Positions 1-64,000 of a stretch of 64,000 bases of DNA are shown one piece after another. How positions within the stretch are numbered: position 1 is the first letter of the stretch; each line of letters begins with the position of its first letter. A model generated the notes under the pieces. It was given only the letters and a program-made list of their open reading frames with translations, was not told the DNA's origin and made no database searches. Location of the stretch: contig OZ287083.1 of NCBI GenBank assembly GCA_965645245.1, positions 744,001 through 808,000 on the forward strand, read 5' to 3'. A program made the translations under genes and the position numbers. Source of the stretch: Massalongia carnosa (Eukaryota).

Positions 1-134
1 CTCTCTCGCCTTGCTCTCTCTCTTTGTTTTCCCCCTTTCTCTTGCCATAGTCCTTCGTTGTGCCTATATGCCTTCATCTTTGTAACGAAAAGAAATCATC
101 TACCCCCATAATATCCGTCCGAGAACTGTCCAAA

Positions 135-1670
135 ATGACGACTTCTCTTGCAAATATAAGCCCAGAACAAATCAATAGCCTTTCCAACTATCCTGCGCTG
201 CAACCACCCCCAGGAGTTGTGCCAAATTTCGTGAACCCGGAAAACCAGAATCGGCCTCTTCTTGTTACGGCTTCACTTGAGCTTGGACTTATGATAGTGT
301 TTGTTCTAAATCGGTTCTATTCTAAGTCTTTCCTTGTTCGTAAATACTCTTGGGATGACTGTCAGTCAAGCCTTGCTCTCTCTGAGCTCGAATCTGTAGC
401 TAATACAAGCAATAGTGACAGTGCTGCTTGCTGTTGTAAGTACTAGTACGTCGTAAAGGTTGCGATATGAGGAGGGAGCGTTAACGGGAGTGTTTGCCAG
501 ATCGGCTCCGTTGCCTATTACGTCGCCTGTGTTTGGGGTAAGCCATGCCGTTATCTACGATCAAGATGAGTTATCTGACTGTGGTTTTCGTTTCTTAGGG
601 GCTCAAAAGGGTAGATTAGGAGTACATCAATGGGACATTAACATTCCTGAAATTTCAAGCCTAGATTTGCTCGTCGTAAGTTATACTTCTGGGGGATACA
701 AACAATGTCTTACACCCAAAATCAAAAAGCCTAGCTACTTAATCGCCATCATTACACCACCTACTCTGTTATTTACAAAAATATCGTTTTTTTTTCTCTA
801 CCTTCAAGTCTTCAAACCAATGCGATGGTTGCGAATTTCCGCGTACATCGGCACTCTTGTTACCACTGCTTTTTATCTAGGCATGACAGTTGCGCAATTT
901 GTCTTTGCAACGCCCAGGCGGGGAGAAACGTGGACTTCGCACCAGACAACACGGAATGAACACTGGGCTCTTGCCATGTCCGTCCCACAATCTGCAGTCG
1001 GTCTCGCTATCGACCTTTACATCTTGGTTCTGCCGGTTATAGCCGTTAGCCAGCTGCAACTCCCAACCCGACGCAAAATCGGTGTTATTCTACTATTTAT
1101 GACTGGCATACTGTACGAACATCGTGCTCCTTCGCTCTAAGTCCGTCATGCTAATTTTGACAGGGCTTGCTTGAGTTCCACGCTCAGTATATACTACAGA
1201 TATATTCTGGATCATTCTGCAGACGTTACGTGGAATCTTATGCCTGTAAATACCGTTACGCAAGTCTTTCATTACTCTTTCAATCATGATGAGCTAACAA
1301 CTAACCATTCACAAGTCTTACTGAGATGTTTGTCGGTATTATTTGTACCTGTATGCCATCTGCCGCTTACACGTGTCGCCAAACGCTTCCTTCTTTCGAT
1401 ACCCTGAAAACTCTATTGTATTCTCGATCCAAGTCTTTTGGATCCAGTCTGAACCGAAACGACAATTCAATGTCAGACGCGGAAAAACCAATTCCGAGGA
1501 ACCCGCACGGGTCCTACATCAATCTTAGTAGCTCTAAAAACCCACAAGGTTCGGACTTAGCGCAGTATCAGACCGTACATACCGTCATAGGAGCTGGAAC
1601 TCAGGATAATGTGGAAAAGAACGGTATTTATATAGATCATCACTTGCAAATGAGTTGGGAGCAGGTTTAG
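135..1670 (+). CDS. PTH11-like / fungal rhodopsin-domain integral membrane protein, 7 exons (135-360, 416-435, 501-537, 599-675, 730-1112, 1164-1259, 1316-1670)
   Basis: N-terminal PALQPPPGVVPNFVNP, then WDD, G-G-HQWDI, TKISFFFLYLQVF, IDLYILVLP and EMFVGIICTCMP motifs. The pieces join in frame across five GT-AG introns and one GC-AG intron. Confidence 0.85.
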
Positions 1671-3129
1671 GTATCGTTGTTGGGAAACTTTGTCTTAGAA
1701 GATCGAGATTATCAAATGCTAGCCATGAGTAGAATACACTGTAACATCGCAGTGGAATCTAGAGCACGTTTTTTTCAGGCTTTGACCGCAACTTTAAACC
1801 AGCGATGAGCGAAGCAGGATTACGCAGAACGACCGCTGCAAATCGTCGTTTCTGTTTCCGTCGAAGTCTACCTAAATCTGGTTCCTTATAAAGCAGCGCA
1901 CCTTGATTCATAAAGCATCTATTTACTTCAGAAGCCATAATAAAATCTGATGATCAAGTCTCTAGGCAATTCATGAAATCCCACCGAAGTTACTATAATG
2001 GAATCGTCCTGGATGTAGGTAGCCATGACGTAGCTGTCTGCATCCTCTGACCTTCCATTAAAAACCGTGACACCCACATTTCGTACTCTGCAGGCGAGTA
2101 GGCTTCACATTGCACATCTTGCAAGGTCCCGGTTGGTCATCGCATTTCGCAACCAATAGGGTCATTTTAGATGCGAAAGGTAGCGTCAATTAAAGCAGTG
2201 AAATAAAATGAGTTGCAGAATGAAGTTTCAGATTGACTGTCACACAGACCGTAAGATGAGGTGGCAAATAATGCCCGGTGAGGTGATCAATGAGGTGCTG
2301 GATAGGGTGGCAAATGGCGCCGGCGAGGTGCGCACAATCGACGAGGAGCGAAACGGCCAGAAAGAACAGGTTCTGATGCATGGCGCGATGGCTTTAATTT
2401 AGGATCAAAAACGCCTTCCCTTCTTCTACCTACCCACAGCGATTAGAAGATTCTCTTCTCTCTCAAACGACTACGCTTCACCGCTCCCCTAAGGGTCGGC
2501 CTGGTATGTGGCTTATCTTTAGTGCTGATAATCTACGGCTTGCGGCAATGCAGGACACAACGGAAGGTATTCTAATACGGAGTACCGTAACAGGTAAGGT
2601 GAAATTAACGGTCGACTACAGCAAGGCAATCCTGTGGCGTAGGCTTTGGCAAGACCCACTCGGTCGCACTCTGTGCTCAAGTTAGTGCTTACTGTAGTTA
2701 GGGTTACAACGTGCCGCGAATAGACAACATAAGCCTGCTTTTAAGTTTAGGGCTAACGACAAGGTGCGGGTTGTGGAGCGTAGTTCTCGTCTAGATCAAT
2801 CGAGCTACTATGAATGGCCTTGTCCGACCGCTGCATGGGTGTTGGAGCGAACATTGTTCTCGTGGATACAATATTAAGCTTACTTTCTAATAAAAGTCTT
2901 ACGTTTAATGTAAGAAGAATTAAAAAAGCTGAAACTCCTACGCTTCGTGCGCCACTGTTAGCGAAGGAAAAATAGGAGCTGGAAAGTTAGGAAATATCGA
3001 GATGGCAGGCCAAGCCACTAACATTTCGGTTTTTCGATAGAGATCCCAACTCGTGGTTGGGATCGTTTTGATATTTTCCTCCAATTACCCTTGAATTTCC
3101 CTTGAGCAATATCAAGAGGAACCGTTCTA

Positions 3130-4925
3130 ATGGCAATGAATTCATCGACTAGATGGGACAAAGCAATTCTGCCCATTCAGTCTGTAGATATTCCAGACAC
3201 CAGAACTGCTCTCAAATATGTTCTCGTCACATCATCGCTCTTTCTGATCTTCTTCTGGAAAAAAGACCGAACGGTTAAGGCCCCATTCGTGGGTTATCGC
3301 GGTTTCTGGGAACCCACGTTTCTCTTACGTCTGCGCTTCACACTTGGAGCATGGCCTATCGTTATGGAGGGCTATCGAAAAGTGACTACATCTTCCACAA
3401 CAGGCTATCCGCTATCATGTCTAATGGGTCTACAGTTCAAAGATGGTATGTTCAAGATCCGCCGGAACGACTCGGACATTCTCGTAATCTCGAATAAATA
3501 TGTCGACGAACTTAAGGCATTGCCAGAGGCGAAGCTTAGTGCTATGGAAGCTCATATCAAGGCAAATTTTAAAGTTCATCCGTGCCGAGCAAAGGCTTAC
3601 CGCTGAGGGACTGTAGAATCTTCTAGGGACATACACTACGACAACAATTCTCCTCGAGAGTAACTTAGGGATGCGAGTTCTGCAGACGAAGCTTACGCCA
3701 AACCTGGCATCGTTGGTTGATATGATTAGGGATGAGCTTGACTTTGCCATGAGCATTGAGATACCCGAGACGGACAGTAAGGAACTCACCTGCAAATTAG
3801 CTTCAAGGCCGTGCCTCCGAATGCTAAAATAAATGCCAATAGCCTTTCAGCCTGTCGATATTCAGGATATCCTTCTCCGTATCGTGGCTAGAATATCAGC
3901 CCGAGTTTTCGTAGGCTTGCGACTATGTCGTACCGAAAAGTGGCTTACCACATCCATCGATTATACTGTCAGTATATTCATAACGCTCATAACGCTGAGA
4001 ATTGTTCCCGCCTTCTTACGTCCCATTCTCGTCTGGTTGCTGCCAAGCTCATACAGAATCCATCACCATTTGCGCCTTGCCCAAAACCTTATAGTTCCTC
4101 TGATTGATGAGCGTCGGGAGGCTGAGGCCCAAAATGATATCAATTACGAGAAGCCTTTTGATTTGCTTCAATGGATGATGGACTCTGCTAATCCAGACGA
4201 AGCGCCTGCGCCCAAAATCGCACATAGACTGCTACTCATGAGTTTTGCAGCCATCCATACAACGACAATGGCGGCTGCTTCAGCGCTATATGATCTGTGT
4301 GCACATCCAGAGTACTTTGCCCCTTTACGGGAGGAAGTGGAACAAGTTCTGGCTGAGGATGGCGGTTGGAACAAATCAACGGTAACGAAATTACGCAAGT
4401 TAGATAGTTTCTTGAAAGAGTCTCAGCGATTTAATCCACCAAGCCTCCGTAAGTCAAGCCAAAACCGGCACAAAATGCTTCGCTTACATCTTGGATGTTG
4501 CAGTTTCCTTCAACCGCATGGCCATGGATAATCTGATCCTCTCGGACGGGTTCAAGATTCCCAAAGGAACGCACTTCGCTGTTGCCTCGGCACCAATTCT
4601 GATGGATGAAAGCAATGTTGAGAACCCCCAGGATTTCGATCCCTTTCGGTCTTTCAGAAAACGTCAGGATCCGGAAGAGGCGGTCCGTCATCAATTCGCT
4701 ACCACAGACAGTAACCATCTCCATTTCGGCCATGGCAAGTTTGCGTGTCCGGGACGATTTTTTGCCGCCAACGAGATTAAAATTATCTTGGCGACAATGC
4801 TGCTAAGGTATGACTTTGAGTACGCAAATGGAGAGTGTAGGCCTGTGAATAAGACAGCCGACGAGAATATATATCCTGATCCAGCCGCAAGGCTACTGCT
4901 TAGGCGTAGGGGTTGTAGTATTTAA
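3130..4925 (+). CDS. Cytochrome P450 monooxygenase, ent-kaurene oxidase (CYP503)-like, 5 exons (3130-3381, 3436-3561, 3617-3776, 3843-4448, 4504-4925)
   Basis: N-terminal anchor, APFVGYRGFWEPTFLLRLRF, RISARVFVG, I-helix AAIHTT, K-helix ESQR, heme motif FGHGKFACPGRFFA. Exons splice in frame. Confidence 0.9.
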
Positions 4926-5377
4926 CAGAGCATACTCGGAAGAGACACAAGCATGTCTACGATCTGAATTGTTGATTCATATTGTTTTGGCGTTATTTGC
5001 TTTTGCCACTATACCGAGGTTAATTGTCTTATCCGATATGACTTCACCTTACAATTGCATGGAACATTCTATGGGAATCTATAATTCCGCTATTATCGCA
5101 CGACAAGGTCCCTGCGACGAACGCGATGGAAGTTTCTCGAAGACTCCATGACAGCCATATTCGGTGTATATATTTGGGCAAATAATCCTACCTCTTTCTT
5201 TCTTAGATGGTTCAGTTAATGCAGTTCAATTTAGTTATAGAGCTTCAAGCGCAGCATATCAACCTTTTCATTGATTCAGTGCAGCTTTCTCAGCCCCTTT
5301 TATTTTAACAGATTTTGAGCTCGAAGACGTTTTTCTGCACAAAGAAGTTGAATCTCTCGAAGCAATAAAGCATAGAT

Positions 5378-5815
5378 ATGGTCAGCAACACTGACTCTCC
5401 TGCGCCCGGGTCATTGACGATGAAGATGAGCGAGACTATTCGCGATCCCTCTGACCCCATACTCCTATTAGATAATTCGTACGAAAAGGCAGTCCGAAAG
5501 GGCGAAATTAAGATAACGAAGTTAAATGCTGATAGTTACATCGACTGAGCAGATTCGATGCAGCTCTGACTCGATGCGAAGGAGTTGTGGAGGTTGATCG
5601 ATGGATCGGAATCAATGCCCGATAAAAAGTCCAAACCGAAGAACTATAAAGAATGATGCCTCGATGAAAAGCAAGCCCGAATGTGAATACATGCGAACTG
5701 CGAAGATCTTCAGCATTTCACACGAAAAAGTGCACAACGGCCAAAATCGCATGAAAAACACTTCAGCAAGTGCATGAAAAGTTTAGTCAAGAAAAATTGA
5801 TTCATTTTATTGTAG
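5378..5815 (+). pseudogene. Degenerate copia-type gag N-terminal relic
   Basis: Reads KLNADSYID*ADSMQL*LDAKELWRLIDG ... TAKIA*KTLQQVHE, with stops at positions where Trp is expected. Confidence 0.5.
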
Positions 5816-5846
5816 TGCTCTAGCCGACCAGTTCGACAAAAAGATT

Positions 5847-6860
5847 GTGCTAGACGGGCATGAAAATATCATGAACTCGCTTAGTCCACCAGTAGCAGAC
5901 TCGACTACTGTTAGCCTATCGAAGTCCACGGAGAAGACTATCGTGGATCTGACCAATAAGTTCGATGCATTAGTCCTAGCCACCGGAGCACAAATGCGAC
6001 CGGTCAACCAGAATAGTCAGCAAAGTCAGCAGAGTCGGAACCGTTCCCAGTCATCCTATGATGGACAGAGACAACAGCATGACCATCAATATAGTAATGA
6101 CGAAAGCTGCAACTATTGCGGAGAGAAGGTACTGCATGACAGGCGAAGGGACTGTCCAGACTTCGACGCAGATCAAAGGAATGGTGTTATCCATCTGAAT
6201 GAGAAAGGCCTGCTCTGTCTGGGACCGATGGGTACATATTCCAACCCCATCCGGCATTTACCGGGTATGACACAAAAAGAGTCCATTAGACGTGCGAAGA
6301 TGTTGGCCAATCAATTTAGTCAAGCTGGACAAAATGCCGAAGTGCACACGGTTCGAATAGGCGAGGATAGTGCAGATGACTTTTCTTCTGACGAAGAATG
6401 GGATCCGGAGGCGACTAATATCGAACATACCACTTCTATCAACTTGGCTAGGACCGAAAACAATAAACCTGCTGAAGAGAACTGGAAAGAGCCGGCTAAA
6501 CGAATTTCTGAAACGCAGGGCTGAGCGCGAGGACCGTTTCGCAGTACCAAAAGCACTTAGATATGGCAATTGGAGTCCGCTTCCTACACCGGTAGAACGT
6601 CGGAATGATAGTATCGACCAATCAAAACCGATCGACGGAACTTTCGCGGCAGAACCTGAGCAACATAATAGTCAAGGGCCGACTATAAACCATGAGGGGG
6701 GACGAGGACGACCGACAGTCCATGATTCCACCTGGCTGGCCAATGGCAATAGTATTTCCTAGCAGACGTGCTGATGCGATGGAGACGGTGGAAAATTGAC
6801 ATATCCGACTACCTATATCGAACAATTTCCTTAGTAAAATGCATATTGACAGCGGAGGAA
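5847..6860 (+). pseudogene. Retrotransposon gag-like relic with atypical zinc knuckle
   Basis: CNYCGEKVLHDRRRDC followed by GVIHLNEKGLLCLG. Frameshift near 6510, no start context, no pol downstream. Confidence 0.4.
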
Positions 6861-8139
6861 GCACACGAACCTTCGGAATAGTTTCATTTCACATTTACCA
6901 AAACTCACCGAAAACTTCACCAATCTTAGTCGAAATTGCCATCTTCCGAATCCTCACCTCCATATTTTACTTTTTTCATTCTACCAGAACCCAGGAAATT
7001 GTCTAGCTTTTACTATCTTCCCATCAGCAAACACCACTGCTAAGCTCAACACCTTATCTCAGCCAAAGTCAGCAAGCTACTCGAGAACTCGAACCATTTT
7101 ATCTTACCTTACCTTACATCTTTTGACATGTCTTCTCAACTAGTCATTTTCCTAGGGAATGACCGCTTTCACCGCACGACAGATGCAATAGCTTTTCTTG
7201 AGACATTGACCCCAGCAGACCGATACAAGGGACAGAGGACCATAGCATCGCAGCTAATAGAGTTCCAAGCATAATGGACTATTATGACTATGTCATGCAG
7301 TATGATGCCTGGGCCTCGATGATGAAAGAAGAAGAGTTCAAAGCTCAATGGGACGATGTTATTGAGAAGGCGGATACGGCCCAACTGTCACGGGCAGTTG
7401 GAGAATGGAGGAATTGGGCACTCATGGCTATTACTATGTTTCAGCATGTGAAGAAAGCAGAGGAAGAGGGCTTTGGAGCTAGGTCATATTTCCGGTTGAA
7501 GCGAGAGTTGCATGGCAGGCCCATTCCTCACATACCTGATGGCATTGATACGGCTCCGGGACTCGAGCTGGATGAGGAGGAGTTGGAGTTTGCTGAAGCC
7601 GGAATGAAGCGAACGGTGGAGTAGGAACAGTGATAGGTGTCAGGGGTCGACACCTAAAGAGAGAGGGGAACTATATAAAGGGGTAGAGCCGGTGATGCTC
7701 AAAATTCAAATCGCTAGCGGTTCGGGAGTTGGTTCTTTTCGGCTGATACTCGGTAAAGGTAGCAGGGAAGTCAGGTGACAGTCTTTCTTTTAGTTATAGA
7801 TAGTTCTATTCCTTTTTAGACATAGAGCAAGCATGCTCGTAGCAACAGCTAGACAACACATACCATCAACACATAGTTCGAGGCACGAGGCACGAGGCAT
7901 GAGGCACGAGGCGCGAGTCATACAGTGACCAGTCTAGCTATTGTTTATATTCTATTGTCTTGTTCTTCTCTTGTTTGTTTGTTCTCTTGCACTCATAGCA
8001 GCAGTAGACCACGCACACAACCCAGTTCATCCTTTTACAGTGTGAATTTTGTTAATTTGTTTGCTACGATCAATATTGTAATTTGATTATAAAATCTCAA
8101 GTCATTGTATCTTATGCTTTGTCGCTGTTTTCCGTGAAT

Positions 8140-8387
8140 TGTAATATAAGGGGTCAAGTCCAAGAGCGTGACTACTATATGGATTCGTGATGAATGTACG
8201 AATAGAGATTGGTAAATTAATAAATTGATCAGTGAAGAAGTGGGCGATCAGATCTTTATCCTATAGCCCCACTTCTTCGGGTCACGAGTCCGTTGATTTA
8301 ATAACAGTGATTATAATTGGTCCGTGTCCTAGTCGGAGATCAGAGATCGGTTATAACTACCGATTCGCTTATGTCAGTGACCTGACA
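8140..8387 (-). repeat. Solo LTR related to the 5' LTR of the gypsy element at 59161
   Basis: TG...CA ends. The reverse complement starts TGTCAGG and shares GTGGGGCTATAGGATAAAGA and CACTGATCAAT with 59161-59459. No clean TSD. Confidence 0.7.
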
Positions 8388-8601
8388 TGTAAATCTTAAT
8401 ATGATTTGTATCTTTTAATTTTATTTTGCGTACATTGATTGACAATTGCGACGGTCTACCTAGCCTTATCGGATGCCGGCCTTACAATAGGCCGGCCCAC
8501 TGAATCCTAATGTGGTAAGGTGGTTAAGGAGGTATTTGCTATAGCAAACAATCTAGTCAATAAGGTCCTCGAGAGGACCCTCGAACTTCCTTCTTTCTAG
8601 A

Positions 8602-8752
8602 TACGCCGCGCAACGGGGCGGGTTTCTTTTATGAAAACTCAACCCGTTTGTGGCGAACCATATGATTTTTGGTGTCCGAGTTGAATTTTGAAAGAAAAAC
8701 CCGTGGCGAAAAAGCAATTTTGTGGCGAAAACCCAACCCGTTGCGCAGCGTA
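8602..8752. mobile_element. hAT-family MITE (151 bp), copy 1
   Basis: TIRs TACGCCGCGCAACGGG / CCCGTTGCGCAGCGTA. Exact 8-bp TSD TTTCTAGA at 8594-8601 and 8753-8760. Confidence 0.92.
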
Positions 8753-9018
8753 TTTCTAGATAGCATTAATATAATCATCTTTTAAAGCCTTCAGTCTGCT
8801 GCTAAGCCTCCTGTACTCAAAGGTATTGATATTGATTTGATTATTCTTACGCCGTTGTGTCACCGGCCGAAGGCCGGCCCATGCGGGAGATGCTATATAA
8901 GCTATGTAATAAGTAGAAAACCCAAAGGTGAAAAACTACTCCTGCGTATCCGCTTCATCGGGGTTCGCCGCTCCCGCGGATTGATTCCTGTATCTCGAAA
9001 ATTTGCGATACCTGTTTT

Positions 9019-12000
9019 TCAAACTGAAGAGAGACTGCCCGGCTGCTGTTCAAGCAGTTGCGTGGCAATGGAATACTGTGTTAAAATACCTGTGCGCATG
9101 AGCCACGCGGTTACTACTTTGAGAGCTTTGGGTTCGGTGATTAGCTTGCGGTAGTCTGACAAGCCTGCCGTTCGCAGCATGTGCGTTCTGTGTTCGTGCA
9201 GTCTGCAGAACATGATTACATGTTTGGCTGTTTGTAAGAGGCTTCCGCAGGGACATGCCGCCGAGTTCACACCTGGGACCTTGCGCCGATATAGAAAGTT
9301 GGCCAGTCCGATTTTTTCCGTTCTTATCTGTGTTGCTAGTGAGCTTTGCGCTTTGTCTAGTAACTTGTGTGCGTTAAGCCTTTTCCTGTGTATAGGCGCC
9401 TGTTTTGCGATCGTGGGATATAACGTGTGTTTTGCTTGATATGCTTTCCACTTGTTGATCCACTGATTCTCAAAGTGCTTCTTTATTATCCCGTCTCGTT
9501 GGTTCTGCGTCGTTACTTGCGCTGTGCGTTGTCTCTTCTGTGCCTCGTCGATCGTTCTCCAGGGAGGGGGAGAGGGTTGATCCAGTTTAACTGTTTTCGG
9601 TGCGTCTTTCGTCATCTTTGTTACCCATTCTCGTTTACGAGTTCCCGGTGTTTTCTCTGCGACTCGCGATTGACCTCTTTTACCTCTGAGTTTCACTTGA
9701 ATTCTATTGCACGCCTGCTTTATAATTTTTTCCTGTTCGCTGTTCGAGATTCTGGATCTCGTTTTTGCTTGTAGCGGTCTAGATGTTGCGTTAAGGGAGG
9801 GATGTGGGTTTCTGCCTGTAATACTTCAATTGGGGTAGCCTTGTACGCTCCGGCTATGACTCGTAAACACTTGTTTTGTATGACTTCGAATTTGCTTCTT
9901 GATTCGACTTTGGCTTTCTTTCTTGCTTCGGCTGGCATGTGCCATGCTATCGAGCCGTGCGACATGGCGGGGCGTATCACTGCTGTGTACACGTGGCGGG
10001 CTCGTAGGAGGGTCGCCCCCCAGGTTGAGGCTGCGATTTTGGTCAGTGCCATTGTTTGTCTCGTCATTTTCTTCTGAATTTCCTTGTAATGCGCTGCCCA
10101 ATCGAGTCTAGTGTCAATGTATACTCCCAGGACTCTTATCGAAGTCTTGGTCTTCAGGATCTTGCCTCTTACCGCGAAGGATGCGTCCAGGTTGAATTTC
10201 TTTGGATTCTTTGCCAGGTGTATCAGCTCGTATTTGTGTGGCGCGAATACGGAGCTGTGGCGAGCGGCCCATCGTTCGCAGTCGTTGTGTATTTTTTCCA
10301 GCGTTTTGCAATTCTCTTCGGTGGACTTTCCGTACGCCAGTATATTGACGTCGTCTACGAAACCCATGCCCGCTGCGTTGGTACCTGGTCTATTGCAAAT
10401 ATCGAGTAAGTCTGCATTATAAAAGAGATATAGAATGGGAGACAAAGGAGATCCTTGCGGAATTCCTATATTCAGCTGGAATGCGTTGGTTGTTCGTTGA
10501 TTGATCGTGAGAGTGGTTTCTCTTCCCTTGAGGAAGCTTTCTGTCCATTTCGTGATCCATTCCGGAATTTTTCTCTTTTTCAGATTATGAATGAGCCTAC
10601 GATGTGAAACCGTATCGAAGGCGCCTGAGACGTCGATACTAAGAAGCGATGCTACTTTGTCTTTCCCTTGACTCCAGACCGTGTGTACCTGCTCCGTGAG
10701 CAGTTCGAGCGCTGTGTCCATTGCGCGGCCTGGTCTTGCTCCCATTTGCGTGTCTGGAATTAATCCGAGTTTTTCCGTTATAGCTTATTTTCCTTGCTAT
10801 AATGGATTCTAGCATTTTTCCAAGCGTGTTTAGGAGCGCAATGGGTCTCCACGCCTTAGGATCCGCGTAATTACTCTTTCCTGGTTTCTTCAGCGTGATG
10901 GTGTTGGCGGTTTTGAACGCTCGAGAATGATAACCCTGCTCTGCGCAGGCCTGGAACAGTGGTGTCAGCAACTTGATCAGATTTTCCGAGCATGCCTTGA
11001 GAATTCTATTTGTGATCCCGTCCGGACCGGGTGCCTTGTCTGGTTTCGGCCTACGAAGCGCTGCCGCCACTTCTTCTTTTGTGATCAGGATGGGGCAGTC
11101 TGGGGTTTGCGGGTACGTGTATCCTACGATGTCGCTGAGATCTGCGTCCGGGGGTGGGGGGAAGAAAGATTTCTTAAGCATTTTCGCTTTCTCTTCGAAG
11201 GTATTGGCTATCGTATCAGGGTCCTGGATTGTGGCCAGGGGGGGCATTTTTGGGATTTCTCTGGGGGCGTCACTTTTGTTTTTACCCCACTTTGCTAGAC
11301 GGAAGAGTCCGGATTGGGAAGTTGTGATTGTGGCTATTTGCTGTTTGAAGCAGAGATTTTTTGCTTTACCGATAATTTTTTGTTTCTTATCGTTTGCTTT
11401 AACGTAGTTTTTCCAATCCGCTAGGTTTCTTTCCGCGGTCCAGATTCTTCGTAGCCTACGAGTCTCTCTTGTTGCGTCGTCGCATTCCTTATTCCAAAAG
11501 GGGTTCGCCTCCGGGCTTGGTCTGGCCCATGGTACTGCTTTATCTACGATTTCCTTGAGGTAATCCTGGATTTCCTTGGTATATTGATCGATTTCCTGGA
11601 TGCTGTGCGGCATGCGTGGTGCGGGGGTTCTTTTCTCGATTTCTTTTACCTTATCCATGTTTAGAAGTTTCCAGGCCCTTCGTGGGAGCTTTGTCAGGGG
11701 TTCGCAGGAGAGCCGCAGTCTCGTTGAAATCGGTATGTGATCGGAATCTTGATTCAGCTCCGGGACCGTGGTGCAGTGTTCCAATCTCTCCGTTAAATCT
11801 TCTGTCATGAACACCAGATCAATGGTGCTGGTCGAGTTTCTTGCTTCCCATGTAATTGTTCCTCTTGGAAGTGTGAGAGAGAGATTTTTGTTTCTATAAT
11901 GTCCAGCAGTTGTTCGGACGCCTCGTGCTGTCCTCGTACCCCTGCTCCACCCCAGTATGGGTGATGGAGATTGAAGTCTCCTAGAAGAATATGCTCTCCG

Positions 12001-12422
12001 GGGTCTTGTAATTGGTGTAATACGGTCGATAGGGTGGACGGGCTAGTTATCGAGGAAGTGGATAAGGGCGATGGATTGTATACGTTGTGTATGTGAATCA
12101 TTTTTGTTCCGTTTCTGCTTTTTACTTTTATTTTCAATGTGCTCATATCCTTTGACGGGTATTCCACTTCCCAGCTTTCTGGGTCTATTTTGTTATTGAT
12201 ATAAAAGCAAACTCGCGTGTCGCCCCCTGGTTTATAAAGAAGATGGAACCCACTTTGATAGGGGTTAAGAAGTAGGGACGTCGTAGGGTTTTTCCACGGT
12301 TCTTGAATAGCTATGATGTCGAAATCCTGTGTTCTTTTATCTGACAGCAAGGGTATCAGTGTGCCTTTTGCACTTTTCCTGACATTGTACTGCAGTATCG
12401 TAAGGGTTTCTGTGTTCTTCAT
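9019..12422 (-). pseudogene. LINE-A ORF2: AP endonuclease, reverse transcriptase, C-terminal zinc motif; frameshifted
   Basis: ILQYNV, IAIQEPW, LLGDFNLHH, SDHIPI, KAPGPDG, GIPQGSPLSP, FVDD and CPCG..QTAKHVIMFC spread over four ORF fragments. Confidence 0.92.
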
Positions 12423-14040
12423 GGCATTCTTTCGTTGAGTTGTATCTCGTTGGTGTTTCTTGCTCTAGTCATCGGACGTCCTCTTTTCGGTTTGGCGAAG
12501 ACCGACTCTCTGTTTTCTGGGTTCATTATTTTTGCCCTCGTCGACCCCCATTCTTCCCTCCCTCGTAGAATCCTCCGTTCTTGTGCTTCTTGTGGTGATA
12601 ACGATCGCGACCGAGTGACTCTCAGTTCTCTAATTGATCTCGCACTTTCTTTTCTCTTACTTATCGTCTTCGTAGTTTCTGTCATTTCCAATTCGTTTTC
12701 CGCCTCTTCTCCTTCCTGCGGCTCCGCCTCGTTGGTGATGTGTGTCGATGGGAACTCGTTTTATGAGGCGTCGGTGGGTTTGTTTGATTGGTGTTGTTGA
12801 TTCCCATGACCTGCTTCGGTTTCGTCCTCGACTACGACTTCCATACGCCCCCCCTGCACTTGGCTGAGGATTGCTTTATTTCCTTTGGGTGGGGGCGGCA
12901 CTGCGTACAAGCGCCGGCGTGATTCTCTTGTGATTTCCGTGCGGTGTTTTTTCTCTTTCCTGATTTGGCATTCCGCTGCCCACGCTGGGTGTCCCTTGTC
13001 CCCGCACACTGCGCATCGTAGGGACCTTCCGGTTCTGCTGCATGGGTAGTTTCTGCTGTCGTGCCTTCCGACGCAGTACCCGCAGACGGTGGGATTTTTG
13101 TAAAACTTCGCGATGTGTCCGTATTGCTGACAATTGAAGCATTGCGTGAGCTTGCAGCCGGCTTCGAAGAGCTCGCATGTTTTTATTTCCCCTTCGTCCG
13201 CCAGTCCTACGAGGATCAAACGATTGGCCATTTCTGCAGTTTCTACCTCGATGTGTAACGAGGCGTAGCGCTTGTTTTGTTTGCGGGCTCTGGCGCTCCA
13301 GGCTACTCGATTGATTTTTCAGTCCTTCATGCAATCCTGCGTTTTCCTTTGTCAAGTATTCCAATGCTTTCGCTTGCTTTTACCCTCTGACTTCGTTCAT
13401 TTTTACTCCGTGTGCTAGAATTGCATAGCCTTCTTTGCGTATCGTCGCTGATGCAGCAACTCTCTTTATCCATTCCGAGTGTGCTTGCAAGGCTTCCTTG
13501 ACTTCCGGTGTTTTTACGTGAATTTTTAGATCTCTACTTGGTAGTCGTCGGATGCCCGTCACCTCTTCGTTAGAGACTCGTAGGGCGTCTACTATTTCCT
13601 TTGTGGTCTTTCTACCTAGGGCTTCCTGCTCCTTGGGGTCTTCTATTCTCACTATGATTTCCTTCATTTTTCTCTTCTCTCTGAGGGTGTTTTCCTCGTT
13701 GAGGCTTTGATTCTTCACTTCGGTTTCCTGTCCGCTTTTACGCTTTCCTGCTGCGACCGCCGCGTAGCTGAGAGCCTTGCCGTTATTCTAGCCCTGTTTT
13801 TCTATCTTCTTCAATCTTTGCTGAATATCCTGCAATGTATCTTGAAAATTTTCCTGCGTCGACGCGTCGCGTTCCGATGAAGTTTTTTCTATGAACAACA
13901 AGATCGATTATCCAACGCCTCGCCTCCGCGCCGGCTACAATCACATCTGCTCTTTCCAGAAATTCTCTTGCTTTGCTTGTTAGCTCGTGAGTTTCACTTA
14001 TCTCTTGCCCTTGGGCGTCGACACTCGTTGTCGTATTCAT
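12419..14040 (-). pseudogene. LINE-A ORF1 (gag-like, CCHC zinc knuckles); frameshifted
   Basis: QCFNCQQYGHIAK, CGYCVGRH, CAVCGDKGHPAW; similar to ORF1 of LINE-B. Confidence 0.85.
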
Positions 14041-14465
14041 TTTCTCTTATATCGATCAGGTATTGATATTAATTGATACTTTCTTTCTTATCTTGAAAAA
14101 AGAATTATAATCGATTTATTAATTCTTGAATTTTTGTAATTTCTTCATGCTTTGCAGTTGAATTATTATGATTCTATTTAATTACTTTTTTGTGTAATCT
14201 TGTTGAATATCCAATTCCTACCAGCACAATGAACACCTATCAGTATAATGAACATAGCACCTACGGCTGGACAGATCATCTACGGAAACCGTAGATGCCA
14301 CATTAGGCTTAGTCCTAAGATAAGATAAGATTACCTCGCTTAGAAGGGGGTGACCAGTAATAGGAAAAGATTGCTGCCTAGCAACTCTTCATCCTTAACA
14401 TTACGGTCATACATACCTTTATTATTTCATAGCCATATAGCCATAGTCATATACCTATTTCAACA

Positions 14466-14476
14466 GGTTATGAGCC
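14466..14476 (+). promoter_or_regulatory. Copia primer-binding site, half-tRNA(iMet) type
   Basis: GGTTATGAGCC lies immediately after the 5' LTR and is complementary to the initiator tRNA-Met anticodon arm (GGCUCAUAACC). Confidence 0.8.
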
Positions 14477-14723
14477 TGGAAGGGTGCTATCGATTTAAAC
14501 GAATCGAAGCTTTTAATCCGCAGCATCGCAGTGCAATCAGCTAAGCATCGTTCCTATTCAATGAATCGTAGACACATGACTAAAATCTTTCTGTGTCTTT
14601 AGGAACGATCCCTCAAATCACATCAATCAGTTCTCTCTTCTGTACACAGCGATTTCTTGTCAGAAGCACAAAAATTGCGTGTTAGAAAGAGCATGAGCAC
14701 ATTGATCGTACTATACCGAAAGC

Positions 14724-15433
14724 CCTCGGACACCAAAGAGCTTGCTAAGCTCGATGGTCGAAGGCAATCAAGTCCTCGGACACCAAAGAGCTTTCTAAGC
14801 TCGATGGTCGAAGGCACTCAAGTCCTCGGACACCAAAAGAGCTTGCTATGCTCGATGGTTGAAGGCACCCAAGTCCTCGGACACCAGAAGAGCTTGCTAC
14901 GCTCGATGGTCGAAGGCACTCAAGTCCTCGGACACCAGAAGAGCTTGCTACGCTCGATGGTCGAAGGCACTCTAGTCCTCGGACACCAGAAGAGCTTGCT
15001 ATGCTCGATGGTCGAAGGCACCCAAGTCCTCGGACAGAAGAGCTTGCTACGCTCGATAGTCGAAGGCACTCAAGTCCTCGGACACCAAAGAGCTTGCTAA
15101 GCTCGATGATCGAAGGCACCCAAGTCCTCGGACACCAAAAGAGCTTGCTATGGTCGATGGTCGAAGGCACCCAAGTCCTCGGACACCAGAAGAGCTTGCT
15201 ACGCTCGATGGTCGAAGGCACCCAAGTCCTCGGACACCAGAAGAGCTTGCTACGCTCGATGGTCGAAGGCACCCAAGTCCTCGGACACCAAAGAGCTTGC
15301 TAAGCTCGATGGTCGAAGGCGCTCAAGTCCTCGGACACCAAAGAGCCCGCTAAGCTCGATGCTAAGCTCGATGGTCGAAGGCACCGAAGTCCTCGGACAC
15401 CAAAAGAGCTCGCTAAGCTCGATGGTCGAAGGC
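14724..15433 (+). repeat. Minisatellite, ~14 copies of a 50-51 bp unit in the copia 5' leader
   Basis: Unit CTCGGACACCAGAAGAGCTTGCTACGCTCGATGGTCGAAGGCACCCAAGTC, head-to-tail with no spacers. Confidence 0.95.
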
Positions 15434-15927
15434 AAAAAAAACTATATTGCTGGCCCTGAGCGCCCCGTTGGTTCAAAAATCATCAAAGCGTCAGTTTCAC
15501 CCGTGGTTGAGTTCTGGACACGCAAAAAATACAAAATCCCTCGGACATCAAAGAGCTTAGTAAACTCATTGATCGCAGGCACAAAGACCTTTCTTTTTGG
15601 CAATTATGCCTCCTTAAGGCACTAGATGAGATTGTGCGGCAGTTGCCTCTTATTATTTAACCGGCCTAAGGCCGGTTAAATCAAATTGGAAGAACCCTGC
15701 GCTCAATTTGCTTTTGGTCAATTGGACCCTTGAAAAAGCCGAAGTTGAAATTCTCATCATGGCAAACAAGCATGTTAAGCAAACAGGTTTCTCTGTTGAG
15801 ACATCAGAGTGGACACTGGTTAAGGAGGGACTGTTTTCCCCTTGTCTATAAGAAAGGTCACAGATCCACATTCTTTCAGTCACTACTAAGTTTCTCGCCT
15901 TGTTCAATTGCTCCCCATTCTCCCATT

Positions 15928-18900
15928 ATGTCTATCATAGATACGTCACATCTTTTGGAGAAAGCCGAAAGATATTCGGCATGGGCAAGCTATACGAAGG
16001 GCATTCTGCTCAAGAACAACTGCGAAGGAGCGATTCTGGAGAATCAATCAGAAATAACCGCTGAAACCATCAAGGAAGGTTTAATGCAAGCAGGCTTCGA
16101 CGCCAAAGGTCTTTCAGTCAGCATCTTGGTAAAAGAACTGCGTGACTAGAAGAATAGACAGAAGGCCGAGATGACCAAGGCTATAGGAATCATTCACGGA
16201 TTAGTTGCGGAGTGCCATTACAGCCTCATCGACAACAAGAATGCGGCAGAAATGTGGAAAATCCTGAAGGATAGATTCCAAGATATAGCACCAATGAGCA
16301 TCAGCGATATCATTCTGAAGGTTAGTTCCAAGAAGATGACCGACTTCGAGACGACCAGTCTATACTGTGCAGATTACGAGACCGCTTTAAACAAAATTTA
16401 AAGGAATGCTGGATGACAAGACCAAAGTGGATGTGCATACCGTGGAGTTTATACTTAAGAGAATGATGCTGGGTAACACCAGACGTCTATTCCCCATTGA
16501 TAGCCCAACTTCGACGAGATTGAACATACGAAACCACAAACCTGTCGGAAGCAATGAAGACCATTATTGCTTATTATGTCAATATGAAAATCACCAAGGC
16601 ACTTCATATCAGCACACCTGACTCAAGAGGTCGAGCCCCATCAGGGAACTGCGCCTTCTCTTAATGTGTCAAGAGAAAGAACACTCGTCATTGGCTAGAT
16701 ACCTGTTGCAGAAGTTTCCACAGTTAAAAAGACATAGAAGTTCGCTCGAATCCGGAAGAGCAAAGAAACAAAAGACTACCTCGTTAGAAACGAAGGCGGA
16801 CTTATCTCATACATCAACCAACATTCCAACGACTATTGACACTCCAGATTTGAGGATGCATTTGAGCAAAGTGGACGAGGACACCTATCAAGGACTGGAC
16901 GTCATTATCTGTCAAATCAAAACTCGCTACATGGCATGGAAGGCTTGGTCATCTCAACATAGCGACGTTTCGAAAATATCTGAAAACGCTAGACATAACG
17001 TACGATGACGATATCAATCGCGGTTGGTTTTGCCATGCATGCGATATGGGAAAAGCCAAAAAGATATACAACCGAACACGGCAAGAGAAGGCCACAGAGC
17101 TCTTTCAAAAGATAAACTCTGATCTAGTGGGACTAATCAAGCCATCAGGACTTCTTGAAGAACTTTACTTCTTCACTTTCACCTGTGATGCTAGCAGATA
17201 CACTCATGTCTATACCGGACACAAGAAGAGTGAATGGTTTGATCACTTGTTAACATACTACAGCATGGCTCAAAACAAATCCGGAAAGGCTAAACTCATA
17301 AGCAGTTTTCGCACTGACTTCGGCACGGAACTGCGCAGTCACAAGTCAGACGTTTGGTCCTTGGAACAAGGCATAACGTTTGAAACAGCTGCTTCATACT
17401 CTCAAGAGGAAAACGGAGTCGCGGAACGAATGGGCAGAACTATCATGGACATGACAAGATGTAGTGTCATTGCCGGAGACATTCCAGACTACTTGTGGGC
17501 AGAAGTGGTTCTAGCCATGGTTCACACCAAGAACGTAAGACCAACCAACGCCTTAGCAGGTAAAACTCCGTATGAGATCTTCGAGAAGAAGTCACCTAAG
17601 CTGGATCACCTGAGAATTCTCGGATCTACAGTCTATGCATTAATACACGAAGAAGAGCGAAAAGGAATAAACAGCAAGGCTGCTAAATTTTCTCCGAGGG
17701 CTCAGAAAGGAATCCTGTGTGGATATGACAGAAGCACCATCTATCGCGTCTTTATGGAAAAAGACTACAAGGTCATCAGGGTCAAGGACTCACGAATTCA
17801 TAAAGACGCCACATTCAAAGATGGGACCGATCTACCCACGTACGACTCATCATATCATCAAGCAATGACTCCGAATACGCAACGAATGGAGTCAGTCTGG
17901 GTAATGGATGAGATCAAAAGTCTGCTGGAGAATAACACCTGGGATACATTACCTACCGAGTCCATGGAACCTGGACATATAGTCTTAAGTGGCGATGAGT
18001 ATTCAAGCTGAAACGGGACGTAAATGAAAAGATCGTTCGCTTTAAAGCCAGATGGGTTGTCCAAGGATATCTACAACAATACTGAGTAGATTTCGATCAA
18101 ACCTTTGCATCTGTGGTCAAACAATGGCTTTTCGCTTGCTATTCGCGTTAGCTGCTCATCACTATCTGCACATCGAGCAACTGGATATAGTGACAGCTTT
18201 TCTGAACGGTCTCATCGATCAACTCATCTATGTCTACATGCCGAAAGGATAGGATACAGCTGGCATGGTGTGTAGGTTGAACAAAGCCCTGTACAGTTTG
18301 AACAGTCTCCGCGTCCCTGGTATGAACGACTGTCAGCTTTTCTATTGAGCAAATTAGGATCGGAGAAACTCCACGCAGATCATAACATTTTCGTCACACC
18401 TCAAGGGATAAAAGGACATACTGTTACCTCTTTCGTTGACGATTTGAACATCTTAGGCCCAAAGGGTTCCCCGATGATCACCGAAGTCAAGAAACAGCTC
18501 AAGCTAGCTTTTAAGATGGTAGATATGGGACCAATCAGCTACTATCTAGGCCTTAAAGTCGAACGAGATCGAGTCAACAAAACCATAAAGCACTCCCATG
18601 CGAGAAGGCTGTCTCTTCATCAATAAATTTCAGGACTCCGACAAGGACATAAAGCGATATCAAACCATGGTCGGATCCATCATGTTCGCAATGATAGAAA
18701 CCAGGCCAGACATAGCTTTCGCAACGTCCGTAATCAGTCGACATGCAAAGAATCCAGGCAAAACACATATGGAAGCGGCCAAACACATTCTCAGATACCT
18801 TAGCGGTACCAAGAATAGAGACATTACCTTCGACAAATAGCAGCGAAAATCCACCTGGGGTTATGTGTTCATGCTGAACAATGGACCAATAAGCTGGTGT

Positions 18901-19308
18901 TTCAAAAGACAAACAACCGTCACATTGTTATCAACCGAAGCAGAGTATATGGCACTCACCTTAGCAGCAAAGAAGACAACATGGCTACGTTTACTGATGA
19001 TCGAACTCGGATTGATGACTTCTGATGACGGATCCCTGACAAAAAACGTGTTAAGAGGAGAAGGCACAATTGCATTGAAAGGCGACAATCAAAGCGCTAT
19101 AACACTGGCCAATAACCCTGTATTACACTCCAGGACTAAGCATATCGACATTCAGCACTAGTTCATACGAAACGAGGCGCTAGAAGGAAGAATCGACCTC
19201 ACCTATGTTCCGACCGAAGACATGATTGCAGATGGACTGACAAAAACCCTCACGCACGTCAAGTTCTTCTCCTTTATCAGACAGCTCAACATGGACAAAC
19301 AGACATAA
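15928..19308 (+). pseudogene. Copia gag-pol pseudogene (gag, pre-integrase, integrase, RT, RNase H)
   Basis: WHGRLGH, FRTDFGTE, QEENGVAER, FKARWV, QLDIVTAFLNG, FVDD, STEAEY, GDNQSAI, RTKHIDI. Multiple stops and frameshifts; no protease motif seen. Confidence 0.9.
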
Positions 19309-20223
19309 GAGGTTAAGAAGTTCAACAACGGTTGAATCCACGACGGAAACAAGTACTGGTAGGACTTGAGGGGGGGTGTTGAATATCCAATTCCTACCAG
19401 CACAATGAACACCTATCAGTACAATAAATATAGCACCTACGGCAGGACAGATTATCTTCGGAAACCGTAGATGCCGCATTAGGCTTAGTCCCAAGATAAG
19501 ATAAGATTACCTCGCTTAGAAGGGGGTGACCAGTAATAGGAAAAGATTGCTGCCTAGCAACTCTTCATCCTTAACATTACGGTCATACATACCTTTATTA
19601 TTATATAGTCATATAGCAATAGTCATATACCTATTTCAACAAATCTTGTTGATATTAAAATACGATCTTCGAAGTATATTAATTCGTGATTTATTCTGAA
19701 CATAGAAAATTTTTTTTGATGTTTTCATTATTCTTAATACTTTATCTTGTAAATTAATGGTTGAAAAGCAACGATCGAGATACCATACAATTCAATCGAC
19801 AACCACAATCTAGGCTACTATTATTGATTTGACTCACATATATCTATTCTCTCAACACGTCTTCCCTTGTAACGCGTACCGACGTTATGCGCGGGCGCTA
19901 CAAGAGAAGAAAAGCAGCGCAAACCTTACGAGCCGAGCAGTACGCGCAATAGCTGACATTGAAAAACAGCTACGCGACAAATCCAGAGAGATAATTAAGG
20001 GATCAGAGATCTTGACACTGCTACAAGAAGCAAAGGAGTTGATTCACTTTCTCGCGCTTCCGGAGAGCGAGCTACGCAATGATGTGCAGCTGATTTACAG
20101 CAATTAACGCGCATAGAAGCGAACACGACCAAGACGACGGCAGCAGTCAAGAGCTACGCCGCGGTAGCGTCCGCGGGAAGTAGCAAAAACGACAGCAACA
20201 CGACGGCGACGCGCAACTCCATA

Positions 20224-21522
20224 ATGGAGCAGCAACGACAGCTGGAGGAGATAAAGAGAAGAAAGTCCGTTCTGATCAAGTTCAGGAACGACGCAGAGAA
20301 AGTCGGAATCAAAGCCTTGTCGAACAAGGCACTTATGGACAGAATCAAGACTATCAAGGAGAAGACCGGCGATGTACTGGCGGTGCGACGTCTCCCAAGC
20401 GGCGACTTGGAGCTGCTGGCGTGCACGATGGAAGCTAAGGCTAGAATGGAGATAGATCAACAGCTACATAAAGGGCTTGCGGACTCAGCGTATGTAGTGC
20501 GACGCACATTCGCTGTGTTAGCGCATGGGGTGCGCGTAGACAGCGTCGACACAGTTAACGCACAAGCTACCATCAAGAGTCTAGAGAAACAGAATGAGCA
20601 GCTTCATCCGGGACTGCAGATCTGCCGCATTGCATGGACCAAAAGGGCAGTTTCAGAAGCCAAGATTCACTCCTCGCTAATAGTTGAAGTAGCCACCGCA
20701 GAGACGGCAAACAGACTGATTAAAGAGGGTCTTCTGCAGGATTACTCGCATAGAATATGTGAGTACTTCGATAAGAACTGTCGTCTAAAACAGTGCTTTC
20801 ACTGCCAGAAGTACGGACATACGGGCACCGCATGCAAGAACGCCCTTCGATGCGCAGGCTGCGCTCAAGGACATCGCTCGCAAGCATGCAAAGCGCCTGC
20901 GGATCGACGTAAGTGCGCCGTTTGCGGCGGGAATCATCCGGCGTGGTCTCACCTCTGCCCCGTCCGAAAAGAGGAGAAGGAGCGCCTGAATGGCATCTGG
21001 AAGAACCGACCAACGTGGCATGTCGAGACGGAGGCGGTTGTCCTTCCTCGACAAAGTCAGACAGTAGAACGACACAATAACGCCGGCGACACGACGTCTC
21101 ATACACCTGCGCCAACACGTCATCAGGCAGTGCGTGAGCGAAGCCGCTCGCCAACCCCCGAGGCCGAGGAGCCGAACGAGTTCACTGAGGACGGCTCCAC
21201 GTTTATGAGCCTCGACATTAATACGGTCACCAACAGCTTTCCGGCTCTCCCCTCTACACACGGCAAGAGGGCACACTCGCAGGGACCTGGAGAAGGCTCC
21301 TCGCCATCTCCTACTAGGCGCAGAGCCAGCGTGTCGGTTGTACCTGACTCACAGCCGGCCTCGTCTTCTCATAGGTCTGACAGCGCCCTTTCACTCCTTC
21401 GTTACCCCATGCCTCCTCCGGCGCCGAAGGCGCATTCGCAGACGCAGCCACAGCCCAAGCCGAAGCGCGACCGCCCGCCGCTTCACAGAATCAGCGGCAA
21501 AGTCTCCCGAAATACCCAGTAA
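20224..21522 (+). CDS. LINE-B ORF1 nucleic-acid-binding protein (true start probably upstream and disrupted)
   Basis: Three zinc knuckles: QCFHCQKYGHTGTAC, CAGCAQGH, CAVCGGNHPAW. Confidence 0.85.
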   Translation: MEQQRQLEEIKRRKSVLIKFRNDAEKVGIKALSNKALMDRIKTIKEKTGDVLAVRRLPSGDLELLACTMEAKARMEIDQQLHKGLADSAYVVRRTFAVLAHGVRVDSVDTVNAQATIKSLEKQNEQLHPGLQICRIAWTKRAVSEAKIHSSLIVEVATAETANRLIKEGLLQDYSHRICEYFDKNCRLKQCFHCQKYGHTGTACKNALRCAGCAQGHRSQACKAPADRRKCAVCGGNHPAWSHLCPVRKEEKERLNGIWKNRPTWHVETEAVVLPRQSQTVERHNNAGDTTSHTPAPTRHQAVRERSRSPTPEAEEPNEFTEDGSTFMSLDINTVTNSFPALPSTHGKRAHSQGPGEGSSPSPTRRRASVSVVPDSQPASSSHRSDSALSLLRYPMPPPAPKAHSQTQPQPKPKRDRPPLHRISGKVSRNTQ

Positions 21523-24500
21523 TGGCGGGACAAACATCTCTTTCAATATTACAGTATAACATCAAAAAGAGCAAGAACGGGGTCATGACCCCTCTACTGG
21601 CGGACAAGAGAATAGAGGAGTATGACGTCTTAGCCATTCAGGAACCATGGCGCAACCCCAGCGTTTGCACGTCGCACAATCCGTTCAATTCCGGCTTTCA
21701 TATTGCGTTTATGTCGAATGAGAATGTACGTGCGTGTTTCTATATTAATAAAAGATTGGATGTCAATTCTTTGGCTGTGGACTTCCTCACGCCGGACGTG
21801 TGCACAATGAGACTAAGAATATCTGCGAGTAATGAGCCACGATACATCAATATACATAACGTCTACAGTCAATCACCCGACTCGCATTCTTCTCGCCAGC
21901 TACTCGAAAGCGCGGAGGCGGTGAGACGAAAGATTCATGAGCGGGATGAAGAGGAACACATCTTGCTGGGAGACTTTAATCTGCATCACCCTCTGTGGAG
22001 TGGCCCTTCCAGGCTTACACAACATCAAGCGGCCGACCAGCTTCTCGACGTCGTTCGTGCGGCGTCTATGCAGCTCACTCTACCTAGTGGCTCTGTCACT
22101 TGGGAGGCACACAGATCCACGAGCACGATAGACCTAGTGTTCATGACCGACTCCTTGAGACACAGTCTGCTGCACTGTCACACCCGTCCGGAGATGAACC
22201 AATCGTCCGATCACATACCCGTCTCTACCAAGCTGACGCTAGAGGTGGAGCTGAGCGTGAAACGTCGCAAGAGAGCATGGAAGCGAGCCGACGAAGAAAA
22301 TCTGGCGAAAAGTCTTCGTCTACCTGTAGTCACGGAGTGGCCGCGTACCCCGCAAGCCATAGACGACTTAGCGAATCGACTACAGTCCGCCATTATTGAC
22401 GCGATAAATGAGACCATTCCCTGGACGGCTCCCTGCCCCGTCTCCAAACCCTTCTGGAACGAGCGTTGCGCTGTCGCTGTGGCGGAGACTCGACGTCGAA
22501 GACGCGAGTGGACGAGGTGGAAGACAGAGGCAACGTGGCGCAGGTTTCTCAAATCGGCGGATGAAAAGAAGAAGATCATCACCAAGGAGAAGAAGCTCGA
22601 TTTCAGAAGAACCTTAGCAGAGATGACGTCTGCGTCCGAAGGCATATGGCGTCTTGCTCGATAGGCTCGTACGCGCAGTCACTTACCGCGAGACATTCCC
22701 AAGGTGCCCGATCTGACGCACACGCTTGCGGACGGCAAAGCAGTCACTGCGTCCACATTCGACGAAAAGACGTCTCTTCTCTCTGACATATTCTTCCCCA
22801 ATGCAACCGCGGCAGACCTCAGCGACCCGACGACGTATCGCTACCCTCCCGCTGTCGCAGAAACGGAGTCTCTTATCACAGGCGAGGAGATAAAGGCAGC
22901 AATCAAGCGTTGTAAGCCGGACTCTGCTCCCGGGCCCGACGGAATACCGAATAGAATACTTAAGCTTCTGATCAAGTCGATACTGCCCAAGTTGATCCTT
23001 CTGTTTCGCGCCTGCGCAGAGCAGGGGTATCACCCACTCTGCTTTCGCGAGGCTTACACTATTGCAATCAAGAAGCCGAACAAGCCGAACTACACTCTCG
23101 CTAAGGCCTATAGACCTATCGCGCTTCTGAATACGCTTGGGAAGGCCTTGGAATCGATCATAGCTAAACGCATCGCCGCTATTGCGGAGACCCACAATCT
23201 GCTTCCTGAGTCTCAGATGGGAGGACGACGACAAAGATCCTGTGAAACGGCGCTTGAACTCCTCACCGAACAGATACACACGGTGTGGAACACGGGGTCA
23301 GACAAAGTGGCCACGCTTTTGAGCATTGATGTGGCCGGTGCCTTTGATCACGTCTCGGCGGAGAGAATGCTGCACAATCTGCGCAAGAGAAAAATTCCTG
23401 AATGGATCGTAACATGGGTCGGCAGCTTTTTACAGCAAAGAAGGTCCACACTGACAATCGGCGGTCAGACGTCTTCGTTGCACCTTGTTCACGCCGGTAT
23501 ACCGCAGGGGTCGCCAGTGTCGCCCATTCTTTACATTTTTTACAACGCAGATATTTTGGAGGAGCTAGAGCGATCTCGACTCAAAGTTACCGCGTTGGGG
23601 TTTATTGACGACATCAATATACTGGCATACGGCACCTCGACTGCGAGTAACTGTCGATCGAGCTTTAGAACGTGCTCACGAGATGTGCGAGCTGTGGGCT
23701 AGACGTCATGGAGCGCACTCCGCGCCTGCTAAATACGAGCTCCTACATCTCGCCAGAAATGATCGTCGCTTCGACATGACGGCTACCGTGTGCATAGGAG
23801 GCGTGAACAAGACGCCTTCGCCGTCGGTGCGAGTGCTTGGAATTCAAATCGACTCCAAGCTTAAATGGGGCCCTTATCTAAAGTTCATACAGGGCATAAT
23901 GGCTACGCAGACCTTGGCATTATCCAGGCTTACGGCTTCTACGTGGGGAGCGTGCTTTACGAAGGCGAGACACGTTTATAGCGCCGTCGTGCGACCGGCG
24001 ATTCCCTTTGGCACTACCGTCTGGCATTCGCCATATGGCCATCCCGACGGCACGCAGAGGATCGACAAACAGCTCGGTGACATACAGCGAGAGTGTCTGC
24101 GAGCGATAAGCGGAGGATTTCGCGCTACTCCGCAAATCATCATCGAAGCCGAAACTCACGTTTCTCCAATTCAACTGCATCTGGCTCACTTGCAGGCGAA
24201 GGCACGACGACGTCTTAAAGAACATGAACACGATCAACGCATCTCCGCTTTCTGTGATAAGATCAAGCGCAAGCTGACTGCCTCGCGCGGTAGACGACGG
24301 CGCGCCCTCAACGCTACGCCGGCTCAGCGTAAGCGTGACTGGTATACGAGGCAGATTGCTCGAGTCCGGCCTGCTGACATGATAGAGGACACTCCGACGG
24401 ACAGAGGGCTAGCCAAGATCTTCAGCAATCAGTGGAAACAGACCTGGAGCGCGTATCAGGCGGCTCATCAGTATCATCCCTGCGCTGCGCTTACTGAGGA

Positions 24501-24861
24501 TCTTTCGATAAAGAGACTGGGATTACATATGAACTTCAGCAAATCCGAAAGCAGCCTCATCATTCAAATGCGTACTGAACGTATCGGCTTGGCGGATTAT
24601 CTCTTCTCTCGTCGAGTTCCCACGTTCGCTTCGCCGGCGTGTAGCTGTGGATAGGCACGACAGACGCTCAAGCATGTGCTACTCAGCTGCCCCAGGTTTG
24701 TTAACCGCCGAAGCAACATGAGCAGAGACGCCGGAACGACGGATTATCGCCGCATTCTGACCACCGAAAAGGGCTTACGAGCCTCCGCTCGCTGGCTTAT
24801 GCGGACTAATCTACTGACACAGTTTTCGCTAGCTGTAGAGTGTCTTTCTTCCTCCCCCTGA
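21522..24861 (+). pseudogene. LINE-B ORF2 (AP endonuclease, RT, zinc motif)
   Basis: AIQEPW, GDFNLHH, SDH, APGPDG, PQGSPVSP, FIDD, CSCG. Stops end at 22664 and 24654; frameshift near 23660. Confidence 0.92.
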
Positions 24862-25131
24862 CTCTCGCGTAGTGATAGTCACAAACTCTAGTTATATCAG
24901 AGGCAGAAGGTAGTCTCTTGATACGCATGTGTGTCGTAGACGTGGCGCTGGCGAAACGTAGCATTCGCGAAGTGAGGTCGAGCGATCACGTGTAGGTATA
25001 CAGATGAAAATTTTTTTCCCCTCGATGAGGGTTTTCCTTCTTTGAAACTTTGATAGCTTTTCTCGCATGGGTCGGCTGTAGCTGATGTCACAACGAGTAT
25101 GAATTTAATAATAATAATAATACTTTATCTT

Positions 25132-25643
25132 TCTTTATGAATTCTTTCAGTCTTCTTTTGTGACTGCAATTTGTTGTAATTTCTGATCTTTTTCTTGAAT
25201 GTTTAAGCTTCTATTCGCTCTTTTATTGAATAATAAAATCTGGCGCTTAATGCATCGATCTTGATGTTCTTGTTTTTATTGATGTAGATTATCTTATACT
25301 TGAAAGGAGTTAATTTCTCTATTTATCTTGCTTGTCTTCGACTTAAAATACGATAAATTGCGATATAAATTCAATTTTGATAATCAGAATAATTCTTAAC
25401 CTTAAACTTGCTTTCTTTCAAATATATTTTTAAAGCTTTTAACGTTAATACTTGATCGAGATTTCATAATTTATTTCTTTTAATTCAAATATCTTTAAAT
25501 AATAAGTCAAATAAATGTCAGTGATCGTCTTTTTTTAATTGATTTAATTCGACTCTCCTGACTGCATCTGATGTGTCGACCTCAATTTTGTTTTCTTTAT
25601 CTGATTTGTAGTAAATCAAAATTAATTCTTTCTTCAGAAGAGT
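25132..25643 (-). pseudogene. Heavily RIP-mutated gypsy pol relic; further pieces at ~14071-14195 and probably 19647-19734 and 28716-29030
   Basis: Very AT-rich. The minus strand reads LSRRQAR*IEKLTPFKYKIIY..KNIKIDALS. The 14.1-kb piece resembles the integrase His-His zinc region. Confidence 0.6.
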
Positions 25644-25648
25644 TTTGA

Positions 25649-28515
25649 TGTAATAGGGTGGGCCTAGTATAGATTCGTTAAACGTAAGACTAGCCTATAT
25701 AGATACCGAGTTATTTGGCAGACAAGACCCTGGTCTTATGGGTCAATTGATCGGCCGAAGGTCATTTGGGACAGGGTTTTATGGGCTATAGGATCTTTTA
25801 TATAGGGGGGTTTTATGGACGAGGGGGTATTAGTCAGCCCCTATAAGCACGTACTAAATTTGCAACGTGCACCCTGCTGAATTTCGTGCATTTTTGATCT
25901 ACAAGAATAACGTTTTAGACTCAGTTCATCAGTAGCTCATTCATAAACTTCTTGTTATTATGGCTCCTCCTTATACTCAGAATCTTCTGCAGGCTTCAAA
26001 ACAGCCCCATCCTGGGCCTGCTGTGAAGTCTTCAAGTCTTCGTAGCATAAATCAGGCCCGAATTTCAATGAACGTTTATATTCAGCCTTCGATGCCTACC
26101 GTACCACCTCTTTTTCTGGCGATCAGGAGACTTAGCTTCTGGAACAGTTTCGTCTTCATCGCGAGGAGGAAGGTCAAAATTTAATCGATAATGCTCCCGA
26201 TGACGAGGATGAGATGCGACGACGTATTTCCTACACTAGAGAGCAGAAATTAGCTGCTATTAGTAATACAGAGACTACCTGGAAGCAGCAAAAGAATCGA
26301 GATTTAAAACTCATCAGTAAATATGCTGCGGCGGCGAATCTCGGAATTACTACTGCTATGTTAAGACAGTAGATTCAAACGAAGACGCATATTAAAACAC
26401 TTTTTAAAGGTAGACGAAAAGAAAGTGGAGGAGGTCCCTGTCAAGAACCTGAGCTGAAAAACTGTCTTTTGGAATTGTTTAAAGAAGCTTGATTAGCTCG
26501 ACGTAAAATCAACAAACGTTGGTTTATTCGGCAAGGACCCAAGTTATACGGCCAAATGTATCTTCATAGAGTGGTCAAAGTCACCGATAAGATAACTGAA
26601 TATAGCTGGTTCAAATTCTCTGATGGCTGGCTTGATCGGTTTTAACGTCGAACCCATGTTGCTGTCAGAACTCCAACCAAAAAAGCTCAACAGGTAAACT
26701 ATTCGTTGAAACGACACGAAAAATTTTGATTAACCCGATTTGATGCATGCAAAGGTGCCAGAGAATTTTCGCGCTAATATTGAAAGCTGGTTGCAATTCA
26801 ATCGTCGCAATTCTCAACCACTGTCACATTAGATTCCTTTGCATAGAGGAGGCAGATATCGACTTTCTGAAATTGGCAATATAGATCAAACTCCGATTGC
26901 GTATGAGTTTCTTCAGGGTCAGTGCTACGATTTCAAGGGAGCCAAAACGGTATGGGTAAAAACTTATCGATCTGGCTAGGACCACAGGCAAGCAACATTG
27001 ATAATATATGTTTCTGCTGATGGCGTCAATCGCTGCAAACCCTTGCTTATTTTAAAGGACAAGACTAGCCAAAAAACAGTCGAATAAGAAAAGAGATAAC
27101 CTTGTACAATTAGGGAGTAATTGTGCAGTTGAATATAAAGGCCTACTGCGATACGGAAGTCATGATTCGATAGCTAAAACAGCAATACAAATAGGCTACT
27201 GTAGGACTGCATGATACTAATACACGGCGATTTTATCCTTAGATATGTTTGCAGGTCAAAAAACGCAGAAGGTAAATTGAATTCAATCATAGCTTCATTT
27301 AATGAACAAATATGCAGGTCAAACAAGCCTTTCGTGATTTAAACATCACGGCTGCTTTTATTCCTTCCGGTTGCACCGGTTATGTGCAGGTTCTCGATAT
27401 TGCTATTATTAAAGCTCTCAAGACTCGAATATCCGAGCTGGCCAGCATTTATTACGATGAGTATTTCGAGAGATAGAGCAAAGAATCCTAGACAGTAAGG
27501 TGATCGACGGGTTATGCTAACAAAATAGATGGGTAAAGCGTGGAGAGAACTGCATACAAAACACGCTTCTCTTATTCGTCAAACATTTTGAAAAGTGGGG
27601 TTATCGCTCGCTGTTAACGGTTCAGAAGATGAAGAGTTGTCGATCAAAGACATACCAAACGTTCAGGTTAGTAATTGGGCGCTATCCGTCAATTAAGAGG
27701 ACATTCAAAAGGTACGAAAGTCTGAATCAGACGTAAATGAAACGATAGAGTCGGTAGAGGCTGAGAAGGTTGTCTCGGAAGACATAGAAATAGAATATGT
27801 AATGGAGGATAAATTGGAAGATAACGTGAATGATCAGGAGGCTGTTTTTGATGTTGAAGTAACAGAATATACAAGTGGTGATGAATTGAGTGGAAGAGGG
27901 GATTGAATTTCCGGTTCAATTGATTTCTAAGAAAGGATATATAAGCTATGATGACGTTTGCATATAAATTTATATATCTTTCTTTTCAATTCAAAAGGAC
28001 CTGGTTTTATGGCCCAACCCCCCCCTATGGTCAAAAATCAGCCAATCAGAACAGGGTTTTATGGGCAAAGGAGTCTTATACTGCAGGGGGGTTTTATATG
28101 CCAAATAATTCGGCTACAAAGATAATAAGGTCCCGCCTAACCTAGTTAGGCATAGTGTGGGGACTTATCTTATTAAAGAGATATTTTCGTAGTACATAAA
28201 GAATCCCCTTGCCTCGCCTTACCTCCCCTAGCTCGCCTGCCTAGTCTTATCTACCCAAGTATTTCGGTGACCGAATTATTTCGGAGTCCGAAAATACCAG
28301 GTAGTATGGGCAAGGTATAGAAGAAGAGCTTAGGTTATAGATTATCCTATCCTATATAGATCAATAATTAAGCACTTTAAAAGAGTAATATTTAGTCTAC
28401 CGTTTGACCCGACTCTACCTATTTTTACCTCTATTGTGATTATCAAGTTGTGTAGCCCCTGTAGATCCTATCTTCTAGTAGTGAATGCCTACTAGGACTA
28501 GGTCTCCCCGTTTCA
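25649..28515. repeat. Solo LTR (~460 bp) split by a pogo-like transposon
   Basis: Starts TGTAA, ends TTTCA. 5-bp TSD TTTGA at 25644-25648 and 28516-28520. Confidence 0.65.
25706..28113 (+). mobile_element. Tc1/mariner superfamily, pogo-like DNA transposon with decayed DDE transposase
   Basis: TIRs CCGAGTTATTTGGCA / TGCCAAATAATTCGG and subterminal GGTTTTATGG repeats. Transposase remnants FKFSDGW, DQTP, VSADG..CKPLLI, FIPSGCTGYVQVLD with many stops. Confidence 0.85.
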
Positions 28516-28539
28516 TTTGATTCTATCGAATTATTTTCT

Positions 28540-28710
28540 TGTAACGGTTCGACTAAGCGTGGTGCGGACGGCAGAACCTACAGCGAACATAGCAGGAGTC
28601 CCAGTTATAGTAGAATAGAGCTTGGTCTGCGGACTAAGTATTGTGCCTTTTGGTCGGGAAGGACAGGTGGCGCAATGGTAGAAGTCTATTCACTATCTCG
28701 CTTCGTCACA
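28540..28710. repeat. Short solo LTR (171 bp), copy 1
   Basis: TGTAACG...CGTCACA, TSD TTTCT, near-identical to 50833-51002. Confidence 0.9.
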
Positions 28711-29681
28711 TTTCTTGCTCGACTTCCTACTTTGATTTTTTGTTTTTTCTTGTCAGATCGATCAGTAAGTTTGTGATTAAAAAGCAGTTTCATTTATTTT
28801 TCGATAAAAGTTGACTTATTTCACGAATTGAAATACGCGTTAAACTTTGATAAGTCTTGATCAGTTTTTAATAATTATCAATTTTCATGAATTTAGTTTT
28901 ATTTTCTTCTTTAGTTATTTATTCTAGAAAATCTACTTTTATTTGATAAAATAGACTTTTTATTAAATTTATTTATAGTTGTACTTTCTTCAGTTTCTTT
29001 TTAAATTATTATACAACCGTTTGCAAAATAGTTTGCCGAACTTTGAACCCCGAAACTGCGCAGTAAAAAAAAATAAGCGACAGAATTGGACCACAAACCA
29101 GAATTTGATGTAATAGCTAATGCCCTCCTCCCCTTTATACCGCATTTTGCAGTCTATAGGATAGTACAATTAATAATTGTCAAGGGACTGGATTGGATGG
29201 TCAAGCTTTCTAATTGACTGAGTCTATAGCTACAACTTGGCTAGATTGGCTATTCAAGACGTCGGACAAGGAGCCAGAACTTTCGAGACTCGACCCCTTC
29301 TTTTATATCTGTTCCTCACCTCCTTACCCCTTTGTTTCCTTGATCTTCTATGTCTCCTATTCATCTCCTTTTCCTAAGTTAATACGAAGACACCTAATGG
29401 GGACCGGGTAATTATGGTTTCGATGATCGGAGGCGGAGCCGTACTCGATCTAACCGCATCGAGAAAGGTTGGAACAGCGCGCACTGACCAATGAAGCTGT
29501 GGTAGGTCTAATGAACCTGCGGTAGGTCCAATAAACCCGCGGTAGCTCCAATGAACCTGCAGTACGGTAGGTAGGGACCGGATAGAGGGGGCAACTAGGG
29601 ATAAGGCCGAGATCCTTTTGGTTCGAAGCCGTTTCATGACAGTAGCCCCCCTCTCAAAGGCAGAGCTCCTGCGTTGCAATT

Positions 29682-32600
29682 TTAATCACGATACCGACAA
29701 CGAGGAATTTGGCACGGGGTGAGATAAGGGCCAGCCGCGTTGGGGTAAGCTTGATGATACTCGTCTAGGGCTTGCTGACAGTTGGTGATGTAGTTGAATG
29801 GTTCCCAGGTGGAGGCGTGTCCTTCCCAGCCGACAAGATACTTCAGAAGTGGGGGTTGGAAACGTCGATCGAGTTTGGAATTCAGAATGCTATTTACATA
29901 CTATTCTCGCTGGCCGTCTTCAGCAATAACGGGGTTTTGAGGCTCCGGTATTTGTCCGGGAAGCGGGTCATTGGCGTCGTGTTGCAATAGATTGACGTGA
30001 AAAACGGGATGAATTTTGACGGTATCGGGAAGTTCGATTTGAACAATCAGTGGGTTGGGAAAAACCTTGCTGACCCGATAGGGATCGATATTTCGATCGT
30101 CCAATTTAACTGTTGGGCGGGCGGTCTGGATGTTTCTGGTGCTCAGCCATACCATATCTCCTACGAAATAGCGGGGGCAGGGACGTCGCTTAGCATTTGC
30201 GGTTGATTCATAAGATGCTTGTGCCATTAGCATTTCGTCTCGTAGATGAGTATCGATGTCCTGCATTTTGTCCACAAACTGCTTGGCTGCAATCAGGTTT
30301 GCCCTTCCCTGAGCGGTCAGGTCTTGAGGTAACGGTTCCTCCGGTTCAAATCCCACACGAGGATGTTGTCCGAAGTTGGCTAGGAAGGGGGAGGCTAGAA
30401 TACTAGAAGAGTCGGTATTATTGCTAGCGAATTCGGCGCCGGGAAGCCATTGTGCCCAGTCATCTTGCATGTAGTTGACATAAGCCCTAAGATAATGCTC
30501 CATAGTGGCATTAGCTCTTTCGGTTTGTCTATCAGTCTCAGGATGATAACCATTAGAAAGTTTGGCATCGATTTTCAACCTTTTGCACATCAGTTCCCAG
30601 AAGTCAGAGGTAAACTGAGAGCCGCGGTCGGAGACTAGGACATCGGGAAGGCCATGCAATTTCCAGACATTCTGATAGAAAGAATTGGCCGCTTCATTAA
30701 CTTCCATGGTTGCTGTGGGGACAAAGTGTCGCATTTTAGAAAGACGGTCTAATAAACACTAAGACATAGCGATAGGTGATTCCCATAAAGGTGCTGGGAG
30801 TCAGTGGTCCTACATAATCCATGGAGACATCACGTTATCTACGTTCTGGAGGGGGTAACGGACGCAGCCAGCCTTGATAACGCTGACGAGATGGTTTTAA
30901 TCTTTTGCAGGTGTGGCAATTCCGAATAAATCTTTTGATGGACTGATGCATACTAGGCCACCAATGTGTTCGATTTACTAATTCGTGACATTTGGAACGG
31001 CCTGGATGTCCTCCGGCGACGCTATCGTGGGCAAGTTGAATGATACGAAGTCGTAGGCGGTCTGATCGAGGCACATATTTCTTATTCCGAAAATATCGGA
31101 CACCTTCTCTGTCTTCGCATTCTGCTAGCTGAATTTGATTATGATGTCTTTCGTTATTGGGAAGAGCTTCTAGAATTCTGGGTGCGAATTGATCTCGTGC
31201 GAGGGCTTATTCCCAAAGAAGCTGAGTGAGAATATCCTCATCTGGATTGATTGGGCCCTCGTCTAGCTGAGGTTCTTCGGGGTGAGGTTCTTCGTCATTT
31301 AGAAAGGCTAGGGCTAGAAGAATGGAAGAAAGATAGCTTTTTGCGATTTCCTCGTCTAGGTTTTCGGTTTTTAGAATAGTTTGATGCTGATATTTCCTTC
31401 GATCGTCCGTATTATCCCCTTCTTTAGGAAGATCTCCTGATCGTCGAGTCAAAGCGTCCGGTTTTCCTCCCGCTTTTCCTGGTCGGTAGACTATCTTGAA
31501 GTCAAAACAAGAAAGAAATTCACTCCACCTGGCCTGACGACGACTGAGTTGTTTGGTCGAGGCAAAGTATTCGAGGTTTTTATGATCAGATATGACGTTA
31601 ATGGGAAATGCAGATCCTTCCAATTCTGATCTCCATTCTTCGAAACATCGAACAATTGCCATTAATTCTTTGTCATATATCTCATAGTTGCATTCAGCCG
31701 GATTGTGTTTTCTGGAAAAGTAGGCGACAGGATGAAGCACTCCCTTATCATCATACTGAGAAAGAATGCCACCCGACACATAGTCGGAGGCGTCGGTTTC
31801 TACGACTATTGGACGATCCAGATCGAAATGTCTCAATATAACGTCAGAGGTGAAGGCTTTTTCAAGATTTCGAAAGCGGTTTGACATTTTTCAGTTTATC
31901 GAAATTCCGTTTCCTTTTTGGTCAGATTGGTTAGGGGGCCGGCTATGTTGCTAAATCCATACACGAATCGTCTATAAAAGTTAGCAAATCCCAAAAAGCT
32001 TTGCACGTCTTTCACATTGACGGGAATTAGCCAGTTCGTGACGGTTTCCACTTTGGCTGGATCTATCTTTATTCCCATTGTGGTCACAATCAGCCCTAGG
32101 TATGCAATTTCGGTCACGTGAAATTTGCACTTGGTGATATCGGCCTGCAGACCAGCGTCTCGAAGTCTGGAGAGTATTTTCTTGACGTGTGTCTCGTGTT
32201 CTAGCTCATTATCGCTGTAGATGAGAATGTAATCTAAATAGGCCGTGCAGAAGTCGTCAAGATTCTCGCTAAGGGTGTCATTGATAAAATATTGGAAAGA
32301 GGCGGGTCCGTTGTACAGACCGAATGGCAGGACCAGAGACTCGAACAGGCCAAAACGAGTGCGAAATGCGGTGAGTTCTTCATCTCCTTCTTTTATTCGA
32401 AGCCTGTTAAAGGCGGCGATGATGTCTAGCTTGGTGAAAATCTTGGCTCTAGACAATCGATTTAGTGTCTCGGCGATCAGAGGTAGCGGATAGCGATTCT
32501 TTATCGTGATGGCATTTAGGCCCCGATAGTCAATACAAAAGCGAAGTCCTCCTCCAGGCTTTTTGACGAACATTACTGGTGAGGCAGCGTGAGAGCGACT

Positions 32601-34033
32601 AGCTCTAATAAATCCTTTGGCTAAATTCTCATCTACATAGCGACGAAGCTCCTCGATTTCATTGCGACTCATTCTATAAAGAGCCTGACTAGGGGCCTGA
32701 GTGCCTTCTTTTAACTTGATAGCATGATCGTACGGGCGGTGATCGGGTAGGATGTCGGAGTTTTTCTTTAAAAAAACATCTAGGAAGTCGTGATATTGCT
32801 TGGGCAGAAAAGGAGCTGGATCGACGTTTTTTCTTTCCCGATATTCGTCTAATTCCTCCTGGGTAACGGTTGCGTGCAAGGTTAGGGCTTTATTCATTTT
32901 GAATAGGGCTAGATAGATTTCCTTTTCACTGAGACTCGACTGGAGAGACAATGGTTGATAACTTAGGCTGGGACTAGAATTGATAACTAGGCTGGGACTT
33001 TGATTGAGGGCTAGACTGGGAACTGGGCTAGGTGAGGCTTCTATTCCTAAGAAGCGATCGATTTCTTTCATCGAAAGAACAAAGATATCGTGATTTTTCT
33101 ACCGACTTAGTCGGTTGAAGGAGGCGGCTTCGATTTCGCAGACGTTTAGCTGCAGGCTAGGGATATTTTTGCGTGCTTTCTGTTCGGCACGTCTTTGAGT
33201 AGATGTACGAAGTAAAGAAGGACTTCTATATCGAATTTTCGGAGTGAGTCCTTGCTGAATTGTCTTCTCGATACGGCTCGGTTCATTATTTGATAGGGGC
33301 TCGAGGGGGGTTTCGATTTTGGGCTCGATTTGTTTAGTTGAAGAGGTATTTTTTTTCTCTTGTTTTAGAAAAGTTTTCGACGTACTGATAATTTGCATAG
33401 ACGTGATGTCTTCGAAAACTTTCTTGACTGAGTTGACATCCTCAGCCTCCCAGACTTTCTGACTTTCGACTGGGGTGAGGAATTCTCCCTCGATGGCATG
33501 AATCTTGACAGGATAGGGGCAATAATGAGTGAGGCAGAAAGAAGAGGCAAAGGTGAGGGTATTGTTTCCAAAATCAGCTACAGCATTGTGCCGTCGAAGC
33601 CATGGATGACCCAGGACAATTGGGTAATGTTTTAATCCGGTGACAAATAGAAATAATCTTTCTACATGACCTTCTAGATCCATGATAATTTCGGCTACCT
33701 TGGTGATGTTTCCGGACAGGGCTGCCTGGCCGTCAAATCCTTCAAGGCGTCGAGGATATTTGAGGGGATGAAGAGGGATTTGATGAGTTTGCGCAAAGTT
33801 TTCATCAATAAATGAGTAGCCAGATGCACCACAATCGACAAGGTTAAATGTTTTAATTCTGAATCTAGATAAACGTAAGTACAGGCAACTACCATGTGGC
33901 TGTCTTTGAACGTTTTATCTGATTCGAACAGCTCCAAAGCGGACGCTACGGAAAAACGAGTATTAGACCTTAGAAAAGGGGAAAATGAGTCGGCTATCAA
34001 ACAAGAAGAGATGAAAACGGGAGGTCCCTGCAC
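29682..34033 (-). pseudogene. Gypsy-1 pol (protease, RT, RNase H, integrase, chromodomain)
   Basis: [26 protein letters not shown] (mutated YLDD), [45 protein letters not shown]. Confidence 0.92.
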
Positions 34034-34050
34034 GCGACTAAGCGCAGGGA

Positions 34051-35229
34051 CTAGGCTTTTTCCTGATTGTTATCAGGACCCTCGGGGATGAGATCAATGG
34101 TTCCAAGGTGAGTTGATTTTTTATTGGGACAGTGAATAGCTGACTTCCCGGGATGCTGGCGTTTGCAATAAATACAGAGCTTCCAGTCTTCGCAAATCTT
34201 CCTAACTCCCTCGGTTTTTAATGAATAGCCCTTGACTGCGGCCATAGCAGAGCTAAGATCCATCGGGTCGCCGACGGGTAGAGGTGCTGGGGGAGTGGAA
34301 GAGGAGGGGACAGAAGCAGCTCTGACTGCTGAGGGCTGATTGGTTGATTGTCCCTTTCGGGACGTTGAGGCGATGGCGGCCGAAGCATTGAGTCCCGCGG
34401 TAGTGTTGGAGGATTTAGGGGCGAGGTGACGAATTTGACGCAGGCCGCGGTCCGTCTCCAACCATATGGTGACGTGTTCATTGAAGGTAATCGGTTGTCG
34501 ATTGGTACCCGGAACCCGATACATGAGGGCCGCTGACTGAGTTGAATAATTGACGTTTGTCTTTATAGCGTCAATCAGAGAGGCGTCCTCCATTCTCGAG
34601 CGATCCTTCTTTTGGGAAAACAGGTTATAGTATTCCTCAAAGCTCATACTGCCCTGTTTCAACGTTTCTCGGAGATATTTTCAAGCATCTTCTTGTTCGT
34701 AGGGGTTGCCACAGGCACGACGAAGAGCGAATCGCCAGTCGGAGAAGGAGGTCAGTGTGCAAAGGCCGTCAACTCGTTAGGAGTTCATGAGGTTGTGAGC
34801 CTTTTTTCCGATGATTAGTCGATTTTCTGCATACGCGATTTTGGATTTGTCGGAGGGATAGCGATCATTGTTTATATGCATTCGCTGAATGAGGCTTTGT
34901 TCCCAGGCGTCTAGTCGAGCTTCGTCCCCGTCGTATTCCGGAATATCTGGGAGCTTTTCTGAACGTGGTTCGGGGATCCTGGCTAGGAGTAACTTCATCA
35001 GGGCAGCTATCTGGGGATCCAAGGATGGGGCAAGAGCTGGGTTGAGAGTCGAGACAGGGGGATCGGAAGCGTAAGGGGATAGGGTTTTGGCAGCGGCGCG
35101 AAGCTGAGCTAATTCGTTCGACATGGCTTCTATTTCGTTCAAGAACTGTTGAGGGTTGGATTGAAGACGTTCCTGAACAAATCTCACACGCTCGTCCTGA
35201 TGAGGGGGGTTTTCTTCCTGAGAAGACAT
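34051..35229 (-). pseudogene. Gypsy-1 gag
   Basis: SEKLPDIPEY, LKQG, GDPMDL, CIYCKRQH; interrupted near 34777. Confidence 0.85.
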
Positions 35230-35472
35230 GGCTGGGTTGAAAAAGGAATGGATGGAGAAAAGTGCTATAGAAGGCACTTTTTAAGGGATAGGTCCGACGT
35301 AATGTCAAGGGACTGGATTGGATTGTCAAGCTTTCTAATTGACTGAGTCTATAGCTACAGCTAGGCTAGATTGGCTATTCAAGACGTCGGATAAGGAGCC
35401 AGAACTTTCGAGACTCGACCCCTTCTTTTATATCTGTTCCTTATCTCCTTACCCCTTTGTTTCCTTGATCTT

Positions 35473-35746
35473 TGTTGAAATAGGTATATGACTATGGCTA
35501 TATGGCTATGTAATAATAAAGGTATGTATGACCGTGATATTAAGGATGAAGAGTTGCTAGGCAGCAATCTTTTCCTATTACTGGTCACCCCCTTCTAAGC
35601 GAGGTGATCTTATCTTATCTTGGGACTAAGCCTAATGCGGCATCTACGGTTTCCATAGATGATCTGTCTATCTAGGGCAGCCGTAGGTGCTATGTTCATT
35701 GTACTGATAGGTGTTCATTGTGCTGGTAGGAATTGGATATTCAGCC
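35473..35746 (-). repeat. Solo LTR of the 14201 copia family, inserted in the Gypsy-1 5' LTR
   Basis: Reverse complement of 14201-14465. TSD ATCTT at 35468-35472 and 35747-35751. Confidence 0.93.
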
Positions 35747-36719
35747 ATCTTCGATGTCTCCTATTCATCTCTTTTTCCTAAGTTAATACGAAGACACCTA
35801 ATGGGGACCGGGTAATTATGGTTTCGAAGATCGGAGGCGGAGCCGTACTCGATCTAACCGCATCGAGAAGGTTGGACCAGCGCGCACTGACCAATAAAGC
35901 TGTGGTAGGTCTAATGAACCTGCGGTAGGTCTAATGAACCCGCGGTAGGTCTAATGAACCCGCGGTAGGTCTAATGAACCCGCGGTAGTTCCAATGAACC
36001 TGCGTTAGGTCCAATGAACCCGCGGTAGCTCCAATGAACCTGCGGTACGGTAGGTAGGGACAGGATAGAGGGGGCAACTAGGGATAAGGCCGAGATCCTT
36101 TTGGTTCGAAGCCGTTTCATGACAATAATATCCTTTTGATTGTCGTTTGTATAAACTTTCAACGTAGTAAATCCAGTTATCATGCCTTGAAAATAGCGTC
36201 CTAAACAGCCTCCAAAACAGCCCCAAACAGCCCTAAACAACCCAGAAAACGGGCATCTACTACTGAATTGCCTAGGAACTCAGCACCTCTATCCAAATAA
36301 GGCTTAGAAGCAATCCTCCTAGATCGTCATCACCAGCTTTAAATGCCCGTATTCCTGATATTCTATCACGTCTACCTTTACTATCTCCACTAGCTTCTCC
36401 TTCGGCTTTGCCTTTACCTCCTCGTCTCCTCCTTCCCGAGCCAAGGAATGTTCGTCCGACTCGCAATAGTACGCCTTCTCCTTATCTTTCTGAGTTATCT
36501 AGTGCTCCTGAACCTGAGCCTGAGCCTGAGCACGAGCCTGTTTTGTTTACTCTAGTGATAAAGAAAGTTTTTTGAAGCGGAAAAGATAGATAGCAAAGTA
36601 AAGGCGGCAAAGGTAGATAGAACTCAGAGGATCAATATTCTTTCTCTGCATAAACAACAGGAAGCGTTGTTGAGGGGTAAAGAAGAACTCTACCGGGTCG
36701 GTGGCAAGTCAGGTGATAG

Positions 36720-39703
36720 TGAAGAAGGGTAGTCGTGCGTGCTAATGGAAGGTGGTGGTACGTGATGGTAGATGGCGAACTGAGCAGTGAACATACACAC
36801 ACACACAAACGTCTAAATGGACCTACGACTGCATAGACATGAAAAGAACTCGACGACTGAACGACTAAAGGACTGAACGACTAGTTGATGCACGAAATGA
36901 ACCTGTATCGATGACTACGTGACACGACGATGATGATGACAGCGTAGGTGATAGAAGATGATGATCGAGAATGATGTCCAGAGATAATGTAGAAAATGCC
37001 AGCAAAAAACCCGTTTTATCCCCACACAGGCCTGCCATGTCACCTGACCATAGATGACACATGTCGCCCTACCACATAGCCTCACACCCCAAAGATGCCG
37101 TCCCCTGGCATCTGTCAACAATTCCCCAGCTTATCTCTCCTGACCAATCAGAACTCGTCTCTGAGCCCTCGCCTCGCCTCTAGTCTGTCCGCCTCACTAG
37201 TCTGCCCTGCGGGCCAATCACAAGTCACATGATCACGTCACATGTGAAAAACACGACTCACATCGACACCTGTCCGCTGCTGAATAGCCTCCATCATCGT
37301 CACTATTGCCTGCCAGCCCTCGGGGGTGGACACGAACTGAATAAATCGTTGTTGACTGACTGATAGGTCTGTTGACGGTGATCCGGACGACTGCATGGAG
37401 TTAGCCTGAGGCGGAATGAACGCACCGCTCGCCCGATAGGCCTCAAATGTTGACAACGTAACCGTTTCAGGTAATGGCAAGGCATCAACCGGTGGTGCAG
37501 CTGGTAGGGCTGATGATAACGACGGAGGTGCTGACGGTGCTGGTGCTGACGCTGACTGATTAGATAGGCCGGGCCTGTCAAATGGAGTGGAACAATATGA
37601 AGCCGGAGGTGCAGGTAGTGTCCAGCGCGTACGTTTTGTACGTCTAGCCCGTGCGTGCCTAGCTCGGTCTGATTGCCATGGCCCTGACCTACATGAAGGT
37701 GGAAACGACCTCACTCAATTGGCTGACACGGTGGCACTAGCTGAAGATGAACTTGACCGTGCGAGAATTTCTTTCACTTTCGTCAGCAATTCAGTCAATA
37801 TCTCTCGACCCACGACAGTATGCAGCAATATTTTCGTGTTATCAGCACCTGCTAGTTGACATAGGGCGTCCGAAAGGGGAAGACTGGACAGTCGACACAT
37901 AGGAACTATCCAGGTGGAGGCCTGCAAATATAAAAACCCTAGTGCTCGACGAGAGATAGATAACTGAATGAGCGGCAAAGTAGACAGTTATTCATCGACA
38001 TTTGACGAAACGAAGGTCACTGATTGAACGAATAATGACGCTGAAAGTGTTAAACGTGCTGAACGAAAAGATGACGCTGAACGGGACGGTGATGCTGAAC
38101 GAGAAGGTGCTAAATAGTCGTCAATTTCGACGTAGCTGACGTCCGGAAGACGTCCGGCCATAGCTAGCTCCACATTGACCTCAGAGGCTGAATGAAATGA
38201 TGTTGATTTTGGCCTTTCCGGCCCCTTTTTTGATGACTCAATGACTGACTTAGTGTCCGCAGACGCAGTGACAGTAGACGCAGCGGACTCAGTTGTCGGC
38301 CTTTTCTCGGCCCGCGCTAGCTCAGTGCTAGAACCAGGTGCTGAACGTAAAATTGCTGATTTTGGCCCTTCCGGCCCACGTGTAGATGACTCAATTGCTG
38401 ACTCAGTGTCAGCTGACTTGATAGCGGTGATGACAGGTGCCGAAGACACGGCAGAACGGAAAGCGATGACGGGTGACGGTGGTGCGGTAGACGGTGCAGA
38501 CGGTGCAGACATAGTGACCGGTGGTGACACGGCGACTGTTGGAAAAATAGACAGCGATTCTGGAAAGTTTGTATGGACCACATGGGCCTTTTGTGCCCTA
38601 TATTTCGCAAACAATTCCTCCATGCTCATGTATAATCTTGTTGATGCAACCGAGGCAGTTGATGATGATACTGACGGTGCTGATGAACTGACAGACAATG
38701 CCCTCGACACGGAGATAGACCGGCGCTGTCTCGGCAGATGACGTCGCTGTCGCTTGCTAATAGGTGCGCTAGGTGAAGAAGAAGAAGCAGATAAAGATAA
38801 AGATATAGATGGAGATGCACTAGTGCTAGAGGTTGGTGGACTAGTGGTGGACGTGGAAGTAGACGACTCGAACGACTCGGACGACTCAGACGACTCGGAG
38901 GCAGAAACGGAGGCTCTTTTGGTAGGCCTACCACGTTTCGCTCGATTATAGTGTCGCTGTCGTTGACGTGCTCGTTTTAATGGTAGTGGAGTAGGTGAGG
39001 TCGGTCTAGTACTCTCGGACACGGTCGCATTGGCCCAAATGCAGAATGTAATGCACGAGGACATGGCCATCAGTGCAGTGAATAGAATGATTAGATAGTT
39101 CCTGGAATGTACGTCTAAAACGCATGCAGTCGGTGCTGGGATAGTGACGGAAGCGGTAGCGGTGGTAAAGAAGCTAATGGGGGCCATGTTGCTCGATGTG
39201 GTGCTGAAGGACTCGGTCGTGTACGGTCGGAGGTGGAGTAGACAGAGTGATCAGAGGTGCAAAACAAGGAGGTTTTTCGACGTTTGATGCTCAGTTCAAC
39301 CGCTCAATTGCACAAGTACAATCATATATCGCACCGTGGTCGCCAATGAAGAAGGGTAGTCGTGCGTGCTAAAGGAAGGTGGTGGTACGTGATGGTAGAT
39401 AGCGAACTGAGCAGTGAACATACACACACACACAAACGTCTGAATGGACCTACGACTGCATAGACATGAAAAGAACTCGACGACTGAACGACTAAACGAC
39501 TGAACGACTAGTTGATGCACGAAATTAACGTGTGTCGATAACTACGTGACACGACGATGATGATGACAGCGTAGATGATAGAAGATGATGATCGAGAATG
39601 ATATCTAGAGATGATAAAGACAACGCCAGCAAAAAACCCGTTTTATCCCCACACAGGCCTGCCATGTCACCTGACCATAGATGACACATGTCGCCCCACC
39701 ATA
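36720..39703 (-). mobile_element. Non-autonomous LTR element with single unknown ORF, copy 1
   Basis: ~357-bp direct repeats at 36720-37076 and 39347-39703, 4-bp TSD ATAG, PBS TGGCGACCACGGTGCGAT at 39328-39345 (minus strand), G-rich tract before the 3' LTR. Confidence 0.88.
37238..39187 (-). pseudogene. ~649-codon Ser/Pro/Ala/Thr-rich ORF of unknown function with two premature stops
   Basis: ORF-track pieces 37988-39187, 37715-37978 and 37238-37714 are in one frame. Both stops are sense codons in copy 2. Confidence 0.75.
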
Positions 39704-40220
39704 ATAGGTCAGGTGGTCGGGTGCTGGCGTCTTAGTGTTCCGGTTATATGAGTCTTTTTCTCGCACTTTTCCTTCTCATCTTTCGGGATATCTATCTTCG
39801 GATCATATTGCTATCAACATATAGCTATCATAGACACTTTCATTCATACAGCTAGTGGGCAATTGATAGGCATGATGATTTAATTCTCGATGTAGTAAAG
39901 CTCTATTGATTCGGTCATTTGTTTATTTGTTTTATCCTTCTAACGTTTGGCACAACCCAGTTTATCCCTTTACAGCGTTAGCCAGCACTTATGCTGATAA
40001 TAAGGGCTGGTCTTGTCATAGAGTATCTGCTACCTTTACTATCGTTTGGAAGGCCATTAAAAAGGATAAAAAACATACTACTTCCTTGCTCAAATATTCA
40101 GCCTATCAAACATGAGCAAACGTAGAAGACATCCTTCGTCAGCTTAATTATGATAACAAAAGAGGACTGAGTGTAGAGTGTCTCTATTATTTTACCCGTA
40201 GAAGCGATAGAATCGTTCCA

Positions 40221-40585
40221 TTGACGATTAATTCAGCTGTTGATAACGCTCTAGTCAATAATTCTCGACATGAATCTGCTACTGCTATCATTGTTGCTGA
40301 CGCTGTCGCTGGAGGCAAAGGCAGAAGCAAAAAGAGGACTATAAAGACGGATAAACTGTTGGCTCAGCGAGAAGAGCGTGCAATTTTACGAGATGATCTG
40401 GATAAACGTCAAGAGGCCTTACAAAGTTTAGGGTTATGCACTAGTTTAAGATGCAAATTCAAATGCAAATATTGCTGGATTGACAATAAAAAATATTATC
40501 CGCTAAATGCAGCTTATATTAATGCTTGGACTCAAGCTATAAAGAAGGGAAAATCTACTCATGAAAGGCCTCTACCGACTACATT
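40221..40585 (+). pseudogene. Cys-rich ORF relic interrupted by LINE-C; resumes after 42199
   Basis: CTSLRCKFKCKYCWIDNKKYYPL..W; cut exactly at the LINE TSD. Confidence 0.35.
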
Positions 40586-42186
40586 GATTGATTGATTTTT
40601 CTTACGCCGATATGACACCAGCTGAAGCTGGCCCATGCGGGAGATACTACATAGGCTATATAAAGGCAGAAAACCCGAACGGGTAAAAAACTGCTCCTGC
40701 GTACCAGGTTTGTAGAGGACTCGCTCTTTCCCCGGGTTGATCTCTACGGTTTGGGAAACCCGCTATACCCGTTATGCGCCTGAGTAAGTGCAAGAATAAA
40801 AGAGAAGAAAAGAAAATAAGTAGAAGAGAAAACCAATTCTCCTCTCATTATTGCTCCGTCATTTGCGCGGCAATGGTGTACTGTGTTAGTATGCCCGTAC
40901 GCATAAGCCATGCAGTGATTATTTTGATCGCTTTGGGGTCTGTTATCAGTTTTTGATAATCCAGCGAGCCAGCTGCACGCAACATATCGATTCTATTATG
41001 CAATCCGCAGAACATTATCACATGTTTCGCCGTTTGAAAGCGGCTTCCGCACAGGCAGGCCGCGGACTCAATGTCTGGCACCTTGCGTTTGAATAGAAAA
41101 CTCGCTAATCCGATTTTCTCTGTTCTAATTTGAATTGCGAGGGAGCTTTGCGCCTTATTCAGCAGCTTGTGCGTGTTCAACCTGTTTTTGTGCAATGGAC
41201 CCGACTGTGCTATTGTTGGATCAAGCGTATGTATTGATTGATACGCTATCCATTTGTCCTTCCATTTTTCTTTAAATCGTTTCGCTATGATTCCGTCTCT
41301 TTCTCTTTGAAGTGCGGCATATTCTGCTCGTTTTTCCTCTTGTGCATTCTCCGCTTTTTCCCATGGTGGTGTGCGTTTGGGCTTTCTCTTTGTTGATACT
41401 TCAGCTGTCAGCTTGGCCACCCATCTCTGTCTACGAGCTCCCGGTGTTTCTCCAATAATCCGTTGTCGCCCTCTTTTCCCTTTCAATCTCGTTCTGATTT
41501 TCTCGCATGCCTGTTCTATGACTTTTGCCTGACCGTTGTGTTGTAGCCTCGATCTACCTTTGGCCTGCAGATGATCCAAATGTTGCGTCAATGGACAGAT
41601 GAATGTTTCCGCCTGTAACACCTCGATGGGTGTGGCCCTGTACGCTCCGGCTACTACTCGTAAACATTTGTTTTGTACGATCTCGAGTTTGCTTTTCCTC
41701 GTGACTTTGACGTGCTTTTGTGTTTCCTCCGGCGTGTGCCATACCAGAGAACCATGGGTCATTGCCGGGCGTACCACCGCCGTGTACACGTGACGGGCTT
41801 GTAGGAGGGTCGCACCCCAAGTGGCTGCGGCGATTCTAGTCAGCGCTCTCGTTTGTCTCGTCATTTTCTTCTGTATCTCTTTGTAGTGCGCCGACCAATT
41901 GAGCCTCGTGTCTATGTACACCCCCAGCACTCGTACAGATTTCGTGACGTTGAGTAGTTTGCCGTTTACTGTGAAGGAAGCTTCGAGATTGAATTTCTTG
42001 GGATTTTTTGCTAGATGTATGAGCTCGTATTTATGCGGCGCGAACACGGAGCCGTGGCGTTTCGCCCATCGTTCGCAATTCTCGTGTATTTCTTTCAATG
42101 TTTTGCAATTTTCTTCCGTGGATTTGCCATATGTCAGGATGTTCACGTCGTCTACGAATCCTATGCCTGCCGCGTTTGTGCTGGGT
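40586..42186 (-). mobile_element. 5'-truncated Tad1-like LINE (LINE-C), related to LINE-A
   Basis: ORF2 C-terminal half starting at the FVDD region, 3' UTR homologous to 8840-8950, (AATC)n tail, 13-bp TSD TACCGACTACATT at 40573-40585 and 42187-42199. Confidence 0.93.
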
Positions 42187-42356
42187 TACCGACTACATTA
42201 GAGGTTCTTTTTTTATCAAAACGAAAGGCCGATGCTCTCGAAAAGAAAGAGTATAAAGCAATCGTTAAAGAATCCGTCCTTCGGCAAAGTATTCGATGAC
42301 TGCAGGTCCAGCATATCTACCTCCTTATTATTAATTTTTATATCCATATCAATAAC

Positions 42357-42733
42357 TGTTGAATATCCAACTCCTATCAGTATAATGAATATGGCATCTA
42401 GGAAACCGTAGAAGCCGTATTAAACCTAGTCCTAAGATAAGATAAAGATTACCTTGCTTAATAAAAGGTGACTAGTAATAGGATAAAGACTGCTGAACAG
42501 CACTCTTTATCCTTAACATCACGGTTATAAATACACTTATTATTATATAGTTATATAGCTATAGTCATATGCATATTAACTCATGTTATAAACCTGGAAG
42601 GGTGTTATTGATTCTACACGAATCGAAAACCTTTTATCCGTAGTACTATAATGGTAAATAAGCTAAGCAATCGTCTTCTTTTGAATTCTTACAGACAAGA
42701 AGCTGAATCATCTGTGTCTTTAGAAACAATCCC
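42357..42733 (+). repeat. Diverged copia LTR plus start of leader (same family as 14201)
   Basis: Begins TGTTGAATATCCAA and is colinear with 14201-14612, including a decayed PBS (GTTATAAACC). Confidence 0.8.
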
Positions 42734-42742
42734 AACCCCTTG

Positions 42743-42893
42743 TACGCCGTGTAAAGGGTTGGGTTTTCGCCACAAAATTGCTTTTTCGCCAACGGGTTTT
42801 TCTTTCAAACTCAACCTGGACACCAAAAATCATAGGGTTCGCCACAAACGGGTTGGGTGTTCAGTAGAGAAACCCGACCCGTTGCGCGGCGTA
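42743..42893. mobile_element. hAT-family MITE (151 bp), copy 2, inverted relative to copy 1
   Basis: TACGCC...GGCGTA ends. Exact 8-bp TSD ACCCCTTG at 42735-42742 and 42894-42901. Confidence 0.92.
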
Positions 42894-43674
42894 ACCCCTT
42901 GACTATTTATTATTACAAGAATAATACAAATTACAACGATTATTCTTGATTCATAAAAGCAAGAGATATTGAAGAAGGGTAGTCATGCGTGCTAATGGAA
43001 GGTAGTGGTTCGTGATGATAGATTGTGAACTGAGCAGTGAATACACACACACACAATCGTCTGAATAGACCTACGACTGCATAGACATTAAAGAAGGGTA
43101 GTCGTGCGTGCTAATGGAAGGTGATAGTACGTGATGATAGATGACGAACTGAGCAGTGAATACATACACATACGCCGCGGAATGGGTTGGGTTATTAAAT
43201 TGAGAACCCAACCCAATGGGTTTTGGGTTGGGTTGGGTTATCGTTGTGTTACCCAACAGAAAAGGGTACTGATATACATATGGACACCCCATCCGCTACC
43301 TAGACACACCCTCTCCGGCTACCTAGACACACCCCTTCCGGCTTTTCAATCATTGTAGATTTATTTTAATGACTATCACAAAGTAAAATATAGATTATAG
43401 ATAAAACATTTATTTCGTTGACGTCGAACTACCATAAAGACTATCACAAATTCATATGCTATCTTCTATCGAATATCGAAGTATGTCGCCCATTCATGGC
43501 TTCCTATTTAAAACTCGTAAAGAAAGTCTCTCGCCATCTCTTCCTTTACTCTCCACCTTCTTGTCACCCCCACCCTCTCTATTGCCCTCCTCTACCTCAT
43601 CCTCCACCACACCCTCCTCCTCCGCCTCCTCCTCCTCCTCATCCACTACACCCTTTCCTCCTCCTCCTCCTCTA

Positions 43675-43874
43675 NNNNNNNNNNNNNNNNNNNNNNNNNN
43701 NNNNNNNNNNNNNNNNNNNNNNNNNNNNNNNNNNNNNNNNNNNNNNNNNNNNNNNNNNNNNNNNNNNNNNNNNNNNNNNNNNNNNNNNNNNNNNNNNNNN
43801 NNNNNNNNNNNNNNNNNNNNNNNNNNNNNNNNNNNNNNNNNNNNNNNNNNNNNNNNNNNNNNNNNNNNNNNNNN
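43675..43874. other. Assembly gap (200 N) next to a (CCT)n-rich tract
   Basis: Run of N characters in the sequence. Confidence 0.99.
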
Positions 43875-43893
43875 TTTCTGTAGAATAATTAGC

Positions 43894-46426
43894 TCAAGAA
43901 GACACGAAAGTAAGTGACCCGATACTTACATCTCGCGCTGAGACCTGCTCAACCTGCGATGACCCGATCTGCGTTAACTGATCCTCGTCATTGTTATCGT
44001 CTTCTTCATCACTAATGTAGACCTTCTGAAAAACCTGTGTTAGGTCTTCATGTCGCCTTTGCATCTCATTAGTCAAATCCTCAAGACTCATGCTTTCTTC
44101 TTCTTCCAAATCTACGTGTAAACTTGCATCTGCATTCTCCTTCTGATCGTGGAAACGAACCATCATCATCGCGGAGAATGTATCCGGATGAAAATTCTTG
44201 CGATGATCGTAAAGGGCTCCCGCAACGCTAAAAACGCGCTCACATCCAACGCCCGCGGCTGGTACAGCAAGGATGTCCCTGGCAACCATACTCATTTGTG
44301 GAAATTCCGGCTCGAGATCTTTCCACTGTTGTAGAATAGGACCCGAACGTTCATGCATCACTGTGTACTATAAATAGGTTGAACACAATGAGAAAAGACC
44401 TGATTTATTGTATCAGTTAACCTACCTCGCTGACGATAGCAGTTGAACTCGTCATCTAGAGCGAGGGGAGTAGCATTATTCGTACTCAGAAGAAGATCCA
44501 GATTATTCAAGTCTCGAATGACTGCGACGTTACGCCCGCGTACTTGTGAGGTTTGAGAATTCTCGTAGATATCGAATTCCGCTTCCAGAGATTGCCAATA
44601 TTGATCTTCCTATCGACTTTCCCCATAGGGCGCATCCCAATTGGGACCCTTGAAAATTAGGTCCTTCTTATTAGGAGATAGTAATGCCGCCTTTCCATAT
44701 AGATAACCTAATGACCCCTGAGTTTTAGAATAGTATTGACGTAATTTCGTTGCAGCCGCCTCGATGCCATTCAATAGCGCCTGTTTCCACGATACTCGCT
44801 TACGAGATAATCTTGCGCGAGATTGATCCAGATGATCGAATAGTTTATTGTAGATCTCAAACACCTGATAAATGGTCGGTTGCTTTGATTGACCAATCAT
44901 CTTTGTGAGGATGCAGAATAGCTTCGTTAAATCGATAAGATATTCTATCTGTAACCATTCCACGTCGAGCAATCTCAAATACTCGGATTTATGTTTATCA
45001 TGATATCTATTCAGCGCTTGTCGCAACTTGAGCGCTCGAATTAACATGTGACATGTGGAGTCCCATCGAGTATTTACATCTTGAGAAAGCTTAAGTACTA
45101 TACCGCTGACCGAGTTTCCAGTGCGTCTCTCTTCGTCATTCAATGCTCGTTGAACAGCGTAGAACTTCTCCTTACGTAAATTGCTACTGTTAATGCAAAC
45201 AGCTAATGCTCGAACCTAATCGAAATTTAGAACGACTACCACAACGACTACCATAAAATAAATCTTGCCTTAGCTAGCGTAAGGGGAACTCCAGGTGTCG
45301 GGTTTTCGAAATCCCGTCTATCTTGCTTATCATCCCAGCTAGTTTGGAAATCGGCATTTTTCGGATTAATATGAATACACCCAATTAGATGTTTTACGGC
45401 AAGTTGAATTACATGCGATAAACAAGGCACTCGCTGTATCTCATTAGCATTAGTGTGTAGAAGTTCCAAGGCTCGATTGCTTCGTATCATTCGTCGCAAC
45501 TCATCTACCAATGTTGTGTTATTAGATGCACTATCCGTGGTTAATGCCAAAACACGATCTTCAATAGAATGTCTAATTAAAACGCTGTTCAATACTTCAG
45601 CAAGTTTTATTCCCGTGTGTGAGCCTTCAACGTGTTCGAAAGCAAGAAGCACTTCGTGATAATTCTATTTATCGTCAATGAAGTAAGCATTGATGGCCAG
45701 ATAACCTTGACGATTAAATGACGACCAACAATCCAAAGCCAGAGAGACCTTTGAACTACCCCTAGGTAGCCTCTCGAGCAAAAGTGGAATAATCTCTTGA
45801 CTTCGGGTCATCAAGCGATTCTTGATTGTCGATAGTGAAGGAAACTGTACATTATCGAGCAGACAGTTGAACGCTCTTTGCAATTCGACATTGGCGACAC
45901 TTCGTAACGGTAGCCCAAGAGCAACAATCATACGAAGCAATTGAGGCGTGAAATCATCCTTTTTTATTTTACGCCCGTTGAGAGTTAAGGCCTCTTGTCT
46001 TTTGCTTCAATCTAATATTGATTAGCAGAGCACGTAATGTGGTAGTCATTGTGGTAGTCATACTTCGGCACGATATCCAACCTTTAAGGAAAGTTACTTC
46101 ATTCCTTTCAATGTCGACGCCTTTTTACAGGACTCGGAATTTAAGTTATTAGTCATGCAGTTGTTTCCAGAGCCCAGTAAGGGATGAGTCAAGACCAGGG
46201 AGCATCGCGACCAGATTATTTTGGGATTACTATCGCCCACAGTGGCGCCTTCCTGAAACTCTTTCCATTCCGCCGCCTTTCTTTTAGTCGATCCCCAATC
46301 GATCTTCTTTATCGCCTTTCTACTCTTCTCTTCATTAGCAAAATGCCATCTCGTACTTCGCCACCATTCCATAAACTCCTCGCTCTTCTCGGCCACATAT
46401 GCGTAGCATCTGGTGGGTTTGCCCAC
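43894..46426 (-). pseudogene. hAT transposase with introns and premature stops
   Basis: LALDCWSS, TTDSASNN, CLSHVIQL, QDVNTRWDST, and dimerisation domain ARDILAVPAAGVGCERVFS. Confidence 0.9.
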
Positions 46427-49400
46427 AACTTAAAGATCATATATCTCTGAATCTATCATCTGCGAGCTGCTTATTATTGCGAATGACGAGGATTGTATAT
46501 ATAGAAATGTTAGGAATTGTAATGGGCTACGAGACCAGTAAGCTTATCACGAGCGACACTGATCTCGAAAGGGGAAATGCTCAGCGTGAGAGGAGGAAGA
46601 TAGCTACTACGTGCTAGTCTCCGAGAGTATACGTGATCCAAAGAACTAATGGATGTGGAAGTGCTTAGACCAAGAGATCTCGTCCGAGACCTAAACGTAG
46701 GTTGTTCATAGAATAAAGACTAATTGCTAACGAATACTACAAGATTCGTTCTGATATTTATCCTACTCACCCCAAGCCTATAGCCTTGGGAGCCTTGGAG
46801 CCTTAGGAGCCTTGCAAGCCTTGGGAGCCTTGCGAGCCTTACAGCCTTGCAATCCACATCCGACTTTATCGCATTACATCCAACCATCCCTCAAGATCCA
46901 TCCACGAACTCGGCGTTCGTTGGATCATCTAGTCAGCCTCGAGCAGCCTTCTAGATCTTCCCTTGCAAGGTAAAACAATTCTACCCCAGGCTAGATCCCT
47001 CACTACATGCCTCAGGCTATGTAGCTTCATTTCGCCGTCACCACTACCTAGTGATGGAAGGTTACCTCCGACTGAATACCTCGCTACACTGCGGACCTGC
47101 CTCTAGACACAAGGTCTAGACAACGAGGTCATGTAGGTTCATTCAGCCGACATCACTACCAACCTAGTAATAAAGGTTGAAGCTGAAGTTTACACCGGGG
47201 AGCCAAGCTCAAGCTGCGTCCAGCGAGCCGTGCCTCCTGCTACCTCTCTTGAACTATCAAGAGATCCAGTAGCTCCGAGTAGGCCAGTAGATTCCATATA
47301 GAGTTCCTCGGCGTCTCCACAGGAGTCCGCCTTACACTCCATGGCAATCTACCACCACGGCCTCGACAGGTGTTTGATCTGTAAGTAGTCAAGAACGTGA
47401 TAACAATAACTCCGAAGTTTCGGGCAAGATGGCAGTGTGTCAGCCTCGACGGCTTATGCGACTTCGTACTACGGCATGGTCCACGCTAGTTAATCCCGCA
47501 ACCGCCATAGGCGAGCACGTATCCCTCTAGCGCCATCCGTATTACAGGAATGTAGCTGTAGAAATGTAACTTCATTGACTAGATTATGCTGCGATAAAGC
47601 ATTAATAACTACCTTTATGTTCTAAACACTCAGTCCAATCCAACGCATGCATACATATTCAACCTAAACTAGCCAACCCAACATAGTCATACTGAACCTA
47701 ACCATACCCAACCTAACCTAGTTGCCACGCGCAACCACTGATAACCTGTCTGTTTGCCTGTTTGCTTTTAGATATGTACAGAATACCCGGACCAGGTGGC
47801 AGAACTGGTGCGATAAGAAAACCAACTACCAGGAAGAGTATGCCTGGTGGTAAGTAGATGGTATAGTTGAGAATACATAAGATACTAACGCCGATCGCGA
47901 CGTTGATAAGTCAAGGTTATTGATTACCATTACTAAGCATGTGATTTGGGTAACCCAATGAAAACCCAACCCGAACCCAACCCAACCCAACCCATTCCGC
48001 GGCGTACACAAACACAAACGTCTGAATAGACCTACGACTGCATAGACATGAAAAGAACTCGACGACTGAACGACTGAACGACTAGTTGATGTGCGAAATG
48101 AACGTGTGTCGATCACTAACTGACACGACGATAATAATGACAGCTTAGGTGATAGAAGATGATGTCCCGAGATGATAAAGAAAACGCCAGCAAAAAACCC
48201 GTTTTATCCCCACACAGGCCTGCCATGTCACCTGACCATAGATGACACATGTCGCCCCACTACATAGCCTCATACCCCAAAGATGCCCTCCCCTGGCATC
48301 TGTCAACACTTCCCCAGCTCACCTCTCCTGACCAATCAGAACTCGTCTCTGAGCCCTCGCCTCGCCTCTAGTCTGTCCGCCTCACTATTCTGCCCTGCGG
48401 GCCAATCATAACTCACATGATTACGTCACATGTGAAAAACACGACTATTATCGACCCCTATCCGCTGCTGAATAGCCTCCATCATCGTCACTATTGCCTG
48501 CCAGCCCTCGGTGGTGGACACGAACTGAATAAATCGTTGTTGACTGACTGATGGAAACGTTGACGGTGATCTAGATGACTGCATGGAGTTAGCCTGAGGC
48601 GGAATGAACGCACCGCTCGCCCGATGGGCCTCAAATGTTGACGACGTGACTGTTTCAGGTAATGGCAAGGCATCAACCGGTGGTGCAGCTGGTAGGGCTG
48701 ATGATAACGACGGAGATGCTGACGGTGCTGGTGCTGACGCTGACTGATTATATAGGCCGGGCCTGTCAAATAGAGTGGAATAATATGAAACCGGAGGTAC
48801 AGGTAGTGTCCAGCGCGTACGTTTTCCACGTCTAGCCCGTGCGTGCCTAGCTCGGTCTGACTGCCATGGCCCTGACCTACATGGAGGTGGAAACGACCTC
48901 ACCCGATTGGCTGACACGGCGGCACTAGCTGATGACCGTGCGAGAACTTCTTTCACTTTTGTCAGCAACCCGGTCAAAATCTCTCGACCCACGACAGTGT
49001 GCAGCAGTAATTTCCTGTTATCAGCACCTGCTAGTTGATTTATGGCTTCCGAAAGGGGAAGGCTGGAAAGTCGACACATAGGAACTATCCAGGTAAAGGC
49101 CTGCAAATTTAAAAACCCTAGTGCTCGACGATAGATAGATGACTGAATGAGCGGCAAAGTAGACAGATATTCATCGATATTTGACGAAACAAAGGTTACT
49201 GATTGAACAAATAATGCCGCTAAATGTGTTGAACGTGCTGAACGAAAAGATGACGCTAAACGAGACGGTGATGCTGAACGAGAAGATGCTAAATAGTCGT
49301 CAATTTCGACGTAGCTGACGTCCGGAAGACGTCCGGCCATAGCTAGCTCCACATTGACCTCAGAGGCTGAATGAAATGATGTTGATTTTGTCCTTTCCGG

Positions 49401-50288
49401 CCCCTTTTTTGATGACTCAATGACTTACTTAATGTCAGCAGAAGCAGTGACAGTAGACGCAGCGGACTCAGTAGTCGTCCTTTCCCCGGCCCGCGCTAGC
49501 TCAGTGCTAGAACCAGGTGCTGAACGTAAAATTGCTGATTATGGCCCTTCCGGCCCACGTGTAGATGACTCAATTGCTGACTCAGTGTCAGCTGACTCGA
49601 TAGCGGTGATGACAGGTGCCGAAGACACGGCAGAACGGAAAGCGGTGGCGGGTGACGGTAGTGTGTTGGACGGTGCAGACATGAACGGTGTAGACGGTGC
49701 AGACATAGTGACCGGTGGTGACACGGCGACTGCTAGAAAAATAGGCAGCGATTCTGGACAGTTTGTATGTGCCACATAGGTCTTTTGTGCCCATATTTCG
49801 CGAACAATTCCTCCATGCTCATGTATGACCTTATTGATACAACCGAGGCAGTTGATAATGACACTTACGGTGCTGATAAAATAACAGACGATGCCCTCGA
49901 CACGGAGATACACCAGCTATTTTGCTGTCGCTTTCTCGGCAGATTACGACGTTGTCGCTTGTTCAGAGGTGAATTTGTAGATGAAGATGAAAGTGAAGAT
50001 GAAGGTGAACTAGTGATAGACGTGAACGACTCGAACGACTCGGACGACTCGGAGGTCGAAACAGAGTCTCTTTTGCTAGGCCTGCCACGTTTCGTTCGTC
50101 TTCGCTGACGTGCTTGCTTCACTGATGACGGAGTAGGTGCAGTCAAACTAGTCCTGTAGGTCACGGTCGCATGATTGGCCCAAAAGCAGAAGGTGCAGCA
50201 CGAGATCATGGCCATCAGTGCAGTGAACAGAACGACTAGCCGGTCCTAGAAATGGACGTCTGGAACGCATGCAGTCGGTGAAACGGTA

Positions 50289-51769
50289 ACGTATTAGCCA
50301 CCCATTCGGGCCAGCCACCCAATCGGGCCACCCCTCAAAATCTAGTAGCCGAATCTTAATCTTTTCCTTCCAATCCACCACTATCACTCCTTTATCGATA
50401 AACTATAGATAAAATGCCTAATAACATACCCGTACATGACTCTGCTACTAGATTACACTTGGCTATTGAAGAAATACGCAAAAACCCGGGCATTTCGCCG
50501 CGGGAGATAGCGCGCATTTACAGAGTTCCCTGATCGACCTTACAGGCCAGTTTTCAAGGCAGACGTGACGCAAAAACCTCCCATGAGGCCACTCAAAGAC
50601 TATAAGTAGAAGAAGAATAGGATTTGATCATGTGGATAGATCGGATGACTGCATGGGGTTGGCCACCTAGTATTCAACACCTTGAGGGCATGACCAAAAG
50701 TCTGCTGGAAGCAAAGGGGACTCAAAACCCCTAGGACATCATTGGTATAAAACTATCATGAATAGACATCCCCAGTTCAAAACTAAAGTTAAAAGAAACT
50801 TGGATCAATCCAGAAAAGACGCAAGTCATCCCTGTAACGGTTCGACCATGCGTGGTGCGGACGGCAGGACCTACAGCGAACATAGCGGGAGTCCCAGTTA
50901 TAGTAGAATAGAGGTTGGTCTGCGGACTAAGTATTGTGCCTTTTAGTCGGGAGGACAGGTGGCGCAATGGTAGAAATCTATTCACTATCTCGCTTCGTCA
51001 CAATCCCAAAATCCTGAAGGAATGGTTTGAACTGTACATGACTACCCGAGCAAAGTGTGGAGTCGCAGATGAAGATATTTACAATATGGATGAAAAGGGT
51101 TTTGCCATGGGCATTGCGGATAGTTCTAAAGTGATAGTCAAGAGGGAAACAACCTCATCAATATCATGAATGCATGGCGGGGGGCAGGTCTTATTCCATA
51201 CAATCCCGAGCATGTTTTAGGCAAACTGCCTAGATCTATCATTCCTTCACCTCGCAAAATCGTTACCACTACCCTCACAACGAACAAACGCATTCAGGTA
51301 GCTAGCGATGCTTTGTTAACCCGTGTAACTCCATCTCTCGCGCGCATGTTGAATTGCTTCAAACAACCGCATTGAATCCCGTGGCTGATAGAGTTATTCT
51401 ACGGCATTTCAATCAGGAACTATTTGAAAAACAGGCTCAGCGACGCCAAAAGGCGTCTAGAAAGGGGTGCGATAAAGTGAGGGTGCTAACTGTGGATGAG
51501 GAGCTGGCTAAGATCGAGGAGAAACAGCAAAAAGAGGAGGCATTTGCCAGAGAAAAGGAGCGATATCATGCTTTAAATGGTAAAGTGAAGTTCGCAAAGG
51601 CCGTCTGGAAAGAAATGCGTATGGATAGTGATATTTTTAGTTAATTTTGGGGATGGTAGAAGCATCGTGGTGATGTTGTTTTCCTTTTGGTGGAAGGGGA
51701 TAATTGGCCAGGATATTTTTTATGAGGTGGCCCGATTAGGTGGCTGGCCCGAATGGGTGGCTAATACGT
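50289..51769 (+). mobile_element. Fot1/pogo-like DNA transposon, internally deleted
   Basis: ~45-bp TIRs starting ACGTATTAGCCACCCATTCGGGCC, TA TSD. HTH region and YNMDEKGFAMG jump directly to AWRGAGLIPYNP, so the DDE core is missing. Confidence 0.92.
50833..51002. repeat. Short solo LTR (170 bp), copy 2, inside the Fot1-like element
   Basis: TGTAACG...CGTCACA, TSD ATCCC. Confidence 0.9.
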
Positions 51770-52879
51770 TAACAGTAGCGGTAGCGGAGGTCGAAAAGGT
51801 AAAAAAGCTGATAGGGGCCATAATGCTTGATTTGATGTGGAAGGACTCGATCGTGCACGGTCGGAGTTGGAGTAGTCAGAGTAATCAGAGGTGCAAAACA
51901 AGGAGGTTTTTTCGACGTTTGATGCTCAGTTCAACCGCTCAATTGTACCAGTACAATCATATATCGCACCGTGGTCGCCAATGAAGAAGGGTAGTCATGC
52001 GTGCTAATAGAAGATGGTGGTACTTGATAATAGATAGCGAACTGAGCAGTAAACACACATACATACACATAAACGTCTGAATGGACCTACGACTGCATAG
52101 ACATAAAAAGAACTCGACGACTAAACGACTGAACGACTAGTAAATGCACGAAATGAACCTGTGTCGATGACTACGTGACACGATTATGATGATAACAGCG
52201 TAGGTGATAGAAGATGATGTCCGGAGATAATAAAGAAAACGCAAGCAAAAAACCCGTTTATCCCCATACAGGCCTGCCATGTCACCTGATAATAGATGAC
52301 ACATGTCGCCCCACCACAATATCATCTTATAAAGTAAAAGAATTGCTTGCAAGAAAGAGCTTGATTATGAAGATTTAATATTTAAAAAATCTTTGAGTAC
52401 TATTATGAAATTAGTAGATCTCTTGAATATCGAGCGAATCTATTTAAGATAGATTCTTTGAAGATCAGAGACAAAACTACAATCAGAAAGCTCAAGGCAA
52501 GAAGAGATACACACCTCAAAGACGAGAGTCTGTCAAAAAACATGAAAAATTCATGTTATTCGAGTTCCGCTCTCTTTGAAGCCCAAATCACTTCTTTCAA
52601 AAAAAAATTTCAAAGCCGCTTCCGGAATATGAGATTTTCTCTTCTGGATACGAAAGCCTTTTTAAGCCGCTTTTTACGGAATATAAGTTTTTCTTCCGAA
52701 TGCAGGTATAGAGACAGATAATTCGGGAAATAAATAAATGAAAAATGATTAAAGAAAGGGATCACAGTCTAGTTTTTTCTTAATAGGAGTTTACTTGTCA
52801 TATCCTACATCTATTATCTATATTTCTTGTGTCATAAGAACTCTTTAGATATCAATCTAATTTGTCTATTTTACACTTA

Positions 52880-54073
52880 TCAACTCGCAATATCAAATTC
52901 TCTTCAGAATAAAGTCCTGTTATTAGAGAAAGCTGAAGACTATTCACAATTAGCATCCCATACGGAAGCACTTTTAAAGCAAAAGACAGTATCTTTGCTA
53001 TTCAAGACAATATAACAGTTATCTTATATCAAAAAAAATCAAGCTTAAATGCTTCGGAATAGGATTCACTGATGCATATATCAAGGATGAACAGATCTTT
53101 ACTAAAGTCGGAGCGGACTTTGAAAAACAGAATCATATTATGCTCAAGGCCGAAGGGATCATCCAAATGCGAGTCGCTCAACAGTATCATACTCTTCTTT
53201 CATTCAAATTAGCCGGTAAAATGTGGAGAACTTTGAGAACAAAGTTTCAAGATATTGCATCTATGAGCATTATCGACATTCTTTACAACACGAGCTTTAA
53301 AAGAATGACGGAGTATAAAAGCGCTGTTAAATATTGCGCAGAATATGAAAATGCATTAAACTCTATAAAGGCCATGATAGAAGAGAACTCGGAATTGAGC
53401 AAAAGGGGTGCAGAACAAGTTCTTCAAGGATATTTGTTACGGAACGTTTCTGATGTCTACCTACCTCTTATAGCTCAACTTCATCGCGACTGGCTTACTG
53501 GCAAAGCAAATCTCACTGTTGCGTGCAGAGCAATTACCTCTTATTCTGTCAATATATTTGACAAGAAGGCTTTTCATATCAACGTTTCCAGTGTAAACGA
53601 TAAGACACCGCCAGGAACTTGCACTTTTTCGGAATGTATATGTAAAAGAACAACCGCTCATACACCAGAAAGACGCTGGCAAAAGTATCCTGAGAAACGA
53701 CCTAAATTTCCATTAAAGTCTATGAAAACAAGTGGGACACAAACCTGTTTCAAAAATTGAAACCTCATCAATATCTTTTACCATAAAAAATGTGTCAACG
53801 ATACATAGTTGACTAATATCGGTTATGACTACTAGGCTGCCGAAGGTTATGACCATGACGAATCTCAGCAGACATTCCTGGCTTTTGGATAGTACCGCAG
53901 ATATGCACGTATATAACAACAGATCTTCTTTCGCTGACTATATAGTTTATCCTACAGACCTGGTAGGCTATACTTCTAATAGTACTTCGCCAGGAAGGGG
54001 AATAATTCGTATAACGTTAGCATCAGAAGATGACACATCTTCGTCAATATTTATCCTTAATAACGTTCCATAA
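52880..54073 (+). pseudogene. Copia gag-protease relic related to the 15.9-kb gag
   Basis: LLEKAEDYS, MWRTLRTKFQDIASMSI and YCAEYENALN parallel the other copia gag. Protease motif WLLDSTADMHV. Confidence 0.8.
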
Positions 54074-54329
54074 TTTCTAGTAAATCTTGTCAGTCTTATA
54101 TTACTCAATCAAATCATGGAAGTCTTCTTGTAAAATCGAATTTCAAATCGTAAAGTCTAAAGAAACAGTAAAATCAAGTTATTATTCGACTTTGTCAAAA
54201 ATTCAATCAATAAATTCCGATAAATCACGAATATTACTTTATACGGATAGATCAAAAGTCGAATTTGCAACTTCTGCAGTCACATTTGCACTAATTATGC
54301 GAAGTTGGAACAATTTTATTAATGATTTC

Positions 54330-57300
54330 TGTCACGGTTCTACTCGGCACTACTTCGGTAGACAGGAGCGGAACAAGCCACAAGACGAAGTCACGGGATC
54401 GCGCGTGCGCGCTAGACTTATCGCGGCATTCACGGTTTCCATAGCTGGTCAATGCTCGAACCTTCTAGATCCTTCCACGAGTCGGTTGAGGGCTAGGGGC
54501 CGCTGGACTATTATGGTGGCGAGATTTGTCTTTCAATTGTTCTTTTCTTCTTCATCTTGATTTTATTCGTTTCTAGCGTCCCTATAACTTGTCTCTAGGT
54601 AGATTATAACATTACAATCAAGATCATTTACCTTCGCTATCCTTCGTGAGGGATTTAAAAGAACTCACCTGAACCACGAAGACACTGAAAAGAAACCGAA
54701 CCAGAACCAAAACGAAGAACCGAAACGAAACCAGAAGAACCAGAGACCGCCATTGCGTTGGCACCGAACCGAACCGAACCGAACCGAACCGAACCAACCC
54801 CAGAAATCGAACCTAGGAGAACCGAAGGAAGCCTCCCCTACAGTGATGGCGCGACCTATGATAATCGAAGATGACCTCCCAACTAGACGGGAGTCTATCA
54901 TTCCAGAAACCCGAGAAACTGACGACGAACTAGAAGTAGCTGAACCTATGATAGTGGAGAACGTGCGACAATTGAAGGCATGGATAGAGCATGACCCAAA
55001 AGCAGTATCCGAAATGTTCCAGGATCTGAAGGCCACCTACCTCGACAATCTCATCCGCCATGGTAACGCGGTCGGAAAGATGGAATGTTTTCGAGATAGG
55101 ATAAACCAGCTAGAGGGAATTGTGGAGTACCAGAAGGAGGAACTCAGGGAGGCACGGCGTCAGGTCACCAAGGAATCAACCCGAGAACCACCACGTCCTC
55201 GCTCTCCTTCTCGGACACCAAGCACCCGACGGCATAAGCGATAAAAAGAAGTCAATGAAACTCCCTGACCCTCCCATTTTTACTGATGGAAAAGAGATTT
55301 CTATTGACCATTGGCTGACAAAGATGCGGAGCAAATTAGCGGCCAACGAGGACCACATGCCAACAGAAGTACTGAAGAAGGCGTACGTAGAGAACCGAGT
55401 CGGAGGAGAAGCCATGGGGCACCTGGAACCCCGACTCCGAAAAGGTGCAATTCGCCCTTTTGTGACGGCGGAAGAAATGTTCGACTAATTAGAACGCATA
55501 TACGGCGACCCTAACCGCAAGCGGACCGCCATGAACAATTTCCGATCGCTCAAACAAGGAAGCAAGGACTTCAATACCTTTTGGGCTGAGTTCCAACGTC
55601 TAGCAGCTGAGTTGGACCATAACGAGGAAACGCTAATCGGTAAATTGAAGTATAAGCTCTCTTAGGAAATGAGCAGACAATTGGCCACCGGCGACCTGGA
55701 ACCGACCGACCTATACGAATTCGCGCAGAAGTGTCAACGCCTTTACCAGAGCCTCAAGGAGTCGGACCGAAGTAAGGCTAGCATGGAACGGTTCGCCGAG
55801 AAACGTGCTAGCATGGCTCAGACCACCCCGAGCACCTCCGCTACAAGGACAACCACGACGGCCACTACCAAGACCTACGTGCCGTCCCGCCCGACCTCTA
55901 ACCCATCTACACCAAGGACCACTTACTACATGTCAGACGAGGAAAAGGAGCGACTGACAAGGGAAGGTCGTTGTTTCTTTTGCAAGGAAACGGGACATTT
56001 ATCTAGGGACTGCGAAAAGAAGAAGAATCGGCTAGCAAGAATACAGGAGATAGCTGAGGAAGCCGATTCGGGAAAAGAATAACCTCCACCGAAGGTGCGG
56101 ATGGAGGTGAACCTTTGTTGATTTCATCTAGCTGTTTACCAGGCGATTTGTTTACGGATAAACCTCTAGTCATACAATTTAGGCTAGTTAACAGCGAAGA
56201 AATAAAAGTAATGGGACTGTTGGACACGGGTGCAACAGGACACTCATTCATGGATGAAACGACTGCGCGTGACGTGTGCGAAAAGCTTCAGATTTCCCCT
56301 CAGAGACTAACACGACCGAAACCGGTGAAAGGGTTCGATGGTAAAAGAGGTAAAGACATTACTCATGCCATCTATCCTACTCTTACCGTGCAAGACCATA
56401 TGGAAACGGTCGCCCCCCTGTTGATCACCAAACTCGGACAACACAAGATGATTCTCGGAAAACTATAGATGAGGAAGCACGGGGTGATCATAGACATGGC
56501 CACCGACCCGATAGCCTTTCGGCCCGGACACTACACGCATTCGGATATATCGAAGCTACCATCAGAAAGAAGATAACGAAGACGACAAAAGAACCCGCTG
56601 AACCGAAGAAGGCCATGAAAATCCTGACCAGAATGAATCAAAACGAGCCTAGAAAAACCAGGCCAGAACCGGCAATTTCAACCAAGACGACGTCGAACAA
56701 GGGACTATCAGAAGGACTATCAGACTCCGGAATCAAGGTTAAACCGACTACCGAGGAAAAGCCGCTAGAGATGGCGATAATAGGGGCCGCTGCGTACCGA
56801 TTATTGTCCAAACAAAAGGACGTTGAATTATTTTCTATCTTATTGAAAGACATCGAGTACCAGCTGAATAAAGAAGACCGTCCCCCTACTGACCCGAAGA
56901 CAGTAGTTCCCCCAGATTACCATGAATTCCTGGATGTCTTTTCAAAGGCTGCATCCGACACATTGGCACCTCACCGCCCCTATGATCATCGAATAATTCT
57001 GGAAGGCGGAAAAGATCACGGACATAGCCCTCTCAGAAGCATGTCCTAAAAAGAGCTGGAATTCGTCAAGAAATACCTGGAAGAGAACCTCCAAAAAGGG
57101 TTCATTGAGGCTAGCCACGCAGCTTGTTCGTCCCCAATTCTTTTGGCCAGAAAGCCCAATGGAGGACTTCGCTTTTGTGTCGCCTATAGAAGGATGAACC
57201 AGCTGTCAAAGAAAGACCGCTATCCAATCCCGCTGATCGAGGAAACACTAGCCCAGCTGAAGGAAGCTAAGATCTTTTCAAAAATTGACATCCGACAGGC

Positions 57301-59160
57301 GTTCCACAAGCTCCGAATGGCCATGGAATCTGAAGACCTGACCACGTTCAACTCCCGTTTTGGCGCTTATAAATACAAGGTATTACCGTTTGGACTTTCC
57401 GGAGGACCGTCGACCTGGCAGCACTTCATCAATGATAGGTTGTTCGATTATCTGGACAAATTCTGCACGGCTTACCTGGATGACATTCTGATTTATAGCA
57501 AGAATCTAAAAGAGCATCGAGAACATGTGCGGGCCGTTTTGACAAAGCTTCGAGAGGCCGGACTTCAGGCTGACGTAGACAAATGTGAATTCCATATGAC
57601 GGAAACGAAATATCTGGGACTGATCATAGGAGTTGATGGCATTCGTATGGACCCGGCCAAAATCAAAGCTATTCAGGAATGGGAAACCCCCACCTGCCTA
57701 CGTGAAGTTCGGTCGTTCATTGGTTTTTGCAATTTCTATCGTCTGTTTATCAGGGGTTTTTCAAAAATTGCCAAACCATTGAACGCCCTTACAAAGAAAG
57801 AACGGATATTCGAGTGGACCCCAGCATGTGAAAAGGCTTTCAGGACGTTACAGAAACGGATCGGTGAAGTCCCAATCCTCATACATTTCGACCGGAACAA
57901 GCAGTGCTACTTGGAAACGGTCTCTTCGGACCACGTCAATAGAGGTGTGTTGTCCCAGATAGGAGACGACGGGGAACTTCACCCGGTAGCCTTCTTTTCA
58001 AAGAACATGAGCCCAGCGGAATGCAACTATGAAATCTATGACAAGGAAATGCTAGCAATCATTCGATGCTTTGAACAATGGAAGCCGGAACTCGAAAGCA
58101 CGGAGTTACCAGTAAAAATCTTCACCGACCATCGTAGCCTGGAGTATTTTATGACCACGAAGAAACTAACTAGACGGCAAGCCCGATGGGCGGAGTTCCT
58201 TTCGGAGTTCAATTTCGTCGTCACCTACCGGCCTGGAAAGAAAAATGAAAAAGCAGACGCGCTAACCCGAAGGCCAAACGATAAGCCCCACGACGATGAT
58301 AATAAAAGGCAGCAGCACCAACTGCAGACGCTACTGCCCCCGGAAAGATCGGAACTTCAGCCTATTGAAGAAGCGACGGAACCAAAATAAACGACACTGA
58401 ACGATGAACCCGACCCCGAACTCCCGACCCTCGACGAAAGAAATAAACAGGAAAACCTCGAAGACGAACTCTGCACCCGAATACGAAACGCGATAAAGGA
58501 AGGAAACCCTGATGACGACTCTCTACCGGATATAAAGAACTGCACAGAGAAGAACGGACTGCTATACAAACGAAAGGGCTTATGGGTGCCGGACAAGAAA
58601 GAGACCATCCTAGAGGTTATTCGGCAAATACACGACCAAGTGGCGGTAGGGCACCCCGGAATAGCCAGAACGGTGAATGTAATCGGCCGGAACTACTATT
58701 GGCCAGGCATGAACAAGGACATACGCCGCTATGTGCGAAATTGCCATGTGTGTCGACGAGCCAAGGCCCCAAGGGACAAGTATAATGGACTGCTGAAACC
58801 GCTACCCATACCAGAAAGACCACGGATAGACATCACCCTAGACTACGTTACCGGCCTCCCGAAGACCAATGGAAATGACGCCATCCTGATGGTAGTAGAC
58901 CGACTGTCCAAAGAGAGATACTATATCCCATGCATATGTGATGAAGAAGGAACTACGTCCGAGGCCACAGCATAACTCCTAGTGGACAACGTATAGCGCT
59001 ATCATGGATTCCCAAGCAGCATAGTATCGGACCGGGGCCCCCAATTCACATCAACAGTTTGGAAAGCTTGGTATAAAATCCTTAGAATCATAGCGAAATT
59101 GTTCACAGCCTATCATCCAGAAACAGATAGACGAAGTGAAATCACGAATCATGAAATAGA
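54330..59160 (+). mobile_element. Ty3/gypsy element (Gypsy-2): 5' LTR 54330-54611, gag to 56082, pol from ~56083, interrupted in integrase by Gypsy-3
   Basis: [57 protein letters not shown]. Scattered stops. Confidence 0.92.
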
Positions 59161-62100
59161 TGTCAGGACAGCTTCTTATAAGACATGAAGCTGTCGCACC
59201 CTTCTGCAGGGGGTGCGCTGGAAGACACCCATGCGATAGTCTCAACCGGTCCAATCATGTAATAGTAATTAGTTTGACGAACGTGGCCTGATCAAGGTGG
59301 GGCTATAGGATAAAGAGCCCTTCGCCTACCTCTTTCGGAGGGCCACTGATCAATCTATTGATTACACTCCACCTACTACTATTCTATAGCGACTCCTATT
59401 CTATTGTCCTACCACTACTGTAGAGCCATATAGTCACACTGTTCGTACTTCGCCTCACATATTGATCAGTCTTAAAACGAAGAACGGTCCGACTACGATA
59501 TGGCACCACGAGGTCGTCCTGCTGCATCTGCTAGAGGTAACCCCATTACCCAACCTGAAGGAACTGACGATTCTTCTACACCGCGTACCTCTAGCGAGGG
59601 GCCTGGTAATAACCAGCGACTACCAACTATAGAAGAGATGCAACAGGAGTTGGATGATATCAACGACCAGCGCGCCCGAGCCCAATTGGCAACTAACCTC
59701 GAAAAGGCCAGGGCCGAACGAGACGCTGGTTTCCCAACAGAACCTCCTACTATGACAATACCCATCAGAGCAAAGGAAGTGGACCCTCTTAGTCTCGAAA
59801 AGTCCTTTAAAGTTGCTGACCCTAAGCTTTACACGGGTACTAATCAGAAGGACTATGAGACCTTCATTAGAGAATGTCAACGGACGTTTGAGACTAAACC
59901 CATCACTTATGCGACTGACAGGGCAAAGATTCTCTATGCTGAGAACTTTATTGACGGCACCCCGGCGAATGACTGGCATCGCGAAAGACCAACCCCAGAC
60001 CAACCCTCCTATACGTGGGAACATATGACTCACTTTTTACAGGAGAAACTCAAACCCAAACACCTCCGACTATTAGACATCGGCGGTCAATTAAAGAAGC
60101 TTAAACAACGTCCGGGTCAATCCGTCTCGGAATTGGTTTCTTACTTGGAAACTCTCGAAGATCAACTACCGGAAAGGCCTTCAGAGTCACAAAAGCATAG
60201 TAACCTCTTAAATTCCCTACATGACTACTTGCAACGAGCTATTATTTGTGCCAACTCACAAGGCAAGAATCGTGTAGAGTTGATCGAAGCCGCACGAGTG
60301 GCCGAGCGAGTAGAGCCGAAACCCGACTTTCTTCGCACCACCTCTACTAGAACACAATCTCGTTCTGAAAATAGAGAGAGATCCTCACGGCCGTCGTACG
60401 CCCGGCGATCCTCTACCTATATGAGAACTATCTCTTCTAAACCCGATGAGCCCAAAAACGCTAACACGACACAGGCTGTTGTTACTCGGCCTAATTCCAA
60501 GAGGCCTCGTAAGAAAATTACGACAACTCTGGAATTACATGCTGGAATTGTAACAAGAAAGGTCACAAACGCTCCAAGTGTAGAGCACCATCTCGAAGGT
60601 CGGAAAAAGCCTAGAGCCAATCGATGTTGCCTCGATTGTTTTGGCTCGCAGACAAAGAGGTGAAACGGTAAAACATCTATTTACTGTAGTGATATTATAC
60701 ACTGACAAGGTACTTCTGCAAATACGCGCTATAATCGACTGCGGTTCTACTTGGAATTTCCTTTCCCAAATAAAGGTGAAGGAGGCTGCCTTACGAATCC
60801 CTGTCGAGTCCCCACCGCCGTCGGAGTTGAAGACACAGGATGGAACGCCTCTACAAACTTATCATAATCACACTCTACAAGTTGGAATCTTTGATGATAA
60901 GGGTGTAGAGGTACGAGCGGATCAAACATTCGTGGGTGCTGACATGTTTGGCGTTGATATGATACTGGGAATACCCTGGCTAGATCAGGTTGACCCGGTT
61001 ATCCGCTGGCATGAACGCAAATTGTTCCATGTTCGTCCATCGGAAAACGAGGACAGTCAGGCGTGTCTGCATGAGGTCTATGACCTTGAGACTCGTGAGC
61101 CTGTAGTCGAGCGGATACAAGTCCCTCGAAGTAATACTTCCAATAGTCATCCAGATATAGCGGTAGTGGACTCGCAGTGGATAAGAAGGCTGTACGTAGA
61201 AGAGGGAATACAAGCATTTCTTCTAAATGTTTAAGATCTCGACCAAACGGGAACAGTAATTGGTTCTGTGACTGAAGTACCAACTGAAATCCCTTCCAAA
61301 TATGCCGACTATAGTGATGTGTTCTCCAAAGAGAAAGCACATAAACTACCGGAACATGGACCTTATGATCATGCGATTGAGACCTAAGGAAACATTCCCT
61401 TCGGGCCTATTTATAATTTATCGCTGACAGAATTAAATGCACTCCGTGAGTATTTGGACGAGCAATTAGCTAAAGGTTACATAGTTCCAAGCAAGTCCTA
61501 GGCTGGAGCACCAATATTACTCGCGAAGAAAAAAGATAGTGGCCTGCGACTATGCGTCGATTATCGAGGTCTTAATGCAGTAACGATAAAAAATCGAAGA
61601 GCATGTAAATCACGTTCGAATGATACTCGAGAAGCTTAGGAAATATAATCTGCATGCGAAACTCTCCAAATGCCTTTTCGATAAGCCCGAGATTGAATAC
61701 TTAGGATTTATTTTGACTCTAACGGGCATAAGAATAGACCCCTCTCGTATAACGACGATAACAAACTGGCCAGAACCCTAAAATCATAGAGACGTACATG
61801 TCTTCTTAGGATTTGCGAACTTCTATAGACGATTTATAGAAGGATTTTCGCGGATAGTAACTGCCCTTACTACCCTTCTCAAAGGAGGAAAAAGGGGTAA
61901 ATTCGACGGCCAGTTTACGTTCACAAAGGAAGCCAAGGAATCCTTCGAAAAATTGAAACTTGTTTTCACGACTGCTCCCATGCTATTGCACTTCGACCGG
62001 AAGAGGAAAATCTAATTAGAAACGGACGCCTTAGGAGTCGCGATTTCTGCAATTATATTACAGTTAGTCGAAGAAACCGGACGCTGGCATCCTATCGCCT

Positions 62101-64000
62101 TTTAGTCAAGGAAAATGGCTCCAGCTTAACTCAATAATGGAGTGGGCGAAACTGAGATTTTAGCAATCGTCGAAGGATGCAAGCAATAGCCACACTATCT
62201 TGAAGGGGCAATGCATCCCATTCGTGATCACCGATCACTGCAACCTTCGTACGTTTCTCACCACCAAGAATTTATCGCGAAGAGAAGCGCGATGGTGGGA
62301 GAGACTCTCTAGTCTCGACTTGGTAATTGAATACCGACCAGGGCGCTATAATCCTACGGACGGGCCTTCAAGGCGTCCAGACTATGCTGGAAATGAACAC
62401 AACTTATCTTATCAAGTCGGTGCAGTAGTTTCCAGTGAAGCAGGGGAGCCTCTGGGTATTCGACAGGGGACAGAAAAACTCGAAGAAAAGTTCGAGACGA
62501 AGAAGTGGGTAGTTGCGTCGATAACCGGCATCCCTGTAACTGCTCCTAGTGTCATGAAATAAAGTTTGAGTTAAAACCTAATGATTACCGAACCGTCAAG
62601 CGGCGATCGAGGTAAAAGCCACCTGAAAGCCTATTCAGATTCATCCTCGGTATGAGTCTGAATAAACCCCTTACTCCACTCCACCAATCTCCTCACTCCA
62701 CTATACCCTCTTATCGCTAGAACCATCACATCCACGGGCCCACTTATCGCTCCACCTTATCGCCGCCACCATCACCAAAATCTCTTATCTAGGGTGAAGG
62801 TAAAACATGAGAAAGAAGGGGCTGGCTCAGGTATAAAAAGAGGACATATCCTGTAGATAGTTGACTCCTCGTCCGACGTCTTGTATAGCAAACTATCCCC
62901 TAGCTATAGCTTCATTAATAAAGACATCTTGATCACCCAATCCCAGTCTTAGGAACATTAGTTCAATCCCTAACCCAGTCCTTGACACCTAGGGGAAATA
63001 CTATGGAATAGGAGCCCACTGTTGATAGCACAATTGTATATGGATTCATAGAACCTGAATCTGTTAACGGAACTGATTATGAATCAGGGGACTCTTCCGT
63101 TGAGGAGACCGAAAATGTTCCAAGCGCGCGTTCCTTGCTGGCTACTGAAGGGACTGAGAATGAAACTCTCGAGGTTCTTGGAGCAGTAAGAAGGGTTAAG
63201 GAGAAGAGAAAGTCTTCACCTAAACTGGACGAGGGAAAGGCCGATTCGAAGCCTACAGAGTTCCGACTCGTGGAGACGTCCGAGAAGGAGTCTCGAATTT
63301 CTCTAGAACAATCAAAGGAAGTTTCAGAGAAGGACTCAGCCTTTACTTCTCTACCGCTCGAGTTACGCACCGTCCTTCTGGCATTGCAAGAGTCTGATCA
63401 ACTCGCGCAGCAGAGACGGCCCCTTGCCGCTTCGTCGGTACAGTGGGAGCAACACATGAGGGAGAGTTTGTATGGAACGCTGGAAGTCAACAAAGGTGTC
63501 TAAAGTCACTCGCAGGTAATACCCTGAGATTGGAAGGGAAACCGCGGGGAGATAATAAAGACAAAGAAAACTTTTGGCATATAGAAGACGGCCTTTTATG
63601 CAGAGACAATAAATGGCGGACAATGGAATTAATTCAAAGAAATTGCTACTGGCCTAAAAAGCGGAGAGACATCAAAAGTTATGTCGAAACCTGTACTCGT
63701 TGTCATCAGGTCAAGGCTCCAAGACATACGCCTTACGGAGAATTGGTGTCGTTGCCAATCCCCCAAGGACCTAGACAAAATTGGACAATAGACTTTATAA
63801 CCGACCTTCCGCCAAGCATTTGGCGGGGGCAAGTTTAAGACTCCATACTGGTAACGATAGACAGGTATACGAAATTCTATCGTTATATACCCGCACGATA
63901 GGACTGGGAATCTGAGAACATGAGCGATATCCTTGTCGAAGAAATATTAACCAAATTCGGTATACTAGTATCGATTGTAACAGATCGGGGAAGTCTTTTC
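59161..64000 (+). mobile_element. Ty3/gypsy element (Gypsy-3): 5' LTR 59161-59459, gag 59500-60614, decayed pol running off the window
   Basis: [59 protein letters not shown]. The RT core appears deleted near 61597. Confidence 0.9.
62550..62987 (+). repeat. Solo LTR (438 bp) related to the Gypsy-1 LTR, inserted in Gypsy-3 pol
   Basis: TGTCATGAAA...CCTTGACA, TSD CCTAG. Shares TATAAAAAGA and GTCCGACGTCTTG with the Gypsy-1 LTR. Confidence 0.9.

Follow-up and report, generated by a model that had tools for sequence, protein, structure and literature searches.

A candidate non-autonomous fungal LTR retrotransposon of about 3 kb with a broken 649-codon frame in the gag position

Introduction

Non-autonomous LTR elements are usually classed as non-coding (TRIM, LARD) or gag-only (TR-GAG). 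The interiors of LARD and TRIM elements are non-coding by definition; these elements have no enzymes and are mobilised in trans. BARE-2 of barley keeps an ORF in the gag position and relies on the pol of a partner, and its gag is clearly homologous to BARE-1 gag. Ylt1 of Yarrowia makes 4-bp target site duplications (TSDs). The LARD and TRIM definitions are reportedly those of Kalendar et al. 2004, Witte et al. 2001 and the Wicker classification. TR-GAG elements, described in 2015, are non-autonomous, multi-copy and shorter than 4 kb; they have LTRs, a primer binding site (PBS) and a polypurine tract (PPT) but lack pol, and the gag position is occupied by their only ORF (PMC4350172). Gag domains (UBN2, Zn finger) are recognisable in this ORF, and the hosts are plants (PMC4350172). 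A Ylt1-like Ty3/gypsy lineage is present in ascomycetes (PMC2864245).

Here we describe an LTR retrotransposon of 2984 bp (copy 1) at 36720-39703, on the minus strand, of a 64,000-nt stretch of Massalongia carnosa DNA (the window). Copy 1 resembles TR-GAG in its size, its LTRs, putative PBS and PPT-like tract, its one frame in the gag position, its lack of pol and its membership of a non-autonomous, multi-copy family. The differences are that its ORF has no gag domain even at E ≤ 1 and has an N-terminal hydrophobic segment, that its host is a fungus and that its TSD is 4 bp. With LARD and TRIM elements it shares LTRs, a TSD, a putative PBS, a PPT-like tract, the absence of enzymes and, on the best reading, mobilisation in trans. 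Its size lies between those of a typical TRIM and a typical LARD, but its interior was once filled by a 649-codon frame. Like BARE-2, it has a gag-position ORF without its own pol; unlike the gag of BARE-2, this ORF has no known partner or homology to one. The Ylt1-like lineage is also a fungal LTR lineage, and its reported 4-bp TSD is the sole matching feature; copy 1 has no pol to place on the tree.

Results

Copy 1 has LTRs, a putative PBS, a PPT-like tract and a 4-bp TSD

The LTRs of copy 1 are direct repeats of 357 bp. The 3' LTR is at 36720-37076 and the 5' LTR at 39347-39703. They differ at 18 of 357 positions (95.0% identity). In the sense strand the LTR starts with TGTGG and ends with CTTCTTCA, the final bases being TTCA; the ends are of the TG...CA type. 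The 5' LTR of copy 1 instead starts with TATGG. This change is private to it: the 3' LTR of the same copy and copy 2 both keep TGTGG.

A putative PBS lies at 39328-39345 on the minus strand, one base (39346) beyond the 5' LTR. This 18-nt sequence (TGGCGACCACGGTGCGAT) begins with TGG and is identical in both copies. Exact matches to it in the window numbered two, both at the element copies, with 0.01 expected by chance. A PPT-like G-rich tract (GGGGTGTGAGGCTA, 37090..37077 in sense) abuts the 3' LTR and is kept in copy 2 with one change (48265-48278). It is imperfect, with purines at 10 of 14 positions, and is of the kind expected of an LTR element. With LTRs, putative PBS and PPT-like tract, copy 1 has the full set of cis parts for retrotransposition.

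Copy 1 is flanked by ATAG on the left (36716-36719) and on the right (39704-39707), and copy 2 by ATAT on both sides, the TSD being of the same length in each. In addition, 18 contigs from all four sequencing runs lacked the element and ran directly from one flank into the other. These paralogous empty sites joined 36712-36717 to 39707-39713 in 4/4 runs. The simplest of them carried a single 4-nt ATTG, in agreement with a 4-bp TSD. A preliminary description of this DNA had named terminal direct repeats of about 357 bp with TG...CA-type ends, an 18-nt PBS one base past the 5' LTR, 4-bp TSDs and, just upstream of the 3' LTR, a G-rich tract. All were found, with one LTR end of copy 1 mutated. An Rfam search at the gathering threshold gave no match in 36000-53000.

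The interior holds a frame that was open in the ancestor

The interior of copy 1 contains a single minus-strand frame (39250..37238). Within it, the orphan ORF runs from an ATG at 39187 to a terminal TGA at 37238-37240. The leader between PBS and ATG (39188-39327) contains a short upstream ATG frame and is well conserved in the alignment of copy 1 with copy 2. Two internal stops, TAA at 37988-37990 and TGA at 37715-37717, cut the ORF into pieces of 399, 90 and 158 codons. At these sites copy 2 has TAT and CGG, and P0010 has Y and R. At position 37988 every covering contig has a Tyr codon (7, 3, 1 and 1 across 4 sequencing runs). Since these sites encode Tyr and Arg in copy 2 and related contigs, the family ancestor had an intact ORF of about 649 codons, which is now broken in both window copies. 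The claim that one large ORF almost fills the interior held in that the frame is single and open far beyond chance, but not in that it is intact, as two stops break it in copy 1.

We considered whether the frame is not a gene, but a chance or relic open frame in a C/T-rich, repeat-containing, LARD-like non-coding interior. A non-coding interior does not describe this family: only 3 of the 671 codons of the sense frame are stops, versus 17-75 stops in the other five frames, and the ancestral ORF was intact. None of 2000 composition-matched Markov simulations had three or fewer stops (simulated mean 21.5). Among the indels between copy 1 and copy 2, 8 of 9 in the ORF have a length divisible by three; in the LTRs and leader none of 7 does. 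Some of the 8 fall within short repeats of 3n period and may have arisen by slippage without selection. The substitution pattern speaks for a non-gene frame. Substitutions between the copies were spread over the codon positions as 59, 60 and 58, and dN/dS was 0.84, close to the 0.75 and 0.72 of control frames. Since these substitutions were neutral, comparing the two copies revealed nothing that would directly indicate purifying selection on the protein sequence. A 153-bp internal repeat in the interior, the low-complexity composition of the protein (Ser 129/649), its very low AlphaFold confidence and its low recognition score in the protein atlas point the same way. Against this, a homologue with about 32% identity elsewhere retains the N-terminal motif. 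We consider a non-gene frame very improbable.

Divergence was 5.0% and 10.2% between LTRs and 9.3% between the two interiors, and decay after insertion can thus explain most of the divergence between the copies. RIP was also considered as the cause of decay and was rejected, the indices not being RIP-like (TpA/ApT 0.73).

Copy 2 is a complex nested insertion

Copy 2 (42970-52318) has flanks different from those of copy 1 and its own TSD, with ATAT at 42966-42969 and 52319-52322. Its LTRs, interior and PBS are on the minus strand. The 5' LTR, with a TGTGG start in sense, is at 51982-52318, and an exact match to the PBS lies at 51963-51980. The 3' LTR (43090..48264, made up of 43090-43173 and 48006-48264) is interrupted by a 4.8-kb TIR element at 43174-48005, which contains 200 N. 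The interior (48265-51981) includes the PBS, a TIR transposon of roughly 1.5 kb at about 50281-51797 and what remains of the ORF, which carries a TAA of its own and a deletion of 1 nt. No Pfam domains were found in the nested TIR elements.

An extra LTR fragment (42970-43089; LTR positions 1-121 in plus-strand numbering), also on the minus strand, abuts the start of the second LTR at 43090. It arose either by a self-nested insertion followed by LTR–LTR recombination or by a partial tandem duplication. The two copies had been described as independent insertions. Their different flanks and 4-bp TSDs bear this out, but copy 2 is no simple second copy, as it carries two nested TIR transposons, the extra LTR fragment, its own stop codon and the 1-nt deletion.

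The ORF protein has no recognisable gag features

Pfam scans found no family at E ≤ 0.01 in any of the three ORF pieces, and nothing gag-like at E ≤ 1 in the two larger pieces or in P0010. The ORF protein also has no zinc knuckle. As controls, neighbouring elements gave matches to RT, RNase H, integrase and protease in the same scan, and the decayed gypsy and copia gag regions of the window were still faintly matched (Retrotrans_gag E = 0.034; Retrotran_gag_2 E = 1.8e-4). The ORF thus has neither of the marks of a recognisable GAG, a gag Pfam domain or a zinc knuckle. With no Pfam domain in its interior, copy 1 also has none of the protease, RT, RNase H and integrase of an autonomous copia or gypsy element. 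These scans agree with the earlier observation that the interior shows no capsid, zinc knuckle, protease, RT or integrase. Comparison by hhalign with the gag-position ORFs of the window's own elements gave probabilities of 0.1-0.2%. The best match in a PDB sequence search, an antibody light chain (E = 0.18), was noise.

The known relatives of the protein amount to seven short fragments, which come from a small number of large ENA contigs. A HMMER search of all 1.84 billion representatives, with any length allowed, returned just 5 proteins, 60-248 residues long; neither a gag-pol protein nor any other long relative was among them. Neither these representatives nor a 5.8-billion-sequence collection yielded a cellular homologue. 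Residues 330-649, used as the query among near-length proteins, gave no homologue. The preliminary description had named alignment to a longer known element as one result that would speak against it. Because no longer protein among the 1.84 billion representatives and no gag-position ORF of the window aligns, a plain deletion derivative of a known element is unsupported.

P0006 is a distant homologue beyond the subfamily of copy 1. Its N-terminal hydrophobic motif is 58% identical over 33 residues, with about 32% identity outside the motif. As a query, P0006 recovered only itself. An internal deletion within the family was seen in P0003.

The ORF protein is rich in Ser, Ala, Pro and Thr, and is predicted to be mostly disordered. 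Near the N terminus, at about residues 30-52, lies a conserved hydrophobic segment, and there are three clusters of Arg/Lys. AlphaFold2 gave a mean pLDDT of 38.5 for the whole read-through, with only residues about 609-646 above 70, and a pLDDT of 37.7 for the C-terminal 304 residues with a 6-row alignment. Both models were too poor for fold comparison. The protein atlas contained no usable match for P0002, and the protein language-model recognition score was low.

The protein could be true cargo: its gene, captured or arisen de novo, would have no part in transposition, and the product might be, for instance, a membrane-anchored protein that the retroelement spreads. Gag features are wholly absent, the ORF was open in the ancestor, and the conserved hydrophobic segment of 19-23 residues followed by a basic cluster resembles a membrane anchor. 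However, neither sequence collection yielded a cellular homologue, and every relative is a fragment resembling another element copy. All five comparable copies from the window and databases (5/5) carry stops, deletions or truncations. The gag position and the persistence in a diverged lineage (P0006) also suit a protein that serves the element. We regard true cargo as quite improbable.

The element belongs to a multi-copy family

Contig pieces matching the element numbered 1482, 420, 100 and 113 in the four sequencing runs. These matches support its membership of a multi-copy family, as had been proposed from the two window copies. None of the sequencing runs listed as containing the element is an RNA run, which speaks neither for nor against expression. 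Summed contig depth, which is not a copy number, was ~4-6 times higher in LTR bins than in interior bins. In X4 and X5, 3 and 2 contigs, respectively, have the same LTR end and PBS as copy 1 but leave its sequence exactly at 39328 and enter another interior. As this alternative interior begins directly at the PBS, it shares neither the leader nor the ORF of copy 1. The 30-nt consensus of its loose end is absent from the window with up to 3 mismatches allowed.

These contigs bear on another explanation, in which an autonomous element elsewhere has the same LTRs, PBS and first ORF, and the 3-kb form is an internal-deletion derivative that lost pol. The second interior behind the same LTR end and PBS, the excess depth of the LTR bins (again, not a copy number) and the internal deletion in P0003 are in line with it. 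However, the alternative interior lacks the copy 1 leader and ORF, and no breakpoint leading from the ORF into pol was seen among the 24 of 219 loose ends listed. The ORF is also unlike the gag-position ORFs of the window's own elements, and HMMER recovered only the five short proteins. A deletion derivative is, in our assessment, unlikely.

Metagenome contigs were scanned as well. The LTR end plus PBS gave 0 loci, and the PBS alone gave 102, mostly high-GC chance matches. The low-GC loci were unrelated TRIM-like families in which the identical 18-mer adjoins LTRs; their TSDs are 5 bp, versus 4 bp for copy 1. Neither blastn nor tblastn matched the element or its ORF in the PBS loci. The ORFs downstream of the PBS match at locus L061 are host genes, and ARAGORN, run on 13 of the 102 loci, detected no tRNA genes. 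In a literature search, a 12-nt stretch of the PBS matched nothing but unrelated lists of primers.

A helper would lie outside the window

The copia element (14201-19641) and the gypsy element (29178-36127) of the window have 5-bp TSDs, AATCT and ATAAT, respectively, as the preliminary description had stated for the other LTR insertions with a readable TSD. The sequence adjoining the 5' LTR of the gypsy element differs from that of copy 1. Apart from the two copies, no element in the window has the same LTR or PBS, so any helper must lie elsewhere, in accordance with the proposal that no intact helper is present in the window. From the TSD lengths we infer a helper lineage distinct from these 5-bp copia and gypsy elements. 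The X4 and X5 contigs that pair the LTR end and PBS with another interior also count in favour of a different helper. A Ylt1-like lineage is plausible as the helper type and serves as a lead only. Our literature search returned no publication pairing a 4-bp target site duplication with a fungal LTR retrotransposon, and the passages available from a Yarrowia paper (PMC5014426) do not state the TSD length of Ylt1.

Discussion

With moderate confidence, we regard copy 1 as an old, inactivated copy of a ~3-kb non-autonomous fungal LTR retrotransposon family. The best reading is that the element is mobilised in trans. Following the established LTR-retrotransposon cycle, its RNA would be transcribed from the 5' LTR on the window minus strand. 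Reverse transcription primed by a tRNA, and then integration, would be carried out by enzymes supplied in trans, and the helper integrase would make 4-bp staggered cuts at ATA(T/G)-like sites. The ORF protein may bind and package the element's own RNA in place of gag.

Such a gag substitute, serving the element itself, is a tentative reading of the sequence that we hold at less than even confidence. The gag position, the ancestral integrity of the ORF and the distant homologue P0006 favour an element-serving protein over a captured passenger, and host-derived cargo is less likely than a gag substitute. The preliminary description of a non-autonomous, cargo-carrying element was therefore supported as to a multi-copy LTR retroelement without pol, whereas the cargo part fits less well. 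An N-terminal membrane-type segment is atypical of Gag. A gag-like role is weakened by this segment and by the lack of a gag domain or zinc knuckle, the lack of a usable fold and the low recognition score. An unlikely alternative is that the ORF is not a Gag, but would encode a membrane-anchored, largely disordered protein kept open in two diverged non-autonomous LTR families of lichen-associated fungi.

Both window copies are dead, the ORF is a lineage-restricted gene in gag's place, and the finding has no bearing on a major open question. Its meaning lies in the kind of element described: a fungal family whose 649-codon ORF was intact in the ancestor, shows no detectable gag ancestry and encodes a conserved hydrophobic anchor. 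If the membrane-protein reading is true, this would be a class of coding, pol-less retroelements whose protein either acts on the host or tethers the element's RNA or virus-like particles (VLPs) to a membrane. The class would be propagated by a helper lineage with 4-bp TSDs, as yet undescribed in these fungi. If the ORF serves the element, it would illustrate how much a protein in the gag position can diverge, or even be exchanged for another, with the element still mobilisable. The 4-bp TSD flags a distinct helper lineage, and is useful for TE annotation of lichen-associated fungal genomes.

Anatomy and setting of the element

Copy 1 lies on the minus strand (36720-39703). It is bounded by two LTRs of 357 bp each (36720-37076 and 39347-39703) that differ at 18 of 357 positions, in agreement with the terminal direct repeats of about 357 bp in the preliminary description. 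The sense-strand LTR begins with TGTGG and finishes with TTCA; the 5′ LTR of copy 1 begins with TATGG, and its 3′ LTR and copy 2 begin with TGTGG. The 18-nt sequence reported as a PBS one base past the 5′ LTR was located there (TGGCGACCACGGTGCGAT, 39345..39328, minus strand), with two exact occurrences in the window, one per copy (0.01 expected). GGGGTGTGAGGCTA directly adjoins the 3′ LTR of copy 1. Both flanks read ATAG, and shifting the boundaries never yielded a 5-bp duplication, which upheld the claimed 4-bp TSD.

The window is a TE-rich portion of a fungal genome. As claimed for the other LTR insertions, a copia element (14201-19641, AATCT) and a gypsy element (29178-36127, ATAAT) both have 5-bp TSDs. 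A further gypsy element lies at about 54-62 kb, LINE fragments are also present, and 457-4528 contains two frames, one with a Fung_rhodopsin domain and one for a P450. Between the copia 5′ LTR and the copia gag region is a tandem array of 51-bp units (14685-15434, about 88-91% identical). A copia-family solo LTR (35473-35743, 92-94% identical to the 14201-14465 type) sits reversed inside the right LTR of gypsy 29178-36127; its TSD is most likely 5 bp, though its end is mutated. One sequencing run containing the element is labeled lichen metagenome, which only hints at the habitat.

Copy 2 and its nested insertions

Copy 2 (42970-52318) has the TSD ATAT and flanks unlike those of copy 1, confirming two independent insertions. 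Identity with copy 1 is about 86-91%, and that between the two LTRs of copy 2 is 89.8%. Like copy 1, it is old and dead. A 4.8-kb TIR element (43174-48005) that includes a 200-N gap (43675-43874) interrupts the 3′ LTR of copy 2. The TIRs of this element contain telomere-like GGGTT runs, and its 201-aa frame had no Pfam match. Another TIR element of roughly 1.5 kb (50281-51797, TIRs about 38 bp) lies inside the ORF of copy 2, and no Pfam domain was detected in its frames. The same family is represented at 28540-28710 by a 171-bp fragment (95% identical).

An extra LTR fragment (LTR positions 1-121) at 42970-43090 adjoins the second LTR start at 43090, the junction reading GACAT followed directly by TAAAGAAGG. 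Either a self-nested insertion at ACAT and subsequent LTR-LTR recombination or a partial tandem duplication could account for this arrangement.

The ORF was open in the ancestor

The ORF is ancestrally open and lineage-restricted. The sense frame (39250..37238) contains 3 stops in 671 codons, and the other five frames contain 17-75. None of 2000 first-order Markov simulations gave ≤3 stops (mean 21.5). The stops on the minus strand are TAA (37988-37990), TGA (37715-37717), and the terminal TGA. The internal two correspond to TAT and CGG in copy 2. P0010, a related protein from the database searches that appears to be the product of the window's own copy 2, has Y and R at these sites. Position 37988 belongs to a Tyr codon in all covering contigs (7, 3, 1, and 1 in four runs). 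These results indicated that the ancestor was open for ~649 codons from the ATG at 39187. Thus, of the claim that one frame nearly fills the interior, the single, far more open frame stood, but copy 1 itself carries two internal stops.

Nine indels separate the copies within the ORF; eight have lengths divisible by three (3, 9, 9, 12, 12, 15, 15, and 36 nt) and one is of 1 nt. The corresponding figure for the LTRs and leader is 0 of 7. Several of the eight sit in short repeats, and slippage may contribute. Substitutions in the ORF are neutral: the three codon positions carry 59, 60, and 58, and the dN/dS is 0.84, compared with 0.75 and 0.72 for the shifted frames. Neutrality is expected if most differences postdate insertion. 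The LTRs of copies 1 and 2 have diverged by 5.0% and 10.2%, respectively, and the interiors by 9.3%.

No gag or pol homology was found for the ORF protein

The interior had been described as free of gag and pol motifs, and Pfam searches bore this out. Three ORF pieces had no match at E≤0.01, nor did the two larger pieces and P0010 at E≤1, and the relatives P0002, P0004, and P0006 were also blank. As a control, the decayed gypsy and copia gag regions of the window retained faint gag matches (E=0.034 and 1.8e-4). When the ORF was used in tblastn across the window, only the two copies matched. Hhalign against two gag-position ORFs gave a probability of 0.1-0.2%.

HMMER against 1.84 billion representatives found five proteins of 60-248 residues, each encoded on an ENA contig 1.97-2.44 Mb long. 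They include four near-identical fragments (67-89% identity), of which P0003 is a form with an internal deletion. The remaining protein, P0006, has 248 residues and is distantly related; it keeps the N-terminal hydrophobic motif (19/33 identical) and has a second, weakly similar stretch. Word-based protein searches added two further fragments and P0010. Since no longer relative was present among the 1.84 billion representatives, no known gag-pol has the ORF sequence. The interior therefore did not match the gag or accessory ORF of a longer known element; in the preliminary description, such a match would have made it a plain deletion derivative.

The protein is rich in Ser (129), Ala (77), Pro (58), and Thr (54) among 649 residues. 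It has one strongly hydrophobic segment (about residues 30-52, Kyte-Doolittle 19-residue mean 2.34), followed by a cluster of 12 Lys/Arg in a 50-residue stretch and further downstream by two more basic clusters. A 51-residue unit (S-A-D-T-x-S-x-I-E-S-S...G-P-E-x-P-K-S) occurs in two copies. At the DNA level, this repeat comprises 78 bp at 38187-38264 and 38340-38417, 153 bp apart and 78% identical. AlphaFold2 predicted mostly disorder (mean pLDDT 38.5), with a long helix at 29-56 and a more confidently predicted C-terminal helical hairpin at about 609-646 (pLDDT 72-84). Modeling the C-terminal 304 residues from a shallow alignment brought no improvement (pLDDT 37.7). With these values, a fold search was unwarranted.

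Related sequences in other sequencing runs

Contigs from four runs were compared with positions 36500-39900 of the window. The matching pieces numbered 1482, 420, 100, and 113, indicating that the family is multi-copy and fragmented in the assemblies. Element-free junctions joining 36712-36717 to 39707-39713 were present in 18 contigs from all four runs. Most of these contigs hold additional 13-nt units between both sides, so the flank itself is repetitive and the sites are paralogous empty sites; the units ruled out reading them as alleles. The simplest empty site has a single 4-nt ATTG where the window reads ATAG...ATAG, which fits a 4-bp duplication. The host sequence of copy 1 (36128-36719 and 39704-40586) is a multi-copy repeat in the four runs, and the insertion point has a variable count of 13-nt GAGTCAGGTGATT-like units.

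Summed contig depth, which is not a copy number, was about 4-6 times as high in LTR bins as in interior bins, which weakly suggests solo LTRs or other elements sharing the LTR. In two of the runs, X4 (3 contigs) and X5 (2 contigs), the same LTR end and PBS switch to another interior exactly at 39328, the position at which divergence from a partner element would be expected. This alternative interior was not found in the window.

In metagenome contigs of low GC content, the identical PBS 18-mer also adjoins LTRs belonging to unrelated, TRIM-like mini-elements (loci L010, L025, L030, L032, L041, L044, L063, L072, L078; L040, L046). One group has 87-bp LTRs and a total length of about 510 bp; the other has 132-bp LTRs. 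TSDs were 5 bp in the three copies checked: ATCGT (L030), AGTTG (L032), and GGGAC (L072). Some of the copies show heavy AT mutation. With the 18-mer shared in this way, the primer tRNA would be common to several fungal LTR families and no pointer to the helper.

Classification

We infer that the element would have been mobilized in trans by a helper whose integrase cuts with a 4-bp stagger and which would be distinct from the window's 5-bp-TSD elements. The ORF protein may have acted as a gag substitute, an interpretation based on where the ORF lies, its retention in a diverged relative, and the basic clusters of the protein. LARD and TRIM elements are recognized by a non-coding interior, and the ancestrally open interior here led us to reject both. 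TR-GAG (PMC4350172) is the closest architectural match; the gag homology that defines it was tested in the ORF and was not found, so membership was rejected. The element is classed as a variant of the non-autonomous LTR retrotransposons.
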